Shown here piece by piece: positions 1 to 64,000 of a stretch of DNA of 64,000 bases. The DNA lies in assembly GCA_024276015.1 (NCBI GenBank), contig JAJRXZ010000004.1, forward strand, positions 20,216 to 84,215, written 5' to 3'. Numbering within the stretch: the first letter of the stretch is position 1; every line of letters starts with the position of its first letter. The stretch is from Spirochaetota bacterium (lineage in GTDB: Bacteria; Spirochaetota; UBA4802; UBA5550). The position numbers and the translations under genes were made by a program. The notes beneath the pieces were generated by a model. The model saw only the letters and a list, made by a program, of their open reading frames with translations, was not told where the DNA came from and did no database searches.

Positions 1-336
1 AAGGGAGATCTTTTTGAAACGGCAAAGATTGCCGGAATAATGGCTGCAAAAAAAAATTCCGATTTAATACCTATGTGCCATCCTTTAAATTTGACTTTTG
101 TTGATGTGGAAGTGAAAATTAACTACAAGCGGGTTGGGGTTGATATTAAATCGGAGATACATCTTGAAGGAAAAACAGGAGCTGAAATGGAAGCTCTTGC
201 AGCAGTGTCCGTTGCTGCTCTGACAGTTTATGATATGTGTAAAGCAGTGGATAAAAGTATGATTATACAGGATATAAGATTAATAAAAAAGACCGGAGGA
301 AAGTCGGATTACCGGAATAATAGTGATAAATTTTAA
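1..336 (+). CDS. moaC: Cyclic pyranopterin monophosphate synthase MoaC, C-terminal part (5' end lies outside the window)
   Basis: The ORF reads through from position 1 in frame with the ATG at 40 ([18 protein letters not shown]...). Sequence resembles the MoaC family (…LTFVDVEV…GVDIKSE…[10 protein letters not shown]…). Confidence 0.8.
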
Positions 337-462
337 AATATTTAGATTTATATAAAAAGAATTGATAATAGCCCTTATTTTGCTATAATCCTTTATAATC
401 CCTTATAATCAGAAATAATCAGACTTGCAAAAAAATAAAACATATTATATTTTTATGTATTG

Positions 463-488
463 TTAGCACTCAATTAGATGAGTGCTAA
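463..488 (+). promoter_or_regulatory. CIRCE (HrcA operator) inverted repeat TTAGCACTC-N9-GAGTGCTAA upstream of groES
   Basis: Perfect 9-bp inverted repeat with a 9-nt spacer, read directly at 463-488 and ~140 nt upstream of the groES start. CIRCE/HrcA control of groESL is established knowledge. Confidence 0.9.
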
Positions 489-631
489 CAAATTAATTTG
501 AATTTTTGATCCTATTTAATCGGTATCAATTGTCTGAGTGAAATTGTAAGTCCATTTTATTAGCAAATGAAATTCTATTTTACAATAGAAGTTTAGAATA
601 TGAAATTAAAATAATATTTAGGAGGATCTAA

Positions 632-913
632 GTGGCTATTAAACCAATTGGAGACAGAATTCTTGTAGAACTAATCGAAGAAGAAGAAAAGGTTGGTTCA
701 ATTATAGTACCGGATACAGCTAAAGAAAAACCTCAAATCGCAAAGGTAATAGCTGTTGGCGAGGGCAGAAGAGACGGTAAAGAAATTATCCCGCTTACAG
801 TAAAGGAGGGGGATAAAGTTCTTTTCGGAAAATACGCAGGCACTGAGGTAAAATATCAGGGCACAGAATATCTGCTTTTATCAGAAAATGATGTCCTTGC
901 AGTAGTTGAATAG
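632..913 (+). CDS. groES: Co-chaperonin GroES (10 kDa chaperonin)
   Basis: 93 aa. GroES-like sequence ([11 protein letters not shown]…[10 protein letters not shown]…). RBS AGGAGG upstream. Followed immediately by groEL. Confidence 0.97.
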
Positions 914-949
914 TTTTTAAAAAGTAATCAAAAGAATAATATTTATTAA

Positions 950-2611
<1,662 letters not shown>

Positions 2612-2670
2612 TAACCTGATGCATATAGGCATTACATCAGCAATATAGAAAATAGTTGTAACATGAAATA

Positions 2671-2706
2671 AGAGAGGCTGTCTTTCACGCAGCCTCTCTT
2701 TATTAT
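2671..2706 (+). terminator. Rho-independent terminator after groEL
   Basis: Hairpin AGAGAGGCTG-tctttcacg-CAGCCTCTCT followed by TTATT. Lies 60 nt after the groEL stop. Confidence 0.7.
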
Positions 2707-2781
2707 GAAAATTAAAGCAGTAATCCCGCCTTTTTGGAATATCTCAAATTACCCCATTTTATAGATTAATAATTAATTCCC

Positions 2782-2812
2782 TTATACCGATGATTATGAC
2801 AGGGATTTTTAC
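2782..2812 (+). repeat. Truncated copy of the conserved leader element (first arm TTATACCGAT fused to CAGGGATTTTTAC)
   Basis: Matches the 5' arm and the GGATTTT(G/A)CC segment of the full elements at 14688, 33445 and 43294. Located ~30 nt upstream of the 2844 CDS. Confidence 0.45.
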
Positions 2813-2843
2813 TGAATCTTAATATTTAAGGCATATAATAAGT

Positions 2844-3743
2844 ATGGACAGAGTAAAGGAAGAGAGCAGAAAATTGATCATACGGAATAGATTGAGGGAT
2901 CCCTACAGTTTTGAAGATATTCTGGGAATTAAGGATATAATAATTGAGAGAATAAAAGAGATCGATTTTTCGAGAGTGACCTTTATAGAACCATATTCCA
3001 TGCTTTCTCTGCTTCTTTTGGGCAGAATTTTTCTCAGAAGCCGCGGCGAGAAACTCAGAATTATCAATATACCGGTAAATATTCATCAATATCTGGCCAG
3101 AATGGATTTTCTGAAAACAGGGATGTATGATATCCCTGAGAGATTAAATGAAAGACTTTTTTTGAAAAGAAGCGCCTTCAGCTCTCGTGTAATAGAAATA
3201 ACCGAGATCCCCAATAAAGAGGTGGAAAGCATTAAAGTAATTTCGGAAATTATTGAGTTGTTCAGAAAGAGAGCCAGACATATCCTTAAGTACTGGATGT
3301 CCGATGTTATAATTGACCTCTTTGTTACTGTTATTTCGGAATTATGCCAAAATATCTTTGAGCACAGTCTGGATTCGGGATTTCTTGCAATTCAGACTTA
3401 TTCGCTTGGCCGGGAGAATATACTGAGGGTTGTAATTTCCGATTCCGGTATCGGTATTGAAAAAAGTTTTGATGAAAGATCGGATATTAAGTATGATTCG
3501 TCCGCCAAGTTAATTGAAATGGTGCTCACCACTCCGATTTCAAGTAAGCGTAAATTCGGTTACGGACTCTGTCAGGTTAACGCAATTGTGGAAAAATTAA
3601 AGGGAACAATTTTTATACGGTCAGGTAACGCTTCCGTAACCGGTTTATATCATAAGAAGACCAAAGGTTCGGCATATATGTTCTTAAAAAATAACCTGAG
3701 TTATTTTGAAGGTACTCAGATATCAATAACGCTGTCCGGATAA
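2844..3743 (+). CDS. STAS-like N-terminal domain fused to a GHKL/HATPase_c (RsbW-like serine kinase-type) ATP-binding domain
   Basis: The C-terminal half has GHKL ATPase-like motifs (ELCQNIFEHS…ISDSGIGIE…GYGL). The N-terminal ~100 aa resemble an anti-sigma-antagonist/STAS fold. Domain assignment is from memory of the families and was not searched. Confidence 0.55.
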   Translation: MDRVKEESRKLIIRNRLRDPYSFEDILGIKDIIIERIKEIDFSRVTFIEPYSMLSLLLLGRIFLRSRGEKLRIINIPVNIHQYLARMDFLKTGMYDIPERLNERLFLKRSAFSSRVIEITEIPNKEVESIKVISEIIELFRKRARHILKYWMSDVIIDLFVTVISELCQNIFEHSLDSGFLAIQTYSLGRENILRVVISDSGIGIEKSFDERSDIKYDSSAKLIEMVLTTPISSKRKFGYGLCQVNAIVEKLKGTIFIRSGNASVTGLYHKKTKGSAYMFLKNNLSYFEGTQISITLSG

Positions 3744-3755
3744 GGGCGGGGGAAG

Positions 3756-4307
3756 ATGTATATTAATATAAAGAAAATTGCAGAAGAATTAGAAATAAAC
3801 AGATCGGATCTGATCGCAAGATTAAACGGGCGTTTGATCTATCAGAAGGCTTTAAAAATTATTGAAAATATTAATAGAGGCGAAACAGTAATTCTGGATT
3901 TTCAGGGTATAAGGGTTGTGGATTCGTCTTTTATTGATGAATTTATTATCAATCTTATAAAGAGGTCTATTGACAGTTCCAAAGATTTTTATATTAAACT
4001 TAAAAATCTTTCCAAAACAATTGAAATTAATATTGACTCTGTATTGAATACATATTTTAATTATAACAATGAGAAGATCGCCGTCCTTACTGAAGAAATT
4101 TGTTTGAACAATAATTTTTTCATTGGACCTCTTAATGATATTGAAAAGGATATTATCAATTATTTAAGGGTGAACAGATCGGGAGCTTTAAGTGATCTTG
4201 AAGATTTTACAGGTTTAAACAGGGGAATCCTGAAAGAAACAATGGACTTCTTATGTAAAATTAAACTTGTAAAGAAAGATCGCAAAGATCTATTCAGCTC
4301 TCTCTAA
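3756..4307 (+). CDS. DUF4325 (STAS-like) domain protein with C-terminal winged-helix DNA-binding domain
   Basis: The N-terminal segment (ETVILDFQGIRVVDSSFIDEFI) resembles DUF4325/STAS-like domains. The C-terminal segment (…INYLRVNRSGALSDLEDFTGLNRGILKETMDFL…) looks like a wHTH. GGGGGAAG RBS. Separated from the upstream GHKL gene by 12 nt. Confidence 0.5.
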   Translation: MYINIKKIAEELEINRSDLIARLNGRLIYQKALKIIENINRGETVILDFQGIRVVDSSFIDEFIINLIKRSIDSSKDFYIKLKNLSKTIEINIDSVLNTYFNYNNEKIAVLTEEICLNNNFFIGPLNDIEKDIINYLRVNRSGALSDLEDFTGLNRGILKETMDFLCKIKLVKKDRKDLFSSL

Positions 4308-4402
4308 GTTTAAAATCTGTAGTTTTTTTCAATAAAAAGTGATCATTTCTTGATCATATTGTTAAAAGACCGGTTAAGTTTAATTATATTTGAATATTAC
4401 AA

Positions 4403-4876
4403 ATGAAAGGACTTGCAAGGAAAGTAAAATCGAAAAAAAAGGATGAATATCTCTTCGGATTGTTAGCATCTTACAAATCGAATCATACATATATAAAGAT
4501 CCTTGAGTCCGAAGAGAAGGGGCTTATTGCCCTTTTTTTAACCGATAATCCGAAGAATTGGTCCAATGTTCCTGAAGATAAATTCAGCAGTTACCGGGAA
4601 TTAAGGCGGCTGGAAATTGGCGCTGATAAATTGTCCCTGAAGTTCCTTCTTCCTGAACAGATCGTAAGGATCAGAGGCCCCTTATTAAACATAAAGATTC
4701 CCCCGGGAAAAGTCGAGATCATTAATAGCCTTAGCGAGGGCGGGTTTTATATTCTTGAAGCTCCGGTTAAATACAAACAGAAAATCTTAATTGGTGTGAA
4801 TAAAATTTTAAACTTAAGCCCCCAGAAAAAGTACGAGATTATCGAAAAGTGTTTAGCTGAGAGCCAGGAATTATAA
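4403..4876 (+). CDS. Hypothetical protein (157 aa)
   Basis: ORF in an operon-like arrangement with its neighbours. No recognisable motif. Confidence 0.4.
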   Translation: MKGLARKVKSKKKDEYLFGLLASYKSNHTYIKILESEEKGLIALFLTDNPKNWSNVPEDKFSSYRELRRLEIGADKLSLKFLLPEQIVRIRGPLLNIKIPPGKVEIINSLSEGGFYILEAPVKYKQKILIGVNKILNLSPQKKYEIIEKCLAESQEL

Positions 4877-4877
4877 A

Positions 4878-5921
4878 ATGTCAGAACAGTATAACTCTTT
4901 AAACGAAAAAACGAAATTGATTGATCTGTCCCTTAAGTATACCGGCGGAGATATGAACAAAGCCAAAGCCATGGCTTCGGGACAGTATCTTGACGTTATT
5001 GTTGTTGCCGGAAAGTTTGCAGTTGAAGAAACGGGACAGTCCGGGATGTTTTTTATCAGCGTTAATACATTTGACGAATATATTGCAAAAGTATTCACTT
5101 TGTTGAAAGATGATCCCGGTCTTTTTGACAAAGTGAGGATCTTTGACGATTGGAAATCGCTTTATAATGACGCTCTCTTTTATTCAAAGGAACCGGATAC
5201 TGTTAATTCCGATCAGTTAAGCGATCACATCCTTGACTCGAGTATCAGTACGGATATTTTTGCCGAGGTTCAGGACGAAGATCTGGCCGGTCTCATAAGA
5301 AAGATAAACAGTATGCTTCAGAATTATTTTAATGTGCCTTCGGTTCTATGTCAGATCAATCTGAATAAGACCAGCTCCCTCGCTATGGAGCTTGCAGGTA
5401 TAACCATTGATGTTCCTGAAAGAGAAGCCCCTGAAGAGGAAAAACCGGAAGAGCATATTGAAGAAATTATAACCGAAGAAGATAAAAGAATAAGAAAGAT
5501 TGAAGAAGAAGCAAATTATATTGTGAACGGGTCTATCATTGTATCTCCGGTTTCCGGGAAGTATATTAATGATATTGAAATTGGTGAAATGATCAAAGTG
5601 ATTTTACCCGGGAAAGATCCGGTAACCAGAAAACTGATTGACGTTCTCAATGCAAAGAATGAAGAAGGGGAAATTAGGCCCGTAAAAGGAAGGCTTAAGG
5701 CAAAAGTGCCTCTTGAGAAGAGCGGATATATACTTTATACGCTCATAGCAAAGGGAGTTCTTGCAAAAATAGTTGAAGAGGAGAATGTCAAGATCCAGAT
5801 TGAAGCCGGTGTTAAAGAGATACAGAAGGAGAGTAAAAGGGACAGCAGGCTTCTCTTAATGCTGGCAATCCTGATTGGCCTGGTTATTGTTGCAGGAATA
5901 ATTCTTATTAATGTACTGTAA
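4878..5921 (+). CDS. Hypothetical protein with acidic Glu/Lys-rich segment and C-terminal transmembrane anchor
   Basis: 347 aa. C-terminal hydrophobic helix (LLLMLAILIGLVIVAGIILINVL). Start lies 2 nt after the upstream stop. AGGAA RBS. Confidence 0.45.
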   Translation: MSEQYNSLNEKTKLIDLSLKYTGGDMNKAKAMASGQYLDVIVVAGKFAVEETGQSGMFFISVNTFDEYIAKVFTLLKDDPGLFDKVRIFDDWKSLYNDALFYSKEPDTVNSDQLSDHILDSSISTDIFAEVQDEDLAGLIRKINSMLQNYFNVPSVLCQINLNKTSSLAMELAGITIDVPEREAPEEEKPEEHIEEIITEEDKRIRKIEEEANYIVNGSIIVSPVSGKYINDIEIGEMIKVILPGKDPVTRKLIDVLNAKNEEGEIRPVKGRLKAKVPLEKSGYILYTLIAKGVLAKIVEEENVKIQIEAGVKEIQKESKRDSRLLLMLAILIGLVIVAGIILINVL

Positions 5922-6840
5922 CGGTAAAGTGTTTCGGTCCTGTTTAACTTCTGCATGCCTCATCATATTGCTGCAATTTGCATCCCCTCTGATGTCTCAA
6001 ATGCCGGAATGGAAATTCTACAGAGACAGAGACGGCAATACATATTATATCGACAGGAGCGGTAAGATACGCACATCTGGTAAACCCGAATTTAACTTCA
6101 AACCCGTTTCACCGCAGGGAATCGATTATTATCTTAATCATGCAGAGCAATTATTAAAGGGGCATTATAAAGTTGAAGGGTTAATACTGCTGAAATCGAT
6201 TCTTGCTCTGCCTGTCAGTAACAACAGGGTCTATAAAGCCCAGACTGAAGCTGCCAAAAGAATAAATTATATTAAAAAAAGGGAAGGCGGCAGATTCAAC
6301 GGATTGAATGAAATGGCTTCTCTGATGCTTATTAAGAATAGCGGGAACACTGTTGTCATAAACGACAATATGTTTTATTCAATAGAAATTCCCGGCACTG
6401 CGGCTATTCTGAGGTCAAGGTTCAGGAAGAGACCCTATTACAGATATCACGGCTTGCTGATAGGTATAAATTTAAAAAAGAGCTTAAGTCTTTCTTCGGG
6501 CACTGATCCGAAATTCGATCTTCTCCTTGCCGTGGACAGTGAAAGATATTCGGTATCACTGAAAAGTATAAAGAGGGTTGTGAATAACTGGCGCACAAAT
6601 CTCGGTTTTGAAAATATATCGAGAGAGGAGGTTAAAAAGGATCGGAATAGCTATATCCTCAGATTTTATAAAAAAGAGAAACCTCTTTTATCCGGTTTTG
6701 AAGGATATTTTTTTAACGGGAAATTCGGGTATATGGTCAGAGCAATTTCTTCAGGAGAAAAATTCACCAAATTTAAGGATAAAATCAGAGATATTATTTT
6801 CAGCTTTAAATTTGTTGAGTTAAAATCTCAAGAGAGATAA
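5911..6840 (+). CDS. Hypothetical secreted protein (N-terminal signal-like hydrophobic segment)
   Basis: 309 aa. Overlaps the upstream gene by 11 nt. Hydrophobic N-terminus. Confidence 0.4.
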   Translation: MYCNGKVFRSCLTSACLIILLQFASPLMSQMPEWKFYRDRDGNTYYIDRSGKIRTSGKPEFNFKPVSPQGIDYYLNHAEQLLKGHYKVEGLILLKSILALPVSNNRVYKAQTEAAKRINYIKKREGGRFNGLNEMASLMLIKNSGNTVVINDNMFYSIEIPGTAAILRSRFRKRPYYRYHGLLIGINLKKSLSLSSGTDPKFDLLLAVDSERYSVSLKSIKRVVNNWRTNLGFENISREEVKKDRNSYILRFYKKEKPLLSGFEGYFFNGKFGYMVRAISSGEKFTKFKDKIRDIIFSFKFVELKSQER

Positions 6841-6865
6841 TATGAGATGCGTATAGATTGTTAAA

Positions 6866-7336
6866 TTAATCGAAAAATTTTCCATCATACATCAGAGCGG
6901 TCTCTTTGCAGTTGTCTTTATTTTTACATTTACTGCAGTCTTTCCATATTTTTTCAGGCAGAGAATCTTTTGGGACTTCCAGAAAACCGTTCTTTTTAAA
7001 AAAGTCCGGAATATATGTCAGTGTGAAGATTTTTGAATTTTCAAGACCGGAAATTTTTTTTATTAATGCTTCCAGAAGCAATGACCCGATCCCGTTTCTC
7101 AATTCGCTTTTTATAACGCTCAGCGACCTGATCTCTTTTAAATTAGGCCCGTAATCATAAAATGATATAACCCCGATGGTTTGCTTGTCTCTTTTGGCAA
7201 TCAGAAATTTATCGATTGATCCGGTAATATCGTCTATACTCCTCTCCAGAATGATCTCTTCATCTGAGTAAATTTTAATTATGCTATAAATTGATAATGC
7301 GTCGCTTATGTCCGGTTCGATAATTTCTGGTTTCAT
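6866..7336 (-). CDS. GNAT family N-acetyltransferase (short N-acetylglutamate-synthase-like, C-terminal Cys cluster)
   Basis: GNAT acetyl-CoA-binding motif (RNGIGSLLL). C-terminal KIWKDCSKCKNKDNC pattern typical of short ArgA-like GNATs. Confidence 0.65.
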   Translation of the reverse strand: MKPEIIEPDISDALSIYSIIKIYSDEEIILERSIDDITGSIDKFLIAKRDKQTIGVISFYDYGPNLKEIRSLSVIKSELRNGIGSLLLEALIKKISGLENSKIFTLTYIPDFFKKNGFLEVPKDSLPEKIWKDCSKCKNKDNCKETALMYDGKFFD

Positions 7337-7458
7337 AATAAAATTATATTAAATATAGTTTATGTAATCAATACCGGGTGGGTATGATGCTGCGCCAATG
7401 GGCTGCAAAAACTCTCCTTGCAAAGGCTGTATCGTAAAAAAGTCCGGGATACGATTGT

Positions 7459-8043
7459 TTACTTCCTTTTTAAAATTTTAATATTTGATGCAAGTAGGTT
7501 TTTCGAATAGACACTGAATTTTTTTAATATTATTTCCGCTTCTTTCTGATTTTTATAGGGACCGGTAAAGATCTGGAATTGGTCTCTGTCTCTTGATAAG
7601 ATTACAGTGTGGCCTTTATTACTGAGAAAGTCTGCAATTTTTTGCGATTTATTGCTGCTGAATCCATTGCCGATCTTTATTACAAAGGGGTATTCTTCTT
7701 TCGGAAAAGAGGCGCTCTTGAATTTTTCAACATTTTTATTTCTGTTGAATATATTTGTTACTTTTGATCTTATTCCGGAAACAGCTTTAAATGTTTTTTC
7801 ATCAACAATTTTCCTGTTTGATCCTCCGGCAAATTTTATTCCTATAACAATTCCGGTTGTAAAAGATATTATGCAGAGTGCTGCAATAACAAAAATTACT
7901 CTGCTTGCATGTTTCTTCTTTCTTGCTTCTTCTTTATAATGAAATTTTGACATTCTTGAGAAATATTCGGGGTCATTTCTATTAATCTGGTGAGGATTCT
8001 CCCTTATGTTTTTCCCATTATAAAAATCAATATTTTGCATCAT
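7459..8043 (-). CDS. SPOR domain-containing membrane protein
   Basis: N-terminal TM helix. C-terminal SPOR-like repeat (…FVIKIGNGFSS…FQIFTGPYKNQKEAEIILKK…). Confidence 0.6.
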   Translation of the reverse strand: MMQNIDFYNGKNIRENPHQINRNDPEYFSRMSKFHYKEEARKKKHASRVIFVIAALCIISFTTGIVIGIKFAGGSNRKIVDEKTFKAVSGIRSKVTNIFNRNKNVEKFKSASFPKEEYPFVIKIGNGFSSNKSQKIADFLSNKGHTVILSRDRDQFQIFTGPYKNQKEAEIILKKFSVYSKNLLASNIKILKRK

Positions 8044-8463
8044 ATTGCCCCTGTCCCAGTCAGATTTTGCAGTTAAAATTTATTAATATATAATTAACCC
8101 GGTAATAATTTATTTTTCGACAGGAAAGTTTTAAATCATAAGAAAAAAGTGAATTTATGATTATAATGATACATGAGGGCTGGCGGGAACCTCCTTTCTC
8201 TTTCCAGACAGTAAATCCTCTGCAAAAAGAAGCGAAAAGCCGAGGCCGATTTTTTAACATCCATGTCAAAATCGGCATTACCGGCATTCTGCCGGTAAGA
8301 CTGTTTGAGCCTGAAATGAAGAGCAAGTTCTGCGCCGAACAGGATGTTCAAGTGCCGCGGTGTGCACGGATGCACATGAACTGCGGCCAGGCTTTTGAGC
8401 TTTTTTGCAGAGGAAATCGGGATAAATCCTATCTTCGGAGGCAAATTTTCTCCTCTGATGAAT

Positions 8464-9627
8464 CTAAATAACACGTACCATAATAATATCGTTTATCTGT
8501 TTCAGCTCATTTACCGTGTCCTCGTCAATATCTCCGTCAATATCAATAATATTGTATGCATAATTGTCTTTGCTTTTATTGAGCAGATAGGCAATATTAA
8601 TATTATGTCCGGCAAGAACATTTGAGATCTGTCCGATCATATTGGGAACATTTTTATTTGCAATTGTTATTCTTTTCATCCCGGAGTAGGGAAGAACGCA
8701 GTCAGGAAAGTTTACGGAATTTGAGATATTTCCATGTTCCAGGTAATCCATGATCTCCATAACAGCCATTTTTGCGCAATTCTCTTCGGATTCCGGTGTT
8801 GATGCTCCGAGATGGGGTATGGGGATAACATTATCGATGTTGAGAAGCTCCTCTTCAGGGAAATCCGTAACATACATGGCAACTTTTTCTTCATTTATTG
8901 CAGCAATGAGATCCTTGTTGTTTACCAGTCCCCCCCTTGCAAAATTGAGTATGCGTATCCCCTTTTTCATAATATTAAATTTGTTCTTATTGATTATGCC
9001 TTTGGTCTCGTCATTAAGGGGGATATGCAGGCTGATATAGTCCGATTCGGCAAGGATACTATCAAGACTGATAGCTTTTTTTATTGCTCTTGAAAGACCC
9101 CATGCTGATTCAACGGAAATAAAGGGGTCAAATCCGGCAACATCCATGCCCAGTGCATGGGCATCGTTTGCTACCATTACGCCAATGGCGCCAAGGCCCA
9201 CAACGCCCAGTTTTTTGCCTTTAATTTCCGGACCTTTGAAATTTGCTTTATTGCTCTCAATTAGTTTGGGGATTGTATCACCCTGTCCTGCAAGGGATTT
9301 AGCCCATGTAATTCCTCTGAATATCTTTCTTGATGATATTAAAAGTCCCAGCAAAACAAGTTCCTTAACGGCATTGGCATTTGCGCCTGGAGTATTAAAC
9401 ACAACAATTCCCTTTTCAGAGCAGGCTTCGACAGGAATATTGTTAACCCCTGCGCCTGCTCTTGCAATTGCTTTCAATGAATGGGGCAGTTCCATATTGT
9501 GCATATCTGTGCTTCTGACAATTATAGCATCCGGATTAATTATCTCAGTTGCATATTCATATTTCTCAGTTGGAAATAATTTCAATCCTTCCGATGATAT
9601 TTTATTTAATTTCTGAATTTTATACAT
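8464..9627 (-). CDS. serA: D-3-phosphoglycerate dehydrogenase with C-terminal ACT domain
   Basis: NAD-binding motif of 2-hydroxyacid dehydrogenases (GVVGLGAIGVMVA). ACT-like C-terminus. Lies downstream of serC. Confidence 0.9.
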   Translation of the reverse strand: MYKIQKLNKISSEGLKLFPTEKYEYATEIINPDAIIVRSTDMHNMELPHSLKAIARAGAGVNNIPVEACSEKGIVVFNTPGANANAVKELVLLGLLISSRKIFRGITWAKSLAGQGDTIPKLIESNKANFKGPEIKGKKLGVVGLGAIGVMVANDAHALGMDVAGFDPFISVESAWGLSRAIKKAISLDSILAESDYISLHIPLNDETKGIINKNKFNIMKKGIRILNFARGGLVNNKDLIAAINEEKVAMYVTDFPEEELLNIDNVIPIPHLGASTPESEENCAKMAVMEIMDYLEHGNISNSVNFPDCVLPYSGMKRITIANKNVPNMIGQISNVLAGHNINIAYLLNKSKDNYAYNIIDIDGDIDEDTVNELKQINDIIMVRVI

Positions 9628-9638
9628 TCTTAAGCTAC

Positions 9639-10721
9639 TTAGCTGTTCTCTTTTTCAAAGGTTTTCATAAATTCAATAAGTTTTTGTACGCCTTCAACAG
9701 GCATTGCATTATATATACTGGCTCTCATACCTCCTACGGATCTGTGGCCTTTCAATGTAACTAACCCTTCCTGAGCGGCCTCTTTAATAAATTTTGCGTC
9801 AAGTTCGTCAGAACCTGTAATAAATGGTATGTTCATGAGAGACCTGTATTTTTTCTCAACAGTTGATTTGAACATTTTTGAATTGTCGAGGTGATCGTAT
9901 AAAAGTTCCGCTTTGTACGAATTGATTTTTTCAATTTCAGCGAGCCCTCCCTTTTTCTTTATCATTTCAAAGACAAGTTTCGCAATATATATGCAATATG
10001 TGGGGGGGGTATTGAACATTGAGTTATTGTCAGCGTGAGTCTTGTAATTAAACATAGTGGGAGTTATATCCATGGCATTCCCGATCAGGTCATCCCTGAT
10101 TATTACAATAGTTAGACCGGCAGGCCCTATATTTTTTTGAGCGCCTGCAAAAATAATTCCGAATCTATTTAGATCAACAGGTTCCGAAAGAATATTTGAC
10201 GACATATCTGCAACAAGGGGTACGTCTCCGGTATGGGGCAGTTCTCTGTAGCGTGTGCCGTATATTGTATTATTTGTGCAAATGTAAAAATAATCCGCTT
10301 CAGAGTCAAATTTGCTTTTATCAAGTTCGGGTATGTATGAAAAGTTTCTGTCTTCAGATGATGCAACAATATTGACCCTGCCGTAGCGTTTTGCTTCGGA
10401 GATGGCTTTTTTTGTCCAGTTTCCGGTATGTATCAGGTCGCACTTTTTGCTTTTATTAAAGAGATTCATGGGAACCATTGCAAACTGGCTTGACGCTCCT
10501 CCCTGAAGAAAGAGGACTTTATAATTTTCAGGGATGTTCATGATCTCCCTGAGCAGCGATTCGGTTTCATTGAATATTTCAATGAATTCGGCGGATCTGT
10601 GACTCATCTCCATCACCGACATTCCCGTATCCCTGTACTCCGGTAATTCCTCTGCGGCTTTTTTCAGAACTTCTTCCGGTAGAGCTGCGGGCCCCGCGGA
10701 AAAATTGTAAACCCTTGACAT
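9639..10721 (-). CDS. serC: Phosphoserine aminotransferase
   Basis: MSRVYNFSAGPAALPEEVL… is the canonical SerC N-terminus. 360 aa. Confidence 0.95.
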   Translation of the reverse strand: MSRVYNFSAGPAALPEEVLKKAAEELPEYRDTGMSVMEMSHRSAEFIEIFNETESLLREIMNIPENYKVLFLQGGASSQFAMVPMNLFNKSKKCDLIHTGNWTKKAISEAKRYGRVNIVASSEDRNFSYIPELDKSKFDSEADYFYICTNNTIYGTRYRELPHTGDVPLVADMSSNILSEPVDLNRFGIIFAGAQKNIGPAGLTIVIIRDDLIGNAMDITPTMFNYKTHADNNSMFNTPPTYCIYIAKLVFEMIKKKGGLAEIEKINSYKAELLYDHLDNSKMFKSTVEKKYRSLMNIPFITGSDELDAKFIKEAAQEGLVTLKGHRSVGGMRASIYNAMPVEGVQKLIEFMKTFEKENS

Positions 10722-10764
10722 GTTAAACTCCTTAGTAGTTAATTATTATTTTATGCAAAATCTA

Positions 10765-11448
10765 TCATAGATCATTATGATTTTTAATTGATGTATTTGC
10801 TGCGAACATTGCCGAGAGGAATCGAAATTCGCCGGCAATATCGAAATTCGTTATAAAAACATCCTTCACTCTGTTACTCAGAACAATCGGTGAAAAATTT
10901 ACAATCCCTTTTATGCCATAGTTGATAAGATTGTCTGCCATTTTTTTTGCGGATCGGCCCGGTACCGTAAGAACAGCCAGTTCGATTTTTTCTCTCTTGA
11001 TAATTTCAGGCAATTCATATGTTGGGTATAATGGTATGTCGGTTTTAACGGTTTCCAGTCTGTTAATGCTTGAATCGAATCCTGCAACTATTTTGAAATT
11101 CTGAGTAAGCAGATCTTTATAATTCAGCAGAGTTGTTCCCAGTTTACCGATTCCCACAATGCATGCATTTCTTACAACATCGAATCCGAAGGCGGAATTA
11201 ATATGGTTTTTAAGCTCTTTTATATCATAACCTGCTCCGATCCCTCCCCCTTTTTTGAGATATGATATATCCTTGCGGATACTATGGGAAGGGACGCCGA
11301 TCCTTCTGCCTATCTCTTTTGAAGAGATTGAGATATCGCCGGTTTTTTCTATCTCATCCAGAAGGCTGTATATTTTGCACAACCTTCTGACAGAAGGCGG
11401 CGGGATTTTTTTCAATTTTTTATTTCCGGATAAATGGATTTTCATCAT
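10765..11448 (-). CDS. rex: Redox-sensing transcriptional repressor Rex
   Basis: …KIPPPSVRRL..Y..L… is a Rex-like HTH. Rossmann fold (IVGIGKLGTTLL). The start is most likely the ATG at 11448 (MMKIHL…); the ORF-track GTG at 11472 lies inside the Rex box. Confidence 0.88.
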   Translation of the reverse strand: MMKIHLSGNKKLKKIPPPSVRRLCKIYSLLDEIEKTGDISISSKEIGRRIGVPSHSIRKDISYLKKGGGIGAGYDIKELKNHINSAFGFDVVRNACIVGIGKLGTTLLNYKDLLTQNFKIVAGFDSSINRLETVKTDIPLYPTYELPEIIKREKIELAVLTVPGRSAKKMADNLINYGIKGIVNFSPIVLSNRVKDVFITNFDIAGEFRFLSAMFAANTSIKNHNDL

Positions 11449-11456
11449 AGGTACAA

Positions 11457-11474
11457 TTGTGAAATAAATCACAA
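11457..11474. promoter_or_regulatory. Rex operator (TTGTGAAATAAATCACAA) overlapping the rex translation-initiation region
   Basis: 17 of 18 positions match the Rex consensus TTGTGAA-N4-TTCACAA. Lies 9 nt upstream of the rex ATG. Implies autoregulation. Confidence 0.6.
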
Positions 11475-11540
11475 ATTACGTCAAGAAATTTACCCCGTAG
11501 GTGTGGAAAAAGAGGTTGAATAATTAATTGCATTAAATAA

Positions 11541-11558
11541 GTGTGATATATTTCACAA
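11541..11558. promoter_or_regulatory. Second Rex-like box (GTGTGATATATTTCACAA) in the rex/DUF1015 divergent intergenic region
   Basis: TGTGA-N6-TCACA palindrome matching the Rex consensus at 16 of 18 positions. Confidence 0.5.
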
Positions 11559-11608
11559 ATTTATAATCATTTTTAGTTGAAAAAAAATAGCTATTAAAAT
11601 ATGTTGAA

Positions 11609-11658
11609 TTATACCGATCGTTATTGAGAATTTCCATATTAAATGAATCGGTATATGA
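11609..11658 (+). repeat. Conserved leader element, copy 1 (hairpin 1 only: TATACCGATCG-loop-AATCGGTATA)
   Basis: Near-identical to the first 50 nt of the copies at 14688, 33445 and 43294. Located 20 nt upstream of the DUF1015 start. Confidence 0.7.
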
Positions 11659-11677
11659 CAATAATTAAAGAGGAATT

Positions 11678-12907
11678 ATGGCTGATATAAGTGCATTCAG
11701 AGGATTACGACCCAAGAAGGATCTGGCAAAAGATGTTTCGGAATTGCCCTATGATGTGGTGAGCAGAAGTGAAGCAAAAAAGATTGCTGAAAACAATGAA
11801 TACAGTTTCTTCCATATTACGAGACCTGAAATTTCTATGTCCGATGATACCGATCCCTATCATGAAAGCGTTTACCAAAAGGGAAAGGAAAATCTCCATA
11901 GGTTTATAAGAGATAAAATACTTATTAAGGATGAAACACCGAAATTATATCTATATACCCAGATAATGAATGAGCGTGAGCAGACCGGACTTGTTGCCTG
12001 TGTAAATATTGATGATTATATAAACAATAATGTTAAGAAGCATGAATTGACCAGAGAAGACAAAGAGAGAGACAGAACAAGGCACCTTGATATTCTGAAT
12101 GCAAATACGGGACTTGTATTTTTACTCTATCGTGAAGACGGATCAAAAAAAGGTCTCTTTGAAAGAGCCAAAGCTGAAGAGCCCGAATACGATTTCGAAA
12201 CCGATGACGGAATACGTCATATTGTAAGAGTAATAAATGATGAAGATCTGATCAAATCTTTTGAAGAAAGTTTTGCAGAAAATACTCTTTTTATTGCGGA
12301 CGGACATCACAGAGCGGCGTCTGCGGTCAATGTGGGGCTAATGAGGAGAAAAAGGGAGAAAAATTTTACAGGAAAGGAAGAGTATAACCGTTTTCTTGCA
12401 GTAATATTTCCTCATGATCAGTTGAAGATCTTACCATACAATAGGGTTGTGAGGGATCTATGCGGCTTAAATACCGAGGATTTTATATCGAAAATTTCCG
12501 GCAGATTTGTTGTTAACCGGAACGGTGTGAAAGTTCCGGGAAGCAAGAGATCCTTTTCAATGTATATTGAGGGCCGGTGGTATTCGCTGGTCTACACCGG
12601 CAGTATGGAAGGAGATACTGTGGATAAACTTGATGTGAGGATCCTTCAGAAGAATATTCTTGAACCGCTGCTTGGAATTAAAGATCCCAGAACTGATAAA
12701 AGAATAAATTTTATCGGTGGTATCAGAGGTGTTGATGAACTGGAAAAACTTGTAGATTCGGGACAATACAGGGTTGCTTTTTCTCTTTATCCTACCTCTG
12801 TTGAGGAATTAATGGCTGTTGCTTCAGAAGAAGGCATTATGCCTCCCAAATCCACCTGGTTTGAACCGAAATTGAGAAGCGGTTTGTTTATTCATCTTTT
12901 AAGCTGA
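11678..12907 (+). CDS. DUF1015 family protein
   Basis: 409 aa. N-terminus (MADISAFRGLRP…PYDVVSR…) is characteristic of DUF1015. AGAGGAA RBS. Confidence 0.75.
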   Translation: MADISAFRGLRPKKDLAKDVSELPYDVVSRSEAKKIAENNEYSFFHITRPEISMSDDTDPYHESVYQKGKENLHRFIRDKILIKDETPKLYLYTQIMNEREQTGLVACVNIDDYINNNVKKHELTREDKERDRTRHLDILNANTGLVFLLYREDGSKKGLFERAKAEEPEYDFETDDGIRHIVRVINDEDLIKSFEESFAENTLFIADGHHRAASAVNVGLMRRKREKNFTGKEEYNRFLAVIFPHDQLKILPYNRVVRDLCGLNTEDFISKISGRFVVNRNGVKVPGSKRSFSMYIEGRWYSLVYTGSMEGDTVDKLDVRILQKNILEPLLGIKDPRTDKRINFIGGIRGVDELEKLVDSGQYRVAFSLYPTSVEELMAVASEEGIMPPKSTWFEPKLRSGLFIHLLS

Positions 12908-12988
12908 TTTTTTAATTTTTTTTTGAACTAATTTGCAGATTTTCTTATATTAAAAGATAATTTTACAGGAATTATTTTACTCTGTGTA

Positions 12989-13501
12989 TTGCAGAATGGA
13001 TTTCCTGTTATAGCAATAAGAAGCTGTTGTATGGATAGAAGAGACAAACTTCCGGGCAGAAATCTGAAGAATTTTCTGCATTCTTTTCTTAAATCATTTT
13101 TTTTTAGAGAGAAAAGTTGCGAGGATGTTGTAGTTGATGCTTCGGGAAAGCTCGATATTGGGGAATTTGAGATTTTTCAGCTATCCTATGAAGCATGGTT
13201 CGGTGAGGAGGGTGAAATTAAGTTTCTTGAAGAGAACTTTTTATTATACCTTAATGCCGGGACAATTCCCCAGTGGGTCAGACATTATTCAAGAAATATA
13301 ATATTAGAGTATAAATCGGGTCGGCTTGATAAAAATTCTCCCCGATTTCATAAATTTGACAGAAAACCCCACAGTCTATTAATGGAAAAACCGGGTTTAT
13401 TGAATTATATTCTTGTTGCAGGTTTTCTTGCAGTAATAGTTATTTTTATAGTCTGTTTTTCCATGTCTTATATTGGAATTGCGGGAAAATTTTTAAAATA
13501 A
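12989..13501 (+). CDS. Hypothetical protein with C-terminal transmembrane helix (start uncertain)
   Basis: ORF only. Hydrophobic C-terminus. No motif. Confidence 0.3.
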   Translation: MQNGFPVIAIRSCCMDRRDKLPGRNLKNFLHSFLKSFFFREKSCEDVVVDASGKLDIGEFEIFQLSYEAWFGEEGEIKFLEENFLLYLNAGTIPQWVRHYSRNIILEYKSGRLDKNSPRFHKFDRKPHSLLMEKPGLLNYILVAGFLAVIVIFIVCFSMSYIGIAGKFLK

Positions 13502-13663
13502 AATGGCATCACGCTGATCAAGAGTTAAAATTCGGTTATTTTCTTGACTCCGAAATCAAATACAATAAAAACATCAAAAATTATTTTTACAATAAAGACA
13601 ATCTGAATATTTTTGTTTATAGAGATGCTGCGTGAAATTATATAAGGGCTTAGAGTTGATAAA

Positions 13664-14263
13664 TTGAAAAATCTTTTTATTGCTGTTATAATTGTTGTTT
13701 TTAAGATTTCTCTATTTGCTCTGCCTCTTGCAGGCGGCGGTATTGGTGAAGATAATCCCATCAATGACCATTACTTTATAGAGCTGGAATTGGGGTGGAA
13801 CGGTTATGTCGGTACCGGGTCGAGAATAGATATCAGCCTGAATGATCATTTCAGTATAAATGCAGGCGCAGGTATGGGGTACTGGGGATACAGATTAGGC
13901 GCCGGTTTCAGGGCCTACAACCGGTTTCCCTATGGTATTGCCTTTGCAATGGGACTTTCCTATAATGGCGGAACTGTTGAACGGGAGATGAAACTGAGAA
14001 CAATCGGCGCAGCAGGTATTGTTGACAAAGATCCTGTTTTAATTGAGCTTAAACCGGTTACTGCAATGAATGTATCTTTTTTGTATTCACTTCCGGCCGG
14101 CAGAAATAAGATCTATCTTGAAATGGGTTATTCCTTTGCTCTGAGCAGTCAAGAATACACCTATATTGTTGAATCGGGAAATGAATTGCATCCTCAATCA
14201 AAGGAAACCCTTGATTCTCTTCGCCCGGGCGGTTTCCTGTTTTCCATCGGATATGCTTTTTAA
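13664..14263 (+). CDS. Putative outer-membrane beta-barrel protein
   Basis: Signal peptide. Alternating Gly/aromatic beta-strand pattern. C-terminal …SIGYAF ending in Phe. Confidence 0.5.
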   Translation: MKNLFIAVIIVVFKISLFALPLAGGGIGEDNPINDHYFIELELGWNGYVGTGSRIDISLNDHFSINAGAGMGYWGYRLGAGFRAYNRFPYGIAFAMGLSYNGGTVEREMKLRTIGAAGIVDKDPVLIELKPVTAMNVSFLYSLPAGRNKIYLEMGYSFALSSQEYTYIVESGNELHPQSKETLDSLRPGGFLFSIGYAF

Positions 14264-14687
14264 GCGTAACATGTTTTAAATGACCGGCAAATATGCATAG
14301 GCTGTTAACAGTTATATGGAATCAATTATTAACTCGACTTAGGCGTTTTTTATATAATATGATGAGCAAATTTGCGAATTTTATTCGTTAACATAATGCA
14401 GAAAAAACGGGTGAAAATCGCCTAACTGGAGTTATTAATTGTTTTGCCGAACCTGCTCTATATAATTTTTATGTAAAAACCAATATATTTAAAAAATATG
14501 TTTGCCAAATAATATTTATATTAAATTTATGTTAATTGCATAGGATATTATAAAAAAAATATTGCTATTTCCACTGTTTTTTTCAGATTGACTTATAGGA
14601 TGAATAGAATGGAGAAGTTTACGCCTGTAGAGAAATAATTTTACAGCAAATATCTATGGATGAGACTTCCTTCTGTTTTGATTGGAC

Positions 14688-14795
14688 TATACCGATCGTT
14701 ATTGAGAATTTCCATATTAAATGAATCGGTATATGATTTAAGCAGGATTTTGCCCTTTGCCAAGGGATAAAATATAGGCTTTTTGATATAAATTA
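14688..14795 (+). repeat. Conserved leader element, copy 2 (hairpin 1 + palindrome GGATTTTGCCCTTTGCCAAGGGATAAAAT + TTTTTGATATAAAT)
   Basis: Read directly from the sequence. Lies 33 nt upstream of the glutamate synthase operon start. Confidence 0.7.
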
Positions 14796-14827
14796 CTATA
14801 ATAAATTTAATAAAAAGAAGTAAAATT

Positions 14828-15970
14828 ATGTGCCGATTAGCTTTAAAAACATCATCAACACCATTTTCACCTTACAGCGTTCTGGAAGCCATGGAAGCAA
14901 TGCAGGAAGGGTATGACGGAAGCGGACTTGGTCTTCTTCTGCGCGGTCTTGAATTTTTAGATTATAATTATCAGACCAAAGACCCTATTTTCTCAGGCAT
15001 TGCCCATACCCATGAAGCTTTAAACCGCCTTGATTCATTTATGCAGGAGAAGGGGTTTACTTTAAAGTATGATCATGAGTTCAATGTTGATCATTCAAAG
15101 GTGGAAGCCCCTGACAGATATAAATATCTTCTCCGTATATACAATTTTCCTGAAATATGGAAAGATTATGATAAAGACAGGATCGAACATGAATTAATGA
15201 TGACCCGCCTTGAATTAAGAAGGGATGGAGAGAATCATAATGGAGACCTTACGCTTTTTTCTTTCTGGCCCGAGGTTGTTATTATTAAAGAGGTTGGCTG
15301 GCCTCTGGGCATTGGGGATTCCCTTGGTCTGTCTGATAACAGAATAAAGGCAAGACTGGTAATGGCTCAGGGCAGGCAAAATACAAACTGGGGCATTAAT
15401 CTGTATGCATGCCATCCCTTTTTCCTTCAGGGTGTTTCCACAATGACAAATGGTGAAAATACAGCCTTTATTCCTATTAAAGAATGGCTTATGGGCGTGC
15501 AATTTCCCGGTTATATAGGCTACCAGAGCGACAGTGAAGTATTTACGCATATTTTACATTATACTATTAAAAAGCTGAAACTCCCGCTCGAAGTTTATAA
15601 ACACATTATCACTCCGCTGAAAACAGAGGAGCTGTTAGATCATCCTCAGGGAGATTTTCTAAGAGGCTTGCGGGATGTAACCAGAAAGCTGATCATTGAC
15701 GGGCCCAATTGTGTTATAGGGTCTTTACAAGATGAAACATGTTTCATGGTAATGGACCACAAGAAATTACGTCCCGGTACAGTGGGCGGAAAAGAAGGCG
15801 AATGGGCAATGGCTTCCGAGATGTGCGGCGTTGACGCAATGATTCCCGAAAGGGACCGTTCCCTCGATTTTCAGCCAATGCGAGAGAACATGGTAATAAT
15901 ATCCCCAGACCGAAAGGAGTATAAGATATGGTCACAATTCGATCCATACCCTCAACACCGGGTAGCCTGA
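14828..15970 (+). CDS. Glutamate synthase, glutamine amidotransferase (class II, Ntn) subunit (archaeal-type split GltS)
   Basis: MCRLA… with Cys right after Met is the Ntn nucleophile. Class-II GATase-like. First gene of three. Confidence 0.8.
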   Translation: MCRLALKTSSTPFSPYSVLEAMEAMQEGYDGSGLGLLLRGLEFLDYNYQTKDPIFSGIAHTHEALNRLDSFMQEKGFTLKYDHEFNVDHSKVEAPDRYKYLLRIYNFPEIWKDYDKDRIEHELMMTRLELRRDGENHNGDLTLFSFWPEVVIIKEVGWPLGIGDSLGLSDNRIKARLVMAQGRQNTNWGINLYACHPFFLQGVSTMTNGENTAFIPIKEWLMGVQFPGYIGYQSDSEVFTHILHYTIKKLKLPLEVYKHIITPLKTEELLDHPQGDFLRGLRDVTRKLIIDGPNCVIGSLQDETCFMVMDHKKLRPGTVGGKEGEWAMASEMCGVDAMIPERDRSLDFQPMRENMVIISPDRKEYKIWSQFDPYPQHRVA

Positions 15971-17565
15971 CATACACTGATCTTCCATGGATAATCAATC
16001 ATATTGAAGATAGATGCACACTGTGCGGGAAATGCACTTCGGTTTGCCCCACTTCCGCAATATATCTCGGTTACAGACGACAGAGAATCCCGCAGATCGA
16101 TATTTATAATAAAGACAGAAAAACATCCTACAGAACATTTGCGGGCATAAGGCAGAGGCTTGACGTAGAGCACAGATGCATCGGGTGCGGTATGTGTTCC
16201 ATGGTTTGCCCCAATGAGGCAATAACTCCTGTCTTAAACTCAAATGACGACAGGCTCAAGTTTCATATACATCAGGGCGGCGATGCGTGGAAACGAGGCG
16301 GGAGAAGAAATAGCAGGGAATCTTTGCTGGACAATATTATTTTTACGAGGATCTCAATGCTTACAGACCCGGCGCTTGATGCCGGCAGGCATGAATTCTA
16401 TCTAAACACAATTCTGGGACGAATTCTCTCTCCTGAGGAATATCTGAAGAGGAAGGAAAAGGGCCAATGGATACCCCCCACAAGGGAGATTTTCCCCTTT
16501 ATTATAGGCTCTATGTCATTCGGCGCAATGTCTCCCAATATGTGGCTTGGCCTTCTGCAGGGCGTTGCATACTGCAACGAGGTGCTTGGCATTCCCGTTG
16601 TTATGGCAACGGGCGAGGGAGGGTGTCCCCCGTGGGTTTTAAAAAGCCCCTTCCTTAAGTATATTATACTGCAGATCGCATCAGGTTATTTCGGATGGGA
16701 CGAGATAATCAGGGCTATTCCCGATATGCAGTGCGACCCTGCGGCAATTGAAATAAAGTACGGGCAGGGCGCAAAACCGGGCGACGGCGGACTTTTAATG
16801 TGGTATAAGGTGAGTAAACTCATTGCCCGTCTCAGGGGCGTTCCGCAATCCGTTGATCTGCCTTCGCCTCCGGTACATCAGACGCTCTATTCCATAGAGG
16901 AGAGTGTTATGAAAATGATCCAGTCTCTGTCAATGGCATGGGGGTTCAGAGTGCCTGTATATCCCAAAATATCCGGTTCCAATTCTGCAAAATCGGTACT
17001 TAATAATCTTGTCAGAAATCCCTATGCTTCGGCTCTGTTGATAGACGGAGTAGACGGAGGAACCGGAGCAGCCTATAATGTAAGTATGGATGCAATGGGT
17101 TATCCCATAGCTTCAAATCTCAGAGAGTGTTATCTTGATCTTGCTGCTCAGGGAAAACAGAATGAGATCCCCCTCTTTGCCGCAGGCGGAGTGGGCAAGA
17201 ACGGAAATGTAACGCAAAACGGTATGGCTCTGATCATGCTTGGCGCAAGCGGCGTTCATATCGGCAAATATGTGATGCAGTCTATAGCAGGCTGCCTTGG
17301 AAGTGAAAGGAACAGATGCAATGTATGCAACTTGGGCATTTGCCCCAAAGGTATAACGAGCCAAAATCCGAAGCTCTACAGACGTCTTGATCCGGATCAG
17401 GTAGCTCAGAGAGTAGTCGATGTCTTCCAGGCAATCAGAACGGAGATGAAGAAGATCATGGCGCCGCTTGGAAGGTCTCAGAGTCTTCCTATCGGTATGA
17501 GCGATGCTATTGGGATAAACGATAAGGCAGCGGCGGATAAGTTGAAAATAAATTATATATGTTAA
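15928..17565 (+). CDS. Glutamate synthase FMN-binding subunit with N-terminal 2x[4Fe-4S] ferredoxin domain
   Basis: Two CxxCxxCxxxCP motifs. GltS central-domain motifs (…ATGEGG…, …GAKPGDGG…). GGAG RBS. Confidence 0.82.
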   Translation: MVTIRSIPSTPGSLTYTDLPWIINHIEDRCTLCGKCTSVCPTSAIYLGYRRQRIPQIDIYNKDRKTSYRTFAGIRQRLDVEHRCIGCGMCSMVCPNEAITPVLNSNDDRLKFHIHQGGDAWKRGGRRNSRESLLDNIIFTRISMLTDPALDAGRHEFYLNTILGRILSPEEYLKRKEKGQWIPPTREIFPFIIGSMSFGAMSPNMWLGLLQGVAYCNEVLGIPVVMATGEGGCPPWVLKSPFLKYIILQIASGYFGWDEIIRAIPDMQCDPAAIEIKYGQGAKPGDGGLLMWYKVSKLIARLRGVPQSVDLPSPPVHQTLYSIEESVMKMIQSLSMAWGFRVPVYPKISGSNSAKSVLNNLVRNPYASALLIDGVDGGTGAAYNVSMDAMGYPIASNLRECYLDLAAQGKQNEIPLFAAGGVGKNGNVTQNGMALIMLGASGVHIGKYVMQSIAGCLGSERNRCNVCNLGICPKGITSQNPKLYRRLDPDQVAQRVVDVFQAIRTEMKKIMAPLGRSQSLPIGMSDAIGINDKAAADKLKINYIC

Positions 17566-17619
17566 GATGTTTCAGTATGCTGTTTGATAAAAGGGTTTAT
17601 AAAGAGAGGAGACAGATAA

Positions 17620-19953
17620 GTGAAGGGCATAACCGAAGATTATATAACAATTAAAGGGGTTGATGACAAGGGCAAACGTATCAGTTCCAAAGATTATGAA
17701 GATATGGTGCAGGATGCCTTGAAGAGATCCAACAGGCTGATACTCTGGACCAAGGGGCAGCACAATGTTGGCGGACGTCTCAGGCATGAATCGGGCTCTG
17801 TTTTTATAAGAGTGAAAGGTCCTGTGGGCCAGCGGCTGGGATGTATGGGCCAGCCCGGCACAACAATTATCTGTGAAGGGCAGGCCTCCGACGATGTGGG
17901 ATATCTCAATATCGGAGCGGATATTGTTATTCTTGGAGATGCAACCAACGGAGTTTGTAATGCTACTGCCCAGGGCAGGGTGATGGTGCGCGGTTCAATC
18001 GGTTCCAGAGGCCTCACAATGACTAAGTGGAATCCCGATTATAAAAGGCCCGAACTATGGGTTCTCGGTTCCGTAGGGGATACCTTTGCAGAATTCAACT
18101 GCGGTGGAATTGCCGTTGTGTGCGGAATTAACCCGAAAAATCCGGATAATATTCTGGGATACCGCCCCTGCGTTGGAATGGTAGGCGGAACAATATTCTA
18201 CCGCGGAAAAACCGACAATACATACTCCGGAAATGATGTACGCCTTTCAGAACCGAATGACGAGCAGTGGCAGTGGCTTGTTTCACAGATGCCCCAATAT
18301 CTTGAAACCATTGAACGAAGCGATCTTTTAGAGGAGTTAACGGTTCGTGAAGAGTGGAAAGTTCTTGAAGCCATTCCCCCTCAGGAAAAATCACTGAGGC
18401 GCAGCGGGACCATGACCATTGAGGAGTTCAGGATAAAAGTATGGGAGAAGGCTTTCGGAGGCGACCCGCTTCGTGATCTTGCGCCGGGACTTGACCGTGA
18501 ACCTATCGGTTTAATTGAATCGGGCGATTTAAGGCGGAAAGTGCCCTTCTGGGCAAACAGGCAGTCTGCTGCGCCCTGTACATATTATTGTCCTGCGCAT
18601 ATACCCACTGTTGATCGTCTCAGACTTATCAGAGAGGGCAAGCTGGACCAAGCTTACCGGCTGACCCTGAATCATACTCCTTTCCCTGCATCGGTTTGCG
18701 GTTCCATCTGCCCCAATCTCTGTATGTCCAACTGTTCGAGACAGCGTGTTGACAAAAGCATTGATATTGCCCTTCTGGGGCGTTCTGTTCAGAATGCAGA
18801 GGCTCCTGAACTTAAGCCGCCCACCGGTAAAAAGGCGGCAATTGTGGGCGGAGGACCTGCAGGCTTAAGCGCTGCATGGCAGCTTGCTCTTGCAGGAGTT
18901 GAAGCTCATATCTTTGAGAAGGATAATAAGCTGGGCGGAAAAATGGCGCAGGTCATTCCCTGGGAAAGGCTGCCAAGGGCTGTCTGGGATGCAGAGCTTG
19001 AAAGATTATTGAAATTACCCGGTATTCATGTTAATTACGGCGTGAATATGACAAAGGATAAAATAGAAGAGTTAAAAAATAATTTTGATTATGTGATTGT
19101 CGCGGTTGGGGCGCATGAACCTCGCAGGATCCCCTTCCCCGGTTCGGAGAGGGTAATTGCAGGCCTTGATTTCCTGAAGTCTGCCAAATCTGACAATCCC
19201 ATGAAAGTTGGTAAAAAGGTAGTTGTTATAGGAGCCGGTAATGTGGGATGCGATGTTGCCTGTGAGGCATACCGCCTTGGAGCGGATGATGTAACATTGA
19301 TTGATATACAGAAACCTCTTTCCTTCGGCAAGGAGAGAGAAGCGGCAGAGAGGCTTGGAGCCAAATTCCGCTGGCCCGCTGTGACTAAAGAAGTAACGGA
19401 TGAAGGGGTACTCCTTGCCGACGGCGGTTTTATCCCGGCTGATACGGTGATAATTTCTATAGGAGATGTTCCGGCTCTCGATTTTCTGCCGGAGACTGTT
19501 GAAACAATAAAAGGATTGATTAAAACCGGCGAGGCGGGAAACACATCGGATAGTAAGATCCTTGCAATAGGCGATGTGGAAAAACCGGGGCTTGTAACCG
19601 ACGCTCTCGGCAGCGGTAAAAGAGCCGCCGAGTATGTTATAAGTTCATTAAACGGCAGAGAGTGGAAATCATTTAAGATCCCTGTAATTCAGCAGAGCGC
19701 TTTAACTGTTGAGCATTACTGCCCCGATAATAATACGCTGTCTGAGGACGGCGAGGCAGACAGGTGTCTCAGCTGCGGTTCATGCCGCGACTGCGGTTTG
19801 TGTGTTGACATCTGTCCCACTGCTGCAATAAGCAGGATCGACCTAAGTGACGGGCAGTATGAATATAGATCGGATGATGACAAATGTATCGCCTGCGGAT
19901 TCTGTTCGGATACATGCCCCTGCGGTATCTGGATCATGCAGGAGTTCGAATAG
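17620..19953 (+). CDS. Glutamate synthase GXGXG (alpha-subunit C-terminal) domain fused to GltD-like NAD(P)H oxidoreductase and C-terminal dicluster ferredoxin
   Basis: GXGXG repeat region (GQRLGCMGQPGTTIICEGQASDDVGYLNIGADIVILGDATNG). GltD/PreT Fe-S helical domain. Dinucleotide-binding motif (AIVGGGPAGLSAAWQLA). Two C-terminal CxxCxxCxxxCP motifs. GTG start with GAGAGGAGA RBS. Confidence 0.82.
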   Translation: MKGITEDYITIKGVDDKGKRISSKDYEDMVQDALKRSNRLILWTKGQHNVGGRLRHESGSVFIRVKGPVGQRLGCMGQPGTTIICEGQASDDVGYLNIGADIVILGDATNGVCNATAQGRVMVRGSIGSRGLTMTKWNPDYKRPELWVLGSVGDTFAEFNCGGIAVVCGINPKNPDNILGYRPCVGMVGGTIFYRGKTDNTYSGNDVRLSEPNDEQWQWLVSQMPQYLETIERSDLLEELTVREEWKVLEAIPPQEKSLRRSGTMTIEEFRIKVWEKAFGGDPLRDLAPGLDREPIGLIESGDLRRKVPFWANRQSAAPCTYYCPAHIPTVDRLRLIREGKLDQAYRLTLNHTPFPASVCGSICPNLCMSNCSRQRVDKSIDIALLGRSVQNAEAPELKPPTGKKAAIVGGGPAGLSAAWQLALAGVEAHIFEKDNKLGGKMAQVIPWERLPRAVWDAELERLLKLPGIHVNYGVNMTKDKIEELKNNFDYVIVAVGAHEPRRIPFPGSERVIAGLDFLKSAKSDNPMKVGKKVVVIGAGNVGCDVACEAYRLGADDVTLIDIQKPLSFGKEREAAERLGAKFRWPAVTKEVTDEGVLLADGGFIPADTVIISIGDVPALDFLPETVETIKGLIKTGEAGNTSDSKILAIGDVEKPGLVTDALGSGKRAAEYVISSLNGREWKSFKIPVIQQSALTVEHYCPDNNTLSEDGEADRCLSCGSCRDCGLCVDICPTAAISRIDLSDGQYEYRSDDDKCIACGFCSDTCPCGIWIMQEFE

Positions 19954-19980
19954 TCCCGTATTGTCTGAATAAAAAGAATT

Positions 19981-21612
19981 TTATTTATATCTGCCGAATC
20001 GGGAAGTAATGGGATAGCGTCTGTCACGGCCGAAGGCTCTTTCTGTTATCCTTACGCCGGGCGGAGCCTGCCGGCGTTTGTATTCGTTGCGGTCAACCAT
20101 CTTTGCAATATCTTTAACAACATTTTCACTGTAACCTGCATTAACTATCTCTTTTATACACTTATCCTGCTCAATATACATCTCAAGAATCGGGTCCAGA
20201 ATATCGTAGGGGGGCAGGCTGTCTTCGTCCTTCTGATTCGGCGCAAGTTCTGCCGAAGGGGGTCGGCTGATTATTCTTCCGGGGATCACCCTTGAAATCG
20301 AATTTCTATAACGGGAAAGTTTATAAACAAGGGTTTTGGATACATCCTTCAATACGCAGAAGCCTCCGGCCATGTCTCCGTACAATGTTGCATAGCCCAC
20401 AGCCATTTCGCTCTTATTGCCGGTTGTTAAAACTATTTTACCCTTTTTATTGGATATGGCCATAAGAATTACTCCTCTGCACCTGGCCTGAATATTTTCT
20501 TCGGTTGTATCCTCGTCATATTCCTTGAATTGGTCTTTTAATGTTTCAAGAAAACTCTTGAAGGCAGATTCGATAGGAATAACGGAAAAATCGACTCCGA
20601 GTTTCTGAGACATTATTTTTGCGTCTTCGATGCTCATATCTGCCGTGTACCTTGACGGCATTGATACGGCTTCGACATTTTTACTGCCTATAGCATCAGC
20701 GGCAATTGCCAGAGTTAAAGCGGAATCTATGCCGCCGGAAAGTCCGATAACAGCGCCGCTGAATCTGTTTTTATTGATGTAATCTCGAACTCCGAGAACC
20801 AGCGCATTGTAGATGTTTTTGATCAGAGGAGCTTTTTTTTCGCAATGGCCTTTAAGAGGTTCAATCCCGTGTTTGGTTCTGTGAAAATCCACCGCTATCA
20901 AGTCTTCTTTGAATGAGTGCCCGCGGTGAGTGATCTCTCCTTTGCTGTTTAATGCGAAGGAAGCGCCGTCAAAAACCAGCTCATCCTGTCCGCCTATCAT
21001 ATTAACATACAGAACAGGAGTTTTGCATTCATTTACTCTTCTTTTCAGCATTTCTTCCCGTTCTGTATTTTTCGCTGTATGATAGGGCGAAGCATTTATA
21101 TTGATAATTATTTTTGCGCCGGCGCTGCATGCCTTCCGTATGGGCTCGGGATACCAGGCATCTTCGCATATTGTTAATCCCACCGGAATATTGTTGATAT
21201 TGATCACAGCCGGTTCTGCGGATGAGATAAAATATCTCTTTTCATCAAAGACACTGTAATTTGGAAGTTTATGCTTTCTATATATTGAAACTATTTCTCC
21301 TCGGCTTATAACAGCAGCGCTGTTAAATGTTCCCTGCGCTGTTTTTTCCGGAAAACCGGCAATTACTGTTATTTTATCCGTATAAGCTTTTATCTTATTG
21401 ATAGCCGATTCGACTCTCATATAGAGTTCGGGTCTCAGCAGGAGATCTTCGGGAGGATATCCCGTAAGAGCAAGTTCAGGAAAGATAACAAGATGAGCGG
21501 ATAATTCATTGCGGCATTTTTCAGTGACTGCAATTATTCTTTCTGCATTCTCCTCGATTGCGCCAACCATAAAGTTTATCTGAGCCATTGCTGTACGAAG
21601 TTGGGAAACCAA
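19981..21612 (-). CDS. nadE: Glutamine-dependent NAD+ synthetase (nitrilase domain + NAD synthetase domain)
   Basis: 543 aa. N-terminal CN-hydrolase. C-terminal PP-loop SGGIDS. Confidence 0.9.
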   Translation of the reverse strand: MVSQLRTAMAQINFMVGAIEENAERIIAVTEKCRNELSAHLVIFPELALTGYPPEDLLLRPELYMRVESAINKIKAYTDKITVIAGFPEKTAQGTFNSAAVISRGEIVSIYRKHKLPNYSVFDEKRYFISSAEPAVININNIPVGLTICEDAWYPEPIRKACSAGAKIIININASPYHTAKNTEREEMLKRRVNECKTPVLYVNMIGGQDELVFDGASFALNSKGEITHRGHSFKEDLIAVDFHRTKHGIEPLKGHCEKKAPLIKNIYNALVLGVRDYINKNRFSGAVIGLSGGIDSALTLAIAADAIGSKNVEAVSMPSRYTADMSIEDAKIMSQKLGVDFSVIPIESAFKSFLETLKDQFKEYDEDTTEENIQARCRGVILMAISNKKGKIVLTTGNKSEMAVGYATLYGDMAGGFCVLKDVSKTLVYKLSRYRNSISRVIPGRIISRPPSAELAPNQKDEDSLPPYDILDPILEMYIEQDKCIKEIVNAGYSENVVKDIAKMVDRNEYKRRQAPPGVRITERAFGRDRRYPITSRFGRYK

Positions 21613-21620
21613 AGTTATTT

Positions 21621-22349
21621 TTACTCCTGAAATTGTTTTTTTAATATTTTTATTTCATTTTCTTTTAGAAGCCTGAAAGAGCCTCTTTTTATTCCTCTGA
21701 CGCTTAATGAAGCATAGCCTATTCTCTTCAGGTATTTTATTTTGTATCCGAGCTTTATGAATGTATATCTGATTTGTCTTTTCTTTCCTTCCCGAAGCGT
21801 TATTAATATTTTTGTTCCGGGATCATTTATTATCTCAATTCCGGCTTTTCCCGTTCTTGACCCGATTTGAGGGAGGAAAATTCCTTTGGTAATTTTTTTA
21901 AGATCCCCTTCTTCAAGAGGCCTGTTAATTTCAACAAGATATTTTTTATCTATTGAGTATCTGGGGTGGCTTAATCTATTTGCCAGTGTTCCGTCATTTG
22001 TAAGGAGCAGCAGACCTTCAGTATCCATGTCCAGTCTTCCCACAGGAAAGATCCCTTCTTTTCTGAATTTTTCCGGTATTAGATCCATTACAGTGGGTCT
22101 GCCCAGTTCATCGCTGAGAGTTGTTATGTATCCTTTCGGTTTATTCAATATAATGTAGTGAAAATTTACTGCAGGTTTTATTCTTTTATTATTATACTCT
22201 ACCAGATCAATTTCAGGATCAATAAAGAGAGCAAGTTTTTTTGAGGTTTTGTTGTTAATTTTTATCTTTCCGGAAAGAATATACTCTTCAACTTTTCTTC
22301 TTGAACCCAGCCCGCAGGACGCTAAATATTTATTTAGCCTGACTTTCAT
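21621..22349 (-). CDS. Pseudouridine synthase, RsuA/RluB family (S4 domain + catalytic domain)
   Basis: S4-like N-terminus (RLNKYLASCGLGSRR). Catalytic motif GRLDMDTEGLLLLTNDG. Confidence 0.85.
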   Translation of the reverse strand: MKVRLNKYLASCGLGSRRKVEEYILSGKIKINNKTSKKLALFIDPEIDLVEYNNKRIKPAVNFHYIILNKPKGYITTLSDELGRPTVMDLIPEKFRKEGIFPVGRLDMDTEGLLLLTNDGTLANRLSHPRYSIDKKYLVEINRPLEEGDLKKITKGIFLPQIGSRTGKAGIEIINDPGTKILITLREGKKRQIRYTFIKLGYKIKYLKRIGYASLSVRGIKRGSFRLLKENEIKILKKQFQE

Positions 22350-23056
22350 TTTTTGTTTTTATCAATAGTGTTTTGAATTGAGATTTTTTTAAAAACAAGT
22401 TCGCCCGCTTTAAGTTCTTTTTTCAGGACATAAGAGGAACCTCTTTTTATAAATTTAAGCTTTTCGCCGAAAGTTGTGCCGTCCTCAAAGAGAAGCATAT
22501 TGTTATGGAAATCGATGCGGTAGTGCCCTTCATATATTTTGGGGTTTTGCGATTTTATGTATGATTTATACAGACCTTTGCTGTTGAATTCAATACCGTG
22601 TCTGGTAAAATCTCCGAATCTGTTAATACTCCACCATTTTCCGGAAAGCTCTTTCATCATATTTTCTGTTTCGCCTTTAAAAAAATCGGTAACGAATTTT
22701 TTGATTTTCACTGAATTATCCGTTGTTAAGATCTTTATATTGGTACCGAATATCCATCCGGTAATCCCGTTTTTAATTTTAATCTTATACCAATAGTCCC
22801 TGGATTTACCTATCCAGCTTTTTTCAGCGGATCTGTCTATGATCTCAACGGTTTCCCCTTTTTTAAGAAGTGTTATTCTTGCAGAAAAAAAGAAAGGGTC
22901 AATTCTTACAGAAGAATTCCTGATCAATACAATTCCCATTGTCTTTTTTTGCGCGGATATTTTTGCTTCTCCGGCCAGATGATTTTTAAGGCCTCCCTGT
23001 AATAGTATACATATAAACGAAAGTATTAAAAAGAATTTGCGCTTTCCGGTTGTCAT
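22346..23056 (-). CDS. Hypothetical secreted protein (SH3b-like segment)
   Basis: Signal peptide. Overlaps neighbouring genes by 4 nt (operon). Confidence 0.4.
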   Translation of the reverse strand: MTTGKRKFFLILSFICILLQGGLKNHLAGEAKISAQKKTMGIVLIRNSSVRIDPFFFSARITLLKKGETVEIIDRSAEKSWIGKSRDYWYKIKIKNGITGWIFGTNIKILTTDNSVKIKKFVTDFFKGETENMMKELSGKWWSINRFGDFTRHGIEFNSKGLYKSYIKSQNPKIYEGHYRIDFHNNMLLFEDGTTFGEKLKFIKRGSSYVLKKELKAGELVFKKISIQNTIDKNKK

Positions 23057-23466
23057 TTATCCTTTCCCTGATTTCCTGTTTTATTATAAATGGTCAGATT
23101 TTCTTCCGTGTCCCTGTTGTGATGTATAAATGTTTGTCTTTCATTTTCAGAATAGCTTACCTGAACTGTGTTATAATTAAATGAAAAATTAAGATCAAAA
23201 TTGCCGCAGTTTATTCTGCCCGAACTTAACATTCCGAAACATTTATAAGACCATTCGGTAGTATTATAGTTCTCAAGCGGTACGCCTTCAAATTTCAGCT
23301 CATACATGTTAGTATCAATTTTTTTTATTGTTAATGTATAGTATTTCAGCAAGTTCCGGTAATGAACATAAATTCCGGAGACATCAACAGTTTTATTTGA
23401 GCATAAGATATGGTTTAATAAAAGAGGCAGCAATGATATAAATATATTTCTTTTGGTAAATTTCAT
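23053..23466 (-). CDS. Hypothetical secreted protein
   Basis: Signal peptide. No motif. Confidence 0.35.
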   Translation of the reverse strand: MKFTKRNIFISLLPLLLNHILCSNKTVDVSGIYVHYRNLLKYYTLTIKKIDTNMYELKFEGVPLENYNTTEWSYKCFGMLSSGRINCGNFDLNFSFNYNTVQVSYSENERQTFIHHNRDTEENLTIYNKTGNQGKDK

Positions 23467-23710
23467 TCTGAATTTCCTTTTATATTGGTTATGGAAATAT
23501 TAAATTATATTTAGTCAACATAATTACAATTTTTCAACCTTTTTATTTATCCGAATTTTTTATTGGATTTTTTATTATTGTATGTATACAATGAGCGGAT
23601 AGATATATAAAATGTTTTAAAATTTTGTGTTTTTGAAAATCTTTATTGAAGTAAGCAGACATCTGTTTTAATTTGATATTAAAATGTTTTTCTGCCGGAG
23701 GATAAAAGCA

Positions 23711-24775
23711 ATGAAAGAAAAAGTCTTCTTTATAAAAACCGATGAAAAGGAAAGTGATGATCTAAGGTGTAAGAAATTAAAGGAATTTCTGGTTTCTCAG
23801 AAGATATTAAACTTTATAGATGAAAACGATATGGTTGCAGTTAAAAGTCATTTCGGGGAGAAGAGCATATCCGGATATGTGCGCCCTCTGTTTTTAAAAA
23901 TGATCGGGGAACTTGTAAAAGAGCAAAAAGGGATGCCTTTTCTTACTGAAACATCAACACTGTATAAAGGGAACAGAAGTAACGCAGTGGTCCACATAGA
24001 ACATGCAAACAAACAGGGATTCGGTTTTAATGAAACGGGTATGCCCATTATACTTGCGGACGGGCTTTACGGCGATGAAGAATATGAAATTAAAATCCCG
24101 GGCAAATTATACAGTGCTGTTAATATTGCTTCTCTTATCGGCAAGGTGCAGGCAATGATAATGATATCTCATTTTACCGGGCATATGATTGCCGGATTCG
24201 GAGCCGCTTTAAAAAATATGGGAATGGGCTGCTCGAGCAGAAAAGGAAAACTGATTCAGCATTCAACAGCCAAGCCGAAAATCAAGCCCGGTGATTGCAC
24301 CAAATGTGAAATGTGTATTAAGTGGTGCCCTGCCGATGCAATAACCATGAATGAAGACAGTGCTTTTATCGATAAGGATAAATGTATAGGCTGCGGCGAA
24401 TGCCTTGCGGTTTGCAGATTTTATGCGGTAGCTTTTAACTGGAAAGCTACTTATGAAGATTTACAGAAAAAAATTGTTGAACATGCCTGGGGCGTTCATA
24501 AGGCAAATGAAGGTAAAAATATATATATAAACTTTTTAACCAGAATTTCGAAGGATTGCGATTGTATGGATAAGTATGAAAAGATATGTCCCGATATCGG
24601 CATAGTTGTTTCAAATGACGCGGTTGCTGCCGATTCTGCTTCGCTTGATTTAGTAGAAAAAACTTCGGGGAAAAAATTCTCTGAAATGGGGCACAATATT
24701 CCTTACAGATTTCAGATCGATTATGCCGCGGAACTGGGATTCGGGAATCCTGAATATGATCTCATCCCGGTATAG
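23711..24775 (+). CDS. DUF362 domain protein with 2x[4Fe-4S] ferredoxin domain
   Basis: GGAGGA RBS before the ATG at 23711 (MKEKVFFIKTDE…). Two CxxCxxCxxxCP motifs. Confidence 0.7.
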   Translation: MKEKVFFIKTDEKESDDLRCKKLKEFLVSQKILNFIDENDMVAVKSHFGEKSISGYVRPLFLKMIGELVKEQKGMPFLTETSTLYKGNRSNAVVHIEHANKQGFGFNETGMPIILADGLYGDEEYEIKIPGKLYSAVNIASLIGKVQAMIMISHFTGHMIAGFGAALKNMGMGCSSRKGKLIQHSTAKPKIKPGDCTKCEMCIKWCPADAITMNEDSAFIDKDKCIGCGECLAVCRFYAVAFNWKATYEDLQKKIVEHAWGVHKANEGKNIYINFLTRISKDCDCMDKYEKICPDIGIVVSNDAVAADSASLDLVEKTSGKKFSEMGHNIPYRFQIDYAAELGFGNPEYDLIPV

Positions 24776-24793
24776 CATTCAGACAGGGAATAG

Positions 24794-25807
24794 TTAATCC
24801 CAGATCTCTATTGCTCCGTAATTTTCTGTTACAGGTTTGATCAGGCTGTCCTCAATTAGAGATTCATAGGAGAAGATACGGTTGCGTCCCTTCGTCTTTG
24901 CATAGTATAATGCTCTGTCTGCTTTATCCACAAGAATAAGAGGATTGTCCGCCGGATTAATTGAAACATAACCTGCGCTGATAGTTACTCTTTTGACGCG
25001 TGGGAATTTGTATGATTCAACTTTACTTCTGAACCTTTCCATAATTTGACGAGTCTGTTCGATGTCATTATTTAAAATGAGCAAAAATTCTTCTCCGCCG
25101 TATCTGAAGATCAGGTCGTTCTGCCTGAATGATGATTTTAATAGTCTGGAAAATAGGACAAGGATTTCATCTCCCATGAGGTGTCCGTAATTATCATTGA
25201 TCGTCTTAAAGTGATCGATATCGATCAGGATGAGAGTTCTCTGTTCGGAAGAGAAGTTCAGATCCGATGGTGATGAGAATATTATATTGATTGTCCTGTT
25301 ATATGCATCCCTGTTAAAAAGCCCTGTAAGAAAATCTTTATTCTTGCTATTGATCAAAAAGAGCTGGTTATTAAAAATTTTAACAATTTTTCTCAGAAAT
25401 TCTTCATCTTCTCTGTTAGTTGAACCGGCTTCAAAGGATACTATATAAGTTATTTGCCCTCCTTCGAAGATAGGGTGGATGATCGTCTTTCGGTTGTTAT
25501 CAGAGCAGATTCTTTTTACAATTTTTTTTGTTTTTATACATTTAATAAATTCATTTCTGTTATTTAATATGATCGGTTTTTTTTCTCTGTTCAGAGAATT
25601 TATCCCGTAATAAATATTCTCAGTATTTTTGTTATTATCTCTTGATTTGTATATTTCGTAAATTGTTAACCTGGAATTACTGAATTCGGATTGTATAATT
25701 GATTGAAATTCTGAAATCAGGTCTGATGCATTATCGATTTCCGTAACTTTGATAAGTAAATCCAGTATGTCATTATTTTTAGAGTTCATATTAATTTGCA
25801 GCAGCAT
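24794..25807 (-). CDS. Diguanylate cyclase (GGDEF domain) with N-terminal sensor region
   Basis: RYGGEEF active-site motif and the surrounding GGDEF domain. Confidence 0.85.
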   Translation of the reverse strand: MLLQINMNSKNNDILDLLIKVTEIDNASDLISEFQSIIQSEFSNSRLTIYEIYKSRDNNKNTENIYYGINSLNREKKPIILNNRNEFIKCIKTKKIVKRICSDNNRKTIIHPIFEGGQITYIVSFEAGSTNREDEEFLRKIVKIFNNQLFLINSKNKDFLTGLFNRDAYNRTINIIFSSPSDLNFSSEQRTLILIDIDHFKTINDNYGHLMGDEILVLFSRLLKSSFRQNDLIFRYGGEEFLLILNNDIEQTRQIMERFRSKVESYKFPRVKRVTISAGYVSINPADNPLILVDKADRALYYAKTKGRNRIFSYESLIEDSLIKPVTENYGAIEIWD

Positions 25808-25837
25808 GAGCGTAATTTGCTTTAACTGCTTGATCGA

Positions 25838-26362
25838 TTATGTCTGCAATAAATCCATATTATTTAATTTTTTTCTGACTTCATTTTTTATATACTCGAG
25901 ATCTTTTTTATCAGGGCGGTTGAGCGCTTTATAAAAATTCTCTATATATGCTTTTGTCCCGGCATTTGAAGGATCTTCTTCAAGCATTTTATTATATTTA
26001 TTCAGAGCCTCTTCGTATATTTTACCCTGACAAAGGAGATGGAAAATGAGCCGATTCTTCTTTTCTATGGGCTGTTCCACTCTTTTTTTAACGATCAGCG
26101 CGTGATCAGATGTCGGGTTTGCGCCGAGAGTCCCGAAAAGCCCTATTGTTTTTGCGGAAATTTTGTTTATATAGCCTCTTGTCTTTATGTCGGCGTTTCC
26201 TTTGTCGACCCAGTAGCCCATTAATATGAGATCATAATTATCAGGGTCAGGAGCTTTTTCAATGGAATAGATCTCTGTGCCTCGGGGCAATACTTCTTTT
26301 ATAGCCATTGCGACTTTCTTTGTATTGCCGGTGTTGCTTGAATATATTATTACGGTTCTCAT
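25838..26362 (-). CDS. Flavodoxin-like protein
   Basis: MRTVIIYSSNTGNTKKVA… is the flavodoxin FMN-binding loop. Confidence 0.7.
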   Translation of the reverse strand: MRTVIIYSSNTGNTKKVAMAIKEVLPRGTEIYSIEKAPDPDNYDLILMGYWVDKGNADIKTRGYINKISAKTIGLFGTLGANPTSDHALIVKKRVEQPIEKKNRLIFHLLCQGKIYEEALNKYNKMLEEDPSNAGTKAYIENFYKALNRPDKKDLEYIKNEVRKKLNNMDLLQT

Positions 26363-26447
26363 GATCAGCCATATTAAAAATTAGGGTCTCATAAATCAAT
26401 TATTATATTTAGTAATGATTCCACTTCTGGAGTGATTATTAAGCCGG

Positions 26448-27533
26448 TTAAGGCGTCCTTGTAAAGATTTTCTTTATACAATGGATCAACATGCGGTTGC
26501 TCTTCCTGTCCTTTACTGCGAGCCGGATAAATGAATCGTCAAGATATGCGAAATTTGACGCATCCCTGATCAGAATATTTTGTTTCAGCAATTTCTCTTT
26601 CAGTTCGTACGATTTTGTTCCGCATAATATTTTCACAAGAATAAAATTTGTTTCCGAATCGTATGTTTTGAGCTGTTCTATTTTTTTCAGGCTGCCGATC
26701 AAGAATTGTTTCTCTTTTTTTATCAGTGCAAGCGAATTTTCAGCATATACGCTGTTGTTAAGGAGGATTTTTGAGGATAAGTCGGCAAGAATGTTTACTG
26801 TCCATGGCTCTTTTATCGATTTTATCTTCCTGATAAATTCTCTGTTAAAGTTTATGCAGTAACCCAGCCTCAGTCCCGGTATTGCAAAAAATTTTGTAAA
26901 GGATCTGATTATAAAAAGGTTATGATAGGCAGGTGCAAGTTTCATTGAAGACCTTTCTCTCCAGCCTTCAATGAATTCGATAAATGATTCATCAATAATA
27001 AAAAGGGTATTTTTATTTTGGGCACAGAATAAGAGTTCCTGAACTATATTTATATTTGTAAAGGTTCCTGTTGGATTATTGGGGCTGCAGATGTAAATTA
27101 AATCGTAGTTTTTAGATATTTCTTTTAGAATTTTTTTAAGGTTTATTTTGAAATCTTCTTCGTTTAATTTGAAATAATTTATTTCTGTGCCGGTATGTTT
27201 TAGTGAGAGAGCGTATTCTGAAAAGCACGGCGCAATGATCAGCGCCCTTTGCGGCTTAAATACCCTTGGAAGAAGGTATATAAGTTCTGCAGCTCCGTTT
27301 CCGGGAACAATAGTTTCGGGATCAATATTATTATAGCGGGCAATATTTTGAGTCAAATCCGCATAATCGGGATCAGGGTAGTTTTTGATTTTATCGATGT
27401 TTTTTATTAGCGTCTGTTTTAGTTCCGGAGGCAGACCCAGAGGATTAATATTTGAGCTGAAGTCGAGTATATCTTCTTTTTTTATGTTATAATCTCTTTC
27501 GATTCTATAAATGTTGCCGCCGTGGGTATCCAT
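26448..27533 (-). CDS. cobD: Threonine-phosphate decarboxylase CobD (class I/II aminotransferase fold)
   Basis: Aminotransferase class I/II-like. Last gene of the cobalamin nucleotide-loop operon. Confidence 0.75.
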   Translation of the reverse strand: MDTHGGNIYRIERDYNIKKEDILDFSSNINPLGLPPELKQTLIKNIDKIKNYPDPDYADLTQNIARYNNIDPETIVPGNGAAELIYLLPRVFKPQRALIIAPCFSEYALSLKHTGTEINYFKLNEEDFKINLKKILKEISKNYDLIYICSPNNPTGTFTNINIVQELLFCAQNKNTLFIIDESFIEFIEGWRERSSMKLAPAYHNLFIIRSFTKFFAIPGLRLGYCINFNREFIRKIKSIKEPWTVNILADLSSKILLNNSVYAENSLALIKKEKQFLIGSLKKIEQLKTYDSETNFILVKILCGTKSYELKEKLLKQNILIRDASNFAYLDDSFIRLAVKDRKSNRMLIHCIKKIFTRTP

Positions 27534-27542
27534 CTTTTTTAT

Positions 27543-28472
27543 TTATAGTACACTGTTTATTGTAAAGGAAATAGTTAAGCCCGTTATTAACGCTGTTATT
27601 GCCGTTGCATACGTCAGCTTTATGCTTCTTAAGATGTCATTTTTAATCAAAGTTGTTTCGGAGCGGCCTATTACCGGTTTTTTTACGGTGTTTCCGAAAT
27701 ATACGGCATCACCGCCAAGCCTGCAATTGAGCGCTCCTGCAAAGGCGGCTTCGGGATGCGCCGAATTGGGACTTGAGTGATTCAGCCTGTCTCTGCGAGC
27801 GGTCTTTAGGCTGTTTTTATGATCCATACCGCAGAAAAAGGCGGCCGCAGGGATGAGAAAAAAGGCGCTTATTCTTGCCGGTAAAAAATTCATTATATCG
27901 TCCAGTTTTGCTCCTGCCATACCGAAATTAATATATTTATCGTTTTTATATCCGATCATTGAATCTATTGTGCTGACAGCTTTATATGTCATTGCAAGGG
28001 GCGCGCCTCCGATAAATAAATAGAAGATGGGGGAGACAACGGCGTCCACAACATTTTCGGCAACCGTTTCAATTGTTGCTTTCAGAATTTCTTCCTCGTC
28101 CAGTTTGTCCGTATCCCTGCTGACAAGGGTACTTAAGTGTTTTTTGGCTTCGTCGATTTTATTGTTTTCTAATAAAGTGTAAACTCTTCTTGCTTCAACT
28201 GAAAGCGACTTTACGGCAAGGATTGTATATATTAACAGGATTTCCAGAATTAGAGACAGGGATGAGATCAAATGAGCAGTTATATATGAAGAGGAAGTTA
28301 CAATAAGAACCAGTATAATTCCCGCAGTCTTTTGAGAACCCATTTTTATCAGTTTTTTTTCAAGGAATAAGATCAGCTTTCCCATAAGTTTAACCGGGTG
28401 GGGAAAACCGTAAGGGTCTCCCAATATGATATCAAGAACGAATCCCGCTGTTATTTTAAGAGCTGGCAGCAC
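27543..28472 (-). CDS. cbiB: Adenosylcobinamide-phosphate synthase CbiB/CobD
   Basis: Membrane protein with the characteristic N-terminus (…DIILGDPYGFPHPVKLMGKLI…). Confidence 0.88.
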   Translation of the reverse strand: MLPALKITAGFVLDIILGDPYGFPHPVKLMGKLILFLEKKLIKMGSQKTAGIILVLIVTSSSYITAHLISSLSLILEILLIYTILAVKSLSVEARRVYTLLENNKIDEAKKHLSTLVSRDTDKLDEEEILKATIETVAENVVDAVVSPIFYLFIGGAPLAMTYKAVSTIDSMIGYKNDKYINFGMAGAKLDDIMNFLPARISAFFLIPAAAFFCGMDHKNSLKTARRDRLNHSSPNSAHPEAAFAGALNCRLGGDAVYFGNTVKKPVIGRSETTLIKNDILRSIKLTYATAITALITGLTISFTINSVL

Positions 28473-29958
28473 CGGCTTGATCCATTATTTTATATATTTT
28501 GTCAATATCAATTGACTTTCTCAAAGTGTGTGCCAACCTGTTGAATTCCTTCTCCTTCTCTTCGTTAACAGATGTGAACTTCTTTACAGGTTCAAGGCCT
28601 TTTTGGGCCCTTATGTTGTTCAGGAGCCCCCTTGTAAATTTCTGGTTGTCAAAAATGCCGTGTATATATGTGCCCATAATATTCTCGTGTGCAATTCCGC
28701 TGATTCTGTTGTTTATTCTGATAAAGCACCTGTTTTCAATGCTGCCCCTGCTGATCCCCATGTGGATTTCGTATCCCTTGATCTCAGCTCCAATGAGGCC
28801 CTTTAAAATCCCGGAATTCATTTCAACAGAACCTTTTACCTGTTCCGTTAATTTTTTCTTTTCAAGTATGGTGTCCATTTCTATAAAGCCCAGCCCGCTG
28901 ATCTGTCCAACTGAGCTTTCAACGCGGTGAGGATCCCTTATTGACCTGCCCATCATCTGATATCCTCCGCATATACCGATTATCAGTTTGTTCAGATTAT
29001 GGTGTCCAATGATTTTATCTGCAATTCCGTTTTCCTTAATTACCCTAAGGTCTTCAATTGTATTCTTTGTCCCCGGGATTATTATTATGTCGGGATTTTC
29101 AATATCTTCGGCTTTTTCAATAAATTTAAACTTAACATCTTCAAAAAGCCTGAAAACGTCAAAATCGGTAAAATTTGAAATGTGAGGCAGCCTGATGATA
29201 TCAATTTCAATATCGCCCTTTCCCTCCCTTGGATTGAATCTCTCGGTTACGCTGTCTTCGTCTTCAAGATTGATATCGATATATGGAACAACACCGAGTA
29301 CCGGGATCTTGATTATATCTTCGAGCATAGTTAAACCGGGCTTTAATAGCTCAATATCGCCTCTGAACTTGTTTATGATGACTCCCTTAACTCTCTCTCT
29401 TTCGCGGTCATTTAAAAGAAGCATAGTTCCTGCAATTGATGCAAAAACTCCGCCTCTGTCAATATCGGATACCAGAATAACCGGCGAATCTGCAATCTCA
29501 GCCATACCCATATTGACAATATCATTATCTCTCAAATTTATTTCAGCGGGGCTTCCGGCTCCCTCAATAACAATTATATCAAATTTTTCTGCAAGACTTT
29601 TATAGGCCTCAGTTACGATTGTTTTTGCTTTGCTCTTATATTCATGGTACCCGGCAGCGGTCATGTTTTTATAGACAATCCCATTAAGTACAACCTGAGC
29701 ATTTCTATGGCCTGTGGGTTTTAACAGAATGGGGTTCATCAGGGAGGAGGGCCGGAGCCTGCAGGCCTGAGCCTGTACAACCTGAGCCCGTCCCATCTCA
29801 TGTCCCTCGGATGTAACAAAAGAGTTCAGCGACATATTCTGAGATTTGAATGGAGCCACCGCATATCCGTCGCTGCAGAATATTCTGCAGAGTCCTGCAG
29901 TTATAATGCTTTTGCCAACTGAAGAGGCGGTTCCCTGGATCATAATATTCCTGGTCAC
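28456..29958 (-). CDS. cobQ: Cobyric acid synthase CobQ/CbiP
   Basis: N-terminus (MIQGTASSVGKS), then CobQ/CobB/MinD and GATase domains. Confidence 0.9.
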   Translation of the reverse strand: MTRNIMIQGTASSVGKSIITAGLCRIFCSDGYAVAPFKSQNMSLNSFVTSEGHEMGRAQVVQAQACRLRPSSLMNPILLKPTGHRNAQVVLNGIVYKNMTAAGYHEYKSKAKTIVTEAYKSLAEKFDIIVIEGAGSPAEINLRDNDIVNMGMAEIADSPVILVSDIDRGGVFASIAGTMLLLNDRERERVKGVIINKFRGDIELLKPGLTMLEDIIKIPVLGVVPYIDINLEDEDSVTERFNPREGKGDIEIDIIRLPHISNFTDFDVFRLFEDVKFKFIEKAEDIENPDIIIIPGTKNTIEDLRVIKENGIADKIIGHHNLNKLIIGICGGYQMMGRSIRDPHRVESSVGQISGLGFIEMDTILEKKKLTEQVKGSVEMNSGILKGLIGAEIKGYEIHMGISRGSIENRCFIRINNRISGIAHENIMGTYIHGIFDNQKFTRGLLNNIRAQKGLEPVKKFTSVNEEKEKEFNRLAHTLRKSIDIDKIYKIMDQAGAASS

Positions 29959-29962
29959 AGAG

Positions 29963-31003
29963 CTACATTCCTATATCGGCAAATGTTCCCATACGGTTCA
30001 TCATTTCAGTTGCAGCTTCAACAATGTTAAAGGCAAGCGCACAGCCAGTGCCTTCTCCCAGCCGCATATTCATTTTCAGCATTGGTTCAATGCCCAGTAT
30101 TTTCATAATTATTTTAGCGCCCGGTTCTTCACTGACATGAGATCCCATCATAAAGAATTTTGCTTTGGGGTTGATCTTTACTGCCGCAACTGCGGCAGCT
30201 CCGGAAATAAACCCGTCAATTACTATGGGTACTCTTCGCGCCGCTGCTGCAAGGAAACATCCCGTAAGGCCCGCAATGTCAAATCCTCCCACTTTGGACA
30301 GAACGTCAATTGCATTGTCAGGGTCCGGCTTATTTATCTTGACTGCGGTTTTTACAATCTCTTTTTTGCGTTCAAGCCCCTCGTCGTCAAGGCCTGCGCC
30401 CCTTCCGGTCAGTTTGTCCGGATTTTCGCCTGTAAAAGCGTGAAGCACAGCACTGCTGGTTGTTGTGTTTCCGATCCCAACTTCGCCGGTTCCAAGAAGG
30501 TTAACTCCGCTATCTATTGCTTTTTCAGTAATTTCAATTCCTGTTTCTATTGCCTGCACAGCCTCGTCCGCTGTCATGGCAGGTCCTTTTGCTATGTTTG
30601 ACGTTCCATATCTGATTTTTTTATTAATTATTCCCGCTATGGCAATGTCCTTATCAAGGCCCATATCAACAACTACCAGTTCTGAACCGGCATGTCTGGC
30701 AAGAACGGCAACTCCCGATATTCCCGTTGCCATTGTTTGGGCTACCAGATAACTTACGTCTTTAGGGAAAGAACTGATATTCTCCTCAACAACTCCGTTA
30801 TCGGCGCACATCGCGATAATTGCTTTTTTATGGACTCTGTTGAATATTTCACCTGTAATTCCTGAAAGCTGTTTTGCAATTGATTCCAGTTTCCCAAGAC
30901 TGCCGGGAGGTTTCAGCAGATTGTTCAGCCTCTCCTGCGCTTTATCCATAACATCCTCATGTAATGAGCCTATTGATTCGATTGTTTTGTTTAGCTTGTC
31001 CAT
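29963..31003 (-). CDS. cobT: Nicotinate-nucleotide--dimethylbenzimidazole phosphoribosyltransferase CobT
   Basis: CobT-like motifs (…GVANGGVAAN…-type glycine-rich segments, GIGNTT). Confidence 0.9.
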   Translation of the reverse strand: MDKLNKTIESIGSLHEDVMDKAQERLNNLLKPPGSLGKLESIAKQLSGITGEIFNRVHKKAIIAMCADNGVVEENISSFPKDVSYLVAQTMATGISGVAVLARHAGSELVVVDMGLDKDIAIAGIINKKIRYGTSNIAKGPAMTADEAVQAIETGIEITEKAIDSGVNLLGTGEVGIGNTTTSSAVLHAFTGENPDKLTGRGAGLDDEGLERKKEIVKTAVKINKPDPDNAIDVLSKVGGFDIAGLTGCFLAAAARRVPIVIDGFISGAAAVAAVKINPKAKFFMMGSHVSEEPGAKIIMKILGIEPMLKMNMRLGEGTGCALAFNIVEAATEMMNRMGTFADIGM

Positions 31004-31017
31004 AATCTCTCCAGTAA

Positions 31018-31602
31018 TTATTTTTCATTTAATGTTTTTAAATATGTATAATCTCTGCTGAAGCAGAGGCGGGCTATTGTTCCGTTATCGATCTGAAAGC
31101 GCCATGATTTCTCAATAGATTCGAGTAAATAGTATCCGAGAATCGTTCTGATGCAGCCTCCGTGAGAGACAACTGCTATTCTGTTATAGCGGCTTTCAAG
31201 AATGGTATCGATCTCGGCAATAACTTTTCTGCTCATATCGTAAAAGCTCTCGCCTTCGGTAATTTTAAAATTTATCCAGTCCTTTCTCCAATCTTTAAAT
31301 TCCGGGCCGTAGCTTTCTCTGATCTCCTCCCAGGTCAGGCCTTCCCAGCGTCCGAAATTCATCTCCCTTAAATTTTTTGTATGATAAATCTCCTGACCGA
31401 AGTTGATGATTTCAGCAGTTTCTCTGCATCTGAGAAGATCGCTGGAAATTACATAGTCTATTTCTTCGCCTTCCAGTTTGTTCTTTAAATTAAGAGCCTG
31501 ATTTCTCCCTTCATTGTTAAGGCCGATGTCCCTTATGCCGAGGAATCTCCCGTGTCTGTTGTAGTCGGTTTCGCCGTGCCTGATCAATAGCAGTTCCTTC
31601 AT
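31018..31602 (-). CDS. cobC: Alpha-ribazole phosphatase CobC (histidine phosphatase family)
   Basis: LIRHGETDYN phosphoglycerate-mutase-family motif. Position in the cob operon. Confidence 0.8.
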   Translation of the reverse strand: MKELLLIRHGETDYNRHGRFLGIRDIGLNNEGRNQALNLKNKLEGEEIDYVISSDLLRCRETAEIINFGQEIYHTKNLREMNFGRWEGLTWEEIRESYGPEFKDWRKDWINFKITEGESFYDMSRKVIAEIDTILESRYNRIAVVSHGGCIRTILGYYLLESIEKSWRFQIDNGTIARLCFSRDYTYLKTLNEK

Positions 31603-31603
31603 G

Positions 31604-32359
31604 TTATGATCCCCTCATCGGTTTTATTAAATGTGCTGAAAGGAGAAAGACAATTTCTGACATTTCAATAACAGCGCCGAGAATATCTCCTGTTGTTCCG
31701 CCTATTTTTTTCTTTACGTAAGTTGTGAATAAGAGAGTGAAAATGATTGCAGGGATAATTAAAAGAGGCCCCCTAATTCCCAGCATGGCAGTACCTGCTG
31801 CCGCTGTAAGGGCAGTGGATATTATTATTTCTCTGATCCCGGTATTGTTTATATAGGCAGTGCCAAGGCCTTTTTTCTTACCTGCATAGCTGGAAATGCC
31901 GGAACTCCAGGAGATACTCATTCGTGATACCGCAGGCATTAAAATTATTATATATAAATTTGAACTAATATTGAGGGACATTATAAGCATTGTTTTTGCT
32001 AAAATCGTTAAAATGAGCGCCAGCGTTCCGTTTGTGCCTATTCTTGAGTCTTTCATAATTTTTAAAATTTCGTCTGCCGGCCTGTTGCTGGGGATTCCGT
32101 CAAATGTATCTGCAAGGCCGTCCATGTGGAGACCCCCGCTGATCAAAATTTCGGCAATTACCACTGAGAGAGCGGAAAGAGCGCCTGCGCCCGTTTTATT
32201 GAACAGAAGAAAAATTACGCATAACATAACTCCGATGATAAAACCGATTACCGGCGCAAAAATAATCCCCTTTGCAAAATGGGTGTCGTCAAATTCTATT
32301 TTGACCGGTACCGGGATCCTTGTGAAGAACTGCAGCTGTAACAGAAAGCTTCTTATCAT
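31604..32359 (-). CDS. cobS: Adenosylcobinamide-GDP ribazoletransferase (cobalamin synthase) CobS
   Basis: Polytopic membrane protein with the CobS fold. Confidence 0.88.
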   Translation of the reverse strand: MIRSFLLQLQFFTRIPVPVKIEFDDTHFAKGIIFAPVIGFIIGVMLCVIFLLFNKTGAGALSALSVVIAEILISGGLHMDGLADTFDGIPSNRPADEILKIMKDSRIGTNGTLALILTILAKTMLIMSLNISSNLYIIILMPAVSRMSISWSSGISSYAGKKKGLGTAYINNTGIREIIISTALTAAAGTAMLGIRGPLLIIPAIIFTLLFTTYVKKKIGGTTGDILGAVIEMSEIVFLLSAHLIKPMRGS

Positions 32360-32377
32360 GTAATTCGCTCCTTTGGT

Positions 32378-32938
32378 TTACCCTTTGATCTTTACCGGAA
32401 TACCGGAAATCATCAGATAAACTTCGTCGGCGCTTTGCGCAACCGTCTGGTTGGACCTGCCTGCAACATCTCTGAAGTATCTGCCCAGCGGTGCTGCAGG
32501 AACAATGCTCATGCCCACTTCATTGGAAACAATTATAGTTTTCCCTTTAAACTTTTTTGCAGATATAATGATATTCTGTATTTCCGATTCTATTATTTTT
32601 TCGGTTTTTTTTGCGGATTCGGAATTTATGTTTTCCTCTTCCATGCCATTCTCAATGATCATGAGGTTTGAGATCATAATGGTTAAGCAGTCTAATAAAA
32701 TATAACCTGTATTTTCATCAGCCTTCGAGATAATAGAAGCGATGTTTTTGTAGGACTCAAATGTCTGCCAGTTACTGTTTCTTCTTGATCTGTGTATTTT
32801 TATTCTCTCTTTCATCTCTTCGTCAAAGGGTATGGCAGTTGCAATATATACGACATTATCATGCGCATTTAACATACTTTCGGCAAAGGTGCTTTTCCCG
32901 CTTCTTGCTCCGCCTGTAATGAATACTATTTTGCCCAT
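32378..32938 (-). CDS. cobU: Adenosylcobinamide kinase / adenosylcobinamide-phosphate guanylyltransferase CobU
   Basis: MGKIVFITGGARSGKS is the P-loop. First gene after the riboswitch. Confidence 0.9.
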   Translation of the reverse strand: MGKIVFITGGARSGKSTFAESMLNAHDNVVYIATAIPFDEEMKERIKIHRSRRNSNWQTFESYKNIASIISKADENTGYILLDCLTIMISNLMIIENGMEEENINSESAKKTEKIIESEIQNIIISAKKFKGKTIIVSNEVGMSIVPAAPLGRYFRDVAGRSNQTVAQSADEVYLMISGIPVKIKG

Positions 32939-32978
32939 TCTGTATTGTTATTGTTCAATTTATAATTTTCCGAATAAT

Positions 32979-33023
32979 AAAAAAATCCCCGAACCTTCAA
33001 CCGGTTCGGGGATTCCCTTTTTT
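32979..33023 (-). terminator. Attenuator terminator of the cobalamin riboswitch expression platform
   Basis: Perfect 11-bp stem ATCCCCGAACC/GGTTCGGGGAT. On the minus-strand transcript it is followed by U7. Lies between the aptamer and the cobU start. Confidence 0.65.
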
Positions 33024-33059
33024 ATCTCCGAAACAAATCCCTTCCCCTTTACACGACGG

Positions 33060-33250
33060 GGCAGGGCTCAATGTACAGGCAGGTCTTCTGGCTTACGGAT
33101 CACTCTACTTGCTGCGCCTTCCCATAAGACTTGATAATGACTTACAGTGGCATTCTGCAGCGTTCGTTCCCGATTACAGCGGCGGGCCCGCACCCGAATT
33201 TCACGGGTTTCACTTTTAATCCCATAATGGGAACCTGTACACTATATTAC
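33060..33250 (-). promoter_or_regulatory. Cobalamin (AdoCbl) riboswitch
   Basis: The minus-strand sequence contains the conserved blocks GTGAAA..CGGG, GCCCGCCGCTGTAA, GCCACTG, GGGAAGGCG and the B12 box GTAAGCCAGAAGACCTGCC (plus-strand 33078-33095). Located upstream of cobU. Confidence 0.92.
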
Positions 33251-33444
33251 ACAGTTATCTGAACATGTGATTTATATCTCTCAATTGTCAATAAAAAATA
33301 TATTTATTTTATGATGTTCCGGTTTCAATGAGAGGGTAGTAGAAGGAATTTGTTCTTTAAAATAATAAAAGAAACTACGTATTAATGCTTATTTACTTGA
33401 TAATAAGAATTATGTAAATTATAATTGCTGTAATATTCAGGTCA

Positions 33445-33552
33445 TTATACCGATCATAATTGAAGATATTATATTAAATGAATCGGTATATGATCTGATC
33501 AGGATTTTACCCTTTGCAAAGGGACAAAATCGATATTTTTTGATATATATAT
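33445..33552 (+). repeat. Conserved leader element, copy 3 (hairpin 1 + palindrome GGATTTTACCCTTTGCAAAGGGACAAAATC + TTTTTTGATATATAT)
   Basis: Read directly from the sequence. Lies 60 nt upstream of the multiheme cytochrome gene start. Confidence 0.7.
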
Positions 33553-33612
33553 GATAAAAGGGATTGATAAATCTAATTGGGTGAAAAATCGGATTTTTGT
33601 CAGGAGTCATTT

Positions 33613-36600
33613 ATGTTAGAGCACCTATCTCCTTATTCCAGACCGCCCCTCTTCATAATGATGTTTCTGTTCTTTGCTTTTCCCAAATGCAGTGATCTGA
33701 GGGATTACCCCGATACGCAAATATCCGAATGTTCCGCTTCCCAGTGCCATCCATCAACGCTGTTAAAGCAGTACCCTCCGGCAAGCGGTAAACATACCCG
33801 GCACTTAAACAGAGGCTTAATATGTGAGAATTGCCATAATGATTATCTCAACAGACCTCAACACAAGAATGGGAAACTGGATCTTTCCGGAGATACAGTT
33901 ATTGTATATTTTGATAAACTGAACGGTTCCACAATATGGGACAATTCATCGGACGCCTGTTCTAATATTGACTGTCACGGCGGAGCTCCTTCTTCCATAA
34001 GCTGGTATGGCGATACAGCCGGTTGTACCGAATGTCATACTGGGGGGAGTACAATTGATCCTGTATCAACCAATGGCGAAAAGGAGAGCGGCAAGCATAT
34101 ATCTCATGTGCAAGATCAGAATATATCATGCAATTCGTGCCATAACGATTATATGTCGAATGCCATGCATATTAATGGAATATACGGCAGGGCCGAAAAG
34201 AACCCTGTTGTTATTTTTGATGCATCCAATCCTTGGGCTCAATGGGATAATGAAAATACTTCATGCAGTCTTATGGATTGCCACGGCACGCTTGACTGGT
34301 ATTCCACAGGATCATATTCGTGCCTGTCATGTCACGCGCCCGGAACGACCTATGATCCCTTAACTATCAATGGTTCCGGGAATTCGGGAAAGCACATAAA
34401 ACATGCAGGCAGCCTCAATTATGATTGTGAAAAATGTCATAAGAATTACGGAGATGCCCCTGAACACAGGAACGGCCTTCTGGATACGGGTGATCCCTCT
34501 GTTATGATGACCTTTTTCGATTCAACAAATCCTGCAGGGCAGTGGATTGGCGATACAGGAGAGGGTAAGGGCATGTGTTCTTCTCTTGCATGCCATGGGA
34601 CATCAGTTCCGGAATGGTACGGGACCGCTTCATGGTCTCTGCCCTCATGTGATACGTGCCACGCTTCTGTAATAAACTCAAGGAGGCAGATTCTTGGAAC
34701 AGGCGGAGATTTTGGGGCTAATCCCGGAATAAAGTCTCATCATATTACCGGCAGTGCAGATCCTTCTGATGAGCAGTGCAAAGTATGCCATGATCTTTCT
34801 TCCCATATGGGCGGAACCGTTATCCTTAATAATGCCGATGACGGTACAGGTATTGTATATGATCCTTCAATTCCTTCAACGCTTGAGGATTTTTGTTTAA
34901 GCTGTCACGATCCAAACGGCGCATCTGTGACTTTTGCATCTGTCGGATCACCGCTGGATCCTTTCGGCGAAAAATCAGGATCGGATCTGCTGGGCATCCC
35001 CCCTTATTCCTATGCAGCAAGGATCAGCGCAAGCTGGCAAAAAAAATACGGCCACGGATCAACTAATACCGATCCTGCGGATTTTCAGAATGTAAATGTA
35101 AAAATGAGAACAACCGGGAGCAGGCTTACATGTATGGGCAGCGGCGCGCCAGGTACCGGATGCCATGGAAGTAACGGAAATATCAATGCTCACGGATCGG
35201 TAAATGAGGTTATTTCAGCGGCACAGTTTGATTATTCGGCAATGTCTCAGATCTATGACGAGTCATGGTTTTCACTCTGTTTTAACTGCCATTCTTCTTA
35301 TCCCGGCGTTACAAAAGAGGATATTCTCGGCGTAAAAGAAGACGGAATTCTCGATATGAGATACGGCAATATGAAAAGCAGGCCCGGAGATGCCAATAAG
35401 GAATTTAATCCTCCTTATTATATTTCACGCGTTGTAACTCACTTTGCAGATCACAATGCAGGGTCGATTTATCTTGGAGGAATGCCTCAGGGCATAATTA
35501 ATGCAGGCGGTTATATATGGGTGGGATTGACCTATGACGATAAAGTATTAAAATTAGATAAATCCACAGGAGAGATATTAGCGGTAATAGCGGCTGATTC
35601 AAGTCCCGGTGTGGTGAACGGCTTTGCCTATGACAGTGACAATAATTATGTATGGGTTACAAATCAGGGCAGCAGCAGCATCGTCACTAAAATAAAAGCG
35701 GATGATAACAGTGTTACAAATGTTGCAATAGCTCAATCCGGGCAGTATAGCATTATATATGCCAATGCCTCAATATGGCTTACTGCAAACGGCAGGCTTC
35801 TGCAGTTAGATCCCGCAACAAACAGTACTTTAAACACTTATGATTTTTCGCCGAAAAGTCTCATGGGTATGGCTTACGACGGACAGTATATCTGGCTGGC
35901 CAGCGGCAATGAGGTCATGAAAATAGATCCTCTCGACGGATTAACTGTTAATACTGTTTCGGTTGGATCGAGTCCTTATTCCGTAAGATACTATGACGGA
36001 TATATATGGGTTGCAAACACAGGAGGCGGATCTATCACAAAAATTGATCCCTCATCCGATTCCGTGCTGGCTGATATTTATGCGGGCGATCATCCCATAG
36101 ATATGACCTATGACGGCCAGTATTTATGGGTAGCTCTCAACAGTTATAACGGCGTGTCCAAAATTGATATTTCTTCCGATACGGTGATTGACACATATCA
36201 GATGAACGGCAGATCTCTTGGTGTTGCTTATGACAACTCAGGACATATTATGACAACCGATATTGACAATTATTCTTTAACAAAACTGAATATATCGACC
36301 GGTCTGATGGATGGCGACGCTTACGGGATCAATGATTCGCCTGTGCATCTGACAGCTACTAAAAACAGTATGAACCTTCACTGGTACCACATGAGGTTTT
36401 ATACGAATTTCAGAGGCAACGAGATCCCTGCTCCTGATACGGGTGCGGGTGAATATTTCAAAAGAGGAGAACTTTGCGATAATTGCCACAGAATATTTGA
36501 ATTCGGCAAAAACTTATCCTGCGTTAACTGCCACGATGTACACGGCTCCGATAATCCGAACGGTGCGGTTTACGACGAGATCGGATATGCGAGAGTGGAC

Positions 36601-36765
36601 GGCTTCTGGGGGTCTTACGGGAAGCTGCCGGATCTGATCCCCGATCTTGATCAGTATCCCGCATATTGCGCATATAACTGCCACAATGCGGATCAGTATC
36701 TCCATCAAGACAAGATGGATTTAAAACCGCCTAACAAGGCATGGTTTGATCCTATTACCGAGTGA
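33613..36765 (+). CDS. Secreted multiheme c-type cytochrome (Geobacter-type CX4CH...CXXCH repeat domains) fused to a YVTN/NHL-like beta-propeller repeat region
   Basis: At least 11 CxxCH motifs, plus 4 CX4CH (for example CSNIDCH, CSLMDCH) and one CX3CH, arranged in a ~90-aa repeat. Central beta-propeller-like repeats (YIWVANTGGGSITKIDPSSDSV…). Start chosen at the ATG at 33613, which follows an AGGAG RBS and precedes a signal peptide. Confidence 0.8.
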   Translation: MLEHLSPYSRPPLFIMMFLFFAFPKCSDLRDYPDTQISECSASQCHPSTLLKQYPPASGKHTRHLNRGLICENCHNDYLNRPQHKNGKLDLSGDTVIVYFDKLNGSTIWDNSSDACSNIDCHGGAPSSISWYGDTAGCTECHTGGSTIDPVSTNGEKESGKHISHVQDQNISCNSCHNDYMSNAMHINGIYGRAEKNPVVIFDASNPWAQWDNENTSCSLMDCHGTLDWYSTGSYSCLSCHAPGTTYDPLTINGSGNSGKHIKHAGSLNYDCEKCHKNYGDAPEHRNGLLDTGDPSVMMTFFDSTNPAGQWIGDTGEGKGMCSSLACHGTSVPEWYGTASWSLPSCDTCHASVINSRRQILGTGGDFGANPGIKSHHITGSADPSDEQCKVCHDLSSHMGGTVILNNADDGTGIVYDPSIPSTLEDFCLSCHDPNGASVTFASVGSPLDPFGEKSGSDLLGIPPYSYAARISASWQKKYGHGSTNTDPADFQNVNVKMRTTGSRLTCMGSGAPGTGCHGSNGNINAHGSVNEVISAAQFDYSAMSQIYDESWFSLCFNCHSSYPGVTKEDILGVKEDGILDMRYGNMKSRPGDANKEFNPPYYISRVVTHFADHNAGSIYLGGMPQGIINAGGYIWVGLTYDDKVLKLDKSTGEILAVIAADSSPGVVNGFAYDSDNNYVWVTNQGSSSIVTKIKADDNSVTNVAIAQSGQYSIIYANASIWLTANGRLLQLDPATNSTLNTYDFSPKSLMGMAYDGQYIWLASGNEVMKIDPLDGLTVNTVSVGSSPYSVRYYDGYIWVANTGGGSITKIDPSSDSVLADIYAGDHPIDMTYDGQYLWVALNSYNGVSKIDISSDTVIDTYQMNGRSLGVAYDNSGHIMTTDIDNYSLTKLNISTGLMDGDAYGINDSPVHLTATKNSMNLHWYHMRFYTNFRGNEIPAPDTGAGEYFKRGELCDNCHRIFEFGKNLSCVNCHDVHGSDNPNGAVYDEIGYARVDGFWGSYGKLPDLIPDLDQYPAYCAYNCHNADQYLHQDKMDLKPPNKAWFDPITE

Positions 36766-37840
36766 CGAACCTTCTTGTTGCTTCTTCTATTTCAGCGGTT
36801 TTATTCTTAACCATCCGGATCAGAAGGTCTTTCACTTTGACTCTCTCCTTGTGATTTCTGTCCAGTTTCTGTTCCAAGTCCTCAAGAATTTTTTTCAAAT
36901 TTCCGGAAGCCATGAGCTTTTTTCGCAAAAGAAAGGATTTGCTTTTATTATACTGCTGTGTTTCGTATGTAAGGTAAGCATTATACTGGCTTACAATGCA
37001 GAGTATATCCTTATAAAATCCGCTCAGCTTGTTAAAGAATCCTGAGAACGCTTTAACCAGATCTTTTTCGTTCTTAACGTCGGAATAAGTTCCTCCTGAC
37101 GAAGAAGCGATCTGTGACAATTGCCTTCTTGTTCTTCTGTCAACTCCAAGGCCTATGACAAAAACATCGGGATTTATAAGGCTTACTTTCAGGTCAATAA
37201 TTGCTTTTACAGGATTCCCTCCGCAGCTCTCCATTCCGTCGCTTATCAGGATGAGTGTGTTATTTTCATTTTCAATTCCTTTGAAGTATTCGTATGATCT
37301 GTTAAGGGTCATTGCAATGGGCGTAAGCCCTCCGGGTCTAATTGCGTCGATTTTACTATTGATTCTGCTTCTGTTGGATTTTCCTATAGGTGCAATTAAT
37401 TCGATGCTGTCCTCTCCGCAGGATGCTTTTCCATAAAGGACGAATCCGAGTCTGATAGATTGAGGCAGGGAGTCTATATATTTTTTCAGGATTTTTTTTG
37501 CAAGTCCCATTCTTGTGCCGCTTCCCAGCGCGGTTTTCATGCTTCCGGAACCGTCGAGGATCAATAAAATATTGTGCGGTTTTGCAAGCTTCAGCAAATC
37601 TGTTTTTATCATGCCGCACTTTCCGCCTCTGTTGCTTTTGACAAGAGCTTCGTTTAATCTGTGGTTATATCCGGTCCGGATCTCAAGGTCGTCAGGAAAA
37701 CCGTCATGGTCAATATCTCTGGTGAATGGAAGGTCTTTGCTGTGAGCTGCTTGGCAGAAAAATATTAACGCTATAACAAAAGTAAGTTTTAGATTTTTTC
37801 TATTTTTCATAATTGCTCCTCCAATTAACAATTTTAACAA
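36755..37840 (-). CDS. von Willebrand factor type A (VWA) domain secreted protein with C-terminal coiled coil
   Basis: Signal peptide. VWA MIDAS-like motif DGSGSM. Confidence 0.78.
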   Translation of the reverse strand: MLKLLIGGAIMKNRKNLKLTFVIALIFFCQAAHSKDLPFTRDIDHDGFPDDLEIRTGYNHRLNEALVKSNRGGKCGMIKTDLLKLAKPHNILLILDGSGSMKTALGSGTRMGLAKKILKKYIDSLPQSIRLGFVLYGKASCGEDSIELIAPIGKSNRSRINSKIDAIRPGGLTPIAMTLNRSYEYFKGIENENNTLILISDGMESCGGNPVKAIIDLKVSLINPDVFVIGLGVDRRTRRQLSQIASSSGGTYSDVKNEKDLVKAFSGFFNKLSGFYKDILCIVSQYNAYLTYETQQYNKSKSFLLRKKLMASGNLKKILEDLEQKLDRNHKERVKVKDLLIRMVKNKTAEIEEATRRFVTR

Positions 37841-38099
37841 TTGCGTTTATTTATTATAACATATAAAAAAATATATCCGGCACTAAAAAAGAAAATAGAT
37901 CTATATTTTTATTCAAAGATAATATTTAAGAATATTTTATTCAATTAAATTTTAAATTAGTATGCATTATTTAAAACAATAAAAAAGAATTGAAAAATTA
38001 AACAATTTGAGAAATGTGGATTATTAAGATAGAAAGTCATATACTTCCTGTCAAATGTGCCCGAGATCCGGTACAATCATTTTATTTCTTTTATTCAAT

Positions 38100-39512
38100 A
38101 TGGCTAAACAAAACAGAGCTCTTCTGGTTGAAGGCAAAATAGGCAAAACTCTTTTTTATATGTCACTGCCCATGATTGTTGGAATTATAGGCATGGTATT
38201 ATTTAATCTTGTTGATACATATTTTGTGGGACGTCTCGGTGCGGATGAACTTGCTGCAATCAGTTTTACATTTCCAGTGATTTTTTTGATCGGCAGTATT
38301 ACAATGGGACTGGGAATAGGAACATCGTCGGTAATATCCAGGGCTATCGGCGAAGGGAATAACTATAAGGTTCAGCGTTTGACAACAGATTCAATAATTC
38401 TTTCAATTATTCTATCGGCAATATTTCTTCTGGCCGGTCTGTTAACCATCAGGCCGCTTTTCAGGCTGATGGGAGCAACTTCTGAAGTTTTGCCGCTGAT
38501 TGAAGAGTATATGTCTATATGGTATCTTGGTATGCCCTTTGTAATTATTCCAATGGTAGGGAATAATGCCATCAGGGCAACCGGGGATACTAAGACTCCC
38601 GCATTAATAATGTTTACAGCAATTGTTGTAAATATTACTCTCGATCCTCTGCTGATATTCGGGCCGGGCCCTTTCCCGAGGCTGGAACTGAAAGGAGCCG
38701 CTATAGCAACGGTTATTGCAAGAGCCGTAACCATGATAGTTGCATTTTATGTACTCTATAGAAGGGATAAAATGGTTACCTTTGCAAAACCTGAAATAAA
38801 GGATGTTATGGGCTCATGGAAAAAGATATTGTATATAGGTCTCCCCGCAGCCGGTACAAATCTTATAATACCTCTTTCGATCGGTATTATTACCCGTCTC
38901 ATATCGCAGTATGGAAAAAATGCTGTGGCTGCCTTTGGAGTAGGATCAAAGGTTGAGATGTTTGCAATGGCTGTTATTATGGCTCTCTCTTCTGTTCTTG
39001 CTCCCTTTGTGGGTCAGAACTGGGGCGCTGAAAAGATCGGAAGGATCAACAGGGGGATTCGCATAAGTCAGTTTTTTTCTTTGATCTGGGGGGTGGCGCT
39101 TTTTTTTCTTTTTCTGTTTATGTCGGACCGGATAGCCGGTATTTTTAATGACAATGTTGAAATTGTAAATTTAACGTCGCTCTATTTGATCATTCTCTCT
39201 GTCAGCTACGGATTTCAGGGTGTCCTGAGATTGTCAGGATCTGCATTGAATGCGCTGAATAAACCTCTGCCCTCTGCGGCGCTGTCCATTCTGCAGATGT
39301 TTGTACTTTATATCCCTCTGGCTTTGATCGGATCAAAGATGACAGGTATTAAAGGTATTTTCGCAGCAGGGGCAATTGCAAATATTGCTGCCGGGAGCGC
39401 TGCATTTTTGCTGTTAAGGCGTTTCACCACTTCAAACGGGGCGGGTGATAGGGGTGCAGATGTGATCTCTGAAGCCGATATTTTCGGCCGGAAATCGGAC
39501 GATCTTTTATAA
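38100..39512 (+). CDS. MATE family efflux transporter
   Basis: 12-TM protein. N-terminus (MAKQNRALLVEGKIGKTLFYMSLPMIVG) is typical of MATE/NorM. The first ATG at 38055 adds an implausible leader. Confidence 0.88.
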   Translation: MAKQNRALLVEGKIGKTLFYMSLPMIVGIIGMVLFNLVDTYFVGRLGADELAAISFTFPVIFLIGSITMGLGIGTSSVISRAIGEGNNYKVQRLTTDSIILSIILSAIFLLAGLLTIRPLFRLMGATSEVLPLIEEYMSIWYLGMPFVIIPMVGNNAIRATGDTKTPALIMFTAIVVNITLDPLLIFGPGPFPRLELKGAAIATVIARAVTMIVAFYVLYRRDKMVTFAKPEIKDVMGSWKKILYIGLPAAGTNLIIPLSIGIITRLISQYGKNAVAAFGVGSKVEMFAMAVIMALSSVLAPFVGQNWGAEKIGRINRGIRISQFFSLIWGVALFFLFLFMSDRIAGIFNDNVEIVNLTSLYLIILSVSYGFQGVLRLSGSALNALNKPLPSAALSILQMFVLYIPLALIGSKMTGIKGIFAAGAIANIAAGSAAFLLLRRFTTSNGAGDRGADVISEADIFGRKSDDLL

Positions 39513-40199
39513 TGCCTGCCCCTTCTTAATATGAGATATCTTTATTCTTATATTCTTTGCCCGGAACGTGATCAATTTGCTGTTTTTTATTTTCAGCAGG
39601 TCATATTCCAAAAATGTTCCGTGTCTGCTTTTCTCAGGAATAATTACGCGTAATTTCGATGTGGTGTGGATCCTTCCGATACCTTTACATACATGACACT
39701 GTGAATCCCTGCCGTAACAGATGGGGCAGTGCATTCTCGCAGGCAGTTCGATAAAGGCAATTGCCCCTGTCTGAGCTTCCTCCTCGGTAATTAATATTTC
39801 AATATCCTGTCCGATATTATTGAGTATTTCATCTCTTTTCATTTTTTTCCTGAGCAGCCGAGCCTTGAGCATTCTCTTTAATGATGTTGAGTATTTTATT
39901 CTGCTGCCCGGTATTACAGGCAGTATTTCTTTTTTGCTGTTTACCATTATTTTTTTAAATAGCTGGTTGTCATATTCCTCTCTCGAATTACTGTCGGAAA
40001 GAATTCTGTGGCCTGTTATTAAAGATTCGATCAGTTCAATAGCATTATCCGGGCTTTCTTCGGAAGTGTCAGGGTGATAACGTTTAATGAGAGTTCTGAA
40101 GGCAGAATTTATTTCATCTTTTCCCGCGTTATAGGGTACATTTAAAATGCTGTAATAATCTATGAGATTACCGTTTCTGTCGCAGAATTTATTATCCAT
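39507..40199 (-). CDS. J-domain (DnaJ-like) protein with a single CxxCxGxG zinc-finger motif
   Basis: J-domain (DYYSILNV…RYHPD). CPICYGRDSQCHVCKGIG motif. Confidence 0.7.
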   Translation of the reverse strand: MDNKFCDRNGNLIDYYSILNVPYNAGKDEINSAFRTLIKRYHPDTSEESPDNAIELIESLITGHRILSDSNSREEYDNQLFKKIMVNSKKEILPVIPGSRIKYSTSLKRMLKARLLRKKMKRDEILNNIGQDIEILITEEEAQTGAIAFIELPARMHCPICYGRDSQCHVCKGIGRIHTTSKLRVIIPEKSRHGTFLEYDLLKIKNSKLITFRAKNIRIKISHIKKGQAL

Positions 40200-40204
40200 A
40201 GTAA

Positions 40205-40606
40205 TCAATATAATGTAATGTAAGGTTTTAGTAAACAGCAAAAAAAGTATAATTTAATATTTTCGTCTGGAATATATTGGGTCATGCATATTACACGGTG
40301 GGCAACTTCAAAATAGTCGCCCGAACCTCCCATTACAAGAATTGACGATATTCCCAAATCGGTATAGAGCTGTTTGATTTTATCTATACTGCTTTTTGAA
40401 GAGAATGTCTCTTCGGGGAATTTAGACAGTTTCTGTGAAACTCTGACTCTGATCCGGCTGGGAGTTGCAAAGGGGTCCCCCTGAACATGGTCAATATACA
40501 GTGTAAAGAATTCATCACGGTAAGTATCTTTAATGTTTTTGTATGCTTTATAGCTGCGGTTATTAATTTTTAATATTGTTGATTTTAATTCGTCAAAGCG
40601 TTTCAT
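40205..40606 (-). CDS. Hypothetical protein (133 aa), possibly a fragment
   Basis: ORF 5 nt upstream of the J-domain gene. Contains …IDHVQGDPFATPSRIRVRV…, which I recall weakly from a predicted ABC-class ATPase family of ~550 aa. If correct, this is a truncated gene. Confidence 0.3.
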   Translation of the reverse strand: MKRFDELKSTILKINNRSYKAYKNIKDTYRDEFFTLYIDHVQGDPFATPSRIRVRVSQKLSKFPEETFSSKSSIDKIKQLYTDLGISSILVMGGSGDYFEVAHRVICMTQYIPDENIKLYFFCCLLKPYITLY

Positions 40607-40819
40607 ACTTTGTCATTGATAGCTGATTTTTTGATCATCAATCGAAATATATTATTAAAGAACATAATAGTTATTTAAGCAAGGAATAATTATAAAATTA
40701 AATGGTTGACCATAGAAAAATTATATATATTATGAGAATGTCTATATTTTTAAAGCCGCAGATTGATCTGAAATCAATTGTTAATGCAGTTGGCAACATT
40801 TTAAAGGGAAAGTAATATA

Positions 40820-43222
40820 ATGGCATCCATGGATTCCCCTCTTTTGCTTATTATTGATGATGAGGAGTATTTTTGTGAGCTGCTTTCGGCTTTTTTTGAA
40901 GATTACGGATTCAGCGTTTTAACTGCCACTCAGGGGAACAGGGGTATCGAGCTTTTTGATGAGAGTAAACCGGATATTGTACTGCTTGATCTTCATATAC
41001 CTGAAGTGCACGGTCTTAAAATACTGAAATATATTAAAGAATATTCTGAAAATACTCCTGTGATCGTGATTTCAGGCACCGGGGATATAAATGATGTTGT
41101 GGAAGCTCTGCGTCTCGGCGCATGGGATTATATTATAAAACCGATAAGGGGACTGGAGTTTCTGCATCATTCGGTGAAGAGGAATATTGAACGTTCCAGA
41201 CTGATCAAAGATAATAAGCTGTATCAGGAGGAACTTGAAGAGAAGGTACAAAGAAGAACCGCTGAGCTGAATCGGGCAAACAGCGAACTGCTGCAAATTA
41301 ATGAACGTCTCAGAAGGATTGTTGAAACTACAAGAGAAATATCCCGCCATACTGAATTGAGAGAATTTCTGAAGAGCCTTCTTGAGGAGTATGCCATATT
41401 GATGTCTGCACAGGGAGGTTCGGTTTATCTCTTTGAAAAGGGAGTGTTTAACCTTGTAAGTTCTCTGGACCCGGGTCATGCTCCGGAGTCAGTATCTTTG
41501 CATTCTCATGGGGAGTCGGTGTTTAACAAATTAATAATGGAAAAAGAGCCTCTTTTAATACAAGACATAGATAAATATAAATATATTAAGACAAGCGGCT
41601 GGAAAGGATATAGCCATAATTCATTCCTTGCTTTTCCGTTACTTGATGTAAAAAATAGTGTTGCAGCCCTGATCTCACTTCACAATAAGACCGACCCTCC
41701 TTTTGTTGAGCAGGATAAAGAGATAGGGGCAATTCTTTCATCATATTGCTGCCAGGCATTGAGCAAGATCAAAACAAATGAAGCTTTAAGGATAAGCGAA
41801 GAAAAATACAGAAAACTTTTTAATAATGCAATTGATGCGATCTATCTTTGGCGGTTAAATGATGACGGAACATTTGGGGAATGTATTGAGGTCAATTCCG
41901 TAGCAAGCAGCATGTCAGGCTACAGCAAGGAAGAACTGCTGGCCTTAACTCCCGGCGATCTTTTCGACGAATCATCCGGAGAAAAGCTTCATGAAATTGC
42001 TGACAGGCTTTTGAAGGAGGGTTTCTCCTCTGACGAATTGATCTATGTTGCAAAGGATAAAAACAGGATCCCGGTTGAAATTAATTCTCATATGTTCAGA
42101 CTTCAGGACAAAGATGTTGTTTTGTCTATAAGCAGGGATATTACAAGCAGAAAGCTTGCAGAAACCAGGATTATATCTTCTCTGAAAGAGAAAGAAATAA
42201 TGCTGAAGGAAATACATCACAGAGTTAAGAATAACATGCAGGTTATTTCCAGCCTTCTTGATCTCCAGGCTAATTACGTTTTAGATGATCAGTATCGAAA
42301 GCTTTTCATTGAAAGCCAGAAAAGAGTATTTTCAATGGCGTTGGTTCATGAGATGCTTTATCAGTCGGAAAATTTCTCAGAAATTGATTTTGGCAAATAT
42401 ATAAAAGATCTGACGGGTGAGTTGTTCAATACATACAGGAGAGACAAGGATAGAATTAATATTTCCATTGAAGCTGAAAATATATTTATCAGTATTGACA
42501 ATGCCATTCCATGCGCATTAATAATAAATGAACTTGTGTCAAATTCATTAAAATACGCATTTTCCGGTAAGGAACATGGTTCTTTAAAGATCAAGTTCGT
42601 TAAAGAGAGCGGGGATTTTATCTTGACTGTTGTTGATAACGGTATAGGTCTCCCCGAAGATTTTAATATAGAAGAAAGTAAATCTCTGGGCCTTCACCTT
42701 GTAGATGCACTGGTGACTCAACTGAGAGCTTCGCTTGATATAAAAACCCGTAATGGAACCGAGTTTGTAATTAAATTTCCTTCCGGAAATCATTCCGATT
42801 ACAGCTGTATGAGTTCACGTAATGGAGCAGCTTCGGCCCAAGTGAAAAGCAAAATAAGAGTTATAATTGTCGAAGATGAAAATGTTACCGCGGAATATAT
42901 AAAAAAGATTCTTATTTCAGAAGGTTTTGACGTGTTGAAAATATTTGATTGCGGTGAAGATGCTGCTGCATTTATTAATGAAAACAGGCCCGATATGATA
43001 ATCATGGATATATTTTTAAGCGGGAAGATCAACGGATTTGAAACGTATGAAATAATTAAGAAAAAACACCTAATACCCGTTATATTTTCGTCGGTGCGGT
43101 CCAGGCAATTTGAAGACCATAAAGCCGAAAATTTCAATAAGAAGGGAATGGAGTATATTGACAAACCCGTTACCAGATCGAGGTTGTTGTCGGCGATTAA
43201 TAGAATTATTGCTGACAGATAA
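40820..43222 (+). CDS. Hybrid sensor histidine kinase: REC - coiled coil - GAF - PAS - HisKA_2 - HATPase_c - REC
   Basis: N-terminal receiver (LLIIDDEE…DIVLLDLHIP). H-box HHRVKNNMQ (HisKA_2 type). C-terminal second receiver (IRVIIVEDE…DMIIMDI). Confidence 0.88.
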   Translation: MASMDSPLLLIIDDEEYFCELLSAFFEDYGFSVLTATQGNRGIELFDESKPDIVLLDLHIPEVHGLKILKYIKEYSENTPVIVISGTGDINDVVEALRLGAWDYIIKPIRGLEFLHHSVKRNIERSRLIKDNKLYQEELEEKVQRRTAELNRANSELLQINERLRRIVETTREISRHTELREFLKSLLEEYAILMSAQGGSVYLFEKGVFNLVSSLDPGHAPESVSLHSHGESVFNKLIMEKEPLLIQDIDKYKYIKTSGWKGYSHNSFLAFPLLDVKNSVAALISLHNKTDPPFVEQDKEIGAILSSYCCQALSKIKTNEALRISEEKYRKLFNNAIDAIYLWRLNDDGTFGECIEVNSVASSMSGYSKEELLALTPGDLFDESSGEKLHEIADRLLKEGFSSDELIYVAKDKNRIPVEINSHMFRLQDKDVVLSISRDITSRKLAETRIISSLKEKEIMLKEIHHRVKNNMQVISSLLDLQANYVLDDQYRKLFIESQKRVFSMALVHEMLYQSENFSEIDFGKYIKDLTGELFNTYRRDKDRINISIEAENIFISIDNAIPCALIINELVSNSLKYAFSGKEHGSLKIKFVKESGDFILTVVDNGIGLPEDFNIEESKSLGLHLVDALVTQLRASLDIKTRNGTEFVIKFPSGNHSDYSCMSSRNGAASAQVKSKIRVIIVEDENVTAEYIKKILISEGFDVLKIFDCGEDAAAFINENRPDMIIMDIFLSGKINGFETYEIIKKKHLIPVIFSSVRSRQFEDHKAENFNKKGMEYIDKPVTRSRLLSAINRIIADR

Positions 43223-43293
43223 TTTACCGGTTCTCTATGTTCTGTTTGGGCATATTTCCTTGACTTATATTGAAGAGAATAATTATAAATATA

Positions 43294-43400
43294 TTATACC
43301 GATCATCATTGAAAATTTCCATATTAAACGAATCGGTATATAATTTGATCAGGATTTTGCCCTTTGCAGAAGGACAAAATCGATGCTTTTCGATATATAT
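43294..43400 (+). repeat. Conserved leader element, copy 4 (hairpin 1 + palindrome GGATTTTGCCCTTTGCAGAAGGACAAAATC + CTTTTCGATATATAT)
   Basis: Read directly from the sequence. Lies 48 nt upstream of the MCP gene start. Confidence 0.7.
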
Positions 43401-43447
43401 TGAACCGTCTTTCTTTAATAACCGACACTTTACGAATGAGGTAAGTA

Positions 43448-45283
43448 ATGAAAAGAATAAACGATTTTACAATCAGGACCAGGCTTTTATCCGCCTTCTC
43501 AATTATAATAATATTGATGGCTGCAATGGGAGCGGTGAGTTATTACAGTAATTATTCTATCACGGAAAACACTATTGCAATGCTCAATACCGATGCAAAA
43601 TTTGCCGAATATTCTGCCGGTTTACGAGCTCATATTTACGGCATGAGACAATATGAGAAGGACATGTTTATTAACATTATGCCGGGCGCAAAAGCCGAAT
43701 TCTATCTGGATAACTGGGAAGACCAGTATAAGGAGAGTATGATAAAGATTGAGGAGATGAAAAGGATTGCATCCGAATCCTTTAAAGACGAGGTTCTGTA
43801 TATAAATAATTTGAGCATGCTGTTAGAAAATTACAGGAAAGGGTTTTTGGACGTATATAGACAGATCAATAGCGGCAAGATCAAAACTACGAAAGGCGCA
43901 AGTGATTCAATTAAAGAATATCAGGAGGATATTGACTCTGTTGTGAAACATGCAAAATATCTAACGGATAAATATACGAATAAAATACATTTGATTGAAA
44001 AAAGAGTGAAATTAAGATCTGATGCTTCGGCAATTATTATTTTTGCTTTCGTAATTGCTTCAATAATAATCAGCATTCTCATCAGTTCGGTTATCAGGAA
44101 GGGGATTGTAAATCCCATACAGCAGGGACTTGATTATGCAAAGAACCTTTCTGCCGGAAATTTTACAGCGAGAATAAACATCGATCAGGATGACGAACTG
44201 GGACAGCTTGGCAGAGCATTGAACGAAGCTTCGATTAAACTTGAAAGATTGATTCTTAATGTAGTTAAGAGCTCTCAAAATCTCTCTTATGCAATTAAAC
44301 AGATTGCATCCGGCAATCAGGATCTGTCCGGCAGAGTATCGGAACAGGCATCGTCGCTGGAAGAAATTGCCTCAACTGTGGAAGAGACAGGAGCCACAGT
44401 AAGGCTTAATACCGATAATGCGATTAAGGCAAATGAACTTGCAGAGAGATCTTTCAGACTCGCAGAACAGGGGGGAAGGATATCAGATGACGCTGTTAAA
44501 GGCATTGAAGAGATAAATGAAGTAAGTGCAAAAATATATGATATAACCGGAGTTATTAATGAGATATCTTTTCAGACGAATCTCCTTGCGCTTAACGCTG
44601 CTGTTGAGGCCGCAAGGGCAGGAGAAGCAGGCCGCGGTTTTGCAGTAGTAGCCGGAGAGATCAGAAATCTTGCTCAGAGATCGGGCAATGCTGCCAGAGA
44701 GATCGAAGGTCTTATAAAAGATACGGTAAAAAAAATAGAGAATGGTTCCGAGCTTGTTAATCAGAGCGGAAGATCTTTAAAGGATATTATTAATGCAGTT
44801 AAAGAAGTAAGCAGAATTGTTTCGGAAATAACAGCGGCAAGCCGGGAGCAGCTTCAGGGTATTGAACAGCTTACAATTGCTGTTACGGAAATGGACAGCA
44901 TGACACAGCAGAACGCTTCTCTTGTGGAAGAAACCGCTTCTGCAAGCGAGGAGATGGCCAATCAATCTAAAGAATTGATCCGACTGACGGAAGTTTTTAA
45001 GATCGGCTCATTAAAAGAGAAGAGAGAATCGGGAGCATTCGTATCAGTAAAGGAGCTTCGGGATGAAAGAGATCTATTGGAAAAGAGAAGTGTTTCTGAA
45101 AAAAGAATGATAAACGATTCGGCAAAAAGTGAGGTTAATAATATGGGACAGTATAGAACAGGTGGAGCAAAAATTGCTGAAAATGTCAGGAGTAACGGTT
45201 CGAAGAAGGAGGATCTGTTCTTAGCTGATGAATCTCCTGATATAAAGAAGGTATTATCTGAAGAAGGTTTCGAAGAGTTTTGA
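43448..45283 (+). CDS. Methyl-accepting chemotaxis protein (4HB sensor, HAMP, MCP signalling domain)
   Basis: Highly conserved MCP signalling hairpin (…[35 protein letters not shown]…). Confidence 0.92.
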
Positions 45284-45313
45284 TATAATTAAACAATTTT
45301 CAGGTGCAATGAA

Positions 45314-45808
45314 ATGAACAACACAACTAACAAAGATATTTACCGTAGTCTGAACATAAATGAATCGAATCAGTATGTAACATTTACCATAGACGATGAG
45401 ATTTACGGCGTTGACGTTTTAAAAGTATATGAGATCGTAGGCATGACTAAGATCACGTATGTTCCAAACAGCATGAATTATATGAAGGGCGTTATAGATC
45501 TCAGAGGGCGTGTGATACCGGTTGTTGATATGAGATTGAAGTTTAATATGGATGAACGTGAATATGATGATATAACGGTAATACTGATTGTGGAAGTAAT
45601 GGACAAACTTATAGGCATGATAGTGGATACGGTTTCCGACGTAATAGGGCTCCCGGAGGGGAGCATTCAGGATACTCCGCATTTCAGCGCAAAGATTGAT
45701 TCCGATTATATAAGCGGCATAGGCAGAAATAACGGTGATCTTATTATATTAATTGATGTTGATAAGATTTTAACATGGGACGAGCTTGAGAGAATTAACA
45801 GAGGTTAG
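45314..45808 (+). CDS. cheW: Chemotaxis coupling protein CheW
   Basis: 164 aa CheW-like (…QYVTFTIDDEIYGVDVLKV…VIDLRGRVIPVVD…). Confidence 0.9.
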   Translation: MNNTTNKDIYRSLNINESNQYVTFTIDDEIYGVDVLKVYEIVGMTKITYVPNSMNYMKGVIDLRGRVIPVVDMRLKFNMDEREYDDITVILIVEVMDKLIGMIVDTVSDVIGLPEGSIQDTPHFSAKIDSDYISGIGRNNGDLIILIDVDKILTWDELERINRG

Positions 45809-45944
45809 GATCGGATGCTGTTCCGGACAATGTGCAGAAAAGACGTTGAAAGAATTTATGAGCTTGAAAAGGAGCAGGTCAATCTCTGAATAAAATAAAA
45901 AATGATGGTCTGATTTTAACGGCCGGCAATAAAAGGGTTTACTA

Positions 45945-46847
45945 TCAATTTTTTACGCGTATACTGTGATTGTGAATTCTGTGATTTTTCAGGAGCTCTT
46001 CCAAATCCTCTCTGCTGAGAATTTTTTCTTGCACAAAATACTCTCCAATATGAGATTGAATATTCTGCTGTTTGGCAATAATTGCATTATGCTGAAATAT
46101 ACTAATGTACCCAAGCCTTACTGCGCATTCGCCGAATTTTTCAAAGGGATTTCTATTTCGCAGAATATTGATGATGTCTTTTGTGCCGATGAGATTCCAT
46201 TTTTGTGCGATCTTTCCATAGGGATCTCTCTGATTCCTCTGCCAGAATATTGCATCAAGAAGCATTCTGAAAGTTATATATCCGGAATAATAAAGGTATT
46301 GTCCGAAAAGTAATTCGAAATTTTTTGGGATATTTTTGGGGATAAATGAATTATGTTTTGTTCTGTTTCGGCTGCTGCCCGATGTTGAAGATGATGATTT
46401 ATTTTTATATGAATATGAACTGTTATTATAATAAGAATAATTGCTGCTGTTCCTCTCTGCGGAAGTTTTTTCCTGTTTCTTTTTATAGTTCTTTGAGTAT
46501 TCTTTCCATTGTGATTTAGTATAAGTTTTTTTATTTGAACCGGAATTTCTTTTTATGTTTCTGTATACCTCGGATCTTTTTTGTTCTATATATTGATAAA
46601 GGCTCTGATACGCCGAAGTGAGTTCACGAAATCTTTTTGCTAAAATTTTTTCATTAATTCCCAGATGTTTGGACCTGTCGGGATGAGTTTCCAGCGCTTT
46701 TGCCCTGTATGCCGCTTTTATTTTTGACAAGTGCAGATCATTAATACTGTTTATATTAAAATTGTTTTCCTGAGAAAATAGTAATCTATAAGCCTGAAGA
46801 AGTTTTTTTTCTTTATTTTGATTAACAGGTTTGTTCATATTCTCCAC
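45945..46847 (-). CDS. J-domain protein with Ser/Asn/Tyr-rich linker
   Basis: J-domain with HPD motif (…LETHPDRS…). Low-complexity middle region. Confidence 0.6.
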   Translation of the reverse strand: MENMNKPVNQNKEKKLLQAYRLLFSQENNFNINSINDLHLSKIKAAYRAKALETHPDRSKHLGINEKILAKRFRELTSAYQSLYQYIEQKRSEVYRNIKRNSGSNKKTYTKSQWKEYSKNYKKKQEKTSAERNSSNYSYYNNSSYSYKNKSSSSTSGSSRNRTKHNSFIPKNIPKNFELLFGQYLYYSGYITFRMLLDAIFWQRNQRDPYGKIAQKWNLIGTKDIINILRNRNPFEKFGECAVRLGYISIFQHNAIIAKQQNIQSHIGEYFVQEKILSREDLEELLKNHRIHNHSIRVKN

Positions 46848-47093
46848 CGGAGCAGCAAAGTAATAGGTTATTTAATAATGGTTCAAATATAATAATTTCA
46901 ATTGTTTTTTATGTTTATAGTAATATTTTCGGAAAACTACCAAACAAATGTGATAAATTTTAAGAAATTGAATTATTGTTTGCAGAAATAATAATATATT
47001 TGACAAATTGTTGTTAAAGGATGTAATATTCAAAAAAAAACTAAAACCTGAAGATTCTTAATCTTTTTTACCGGAACAATAAATAAGTAATAT

Positions 47094-49229
47094 ATGGAAA
47101 AGCTAAGCGATAATGTTGTTCTTCTCCCCAGAGGCGGATACCTGATAGATACGTCAATCGGTTATATTCAGATCGGGTCGCCGCCCGAAACAATAAAGGA
47201 TACAATGTTTATGCCCAAGGGCGTTCCCGAGATATTTGTTTTATCGAATGAACTTTTTAACTGGATTAAAGGAATAAGCGTTGCCGAAATTGAATTCCCC
47301 ATTTATTATAATTTTTTTATCAATAAAAAGAAAACTTATATTATATGTACCCAAGACCAGTATGTCCGTTTAAAGAAAGTTCTGCAGGAATCTCTATTCG
47401 GTCCCGGAGAGATCGATCTATCAATGGATTTGCACTGGTCTTTAGATCCGGGGGTTTATGATATAAAAAAGGAGATGTCCTATTTCAGAAATAATCTTAA
47501 ATTATCCGATCTTATTGCTGTTGGTATTTTTCATGATAATAAATTTACGTTTAAAGGAATAACTATCAGAATTGATGAGAATAATAATTTTACCATATCT
47601 GAGAATAATAAGGTGATTTCGCACGTTCCCGGTAAAATTGAGTATAAACCGACCTATGAAATCGGCGAAAGACTGCCCGAACCTTATAAGCCTCCTCTTT
47701 TCGGCGTTACATGCCTTGGCCCCAGCCACGGTTTTGATCCTACGGCAAATACATCCGGATTTATAATCTGGCTTAATCATCAGGGCGTAATGGTTGATCC
47801 TCCTGTAAATTCAACCGAATGGCTTGAAGATTCAAATGTCAACCCGAAATTGATTGACAGTATTATTCTTACTCACTGTCACGCGGACCATGATGCCGGG
47901 ACATTCCAAAAAATTCTCGAAGAAGGAAAGATCACAATATATTCCACAAGGACCGTTCTTAACAGCTTTATAAGAAAATATTCTTCCCTTTCCGGTATTG
48001 ATCCGTCATATCTTATGAAACTGTTTCACTTCCATCCGATTACTATCGGCGAACCCGTGTTTATTAATGGCGGAAGGTTTAATATGTTTTATACTTTACA
48101 TTCAATCCCCACAATGGGGTTCAGGATGGACTTTCAGGATCAATCATTTGTTTATACTTCCGATCATAACAATGACCCCGAGCTGCATAAAAAGATGCTT
48201 GAAGAGAAGGTAATAAGCGAAGAGAGGTATAAAGAGTTGTTGAACTTCCCATGGGATTCTAAAGTGATCTATCATGAATCCGGAGTGCCTCCTCTTCATA
48301 CTCCTATAAAATTTCTTAATTCTCTGCCCAAAGATCTTCAAAAGAAGATTGTAGTTTATCATATTGCGAAAAATGATTTTCCCGATAAAACCGATCTTAC
48401 TCTTGCAACTTTCGGAATAGAAAATACTCTCTATTTTGATACTACCCCCCCCAGGTTTGAAGAGGCATATCAGATTTTGGGACTGTTAAAAAATCTTGAT
48501 TTTTTTGAAGACCTGCCCATCAGCAAAGCTCAGGAGTTTATAGATATTATAGAAGAGGAAAGATATAAAAAAGGCGATCTTATTGTAAAAAAAGGGACAA
48601 TCGGCGATAAATTCTATATGATCCTATCGGGTAATATTTCCGTTGATACCGGCGGACTTGAAATGAAGAAGATTTACGGAGCCTATGATTATTTCGGAGA
48701 GGTGGCATTGATTACAGGTCAGAAAAGAGCGGCCGATATATACGCTGAGACCGATATTGTTGTTTATACAATAACAAGGGATAAATTCCTCAATTTTATT
48801 GTTGGGACCGAGTTTGAAAAAACGCTGATGAGGCTTTCCAAAATCAGATGCAGTGAAACATGGAATTTGCTGTCCAGCAGCAAATTTTTTCAGCACTGTA
48901 CCTCTTCACAGAAAACATGGCTTGAATCGATTTTTATTCCTGTTGAACTGAATGAGCCCGGCGAAATTATCAGAGAAGGAGAAAAACTTGAATACATATA
49001 TATCATCAGAAACGGCGAAGTTGAAGTTGCAAAAAACGGAAGCAATATTGCAACTTTGAAAAAAAGCGACCCGATCGGTTCCATGCAGAAGATATACAGA
49101 GGCGAGCCTGCAGTATATACTTTTTCACATAAAAAACCCTTATCCCTCTATGCTATGAAAAAAGATGACATACTGAAATTTCTTGAAAATAATCCGGGAA
49201 TACTGATGAAATCTGTTTATGATTTCTGA
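47094..49229 (+). CDS. MBL-fold (class-II cyclic-nucleotide phosphodiesterase-like) hydrolase fused to two cNMP-binding (CAP-effector) domains
   Basis: Metallo-beta-lactamase motif THCHADHDAG. Two cNMP-binding cassettes (…YFGEVALITGQKRAADIYA… and a second C-terminal copy). Confidence 0.72.
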   Translation: MEKLSDNVVLLPRGGYLIDTSIGYIQIGSPPETIKDTMFMPKGVPEIFVLSNELFNWIKGISVAEIEFPIYYNFFINKKKTYIICTQDQYVRLKKVLQESLFGPGEIDLSMDLHWSLDPGVYDIKKEMSYFRNNLKLSDLIAVGIFHDNKFTFKGITIRIDENNNFTISENNKVISHVPGKIEYKPTYEIGERLPEPYKPPLFGVTCLGPSHGFDPTANTSGFIIWLNHQGVMVDPPVNSTEWLEDSNVNPKLIDSIILTHCHADHDAGTFQKILEEGKITIYSTRTVLNSFIRKYSSLSGIDPSYLMKLFHFHPITIGEPVFINGGRFNMFYTLHSIPTMGFRMDFQDQSFVYTSDHNNDPELHKKMLEEKVISEERYKELLNFPWDSKVIYHESGVPPLHTPIKFLNSLPKDLQKKIVVYHIAKNDFPDKTDLTLATFGIENTLYFDTTPPRFEEAYQILGLLKNLDFFEDLPISKAQEFIDIIEEERYKKGDLIVKKGTIGDKFYMILSGNISVDTGGLEMKKIYGAYDYFGEVALITGQKRAADIYAETDIVVYTITRDKFLNFIVGTEFEKTLMRLSKIRCSETWNLLSSSKFFQHCTSSQKTWLESIFIPVELNEPGEIIREGEKLEYIYIIRNGEVEVAKNGSNIATLKKSDPIGSMQKIYRGEPAVYTFSHKKPLSLYAMKKDDILKFLENNPGILMKSVYDF

Positions 49230-49253
49230 TGTTTAAAAAGATTGGAGTATAGA

Positions 49254-50561
49254 ATGGATTTTAAAGTCAAAAAACTTGGAGAGTGTAAAATCGAATCTCC
49301 CTTGAAAAAAATTACTGCCTCCGGCAGAGTTTTTGTAAATGATGACAGAAGAATGTTTTTTGATATTTTTACCGATTCCTGCGCAGACGGGGAAAACCGG
49401 AGCGAAAAATCCTTTGAACTGGCCGGAGCCAGAGAGAAGATATTTTTTGATCCTGTAAATACGAAAATTGCTCTGGTAACATGCGGAGGATTGTGCCCCG
49501 GTCTTAACGATGTTATAAGATCCATTGTGATGGAGTCTTATTATATATACGGGATAAGATCGATTACCGGAATAAGATACGGATATAACGGACTGGATGC
49601 TGCAAAGGGATATGATCCTCTGGAGTTGTCTCCTGAAAATGTGAATGATATCCACAAAAAAGGCGGCACTATTCTCGGTTCTTCGCGGGGCGGAACCGAT
49701 GATATGGAAAAACTTGTAGATACGCTTGTAGAAATGAAAATAAACATTTTGTATACGATCGGCGGCGACGGCACTTTAAGGGGAGCTCATGAAATTGCGT
49801 CCATTGCCTTAAAAAGGGGGGTAGATTTAGCGGTTGTGGGAGTGCCCAAGACCATAGATAACGATATCAGTTTTATTCAGAAATCATTCGGTTTTGAAAC
49901 GGCATTTTCAAAAGCTGTTGAATCAATAAGTTCCGCCCATGTTGAAGCAAATGGAGCGCCTAACGGTATAGGGTTGGTAAAACTTATGGGAAGGCATTCC
50001 GGATTTATAGCCGCCAATGCCGCTCTTGCCATGAATGACGTTAATTTTCTTCTTATACCGGAGGTTCCCTTTGATCTTGAAGGCGAAAGAGGTTTTCTAA
50101 ACCATCTTAAGAAAAGAATTTTAAGGCGCAGCCATGCCGTTATCTGTGTTGCCGAAGGAGCCGGGCAGGATCTTGTTGCAGGCGGCCAAAGAAAACCTGA
50201 AGTAGATGCTTCAGGAAATGTCATCCTTCGGGATATCGGCATATTCTTAAAGAATAAAATAAAAGAATATTTTAAAAAAGAAGGAATTGAAATTAACCTG
50301 AAATATATAGACCCCAGTTATAATATCAGAAGCACGGCGGCAACACCCAATGATTCAATCTATTGCGCAATGCTGGGCCAGTTTGCAGTTCATGCCGCAA
50401 TGGCAGGCAAGACAGATATGATCGTGGGGCAGTGGAATAATATTTTTACGCACGTTCCTATTGAGCTTGCGATTTCCAGAAGGAAGAAAATTAATCCGCA
50501 TTCGTTGTTCTGGAACAGCGTTATTCAGGCAACAGGCCAGCCCTTCTCAATGGTAAACTGA
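49254..50561 (+). CDS. pfkA: 6-phosphofructokinase (PPi-dependent / group B-type PFK)
   Basis: GGAG RBS 6 nt before the ATG at 49254 (the ORF-track start at 49242 is TTG). Motifs (…ALVTCGGLCPGLNDVIR…, TIDNDI). Confidence 0.88.
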   Translation: MDFKVKKLGECKIESPLKKITASGRVFVNDDRRMFFDIFTDSCADGENRSEKSFELAGAREKIFFDPVNTKIALVTCGGLCPGLNDVIRSIVMESYYIYGIRSITGIRYGYNGLDAAKGYDPLELSPENVNDIHKKGGTILGSSRGGTDDMEKLVDTLVEMKINILYTIGGDGTLRGAHEIASIALKRGVDLAVVGVPKTIDNDISFIQKSFGFETAFSKAVESISSAHVEANGAPNGIGLVKLMGRHSGFIAANAALAMNDVNFLLIPEVPFDLEGERGFLNHLKKRILRRSHAVICVAEGAGQDLVAGGQRKPEVDASGNVILRDIGIFLKNKIKEYFKKEGIEINLKYIDPSYNIRSTAATPNDSIYCAMLGQFAVHAAMAGKTDMIVGQWNNIFTHVPIELAISRRKKINPHSLFWNSVIQATGQPFSMVN

Positions 50562-50700
50562 TTGCTTTATATTTTCATGTAGTCAAGGTGTTTTAACTTA
50601 TTTTAAGGAACAAATACTGAATTGTTCGTATAATTTAGTGCGGCAGACAGGTGTTATCCGGAAGTTAATTTTATAACTCCCGGATAATAAGGAGGTTTTC

Positions 50701-52572
50701 TTAAGCAGAGAAGCTGCTGTTATTTATATTTATAACTGAAAGGTCTTCGCTTTTTATTGCTTTTGCAAATGATTCGGACAGAGGCAGAACATTTTTTATG
50801 TAATATCTTGCGCTGTACAGTTTACCGCTGTAAAATGCCGCTTCTCTGTTGTCTGCAATGAAATTATTTACCCTTTCTTTATCTCCGGGATCTATTCTAT
50901 TGGATTCGTAGATTGAGGCAAGTTTCTGCGATGCGATCCCGGCCTGCCAGAAGAGGAGCCATGCCAGGCATATATTTCCCAGCATAGTAATAAAGGGATA
51001 GGCATTTGAAATCGGAATAAGAAATTTACCCTTTTCGCTGCATTTTGCAAAAAAGATGCCGGTCTCCGCAAGAAGGTTTATATAGGTCTGCATTTCATCT
51101 GCAATGTCTTTTATCTCTTTAATATCTTTAAATCGGGCTACGGTTTTGTTCATCTCAGATAGGAGAGTAATAAAGTATTTCCCTTTTTTCTGACCAAGTT
51201 TCCTTCCAACCAGGTCAAGTGCCTGAATTCCGTTTGTTCCTTCATAGATAGATGCAATTTTAAGGTCTCTCATAAACTGTTCCACAGGGTAATCCTGGCA
51301 GTATCCGTATCCGCCATAGACCTGCATCGCAGTTTCGGTTACCCTGAAGCCGGTGTCGCTGCAATAAGCTTTGCAGACAGGAGTCAGTATTTCCAAAAGG
51401 CCTTTCCATTTTTCATATTCTTCATGATCTTCATTCAGTATCTGTATTTTGTCAAAGCAGATCCCGCTGAAATAGATGAGCGCTCTCATGCCTTCAACGT
51501 TTGATTTCATCCAGAGGAGCATCCTTCTTACGTCGGGATGTTCAATGATAGCGACTCTGGGAGCTTCGGGGTTCTGCATGTTCATAATACTGGTCCCCTG
51601 TTTTCTTTCCGAAGCATATTTCAGCGCGTGAAGGTAAGCGGCGCCTGCTGTTCCCATCCCCTGAAGACCCACATCAATTCTTGCCTCATTCATTAGCTGA
51701 AACATTACTTTCATGCCTTTGCGTTCTTCTCCGAGAAGTTCTCCGTAGCATTCGCCGTTATCGCCAAAATTAATAGAACAGGTTGAACTTCCCCTGAGCC
51801 CCATTTTATGTTCAATTCCGCTGATAGAATAATCGTTCCTTTTTCCTATGGAACCGTCTTCATTAACAATAAACTTCGGGACAAGAAAAATTGATATGCC
51901 CTTTGTGCCGGCCGGATCGCCTTCAATTCTTGCCAGCACCGGATTGATTATATTTTCAAAAAGATCGGATTCTGCTCCTGTAATAAATATTTTCGATCCT
52001 GTGATTTTGTAGGAACCGTCAGTCTGTTTCACGGCTTTTGTTTTGAGGCTGCCCACGTCCGACCCTGCATCAGGTTCGGTAAGAGCCATTGAGCCGCCCC
52101 AAAGACCTGTATACATCTTTTCCATATATTTCTTTTTCTGTTCATCGCTGCCGAATTTTTCGATCAGATGGGCGGCGCCCACGCTGAGAAATATGTAAGA
52201 GTGAAATGCGTAATTGTGCACAAAATATTCGCATACTGCGAGATGCATTGTGTATGGGAAACCCTGTCCGCCTGCTTCAGGCGATACTGACAGCAGGTTC
52301 CATCCTCCTTCAATGAATTTTTCTTTAATTTTATGAAATGATCTCGGCACAAAAACCTTGCCGTTTTCCAGACGGCAGCCTTCTCTGTCTGCCTCCATCA
52401 TTGTGGGATAAATTTCCTCTTGGGCTAATCTCCCTGCGATATCAAGCGTCATGTCGAATTCGTCTCTGGAAAATTCGCTGTATGGGCCCCTTTTGCACAG
52501 TTCTTCTTCTATATTGAGCATTTCATAAAGAATAAATTCCTGATCCCTTTTATCAACCAATAGATTACTCAT
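50701..52572 (-). CDS. Acyl-CoA dehydrogenase (long, FadE/AcdA-like)
   Basis: 623 aa. ACAD middle and C-terminal domain motifs (…TEPDAGSDVGS…, YEGTNGIQALD). Confidence 0.85.
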   Translation of the reverse strand: MSNLLVDKRDQEFILYEMLNIEEELCKRGPYSEFSRDEFDMTLDIAGRLAQEEIYPTMMEADREGCRLENGKVFVPRSFHKIKEKFIEGGWNLLSVSPEAGGQGFPYTMHLAVCEYFVHNYAFHSYIFLSVGAAHLIEKFGSDEQKKKYMEKMYTGLWGGSMALTEPDAGSDVGSLKTKAVKQTDGSYKITGSKIFITGAESDLFENIINPVLARIEGDPAGTKGISIFLVPKFIVNEDGSIGKRNDYSISGIEHKMGLRGSSTCSINFGDNGECYGELLGEERKGMKVMFQLMNEARIDVGLQGMGTAGAAYLHALKYASERKQGTSIMNMQNPEAPRVAIIEHPDVRRMLLWMKSNVEGMRALIYFSGICFDKIQILNEDHEEYEKWKGLLEILTPVCKAYCSDTGFRVTETAMQVYGGYGYCQDYPVEQFMRDLKIASIYEGTNGIQALDLVGRKLGQKKGKYFITLLSEMNKTVARFKDIKEIKDIADEMQTYINLLAETGIFFAKCSEKGKFLIPISNAYPFITMLGNICLAWLLFWQAGIASQKLASIYESNRIDPGDKERVNNFIADNREAAFYSGKLYSARYYIKNVLPLSESFAKAIKSEDLSVININNSSFSA

Positions 52573-52767
52573 TTTATAACTCCTGTATTATATTTTAAAG
52601 GCATTTTGTTGACTAAAAACTATAAAATTAAACTAATTATAATTAGCTTAATTTTATTGTCCATTATTTTTTAGTTTGTACAGAAAAAAGAGAAGCAATT
52701 ACGGGTTTAAGATTTCATTGACTTTCACATGCCCGCTCACGAGCTCTTTCAGCAGTTTTATATTTTC

Positions 52768-53742
52768 TTAATCCTCAATTGAAAGAAGAGGTTCCATGTC
52801 GTCAATCTGTTTTGCAACCTGAAATGTATCTCCCTTCACTGTCATCAGGGGGATATCCTTTTCCGATGCCATTGATATGATGTTTGCAGGAGGCAGAATA
52901 TCATTTGAAAGGACAATTGCCGATGTGTCGCTTTCAAGAGCGGTTAAAATAATATCGCTCCTGTCGCCGCTTGTTATGATAAGTTTTTTTTCTCTGCGAA
53001 AAAGTATATGCCTCAGCATTTCGCCGGATGACATTGCGCCAACAAGTATGTTTTTTACCACTTTGTTGAGGCCTTTTTCGCCGGCAATAATATTTGCGTT
53101 AATTCTTTCCGTTAGAAATCTTACCGTAAAGTTGTTTAATTCGTCTCTGAAGGGAATTACGCCGAGAATTTTAAAACCGAGTTCTTTTATTTCTTCAAAA
53201 CATGACTTTTTAAAATCATCAGGATAATTCACCCTGTTTATTATTACTCCGCTGATCGCACCGGTTTTACGGTTCATATATTTGTTCATATATGTCAGTT
53301 CGTCAATGATCATATCTTCATTTCCGCTGACAACAATAATAAGCTCCGCATCGAGGTTAACAGAAAGCGAGAAGGGATCCAATAAAACCGAAGCTCCGTA
53401 TGAGAGGGTTCTCCCTCCCTCAATGAATAATATGTCCTTCCCCGATCCGGCCTTTTCAGCCATTCGTATCAGTTCGTTTTTGATATTATCGTTATTATAT
53501 TTGTATTTTAATTTACAGTGGTCAAATCCGAGGGACAGTTCTTCCGGTTTGGCGCCTGAGTTGGTAATATCTGTTATAAGCCTTGAATCGGAATCAAAAT
53601 TTATTTTGCCTTTGCGGATCAGCCGGTCGCCCACAGGCTTTATATATGAACAGTTTTTATTCATAAGGGACATTATTATACCGGCAATGATACTTGTTTT
53701 GCCGGCATTGCCTTTTACTGATCCAACTACTATCCTTTTCAT
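52768..53742 (-). CDS. Pta N-terminal-like protein (BioD-like P-loop domain + DRTGG domain), lacking the phosphotransacetylase catalytic domain
   Basis: N-terminus (MKRIVVGSVKGNAGKTSIIAGI). Resembles the regulatory N-terminal half of E. coli-type Pta. No PTA_PTB domain follows. Confidence 0.55.
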   Translation of the reverse strand: MKRIVVGSVKGNAGKTSIIAGIIMSLMNKNCSYIKPVGDRLIRKGKINFDSDSRLITDITNSGAKPEELSLGFDHCKLKYKYNNDNIKNELIRMAEKAGSGKDILFIEGGRTLSYGASVLLDPFSLSVNLDAELIIVVSGNEDMIIDELTYMNKYMNRKTGAISGVIINRVNYPDDFKKSCFEEIKELGFKILGVIPFRDELNNFTVRFLTERINANIIAGEKGLNKVVKNILVGAMSSGEMLRHILFRREKKLIITSGDRSDIILTALESDTSAIVLSNDILPPANIISMASEKDIPLMTVKGDTFQVAKQIDDMEPLLSIED

Positions 53743-53754
53743 CTGTTTGTCTCC

Positions 53755-55881
53755 TTATTGGTTTGTAATAAGTATCCTTACATCAATAGCCTTTAATCCC
53801 TTTTTCTTTTCATATACCATTACCGGATTGATTTCAATATCCCTTATTTCGGGGCATTTTTGTATTATTGTACTTACTTTGATGATTGTGTCAACAACGC
53901 CTTCAATATCTTTTCTTTTACTTCCTCTGGCGCCGAGAAGAAGGGGATATGATTTGATCTCGCTGAGCATTTTTGCCGCTTATTTCCTGTTCAGAGGCAG
54001 TCCTCTGAAAGTAATATCCTTCATTATCTCAACATAGATGCCTCCGAGGCCGCACATTACAATGGGCCCGAATGATGGGTCTCTTCTTGCTCCGATAATA
54101 AGCTCAACATCGGGGTCAACCATTTCACTGACTTCAATTCCGTCAATTCTTGCGTCGCTTTTGTAGGATTTGGCATTGTATATTATTGCTTCATAGGCAT
54201 CGATGGCTTCTTCATCCTTTTCAATGTTAAGAATTATGCCTCCGGCATCGCTCTTATGGAGGATATCTCTGGAAACGATCTTCATAACAACAGGATAACC
54301 TATTTCGCCGGCAAAGGCCAGCGCTTCCTCGAGGTTATGCGCTATTTTGGCAGCAGGTATGCTGATGCCTGTACTTCCGACGATTTCTATCCCCTCGCTG
54401 GAAAAGAGGAAGTTTCGTCCCTCTGCAAGGGCATTGGTAATTATTGAATTGATCGGTTCGGTGCATATATCGGCTTCGTCAACCGAATCCGAATATTCGT
54501 CAATATATTTTTTATATTTGTATGATGCAGCCAGTGATGATACTGCATCCCTTACGTCTCCGTAAACGGGAATACTTTCTTTTTTAAGAGTTAAAATTGA
54601 GTTTTCAACTGATGCGCCGCCTACTATTGCATAGCTGATGGGTTTCCCTCTGTCAAAGTGTGTTTTACAGGTATCTCTTATCATGGGAGTGAGGTTGTGG
54701 GAATCGAATGTTGCAGTTTCGCAATAGAGAGCAATTGTAGAGTCCATATGTTTGCTCAGAGCAGGCGCAGAAAGCGCCAGGACGTAGTCCTCCGATACTG
54801 CGCCCCCGGTAATATCTACGGGGTTTTTTGTTGATCCGAAGGATGGAGTGGCAGGTCCAAAAACCTCTTTAAGTATCTCCTGGTCGTCATATAGTTCGAT
54901 CCCATACTTCTCACAGGCGTCTGTGGCAAGAACCCCAATTCCTCCGCCGTTGGTAACAATTACGCATCGGCTGCCTTTGGGTCGGGGACTTGTGGACAGA
55001 AATTTGCACCAGTTAAAAGCTTCTTCAATGCTGTCTGTCCTTAAAACGCCGCACTGTTTCATGATAGCGTCAAAAACCGCGTCTGAACCGGCAAGGGATC
55101 CGGTATGCGATGCAGCAGCCATGGCGCCTCTTTTTGACCTTCCCGATTTGATAACTACTACCGGTTTTTTCAGAGTTGCCCTTTTGAGCGTTTCGATGAG
55201 AACTTTCCCGTTTTTTACTCCTTCAATATACATAAGTATAACTTTGGTCTCGTCCTGTTCTGTCAGATATTCAAGAAGTTCGGCTTCGTCAAGGTCGGAT
55301 TTATTTCCAATGGATACTATTGCAGAAAGCCCTATGTTATCAACAGCGGTTTTACCTATCATGGCAATCCCCAGGGCTCCGCTCTGTGTGAGTATGGCAA
55401 CATTGCCCGGCATGATCTTTGATGCTGAGAAGGTCGAGTTCAGCGATGATGACGACGAGTAGAGCCCGAAAATATTGGGCCCCAGAATCCTCATTCCTGC
55501 GGATCTCGCTATGGATACGATCTTTCTCTCTTCTTCAAGGCGCCCGATTTCGGAGAATCCGGAAGTTATAATCTGGACATGCTTTACTCCTTTATCTGCG
55601 CAGTTTTGAACCGCTTACGTTACATATTGCGCCGGAATAGCAATTGAAGCAACATCAACAGCGCCTTTAATATCCAGAATATTTTTATATGCTTTTCTGC
55701 CCGAGATCTCGCCTCCTGCCGGATTTACCGGATAAACTTTGCCTTTAAAAGCGCCCTCTATTATATTTTTTAAAATTATGTGACCTATTTTCTCCCGGTT
55801 TTTTGATGCGCCGATAACTGCAATGCTTTCCGGTTCAAAAAGAGATTTAATGGCACTGTTCTTTGTTTTTATTTTGTCCAT
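53755..55881 (-). pseudogene. ADP-forming acetyl-CoA synthetase (acetate--CoA ligase, fused alpha/beta), interrupted by two in-frame TAA codons (55615-55617 and 53980-53982)
   Basis: Three consecutive same-frame ORFs (55615..55881, 53980..55494, 53755..53970). The 120-nt gap translates without stops in the same frame. All three pieces align to CoA-binding, CoA-ligase and ATP-grasp segments of NDP-forming acyl-CoA synthetases with no indels. Confidence 0.75.
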
Positions 55882-55953
55882 AGAATATCAATATACTGTT
55901 AATATGCTTTTTTTCAAAATTTTTTGTTAAGGGATGGTAAAATCCTTGATCTT

Positions 55954-56619
55954 TTATTTCTGGTCTTTTTGAACCCACAGCGTTGCTCTTTGCACAAGCT
56001 CAATGGCGCTTTTCAGGCTCAATTTTTCTTTGATATGAACTCTGTGATTTTCAACTGTTTTTATGCTTATATTTAATTTATAGGCAACCTGTCTTGTTCC
56101 CAGTCCCTGTCCTATGAGTTCAAAGACTTCAAGTTCTCTGTCCGTTAAAAGATCCACAGGAGAGCTGTCGATTCTGGATTTGCCGTCCAGCATCATGCTG
56201 AAAATTCTTGTGGCTATCTGGTCGCTCACATATATATTCCCTTTAAGAACATGGTGAATTGCTTTGATTATTGTTTCCGGAGCCTCCTGTTTCATTACAT
56301 AACCTTTGGCTCCGGCTTTCAATGTTCTTTCGGCATATATCTTTTCATCGTGCATTGATAAGACAATAATGGGCATATTGGGAAATTTTATTCTGGAGTC
56401 CTTTATAAGGTCTATGCCGCTTCTGTCTTTCAGCGTAATATCAATGATCACGAGATCCGGTTTTTTTTCCTCAAATCCTTTGAATGCATTGAATGTATCT
56501 TCCGCTTCTCCGCATACAGTGAGGTCCTTTTCATTATTGATCAACTGTGCCAGGCCTTTCCTGAAAATAGGGTGGTCTTCCACAATGAATATTTTGGTTA
56601 TGTTTTTTGCTGAAATCAT
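55954..56619 (-). CDS. Response regulator, NarL/FixJ (LuxR-type HTH) family
   Basis: Receiver domain (IFIVEDHP…DLVIIDITL). LuxR HTH (LTDRELEVFELIGQGLGTRQVAYKLNISIKTVENHR). Confidence 0.9.
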   Translation of the reverse strand: MISAKNITKIFIVEDHPIFRKGLAQLINNEKDLTVCGEAEDTFNAFKGFEEKKPDLVIIDITLKDRSGIDLIKDSRIKFPNMPIIVLSMHDEKIYAERTLKAGAKGYVMKQEAPETIIKAIHHVLKGNIYVSDQIATRIFSMMLDGKSRIDSSPVDLLTDRELEVFELIGQGLGTRQVAYKLNISIKTVENHRVHIKEKLSLKSAIELVQRATLWVQKDQK

Positions 56620-56715
56620 TAATAAATCCCATTTGTTTATATTTATGTAGATTAATGATTTGTATAAAAAGATAATTTACAGTTTTATTATTTTAAGCAA
56701 TATAATTTCTCTGAA

Positions 56716-58110
56716 TTAATTTTTTTTCAGAATACAGGTTACACTGGTACCGCCTGTATCATTTTGACCGATATTAAGAGATGAGTTGATAATACGGGCC
56801 CTGTATTTCATTATATTTATTCCCATGCCTTTCCTCCTGTCAAGAAGCTTTTCAATACCGATCCCGTCGTCTCTGACTCTTAATGTTATTTCTCCGTTTA
56901 CCTCGTTGAGCTCTACGGTAATATTTTTTGCTTTACTGTGCTTTATGGAGTTGTTAACCGCCTCCTGCGCTATGAGGAAGAGGTGTATTGCCACTATGTT
57001 CTCTTTAATTGAAACAGATTTGATATGTTCAAAATTGCATTTTATTCCGTAGAGTCTTTCAACATTATTGAGCAGTTCGTCAAGAGCAAAGATCAGGCCG
57101 TCCGCGTCGATATCAACGGGACTCAACCCTTTAACAAGCTGCCTTGTGTGGTTAATGGCTTGTGTGATATGCTCATTTATTTCCTCCAGGTCTTTTGCCT
57201 CGCTCATCAATTGTTTTGCTTCAAGTTTCTTTTTCAGTATATTTGTCATAAATTTAATTCCCACAAGGTGAGGCCCCAGCCCGTCGTGAAGGTCATTCCC
57301 TATCTGCTGTCTCTCCTGTTCGCTTACTCTGATTATCTCGCTTTCAAGGCGTTTCTGTTCGGATATGTTCATAAATGAAGCAACGCTCTTTTTAGTGCCG
57401 GGGATCATATCGGCTGTCATATATATCTCTTTGATTATGCCGTATCTGTCAATAAATCTGAACTCATAGTTTCTGGGAGCGGCAGCGGGATCAATTCTTC
57501 TCAGTTTATGATATTCGAGCATTTTTTCCAGGTCTTCTTCTGCAATAAATTCGGTCCAGCTTTTTTTGCCTTCAATTTCATCTCTGCTGTAGGCTGACAG
57601 CAGCTCAAATTCTCTGTTAACCAGTGATATTGTTGTATCTTCTTCGATAAAAATTGTTGCATTCCCGGTGTTTTCAAAGATCGTACGGTAAATCCCTTCA
57701 CTTTCTCTCAGTTTCCGGTCTATTCTCTCCCTGTACAGCGTGATTTCAATGGCGCTGTAAAGATTTTTAAGATTTATAGGTTTTACCAGATATTCATAGG
57801 GTTCGGTAATTTTATCTTTTTTCAATACGGATATTTCAGGGTATTCGATAAGATAGATAATGGGTATTTTGAAATCTTCCTTAATAGTATCAGAAAAAGA
57901 GATATTATTTGTAACTCTGTTCAGGTCGGTATCCAGCATTATCAGGTCGGGTTTGTTTTTAAATATCTCTCTGATACATTCGTCAACAGAGTCTAAAAGC
58001 GCTGTTACTTCATAACCGAGCTTATTGAGATTATTCTTAATATCTTTTGCAATATTTTTCTTTTTTTCAATTATAAGAATTTTTGCGGCATTTGTTTTCT
58101 GTTCTTTCAT
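56716..58110 (-). CDS. Sensor histidine kinase with N-terminal receiver domain, PAS, HisKA_3 (NarX/DegS-type) and HATPase_c
   Basis: H-box (ERQQIGNDLHDGLGPHL). C-terminal HATPase motifs. N-terminal REC-like segment. Confidence 0.85.
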   Translation of the reverse strand: MKEQKTNAAKILIIEKKKNIAKDIKNNLNKLGYEVTALLDSVDECIREIFKNKPDLIMLDTDLNRVTNNISFSDTIKEDFKIPIIYLIEYPEISVLKKDKITEPYEYLVKPINLKNLYSAIEITLYRERIDRKLRESEGIYRTIFENTGNATIFIEEDTTISLVNREFELLSAYSRDEIEGKKSWTEFIAEEDLEKMLEYHKLRRIDPAAAPRNYEFRFIDRYGIIKEIYMTADMIPGTKKSVASFMNISEQKRLESEIIRVSEQERQQIGNDLHDGLGPHLVGIKFMTNILKKKLEAKQLMSEAKDLEEINEHITQAINHTRQLVKGLSPVDIDADGLIFALDELLNNVERLYGIKCNFEHIKSVSIKENIVAIHLFLIAQEAVNNSIKHSKAKNITVELNEVNGEITLRVRDDGIGIEKLLDRRKGMGINIMKYRARIINSSLNIGQNDTGGTSVTCILKKN

Positions 58111-58365
58111 AGTTTTCTATTACTGAATTATCAAAATAATACCATAGTATTCAACAGTTGAGATTAAATTTATAAGAGATCAAGTTTTTTTCTGTTTAGT
58201 TTCGCAATAAATACTTTTAATGTATGCAAAGAACAGTATCAGTAAATAGTATTTGATTATTCGACGATAATTATATTTGTGAAAAATTAAAATATTTTAT
58301 ATAATTAATATTAAAAAATGCTTGGAAAATTACGCAATATAACTTTACAATGACCAAATATTTAG

Positions 58366-58403
58366 CTTAAGTAAATATTCACATATATAAATATTTACTT
58401 AAG
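58366..58403. promoter_or_regulatory. Perfect 14-bp inverted repeat CTTAAGTAAATATT-N10-AATATTTACTTAAG upstream of the leucine-catabolic operon
   Basis: Read directly from the sequence. Lies 60 nt upstream of the MCC-beta start, in the divergent region shared with the HK-RR operon. Confidence 0.45.
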
Positions 58404-58463
58404 TGTCAATTGATTTTAACTGAAAAACAGTATTTTCCAGCTCAATTTAAGGAGCAATTAAAT

Positions 58464-60068
58464 ATGATACTTAAAAGTTCTATAAACAGAAATTCGCCCG
58501 AATATAAAAGCAACAGTGATGCAATGACTGCTCTTGTTGCGGATCTGAAACAGAAGGTTTCGCTTATAATTCAGGGCGGCAATGAAAAGGCGCGGGCAAA
58601 GCATACAGGCAGAAACAAGCTCCTGCCAAGGGAGCGGATCCGCCGGCTTCTCGATGCGGGCGCTCCTTTTCTTGAGCTGTCGCAATTTGCGGCATGGGGG
58701 ATGTATAACAACGAAGTGCCGGCTGCGGGGATAATTACCGGTATAGGACGTGTGGCGGGGCAGGAGTGCGTAATAATTGCAAATGACGCTACTGTAAAGG
58801 GAGGTTCCTATTTCCCTCTGACTGTTAAAAAACACCTGCGGGCTCAGGAAATTGCCGAGGAAAATCATCTGCCATGTATATATCTGGTAGATTCGGGCGG
58901 AGCCAATCTTCCTGAGCAGGATGAAGTTTTTCCGGACTCCAAACATTTCGGGCGGATCTTTTACAATCAGGCAAATATGTCGGCAAAGGAGATCCCTCAG
59001 ATAGCGGTAGTTATGGGTTCCTGTACTGCAGGCGGCGCCTATGTTCCTGCAATGGCCGATGAAAGCATTATTGTAAAAAATCAGGGAACCATCTTTCTTG
59101 GAGGCCCGCCCCTTGTTAAGGCTGCAACAGGCGAAGTTGTCAGCGCAGAGGATCTGGGCGGAGCAGATGTACACTGTCGTATCTCCGGAGTAACAGACCA
59201 TTATGCCCTGAATGACGTACATGCTCTTGGCATTACAAGGCGGATCGTGAAGAGCCTCAACAGAGTTAAACGTCCCGATCTGGAGATCCGTAAACCTATG
59301 GAACCGCTTTATGACCCGACTGAACTTTACGGAGTTGTGCCTGCGGATATACGAAAACCCTATGATGTGCGGGAGGTTATTGCCCGTATTGTTGACGGAA
59401 GCATGTTTGATGAATTCAAAAAACTCTATGGAGAAACAATGGTGTGCGGCTTTGCCCATATTTTCGGATATCCTGTGGGGATCCTGGCAAACAACGGCAT
59501 ATTATTTTCCGAATCGGCAATTAAGGGGGCTCATTTCGTGCAGATATGCTCACAGAGGGGCATCCCTCTTATTTTTCTTCAAAATATATCGGGCTTCATG
59601 GTCGGAAGCAAATATGAAGCCGGAGGAATTGCCAAAGACGGTGCTAAACTGGTTACTGCAGTGGCCTGTTCACGGGTGCCAAGATTTACCGTAATTATAG
59701 GCGGCAGTTTCGGCGCCGGCAACTACGGTATGTGCGGCAGGGGATACAGCCCCAGGTTCCTCTGGATGTGGCCTAATGCCCGTATATCCGTAATGGGCGG
59801 CGAGCAGGCGGCAAACGTTCTGGCGCAGGTAAAGCGCGACAGTATGGAATTCAGAGGGGAGACCTGGTCAAAAGAAGAAGAGGAAGCCTTTAAGAAACCG
59901 ATAAGAGAGCAGTACGAAACTCAGGGACATCCTTACTATGCCAGCGCCAGACTGTGGGATGACGGAATAATAGACCCTGCCGATACAAGGATGGTGCTGG
60001 GTCTTGGAATTTCGGCATCATTAAATGCCCCAATAGAAAAGACAAAATTCGGTATATTCAGGATGTAA
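58464..60068 (+). CDS. Methylcrotonyl-CoA carboxylase carboxyltransferase (beta) subunit
   Basis: Carboxyltransferase domain. AAGGAG RBS 9 nt before the ATG at 58464. The N-terminal region resembles MCCase beta. Confidence 0.82.
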
Positions 60069-60072
60069 TATT

Positions 60073-60864
60073 ATGAATGAAAAAACCATAATGATTGATG
60101 TTGATGAGAAGGGCAGGGCAACCGTAACTTTAAATAGGCCTGCTATGCACAATGCCTTTGACGATTCCCTTATAGCTCTGCTGACCGATGAATTAAAGCG
60201 GTTAGATAGGGACTCGAATATACGCGTTGTTGTGCTGGCTGCAAAGGGCAAGAATTTTTCTGCAGGAGCCGATCTGAACTGGATGAAGCGTATGGCCGGT
60301 TATTCCCTTGAGGAAAATCTTGAAGATGCAAAAAAACTTGCGCACTTGATGAAAACTCTTAACGGGCTGTCAAAGCCTGTAATTGCAGCGGTGCAGGGAG
60401 CGGCATTCGGCGGCGGAGTTGGTCTTGTTGCATGCTGCGATATTGTAATTGCAAGCACGCGGGCAAGTTTTTCCCTTTCGGAAGTTAAGCTGGGGCTCAT
60501 TCCTTCTGTGATCTCCCCCTATGTTGCGGATGCAATTGGCAGCCGTGCCGCAAGGCGTTATTTTCTTACAGGAGAGCGTTTCAGCGCAGAGGAAGCATAC
60601 AGGCTGGGACTGGTAAATGAAGTTGTAGAGGAAGATGAATTAAATTCTGCTGTTGAAAAGATCTGTCATATTCTTCTTCAGAACGGGCCCGAAGCGATCG
60701 GTGAGGCTAAAAAACTGATCGCCTCGGTTTCGCGCGGCAATATCGACGAGAATATGATCAACAGAACGGCTCACTGGATTGCAGAAGTGCGTGCGTCTCA
60801 CGAGGGAAGGGAAGGCCTTTCGGCATTTCTGGAAAAACGCAAACCCAATTGGATCAGAGGATAG
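60073..60864 (+). CDS. Enoyl-CoA hydratase/isomerase family protein (methylglutaconyl-CoA hydratase-like)
   Basis: Crotonase fold motifs (…AAVQGAAFGGGVGLVACCD…). Confidence 0.8.
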   Translation: MNEKTIMIDVDEKGRATVTLNRPAMHNAFDDSLIALLTDELKRLDRDSNIRVVVLAAKGKNFSAGADLNWMKRMAGYSLEENLEDAKKLAHLMKTLNGLSKPVIAAVQGAAFGGGVGLVACCDIVIASTRASFSLSEVKLGLIPSVISPYVADAIGSRAARRYFLTGERFSAEEAYRLGLVNEVVEEDELNSAVEKICHILLQNGPEAIGEAKKLIASVSRGNIDENMINRTAHWIAEVRASHEGREGLSAFLEKRKPNWIRG

Positions 60865-60868
60865 CAAT

Positions 60869-62866
60869 ATGTTCGAAAAAATATTAATTGCCAACCGAGG
60901 TGAAATCGCCTGCCGCATTATTCGTACTGCAAAAAGACTTGGAATCGGAACAGTTGCCGTTTATTCCGATGCTGATGCCTCTTCAATGCATGCTGAGCTT
61001 GCTGACGAGGCCTGCCATATAGGACCTTCTCCGGCAAGGGAAAGTTATCTCAGAGCCGATCTTCTTATAGAGGCTGCCCTGAAGAGCGGAGCAGAAGCAG
61101 TGCATCCCGGATACGGTTTTATGTCGGAAAATGCAGACTTTGCAGAGGCCTGCAAAAAAGCCGGGCTTATCTTTATAGGCCCTCCGGCACAGGCTATTCG
61201 CGCAATGGGATCCAAGAGCGCTGCAAAAAAAATAATGGAGAAAGCGGGCGTTCCCCTGATCCCGGGCTATCACGGCGAGAACCAAGAGCCGGAACTTCTT
61301 CGGAAAGAAGCGGAAAAAACAGGTTATCCTTTGATGATCAAAGCCGTAATGGGCGGCGGCGGTAAGGGAATGCGCATTGTAATGAAAGAAAATGATTTCA
61401 GCAGCGCTCTCACTGCTGCGAGACGAGAGGCAATGGCTTCGTTTGGTGACGAGAGTGTACTCCTCGAAAAATATATATCCGGACCGCGTCACGTTGAAAT
61501 TCAGGTTTTTGCGGATAATCACGGTAATGCAGTCTATCTTTTTGAGAGAGATTGTTCCATCCAGCGCCGTCATCAGAAGATCATTGAGGAGGCTCCGGCG
61601 CCCGGAATGACTCAAAAGTTGAGGGAAAAGATGGGGGCTGCCGCGGTTGATGCTGCAAAGGCAAGAGCTTATACAGGAGCCGGTACAGTGGAGTTTCTTC
61701 TTGATGAAAGCGGCAATTTCTATTTTATGGAAATGAACACGCGACTTCAGGTGGAACACCCCGTTACTGAAATGATCACTTCAGTTGACCTTGTAGAGTG
61801 GCAATTGCGTGTGGCTTGCGGTGAGAAGCTTCCCTGCGGGCAGGAAGACCTGCATATCAGCGGCCATGCTGTTGAGGCGCGAATTTACGCAGAGGACCCT
61901 TCGAATAGTTTTCTTCCTTCAACAGGAAAACTCTTTTATCTCAGTACACCGAAGGAAAGCGGGAATGTTCGTATTGATACTGGAATCAGAGAAGGGGATG
62001 AAGTGAGCATGGAGTATGACCCCATGATCGCAAAACTTATAGTATGGGATGTTGACAGAAGTTCCGCTGTTCGGAGGCTTCACAGAGCTCTCGGGGAATA
62101 TCATGCGGCCGGAGTAACAACCAACGTAGAATTCCTGCGGAGAGTAACGGAACATCCGCTTTTCAGTTCCGGCGGTTATGATACCGGTTTTATTGAACAG
62201 CATGAATCTGAACTTTTTCCTGCGCGGCAGAAAGCTCCGGATCGGATTTTAGCTCTTGCCGCATTGTATATTATGCTGAGCATAGCGCCGAATAGAGAGG
62301 ACTCCGATAATTCCGGCGATCCCTATTCCCCGTGGAATATGACCCACGGGTGGAGGTTGAACTGCCGGAGCTTTCACGAGATATCTTTTATTGACGGTGA
62401 TTCCGATGTTACTGTAAAAGTTCATTACAGGGAGAAGGGATATCAACTGGAACTGCCGTCAGGAGAAATGGCGGTATGGGGACGGCTGGATGGCGAAGGT
62501 ATTGTCAATGCCGATCTCGGAGGGGCATTGACAAAAGCCAGTGTTATCCGAAACGGAGCTGAGATCATATTGATGACATTGGGGGCGAGATATCGTCTTA
62601 TTCATACAGATCCCTTTGCGCAGTTTGAAGAGCAGGACGATACCGGCGGCAGTCTGACGGCTCCCATGCCCGGGAGGATTATTGAAGTTATGGTTAAGGA
62701 AGGAGACGCAGTAAAAAGAGGAGACTCCTTATTGACTATGGAAGCTATGAAAATGGAACATACAATAAAAGCCCCCGGTGACGGGAAAGTGGTGGAACTG
62801 AAATACGCCGTTGGCGATCAGGTAAACGAAGGAGAAAAACTTCTGATATTTGAGGTTAATGAATAA
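60869..62866 (+). CDS. Methylcrotonyl-CoA carboxylase alpha subunit (biotin carboxylase + biotinyl carrier domain)
   Basis: MFEKILIANRGEIACRI… is the biotin carboxylase N-terminus. C-terminal EAMKME biotinylation motif. AGAGGA RBS. Confidence 0.88.
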   Translation: MFEKILIANRGEIACRIIRTAKRLGIGTVAVYSDADASSMHAELADEACHIGPSPARESYLRADLLIEAALKSGAEAVHPGYGFMSENADFAEACKKAGLIFIGPPAQAIRAMGSKSAAKKIMEKAGVPLIPGYHGENQEPELLRKEAEKTGYPLMIKAVMGGGGKGMRIVMKENDFSSALTAARREAMASFGDESVLLEKYISGPRHVEIQVFADNHGNAVYLFERDCSIQRRHQKIIEEAPAPGMTQKLREKMGAAAVDAAKARAYTGAGTVEFLLDESGNFYFMEMNTRLQVEHPVTEMITSVDLVEWQLRVACGEKLPCGQEDLHISGHAVEARIYAEDPSNSFLPSTGKLFYLSTPKESGNVRIDTGIREGDEVSMEYDPMIAKLIVWDVDRSSAVRRLHRALGEYHAAGVTTNVEFLRRVTEHPLFSSGGYDTGFIEQHESELFPARQKAPDRILALAALYIMLSIAPNREDSDNSGDPYSPWNMTHGWRLNCRSFHEISFIDGDSDVTVKVHYREKGYQLELPSGEMAVWGRLDGEGIVNADLGGALTKASVIRNGAEIILMTLGARYRLIHTDPFAQFEEQDDTGGSLTAPMPGRIIEVMVKEGDAVKRGDSLLTMEAMKMEHTIKAPGDGKVVELKYAVGDQVNEGEKLLIFEVNE

Positions 62867-62898
62867 ACCGGTTTTACCGGTTTATTCATTAATAGGTT

Positions 62899-63894
62899 TT
62901 ATTTATTAAGGATCCCCTTTTCTTTGTCGTATTCTATACCTTTATGGGGCACGGGGCCTGCATTGATAAAATTTGACCTGAGCTGCCGTCCCAGAATTTC
63001 TTCGGATTTTTTCCCCAGAGCGATCATCTTGTCAATATCAATACCTGTGGAAACACCCATCTCTTCAAACATCCCAACGAGATCTTCGGTACAGGTATTG
63101 CCGGCGTACCCTCGGTGATAATCTGCCGCGCCTGTTTTTGGCTGGCCTCCGATTGCTCCGAGAGAAGAATCGAAGTGTATAAATCCGTATGTAAGGGCGG
63201 TTAAGGAGTTTGCCACTCCCCAGCCGCGCGTATCGTGAAAGTGAACTACAACCTCTTCGGTTGTAAATCCCTCGGACAGGACATATTCGTAAAATCTGCT
63301 TACCTGTACCGGATTTGACGAGCCCGTAGTGTCTCCGAATCCTATGATAGTAGCGCCGGCATTTTTCCACCATTTGCCCAGGGCAATTGCGTCTTCGGGA
63401 GCAACGTCTCCTTTAATGGGGCAGCCGAAAGATGTGAGAGCCCATCCGAAAACTTTATGGCCCGAATCAAGGGCCAGGCGGATCATCTTTTCCGCGAGGC
63501 GTTTGTTTTCATCGTGGTTCATTCCCACATTGGCCAGGTTATGAGCTTCGCTTGTGGAAATAACGAGGACGATCTCGTCCACTCCGAAGCCCTCTTTCTT
63601 TGATGCAATTGCTCTTTCAACAGCTTTAACTGTGGTGCAGATGCCTCTGTAGTCTACATTATCCCTGCGGGGGATCCTCCTCAGCAATTCTTCCGCATCG
63701 GCAAACTGAGGGAGGTATTTAGGATGGGCAAAACTTGTAGCTTCAATTTTTGTAAAACCTGCTTCCACCATTCCTGTGATCATCTCAACCTTATGTTCAA
63801 GAGAAACAACCTTTGCTTCATTCTGAAGTCCGTCGCGGGCCCAGCATTCGCCCATGACTATTTTTTTTGGGAAGTTTATTTGATGTAATTTCAT
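62899..63894 (-). CDS. Hydroxymethylglutaryl-CoA lyase
   Basis: HMGL-like TIM barrel (…ECWARDGLQNE…). Convergent with the MCC-alpha gene. Confidence 0.82.
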   Translation of the reverse strand: MKLHQINFPKKIVMGECWARDGLQNEAKVVSLEHKVEMITGMVEAGFTKIEATSFAHPKYLPQFADAEELLRRIPRRDNVDYRGICTTVKAVERAIASKKEGFGVDEIVLVISTSEAHNLANVGMNHDENKRLAEKMIRLALDSGHKVFGWALTSFGCPIKGDVAPEDAIALGKWWKNAGATIIGFGDTTGSSNPVQVSRFYEYVLSEGFTTEEVVVHFHDTRGWGVANSLTALTYGFIHFDSSLGAIGGQPKTGAADYHRGYAGNTCTEDLVGMFEEMGVSTGIDIDKMIALGKKSEEILGRQLRSNFINAGPVPHKGIEYDKEKGILNK

Positions 63895-64000
63895 AGTAAC
63901 TTTTTATTGATCCTGCTTAGTATTTTTCTTAATTATTAAGATAATTGCTTAGTACAAAGAAACGTTTTGCTCTGTAAATAAGCAATTCACCATGAGCCTG

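Follow-up and report, generated by a model that had tools for sequence, protein, structure and literature searches.

The window, by which we mean the whole 64-kb stretch of DNA that was analysed, contains on its plus strand a coding sequence for a 1050-aa multihaem cytochrome with a lipoprotein-type signal (33613..36765, stop codon at 36763-36765). The open reading frame spans 33577-36765 and offers TTG at 33577 as an alternative start, but ATG at 33613 is favoured because a Shine-Dalgarno sequence, AGGAG, can be read from the sequence 6 nt upstream (33602..33606, plus strand). The region's best sigma-70-like promoter candidate (33397..33425, plus strand; TTGATA, a 17-nt spacer and TATAAT) is a consensus match only, agreeing at 11 of 12 positions, and would give the gene a leader of about 185 nt. 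Within this putative 5' leader, in the intergenic region, lies the third copy of a repeat element with two hairpins (33445..33551, plus strand), so that the gene does sit directly behind it, as had been stated in an earlier note on this DNA. The window has four copies of the element, all of them followed after 20-65 nt by an ATG on the plus strand, and one of them precedes a chemoreceptor gene. It matched no Rfam family, showed no covariation across its three long copies, had a fold z-score of only -1.67 and was absent from all 83 related loci searched. At its 3' end the cytochrome gene is convergent, as previously described, with a VWA gene on the minus strand, with an overlap of 11 nt; the idea that this neighbour is a conserved partner was rejected because no related locus has a VWA homologue.

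The genes around the cytochrome are those expected of an anaerobe that lives by fermentation or by degrading amino acids, which agrees with the earlier impression of an otherwise fermentative window. GroEL assigns the host to Spirochaetota, its best named matches, at 81-85% identity, being without exception MAGs from this phylum. No porin-like partner, second multihaem cytochrome, quinol dehydrogenase or ccm/ccs gene was found in the 64 kb, and a regular-expression search of the window and of the open reading frames of 80 related loci returned no WWD-motif protein (CcsA/CcmF/CcmC). The open reading frame is a real gene for a cytochrome of a known kind in a new architecture, with a function that we infer. 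A protein identical to its product (P0001) was found on an NCBI contig of 92,292 bp, and an assembly chimera can be ruled out because the combination of propeller and cytochrome described below recurs in five independent sequences. Recent horizontal transfer is likewise unsupported, since GC3 is host-like (0.42, against a host range of 0.35-0.49).

The most conspicuous property of the protein is its density of haem-binding motifs. All of its 35 cysteines can be assigned, 34 of them to 17 C..CH sites and the remaining one to Cys26. The conventional sites comprise 11 CxxCH motifs (residues 71, 138, 173, 237, 272, 346, 389, 428, 556, 955 and 970), four Cx4CH motifs (40, 116, 218 and 322) and one Cx3CH motif (1019), exactly the numbers counted before. 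In 20,000 residue shuffles CxxCH arose on average 0.046 times and at most 3 times, versus 11 observed, and CH dipeptides 1.4 times on average and at most 8 times, versus 17 observed; elsewhere in the 64 kb, every open reading frame segment contains one CxxCH at most. With the signal peptide and the propeller set aside, the protein has another 21 histidines, which would suffice for 17 distal haem ligands. The haem cysteines and histidines, together with the histidines of a recurring GKHxxH motif, are invariant or nearly so in comparisons with 28 and with 51 relatives, a conservation which suggests that the sites are loaded with haem.

These motifs are distributed over three parts of the chain. 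Residues 36-420 (33718..34872, plus strand) form four tandem c7-like repeats, recognised by self-alignment, Pfam and TIGR01904, which hold haem motifs 1-11 (four Cx4CH and seven CxxCH) and, in each unit, the GKHxxH and H.NG histidines. The repeating CxxCH/CX4CH unit had been put at about 90 aa; its four alignable copies bear out the repeat at a length of about 100 aa, with the pattern Cx4CH...WY...CxxCH...DP..NG...GKHxxH...CxxCH..Y....H.NG, the first copy lacking the middle haem and the fourth being divergent. There follows a core that defines the family by its invariant columns among the 28 and 51 relatives (residues 421-615; 34873..35457, plus strand), carrying haem motifs 12-14 and terminating in THFADHN. 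The third part (residues 906-1050; 36328..36762, plus strand), a linker followed by the haem domain at the C terminus, is seen in two alignments (A1 and A3) and holds an invariant His912, the motif NLHWYHM and haem motifs 15 (C955), 16 (C970) and 17 (C1019, Cx3CH), the last of which ranges in spacing from Cx2CH to Cx4CH among relatives in alignment A1.

One of the sites within the core is of a less usual kind. At residues 507-518 (35131..35166, plus strand) a candidate long-loop motif, CX9CH (C507-MGSGAPGTG-C517-H518), has its two cysteines and its histidine invariant in alignment A1, which covers 28 relatives, and in distant family members the pattern C-x-G-x-G-x3-4-G-C-H is kept as CX8CH or CX9CH. 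It is probably a seventeenth haem site, judging from this conservation; the estimate of up to 16 haems thus holds for conventional sites, while the total is revised to 17 candidates. The arrangement, with a cysteine on either side of a long loop and then a histidine, at a conserved site within a multihaem protein, resembles that of CX15CH in MccA, CX14CH in OmcZ and the CX11CH/CX17CH sites. Haem attachment in MccA requires a dedicated lyase, whereas none is visible in the window. The haem motifs listed in PMC11492766 do not include a spacing of 8-9 residues, and no description of CX8-9CH as a haem motif turned up in the searchable literature. If CX8-9CH binds haem, the few unconventional attachment motifs on record would be joined by one with a new spacing, and conserved sites of this kind would escape the usual counters of CX2-4CH.

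The N terminus carries a signal peptide ending in a candidate lipidated cysteine, Cys26 (MLEHLSPYSRPPLFIMMFLFFAFPKC; 33613..33690, plus strand). This residue directly follows the hydrophobic region, is the sole cysteine outside the haem motifs and is kept in at least 90% of 28 relatives, in which the lipobox reads AAGC, FLNC, LSRC or INAC. In the window protein it reads FPKC, with an atypical lysine at position -1. The cytochrome would accordingly be a lipoprotein, with lipidation predicted from this conserved cysteine; the earlier description of a secreted protein is right about the signal peptide but not about simple secretion, as the signal is of the lipoprotein type.

Family models place the protein among multihaem cytochromes, as had been claimed, with Pfam Cytochrome_C7 (44.5 bits, cut-off 24.8) and Cytochrom_c3_2 (32.1 bits, cut-off 25) both above their thresholds. 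The proposed Geobacter-type CxxxxCH/CxxCH repeat also finds support, in that TIGR01904 passes its cut-off of 27 by a small margin (27.7 bits, over three stretches), and NCBI and JGI annotation names the relatives CxxxxCH/CxxCH domain cytochromes; the companion model TIGR01905, suggested alongside it, stayed under its cut-off (13.4 versus 25.2 bits), as did the doubled CXXCH domain PF09699 (10.3 versus 20.6 bits). The likeness to TIGR01904 cytochromes, which were first defined in Geobacter sulfurreducens, consists in repeated Cx4CH followed by CxxCH; that model covers neither the family core (residues ~340-615 and 915-1050) nor the propeller, and its founder belongs to the Desulfuromonadia whereas the present host is a spirochaete. 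For the MtrC/MtrF domain II/IV (PF22113) there is a weak match at residues 337-435, under the cut-off (20.5 versus 30 bits), and TIGR03507 gave no match, while precomputed annotation lists a PF22113-type MtrC-domain match for many relatives. Neither sequence searches nor Foldseek found a solved structure for the cytochrome scaffold, including any MtrC-like one, and the searchable literature held no experimental study of this subfamily. The AlphaFold2 (AF2) model is trustworthy in the propeller only, with a pLDDT of 30-58 in the cytochrome part.

The claim of a YVTN-like propeller is upheld by that model: residues 616-905 (35458..36327, plus strand) form a seven-bladed YVTN-type beta-propeller, predicted with a pLDDT of about 90 as 28 strands in 7 blades of 4, and including the peptide YIWVANTGGGSITKIDPSSDSV at residues 796-817. 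The best PDB match by both sequence (E 1.2e-10) and Foldseek (E 2.8e-15) is 1l0q, a surface-layer protein of Methanosarcina mazei, which superposes with an rmsd of 2.2 A over 265 columns at 24% identity; the next fold matches are YncE and Lp49, and the YVTN repeat model TIGR02276 scored 26.7 bits against a cut-off of 27.85. With 1l0q and Escherichia coli YncE the propeller shares seven blades of about 40 residues each, but neither of these proteins has haem. In about 50 relatives the propeller is missing. One of them, P0006, has in its place a 15-residue loop, modelled as coil with a pLDDT of 83-90 (model mean 81.8). The reported fusion is therefore real as to the presence of a propeller, but it is an internal insertion and not a terminal one. 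It goes together with an extra CxxCH (CDNCH, residues 955-959; 36475..36489, plus strand), which accompanies the invariant His912 in all five propeller-bearing sequences; the extra motif is absent from propeller-less relatives in alignment A1. Across these five sequences the invariant residues of the propeller are structural (G, W, D and K), and no invariant His, Cys or Met occurs in it. Only five sequences with this architecture were found among 1.84 billion protein cluster representatives; they are 41-58% identical and come from different samples, and a metagenome scan yielded only the contig already known for one of them (P0046).

Clues to function come from the relatives without a propeller, which were found in Spirochaetota, Nitrospirota and Gammaproteobacteria. 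Of 45 loci, 29 have such a homologue in a porin-cytochrome-type cluster, with a conserved protein of ~450-490 aa and further multihaem cytochromes within 6 kb. The conserved neighbour has a signal peptide, is rich in aromatic residues, one of which closes the chain (...RYDF or ...RYDY), and is 40-45% identical across three phyla; on these features it appears beta-barrel-like or porin-like. One neighbouring cytochrome is MtrA/DmsE-like, although below the cut-off of TIGR03508 (96.6 bits). As in MtrC/OmcB conduits, the genes beside the relatives encode a protein resembling a beta-barrel and a periplasmic cytochrome of MtrA/DmsE-like type; clusters of this kind occur in 6 of the 11 Spirochaetota loci. 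The scaffold of the window protein is orthologous, at 40-55% identity, to the proteins that take the outer-surface position in clusters of the porin-cytochrome type. The suggested role in extracellular electron transfer, or at least as a redox-active surface protein, is indirectly supported because propeller-less relatives sit in such clusters in 29 of 45 loci. On the other hand, in the three cases where the surroundings of a propeller-bearing gene could be read (the window, L001 and L081/L082), neither porin nor cytochrome neighbours were found.

Several known systems offer points of comparison. With MtrC/OmcA of Shewanella and with OmcB and ExtC/ExtD of Geobacter the protein shares a lipoprotein signal and many haems, but it has 17 haem sites and an inserted propeller, compared with 5-12 haem sites in MtrC/OmcB-type cytochromes; at the level of sequence, its likeness to MtrC/OmcA is one of resemblance, not membership. 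A second likeness, in general features, is to PCC3 cytochromes (PMC5566968; PMC9900912), which are large, repeat-built, extracellular and equipped with CX2-4CH motifs. The feature that marks PCC3 membership is absent from the 64-kb window; moreover, the small periplasmic cytochromes near close relatives have 7-11 haems versus 21-27 for PCC3. Proteins of Sideroxydans and Thiodiazotropha share the core (residues 357-561) at 34-36% identity and have no multihaem neighbours within 6 kb. A third parallel is provided by NHL propeller proteins associated with outer multihaem cytochromes in electron-transfer clusters (Desulfovibrio ferrophilus DFE_0448-0451 and DFE_0461-0465, Ca. Tenderia UetH/UetI and Geobacter metallireducens Gmet_0556). 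Those of D. ferrophilus (PMC5815863) and Ca. Tenderia (10.1101/2022.05.06.490989) are free-standing, and roles in protein-protein contact, adhesion or complex stabilisation have been proposed for them (PMC5815863; 10.1101/2022.05.06.490989). While these NHL-type propellers are separate polypeptides, the YVTN-type propeller described here lies inside the cytochrome chain and comes with an extra haem motif.

Taken together, the protein is a rare variant of the surface cytochromes that in other bacteria pass electrons to minerals or partner cells. We consider it probable, with some reserve, that it acts as a lipid-anchored multihaem cytochrome of the outer surface in an extracellular electron-transfer route; its surface location, the direction of electron flow and the role of the propeller are what we infer from the comparisons above. 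Lipidation of Cys26 would tether the cytochrome to a membrane. Electrons could hop from haem to haem, most of these with bis-His ligation, through the four c7-like units, with 11 haems, and the conserved core, with six. The propeller interrupts one of the core's loops and would sit beside the last haems. Having no conserved cofactor ligands, it would most likely serve for docking, whether to a mineral surface or to a partner protein or cell. By such a route a fermentative spirochaete would be able to dispose of electrons outside the cell. A stronger version, which we regard as doubtful, sees in the propeller-bearing proteins a self-contained electron plug: the haem wire of a surface lipoprotein would end in a docking propeller of its own and would include a covalent haem site of the unlisted CX8-9CH type. 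If true, fermentative spirochaetes would discharge electrons onto minerals or syntrophic partners, and the CX8-9CH attachment might need a specialised lyase.

Among the alternatives, a periplasmic function fares best, and we see it as possible though on balance unlikely. The protein would then be anchored in the inner membrane or the inner leaflet of the outer membrane, where it would store electrons or, acting as a wire or reductase, deliver them to a soluble acceptor; its propeller would bind a periplasmic partner or substrate, and an outer-membrane conduit would be unneeded. Such a reading accommodates the fact that no porin or MtrA-like gene stands beside a propeller-bearing member in any of the three readable contexts, as well as the lack of conduit genes in the window, and the sorting of lipoproteins cannot be read from sequence. 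A soluble complex is also suggested by P0046, because an NHL propeller gene lies directly upstream of the cytochrome gene and is translationally coupled to it. However, the orthology of the scaffold to outer-surface-position proteins points the other way, as do the nearest propeller fold, that of a cell-surface layer protein, and the lack of conserved catalytic or ligand-binding residues in the propeller.

It is very unlikely that the gene is a non-functional, horizontally acquired remnant in a strict fermenter unable to mature c-type cytochromes. The 64 kb do lack maturation genes and other cytochromes, and the family's patchy spread across phyla is consistent with horizontal transfer, but the 3.15-kb frame is intact with all haem cysteines and histidines kept, the gene has a good Shine-Dalgarno sequence, a promoter-like site and host-like GC3, and related Spirochaetota possess whole cytochrome clusters. 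Haem-propeller enzymes exist, and one could imagine a catalytic protein comparable to cytochrome cd1 nitrite reductase, hydrazine synthase or nitrous-oxide reductase, whose propeller holds or shapes an active site fed by the haem chain. Residues 726-911 do weakly match the lactonase-type NosZ propeller (24.1 bits versus a cut-off of 700), but scores are far under the family cut-offs, the folds that match best are YVTN and WD40 propellers without enzymatic function, and the propeller has no invariant His, Cys or Met in five sequences, which leaves a Cu or haem d1 site without support; we give this reading little credence. Most improbable is an adhesin or surface-structure protein with a functional propeller and haems for redox sensing rather than bulk electron transfer: the S-layer protein and the leptospiral surface antigen Lp49 among the nearest propeller matches, and the upstream element common to the cytochrome and chemoreceptor genes, would fit it, yet the propeller is missing in most of the family and the 17 haem sites, so dense that outside the propeller there is one in about 43 aa, appear typical of electron wires and not of sensors.

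Free-living spirochaetes are usually regarded as plain fermenters. If the preferred reading of a lipid-anchored surface cytochrome is true, a 17-haem protein of this kind, together with the clusters in other Spirochaetota, would mean that part of the phylum is able to use external electron acceptors or donors, and the role of spirochaetes in sediments and aquifers would have to be modelled differently. For the family, which has no solved structure, the inserted propeller would be a natural instance of how domain insertion equips a haem wire for binding; in other organisms the propeller is a separately encoded protein.

The 1050-aa protein encoded at 33613-36765 on the plus strand is a multihaem cytochrome into whose chain a beta-propeller is inserted. 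Behind a signal peptide ending in Cys26 (residues 1-26) lie four tandem units of about 100 aa each (residues 36-420) with the pattern Cx4CH...WY...CxxCH...GKHxxH...CxxCH...H.NG, the first of which is without the middle haem and the fourth of which is divergent. These repeats score above threshold for Pfam Cytochrome_C7 and c3_2, and the Geobacter-type CX4CH/CxxCH repeat proposed in the earlier note was borne out by a TIGR01904 search (27.7 bits against a cut-off of 27); judged by its sequence, the protein belongs to the c7/c3 superfamily and, at threshold, to the TIGR01904-type cytochromes. The family-defining core (residues 421-615 and 906-1050) has the conserved blocks RRQ..G..GDFG, FCLSCHD..GA, LTC.G.G.PGTGCHG, LCF.CH..YPG.TKE and THFADHN in its N-terminal part and NLHW.H, CVNCHDVHG and a final Cx2-4CH in the rest, with the propeller (residues 616-905) between the two; no solved structure covers the cytochrome scaffold. 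Cys26 is kept in at least 90% of relatives, whose lipoboxes read AAGC, FLNC, LSRC and INAC, so that the family has the sequence hallmarks of lipoproteins and would be lipidated; the FPKC lipobox of the window protein is atypical.

A recount returned the 11 CxxCH, four Cx4CH and one Cx3CH motifs previously read from the sequence. When the residues were shuffled 20,000 times, CxxCH occurred on average 0.046 times and at most 3 times, and CH dipeptides, of which the protein holds 17, on average 1.4 and at most 8 times; no other ORF segment across the 64-kb window has more than one CxxCH.

The insertion point is visible by comparison with about 50 relatives of 450-950 aa, in which THFADHN joins NLHW.H via a short loop and there is no propeller, while some 300 residues stand in place of that loop in the window protein. 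In the model of one propeller-less relative (P0006, 744 aa, 16 haem sites; 51 sequences, mean pLDDT 81.8, pTM 0.65) the matching segment is a 15-residue coil with pLDDT 83-90, and AF2 models residues 625-900 of the window protein as 28 strands in seven blades at a pLDDT of about 90. The best PDB match, both by sequence (E 1.2e-10) and by Foldseek (E 2.8e-15), comes from the Methanosarcina mazei surface-layer protein and is a YVTN propeller; the top matches include E. coli YncE and leptospiral antigen Lp49 as well. The YVTN/NHL-like propeller that the earlier note saw as fused to the cytochrome is, by its best matches, of YVTN type, with seven modelled blades, and the picture of a fusion gives way to that of an internal insertion. 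It comes with two features that propeller-less relatives lack, an extra CxxCH (CDNCH, residue 955) and the invariant His912, and these would together form one additional bis-His haem adjoining the propeller. Such an internal propeller with an extra putative haem is new.

The one CH dipeptide outside the short motifs is part of a CX9CH, C507-MGSGAPGTG-C517-H518, in the peptide LTCMGSGAPGTGCHGS; the initial estimate of up to 16 haems holds for the 16 short motifs and misses this seventeenth candidate site. An alignment of 28 relatives shows no variation at C507, C517 or H518, and one of 51 shows almost none; distant members belonging to Thiodiazotropha, Sideroxydans, Nitrospinota and Chloroflexota retain the pattern C-x-G-x-G-x3-4-G-C-H, as CX8CH or CX9CH. 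Of the 35 cysteines, 34 belong to the 17 C..CH sites and the remaining one is Cys26, with which the signal peptide ends. The 21 further histidines besides those of the haem sites, signal peptide and propeller excluded, suffice for bis-His ligation of 17 haems. Haem would be attached at the CX9CH site as well. The unconventional haem motifs given in a recent review are CXCK, CX2CK, CX3CH, CX4CH, CX11CH, CX15CH and CX17CH (PMC11492766), and OmcZ has a CX14CH; the searchable literature showed no haem motif with an 8-9-residue spacing, and the conserved CX8-9CH candidate site is new.

When all 1.84 billion cluster representatives were scanned, only four proteins besides the window protein gave a continuous cytochrome-propeller-cytochrome alignment. 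These are P0002, a fragment named P0047, P0046 from a high-GC organism, and P0045, whose sequence corresponds to the ORF translated from locus L001 in a Spirochaetota single-cell genome. In one scan of 185,579 species genomes the propeller was seen at L001 only, and a metagenome scan yielded no new propeller-bearing members. An assembly chimera was ruled out, because the propeller-bearing sequences share 41-58% identity and come from independent samples.

Members of the wider family are found in Spirochaetota, Nitrospirota/Thermodesulfovibrionales, Acidiferrobacterales and others, and 29 of the 45 loci with close relatives encode a conserved protein of about 450-490 aa and further multihaem cytochromes within 6 kb of the gene. 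This neighbour (L003 7924-9399, L016 7896-9260, L021 6822-8258), always flanked by multihaem cytochromes at these three loci, falls into no Pfam or NCBIfam family, carries a signal peptide, is rich in aromatic residues and terminates in ...RYDF or ...RYDY; its versions in Nitrospirota, Acidiferrobacterales and Spirochaetes share 40-45% identity. Outer-membrane barrel proteins typically end in an aromatic residue; the neighbour is likely to be an outer-membrane beta-barrel and probably represents an uncharacterised porin family of porin-cytochrome conduits. A typical cluster at the same loci has four genes, for a 9-11-haem doubled-CXXCH cytochrome resembling DmsE/MtrA (TIGR03508 96.6 bits, below cut-off), the putative barrel, a 7-haem cytochrome and the family lipoprotein. 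This layout is shared with porin-cytochrome conduits (PMC5566968, PMC9900912), in which the family protein's position is that of MtrC or OmcB. The window protein would work like the MtrC/OmcA family but is not a member of it: PF22113 reaches 20.5 bits, below its cut-off of 30, and Foldseek gives no match to a solved MtrC-like structure.

Clusters of this type occur at 6 of the 11 Spirochaetota loci, so multihaem systems do exist in Spirochaetota. Very large cytochromes also adjoin family members there (1070 aa with 32 CH sites, L004 12016-15228; 898 aa with 23 CH sites, L022 11532-14228), which shows that these systems are extensive. The named best GroEL matches of the host (81-85% identity) are all Spirochaetota metagenome-assembled genomes, and a spirochaete host is new.

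None of the three propeller-bearing genes with readable context (window, L001, L081/L082) has barrel or multihaem-cytochrome neighbours. The sole gene associated with P0046 is an upstream, translationally coupled 339-aa NHL/ScyF-like propeller gene (L081 3217-4236; L082 1339-2358), whose stop codon overlaps the start codon of the propeller-bearing cytochrome gene, giving two propellers and one cytochrome at that locus. The 64-kb window lacks ccm/ccs genes and contains neither a porin-like partner nor a second multihaem cytochrome; its other genes encode Rex, glutamate-synthase-like enzymes, flavodoxin, phosphofructokinase, acyl-CoA metabolism, chemotaxis and two-component proteins. A 199-aa protein (13664-14263, plus strand) with a signal-like N-terminus, a Gly- and aromatic-rich composition and a C-terminal ...SIGYAF resembles, by these features, a small outer-membrane beta-barrel and matches no Pfam family. 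The gene downstream of the cytochrome gene (36755-37840, minus strand), convergent with it as first described, encodes a VWA-domain protein that is secreted or a lipoprotein. The 3' ends of the two genes overlap by 11 nt, and homologues of the VWA protein are absent from every related locus. VWA (BatA/BatB) genes follow the Uet cytochrome cluster in Ca. Tenderia (10.1101/2022.05.06.490989). The main rival to a cell-surface role, a periplasmic store, wire or reductase, would account for the missing conduit neighbours.

A catalytic haem-propeller enzyme is less likely, since the propeller is without conserved ligands. Across all five propeller-bearing sequences, invariance within the propeller is confined to G, W, D and K residues with a structural part in the repeat, and extends to no His, Cys or Met. 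This speaks against a metal or cofactor site and in favour of a role as scaffold or docking module, the one we favour. Precedents exist in trans: NHL propeller proteins lie within cytochrome clusters of Desulfovibrio ferrophilus (PMC5815863) and, as UetH/UetI, of Ca. Tenderia (10.1101/2022.05.06.490989), and protein contacts or adhesion have been proposed as their role in both (PMC5815863; 10.1101/2022.05.06.490989), whereas the propeller of the window protein is within the cytochrome chain.

A dead gene is also a less likely reading, given that frame, motifs and expression signals are all intact. The ORF spans 33577-36765 on the plus strand, AGGAG (33602-33606, plus strand) precedes the ATG at 33613, from which the 1050-aa product follows as originally described, and GC3 is 0.42, inside the host range of 0.35-0.49. 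The gene is, again as reported, directly behind the third (33445-33551) of four plus-strand copies of a repeated intergenic element, the others being at 11604-11658, 14682-14794 and 43289-43401; each copy sits 20-65 nt upstream of a plus-strand ATG, and the genes behind them encode, in order, a DUF1015 protein, an unknown protein of 380 aa, the cytochrome and a chemoreceptor. One hairpin, TATACCGATC...GAATCGGTATA, is followed by a second, GGATTTTGCCCTTTGCAAAGGGACAAAATC, and a T-rich stretch, with only the first present in copy 1, and the core pattern, for which chance predicts 0 occurrences, is present 4 times. The element, which may serve these genes as a common leader or operator, has no Rfam match, displays no covariation and is absent from the related loci. 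Upstream and divergent is a seven-gene operon for cobalamin salvage and nucleotide-loop assembly (26448-32938, minus strand; cobU, cobS, histidine phosphatase, cobT, cobQ, cbiB, aminotransferase), headed by a full-length cobalamin riboswitch (33061-33253, minus strand, 118 bits).

Taking haem loading, sidedness and the direction of electron flow as we infer them, the protein would be a lipid-anchored haem wire, with 11 haems in the c7-like repeats and six in the core, and the propeller, which adjoins the last haems in sequence, would act as its docking module. It would stand at the cell surface as the last component of an extracellular electron route, which for a fermenter would most simply be an extra electron sink.

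Follow-up and report, generated by a model that had tools for sequence, protein, structure and literature searches.

In-frame stop codons in otherwise conserved prokaryotic genes have been described as common and mostly short-lived (Belinky et al. 2021, PMC7918605), and Salmonella proteogenomics has revealed low-level translation of nonsense-interrupted 'pseudogenes' (Feng et al. 2022, PMC9122581), with readthrough there mainly at UAG with C beside the stop and not at UAA-G (PMC9122581). The gene at 53755..55881 on the minus strand of the 64-kb stretch of DNA analysed here (the window), from an uncultured spirochaete-like bacterium, resembles these nonsense pseudogenes in being a conserved gene interrupted by in-frame stops only, with constrained flanks and in a single lineage. 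It differs in carrying two stops rather than one, both TAA and both with the same GCGG 3′ context, and TAA is the least leaky codon, whereas the translated cases documented in Salmonella (PMC9122581) are mostly UAG. The case is an ordinary one, a nonsense-interrupted gene of an already known kind: most likely it is a recently formed pseudogene or null allele, a consensus error is possible but less likely, and new recoding is unsupported. The best solved relative of the encoded protein, a 4-hydroxybutyrate-CoA ligase (ADP-forming) fused in a single chain (8wzu; full-length match, 8wzu residues 6–696, E = 1.3e-144), shares its five-domain architecture and invariant SHTG histidine loop. In comparison with 8wzu and with the two-subunit Korarchaeum ACD 4xyl, the frame is broken, twice, only here.

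Sequence and translation identify 53755..55881 (−) as a single 708-codon frame encoding an NDP-forming acyl-CoA synthetase, with exactly two internal stops, both TAA; reading through them gives 708 sense codons. As the original prediction held, three minus-strand ORFs of 88, 504 and 71 aa lie in this common frame (Table 1), the 504-codon one being terminated by premature stop 2. The two TAA codons are, also as proposed, the sole interruptions, and alignment with 27 full-length homologues revealed no internal indels peculiar to this gene. The 120-nt stretch between stop 1 and the next ATG, said to translate cleanly, is of coding quality, and its 40 residues, which lead up to Met131, keep the family-invariant C94, A95, V99, I105, S107-G108-F109-S110-E111, G113 and E118. 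Two long ORFs (53282..54037 and 54848..55462) lie antisense to the gene on the plus strand; neither matches any family, and both were treated as shadow ORFs.

Table 1 Features of the interrupted synthetase gene and its immediate neighbours (window coordinates).
Feature	Position	Strand	Description
Hybrid REC-PAS-HisKA_3 kinase	56716..58110	−	Part of upstream two-component system
Upstream two-component system	55954..58110	−	Same strand as synthetase
REC-LuxR regulator	55954..56619	−	Part of upstream two-component system
Putative sigma-70-like promoter	55890..55917	−	TTGAAA-16-TATATT; ends 8 nt before synthetase ATG; consensus match only
N-terminal fragment ORF	55615..55881	−	88 codons followed by premature TAA; initial two thirds of CoA-binding Rossmann domain
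Premature stop 1 (TAA, codon 89)	55615-55617	−	GCGG directly 3′
Stretch between stop 1 and next ATG	55495..55614	−	120 nt, in frame, coding quality; AVQNCADKGVKHVQIITSGFSEIGRLEEERKIVSIARSAG; invariant SGFSE motif
Central ORF	53980..55494	−	504 codons; end of CoA_binding, Succ_CoA_lig, Ligase_CoA_2, ~2/3 of ATP-grasp_5
Premature stop 2 (TAA, codon 634)	53980-53982	−	GCGG directly 3′
Last sense codons and natural terminator	53755..53979	−	Last 74 sense codons of ATP-grasp_5; invariant D681, E683, N685, P686
Third ORF	53755..53970	−	71 aa, from translation
Natural TAA terminator of synthetase gene	53755-53757	−	From sequence
Downstream partner gene	52768..53742	−	Intact; AAA_26 + DRTGG; resembles N-terminal part of phosphotransacetylase

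Pfam matches run across both stops: CoA_binding/CoA_binding_2 (residues 19–136) crosses stop 1 and ATP-grasp_5 (residues 483–705; full profile, 1–221/221) crosses stop 2, so homology continues past each stop, far beyond chance. With Succ_CoA_lig and Ligase_CoA_2, which are also matched (domain E-values 5e-11 to 2e-73), the domain set of the ACD superfamily (CoA_binding, Succ_CoA_lig, Ligase_CoA_2, ATP-grasp_5) is present in one frame, although TAA at codons 89 and 634 deprives that frame of the continuity needed for the full enzyme. The phosphohistidine loop of Succ_CoA_lig, S258-H259-T260-G261, is invariant in 28 sequences including this one; we take the histidine of this SHTG/SHTGS loop to be catalytic in the ACD family. 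The architecture originally proposed (~708 aa, NDP-forming, with CoA-binding, ligase-CoA and ATP-grasp regions) is confirmed. Acetyl-CoA as substrate is not established: the score falls under every NCBIfam equivalog cut-off (best model 4-hydroxybutyrate-CoA ligase, 589 bits vs 1300; AcCoALig_Archglob, 505 vs 1200; AcCoA-syn-alpha, 492 vs 567) and the best solved relative is the 4-hydroxybutyrate-CoA ligase, so that the assignment holds at family level only (acetate or another acyl group) and not for acetate-specific EC 6.2.1.13.

The 88-aa (P0138) and 504-aa (P0003) fragments are predicted proteins of one 92,292-nt NCBI contig, so the stops are present in the deposited record; P0003 is 100% identical to the central ORF, and each fragment forms a cluster of one. 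The synthetase sequence is known from one assembly only and the species has been seen once in public data. A scan of species-representative genomes for sister strains gave a best match of ≤76% identity, two degenerate-peptide scans of JGI metagenomes gave no match to the synthetase, and protein searches with the terminal fragments recovered the 88-aa piece itself and otherwise sequences of ≤73% identity.

Orthologous codons, a comparison that the original prediction had recommended, were examined in 39 related genomic loci (identity ≥55%), 37 covering site 1 (codon 89) and 38 covering site 2 (codon 634), and every covering relative has a sense codon. Site 1 is occupied by Glu in 15 (GAA in 12), Asp in 13, Asn in six and Gln, Ser or Pro in one each, and site 2 by Glu in 27, Ile in nine and Thr or Met in one each. 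Neither the 27 aligned homologues nor these loci have a stop codon at site 1 or site 2, and none occurs anywhere within the matches of all 39 loci; among the best 120 database homologues 119 are uninterrupted (697–724 aa), the exception being P0003 itself. Relatives often read GAA GCG GTA at site 1, and GAA is the sole common homologue codon one step away from TAA; most parsimoniously, both stops would have arisen from GAA by G to T changes. For site 2 this agrees with the change proposed earlier (GAA to TAA); at site 1 the proposed CAA to TAA change, from Gln, is wrong, with Glu and Asp predominating and Gln in only 1/37 relatives.

Relative to intact orthologues the gene carries disabling mutations, and we consider it to be a very recently inactivated copy, either a pseudogene of recent origin or a null allele picked up in the metagenome-assembled genome (MAG), with a probability of roughly 0.6. 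Two independent single-base substitutions, G to T in Glu codons 89 and 634, would have created the TAA codons. Translation as encoded would end after 88 residues, reinitiation at Met131 would yield a product lacking the invariant SGFSE segment and the last 74 ATP-grasp residues, and a functional enzyme would not be expected from either. This supposes that the substitutions are real and not mistakes of the consensus, that GAA was ancestral at both codons and that the gene can be dispensed with, for example because the genome has a paralogue at another locus. With a pair of nonsense codons in a single 2.1-kb gene and a window that is otherwise clean, the pattern looks like gene-specific decay rather than scattered error: about 55 other genes have full-length Pfam coverage without an in-frame stop or frameshift, and no in-frame stop was found in any other gene of the 64 kb. 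Signs of relaxed constraint, as might be expected of a pseudogene, are absent; the gene deviates at 5/191 otherwise invariant columns (range in homologues 0–9) and, in a relative-rate comparison with its nearest relative, is closer to 14 outgroups vs 12, with no acceleration. Inactivation would therefore be very recent, and the lack of neutral drift is compatible with a pseudogene only if it was extremely recent. The intact state of the conserved downstream partner gene also counts against a pseudogene.

Both stops sit in the heptamer TAAGCGG. The nearly identical 3′ context noted earlier holds for the GCGG following each stop, but the likeness ends there, no similarity between the two sites being found beyond the heptamer. 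For nonsense substitutions drawn at random within the gene, the probability of two sharing TAA plus GCGG is 112/34935 = 0.0032, and the two sites are its only one-step-from-stop codons with GCGG 3′. A plain pseudogene leaves this coincidence to chance or to a mutational hotspot, and the common context is an unexplained curiosity. Across the window TAAGCGG is not enriched (6 found vs 6.6 expected); the other four copies lie out of frame or antisense in intact genes, where they encode unremarkable residues, and 15 copies of GAAGCGG are unaltered. A motif-specific systematic error at GAAGCGG is not supported by these counts. The scan for further in-frame TAAGCGG, suggested for the whole genome and run here over the 64-kb window, returned none besides the two sites.

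The original prediction set out a pseudogene, an error and readthrough without choosing among them; the first two survive and the third is without support. In the case of a sequencing, assembly or consensus artefact, a possible but rather doubtful explanation, the organism's gene would be intact, with GAA at sites 1 and 2, and both T calls would be wrong or would represent minority-strain variants that became fixed in the MAG consensus; they could stem, for example, from low-coverage G to T oxidative damage or from context-specific miscalling of bases at NAAGCGG (on the plus strand, CCGCTTN). Such an origin would fit a gene that is otherwise perfect, keeps its invariant residues and shows no rate acceleration, as well as two changes that are both probably G to T in the same heptamer, a coincidence of about 0.003 that a context-dependent error would produce, and a sequence found in a single assembly, with no near-identical fragment identified. 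The unaltered GAAGCGG copies, the chance-level frequency of TAAGCGG and the normal residues encoded by its other copies argue against it, and random errors would not strike one gene twice and spare the others. The base quality of the assembly looks high, given about 55 genes free of frameshifts and stops, and short-read assemblies seldom contain consensus errors of the substitution type, which also counts against an error. Inactivation of the gene itself remains the preferred reading.

Translation through or around the stops is much less probable. Readthrough or suppression at UAA-GCGG, with a near-cognate or ochre-suppressor tRNA inserting Glu, Gln, Lys or Tyr to give a reduced amount of full-length enzyme, is improbable; a still more specific proposal, that UAA-GCGG is decoded often enough to be useful, plausibly as Glu or Gln, and that the stops attenuate translation of an ATP-yielding synthetase instead of inactivating it while UAA otherwise remains the main terminator, is very improbable. 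The GCGG 3′ of both stops (p about 0.003), the absence of decay in the gene and the translated 'pseudogenes' of Salmonella (PMC9122581) are consistent with readthrough, but those cases are mainly UAG followed by C and not UAA-G (PMC9122581). The context at both stops also lacks the features of leaky sites (UGA or UAG, C or A at +4, or a stimulatory structure); no stable RNA structure was detected downstream of either stop in comparison with shuffled sequences (z = 0.3 and 0.8). Both release factors recognise UAA, the tightest of the bacterial stops, and UAA-G is a strong bacterial terminator; with two stops in series the loss would be multiplied. Within the window TAA ends 34/51 ORFs of at least 100 aa, seven genes end in TAAG and one of these in TAAGCG. 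Genetic-code reassignment was rejected, as in the original prediction, because TAA is the main terminator, and in-frame TAA occurs in the synthetase gene only. Neither a recurrence of the stops in any homologue nor a second gene interrupted in frame within the 64 kb, either of which would be expected of a recoding site, was observed. The gene resembles UGA-Sec, UAG-Pyl, the UGA-Trp/Gly codes and recoded phages in having an in-frame stop where homologues have a sense codon, but differs from them in that TAA is the main terminator of the window, where no recoding element or tRNA was found: the window contains no tRNA genes, and hence no cognate suppressor with anticodon UUA, and no Rfam element near the synthetase gene, its only match being a distant cobalamin riboswitch. 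To our knowledge, no recoding of UAA is known in bacteria.

Least probable of all is a functional split enzyme, in which each of the three ORFs would yield its own polypeptide and these would assemble, as in archaeal two-subunit (alpha/beta) acyl-CoA synthetases. Two-subunit forms exist in the family (4xyl chains A and B) and an ATG lies three codons past stop 2, but the breaks fall inside the CoA-binding domain (codon 89) and ATP-grasp_5 (codon 634), away from the alpha/beta boundary (Ligase_CoA_2 / ATP-grasp) near residues 458–480, and no full-length homologue is split at these codons. Past stop 1 no in-frame ATG, GTG or TTG occurs before Met131, which would cost the product 40 residues and with them the invariant SGFSE, and on direct reading a well-spaced Shine-Dalgarno sequence precedes neither of the internal ATGs.

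A comparable case, which speaks for the pseudogene reading, is a homologue of the synthetase with one in-frame TAG at codon 152, otherwise intact, in two independent assemblies (L081/L082; ENA ERZ27252253 k141_2862579 and Logan SRR8554435). Like the synthetase gene of the window, it is a family member followed by a DRTGG partner and intact except for in-frame interruption by a stop; it differs in its single TAG, in its context (ACT TAG GTT) and in having an intact paralogue 2.2 kb upstream. Most short acd fragments on long contigs elsewhere (L083-L085) were set aside, being frameshift-shattered together with their neighbours, presumably through long-read indel noise.

On the minus strand the gene order is kinase, response regulator, synthetase, DRTGG/AAA_26 gene and acyl-CoA dehydrogenase, and acyl-CoA and leucine-catabolism genes surround the synthetase. 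The DRTGG/AAA_26 gene starts 12 nt past the synthetase terminator, an adjacency kept in about 45 related loci, while the two-component system is linked to the synthetase gene only in the closest relative (L017). The description of the synthetase as heading an operon with a dedicated two-component system was imprecise: it lies downstream of that system, and the neighbour conserved with it is the DRTGG/AAA_26 gene. Should the stops be real, the lineage would just have lost one enzyme of substrate-level phosphorylation (acyl-CoA + ADP + Pi to acid + ATP + CoA). This matters only for the metabolic reconstruction of the MAG, in which the gene ought to appear as a pseudogene and be left out of the ATP-yielding steps. 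Should the stops be errors, they show once more that a MAG consensus has to be checked against the reads. Wider significance would follow only if the unlikely recoding reading were true, and the value of the analysis is mainly negative, in removing a candidate recoding site. Elsewhere in the window, a remnant of an ABC-class ATPase (40205-40606) is another decayed gene, so the genome does carry pseudogenes.

Translation of minus-strand positions 53755..55881 gives one frame of 708 sense codons with exactly two internal stops, both TAA, for which a very recent nonsense inactivation of an NDP-forming acyl-CoA synthetase gene is the best explanation (probability roughly 60%). No private indels were found in an alignment with 27 homologues, in which all ~190 invariant residues, the SGFSE motif and the SHTG histidine loop among them, are kept. 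Translation, Pfam matches and this alignment all bear out the original prediction of two in-frame TAA codons that share TAAGCGG and are accompanied by no indels. The best 120 database matches, apart from the gene's own 504-aa fragment, are uninterrupted proteins of 697–724 aa, the nearest at just 72% identity. A single 92,292-nt NCBI contig carries both the 88-aa and the 504-aa fragment as predicted proteins; the stops are therefore part of the deposited assembly. The next gene begins 12 nt past the natural TAA, with an AAGGAGA ribosome-binding site in the gap.

Features of the interrupted synthetase gene and its neighbourhood (window positions, or residues where stated).
Feature	Position	Strand	Remark
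Premature stop 1	55615-55617	-	TAA, codon 89
Premature stop 2	53980-53982	-	TAA, codon 634
Natural terminator	53757-53755	-	third TAA
CoA_binding/CoA_binding_2	residues 19-136		Pfam; spans stop 1
Succ_CoA_lig	residues 158-295		Pfam
Ligase_CoA_2	residues 307-458		Pfam
ATP-grasp_5	residues 483-705		Pfam, full profile; spans stop 2
Hybrid kinase	56716..58110	-	first in minus-strand order
REC-LuxR regulator	55954..56619	-	between kinase and synthetase
AAA_26+DRTGG gene	52768..53742	-	immediately downstream of synthetase
Acyl-CoA dehydrogenase	50701..52572	-	after AAA_26+DRTGG gene
Methylcrotonyl-CoA carboxylase beta subunit	58410..60068
Enoyl-CoA hydratase	60073..60864
Biotin carboxylase/BCCP alpha subunit	60779..62866		86-nt overlap with hydratase ORF if TTG start used
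HMG-CoA lyase-like gene	62899..63894	-

Among 37 related genomic loci, the residue at stop 1 is Glu in 15 (GAA in 12), Asp in 13, Asn in six and Gln, Ser or Pro in one each, at odds with the Gln (CAA to TAA) originally proposed here. At stop 2, related loci have Glu (27), Ile (nine), Thr (one) or Met (one). Several relatives carry GAA GCG GTA at the first site, so the GCG-G following stop 1 is inherited Ala-Val coding sequence. At both sites, GAA to TAA, a G-to-T transversion, would be the most parsimonious history. Translation ending at codon 89 would leave an 88-residue piece of the Rossmann domain. Met131 offers the next in-frame start, its ATG following AGGA with no spacer. A product begun there would lack the SGFSE segment, which sits in the 120 nt separating stop 1 from this ATG. 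Stop 2 would remove 74 ATP-grasp residues, including invariant D681, E683 and N685. Both breaks interrupt domains, whereas the archaeal two-subunit enzymes are divided at the alpha/beta boundary; a functional split enzyme is therefore unlikely.

In the synthetase, 5 of 191 otherwise invariant columns deviate (range 0–9 in intact homologues), and in a relative-rate comparison 14 outgroups lie nearer to it than to its nearest relative, and 12 lie farther away; thus, relaxed constraint is not detectable. The damage would be either very young or not real. The latter reading, in which the consensus is in error, is the chief alternative to nonsense inactivation and the less likely of the two. The best locus in a scan of species-representative genomes had 76% identity, giving no same-species locus, peptide patterns around either stop had no matches in JGI metagenomes, and, apart from the contig's own 88-aa piece, queries of 150 residues from either end of the protein found no fragment exceeding 73% identity. 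Indirect grounds favour a real allele: the rest of the window shows no broken genes, which indicates high sequence quality, and scattered errors would not place two nonsense codons in one 2.1-kb gene. In a gene already inactivated or dispensable, a further disabling mutation would be neutral. A motif-specific artefact is unsupported, as 15 GAAGCGG copies are still intact in the window. Genuine nonsense alleles also arise in this family, as illustrated by a homologue (L081 3001..5115; ENA ERZ27252253 k141_2862579) of 705 codons, intact except for one in-frame TAG at codon 152 (FSAT*VLRGNVAIL). Of the three options originally offered, pseudogene is therefore favoured, error stands as its main rival and readthrough finds no support. 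A nonsense-interrupted gene is a known kind of feature, and this one is best given a pseudogene annotation until it can be checked against reads.

A plain pseudogene model leaves a single feature unpredicted, the shared TAAGCGG. With both stops repaired to GAA, enumeration gave 265 possible nonsense substitutions, and two drawn at random from these share the stop and next four bases with a probability of 112/34935 = 0.0032. Apart from codons 89 and 634, no codon in the gene that lies one step from a stop has GCGG next, and GCG is the gene's rarest Ala codon (9/64). The match is a post-hoc coincidence that may be due to chance; it would also be explained by a local mutational hotspot, by an error that depends on context or by a context with a function. 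Readthrough or other recoding of TAA is very improbable. TAA terminates 34 of the 51 window ORFs of at least 100 aa, consistent with the original view that the genome has not reassigned it; TAAG terminates seven and TAAGCG one. A search of all six frames for long open segments separated by just one stop, with Pfam on essentially every window gene, identified no further gene broken by a stop or frameshift, and no further TAAGCGG-interrupted gene, in the 64 kb; the one other damaged gene is a short ABC-class ATPase remnant (40205-40606). TAAGCGG occurs six times in the window (6.6 expected), the remaining four copies lying antisense or out of frame inside intact genes and encoding ordinary residues. 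The window has no tRNA genes, no Rfam elements were found near the synthetase gene, RNA structure 3′ of the stops is no more stable than that of shuffled sequences (z = 0.3 and 0.8), and the two sites have no similarity outside the heptamer. UAA, which both release factors read, is the least leaky bacterial stop. In Salmonella proteogenomics, translated nonsense ‘pseudogenes’ mainly had UAG with an adjacent C (PMC9122581). Two serial UAA-G stops are therefore unpromising as a site of useful readthrough.

The TAG of the L081 homologue is also present in an independent Logan assembly (L082; SRR8554435). This homologue is immediately preceded by an intact paralogue and an AcetylCoA_hydro-GNAT gene. 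In three further loci (L083-L085; ENA ERZ25039527, ERZ25039502 and ERZ25039543; contig_NNN records) the synthetase and its neighbours are split into several overlapping, frameshifted ORFs, presumably indel noise of long-read assemblies. With neighbouring genes equally shattered, these are not comparable to the present gene, and call for caution when counting ‘split’ members of the family.

The kinase and regulator precede the synthetase, which thus does not head the operon as first proposed; among related loci they are linked to it only in the closest relative (L017). Of 80 related loci in Spirochaetota, Desulfobacterota and archaeal MAGs, ~45 have the DRTGG gene directly downstream of the synthetase; the pair is a widely conserved two-gene module. 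The DRTGG partner (loci L001-L049; ~324 aa) resembles the N-terminal regulatory part of phosphotransacetylase. A sigma-70-like consensus match ends 8 nt upstream of the synthetase ATG. Another (TTGACA-16-TACAAT, 53867..53894, minus strand; 11/12 consensus matches) lies within the synthetase 3′ end, ~125 nt before the DRTGG gene begins, and, as a consensus match only, could drive the partner independently of the broken gene. The synthetase scores under all NCBIfam equivalog cut-offs and its best solved relative is ADP-forming 4-hydroxybutyrate-CoA ligase; the acetyl-CoA substrate first assigned is a family label rather than demonstrated specificity. The neighbourhood is one of acyl-CoA and leucine catabolism (methylcrotonyl-CoA carboxylase subunits, enoyl-CoA hydratase, HMG-CoA lyase), with the leucine-catabolism cluster (58410..63894) divergent from the kinase gene.

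Two unusually long plus-strand ORFs (53282..54037, 251 aa; 54848..55462, 204 aa), in DNA of ~40-44% G+C, run antisense to the synthetase and DRTGG genes; neither has a Pfam match and both are treated as shadow ORFs. The 133-aa ORF at 40205..40606 (minus strand) matches only ABC_N (2-69/162) and ABC_ATPase (208-253/283), looks like what is left of an ‘ATPase of the ABC class’ gene after an internal deletion, and is overlapped by a DnaJ-domain ORF (39507..40241). A cobalamin riboswitch (33061..33253, minus strand; 118 bits, full model) is followed downstream by a cobU-cobS-cobC-cobT-cobQ-cobD-aminotransferase cluster (26448..32938, minus strand).
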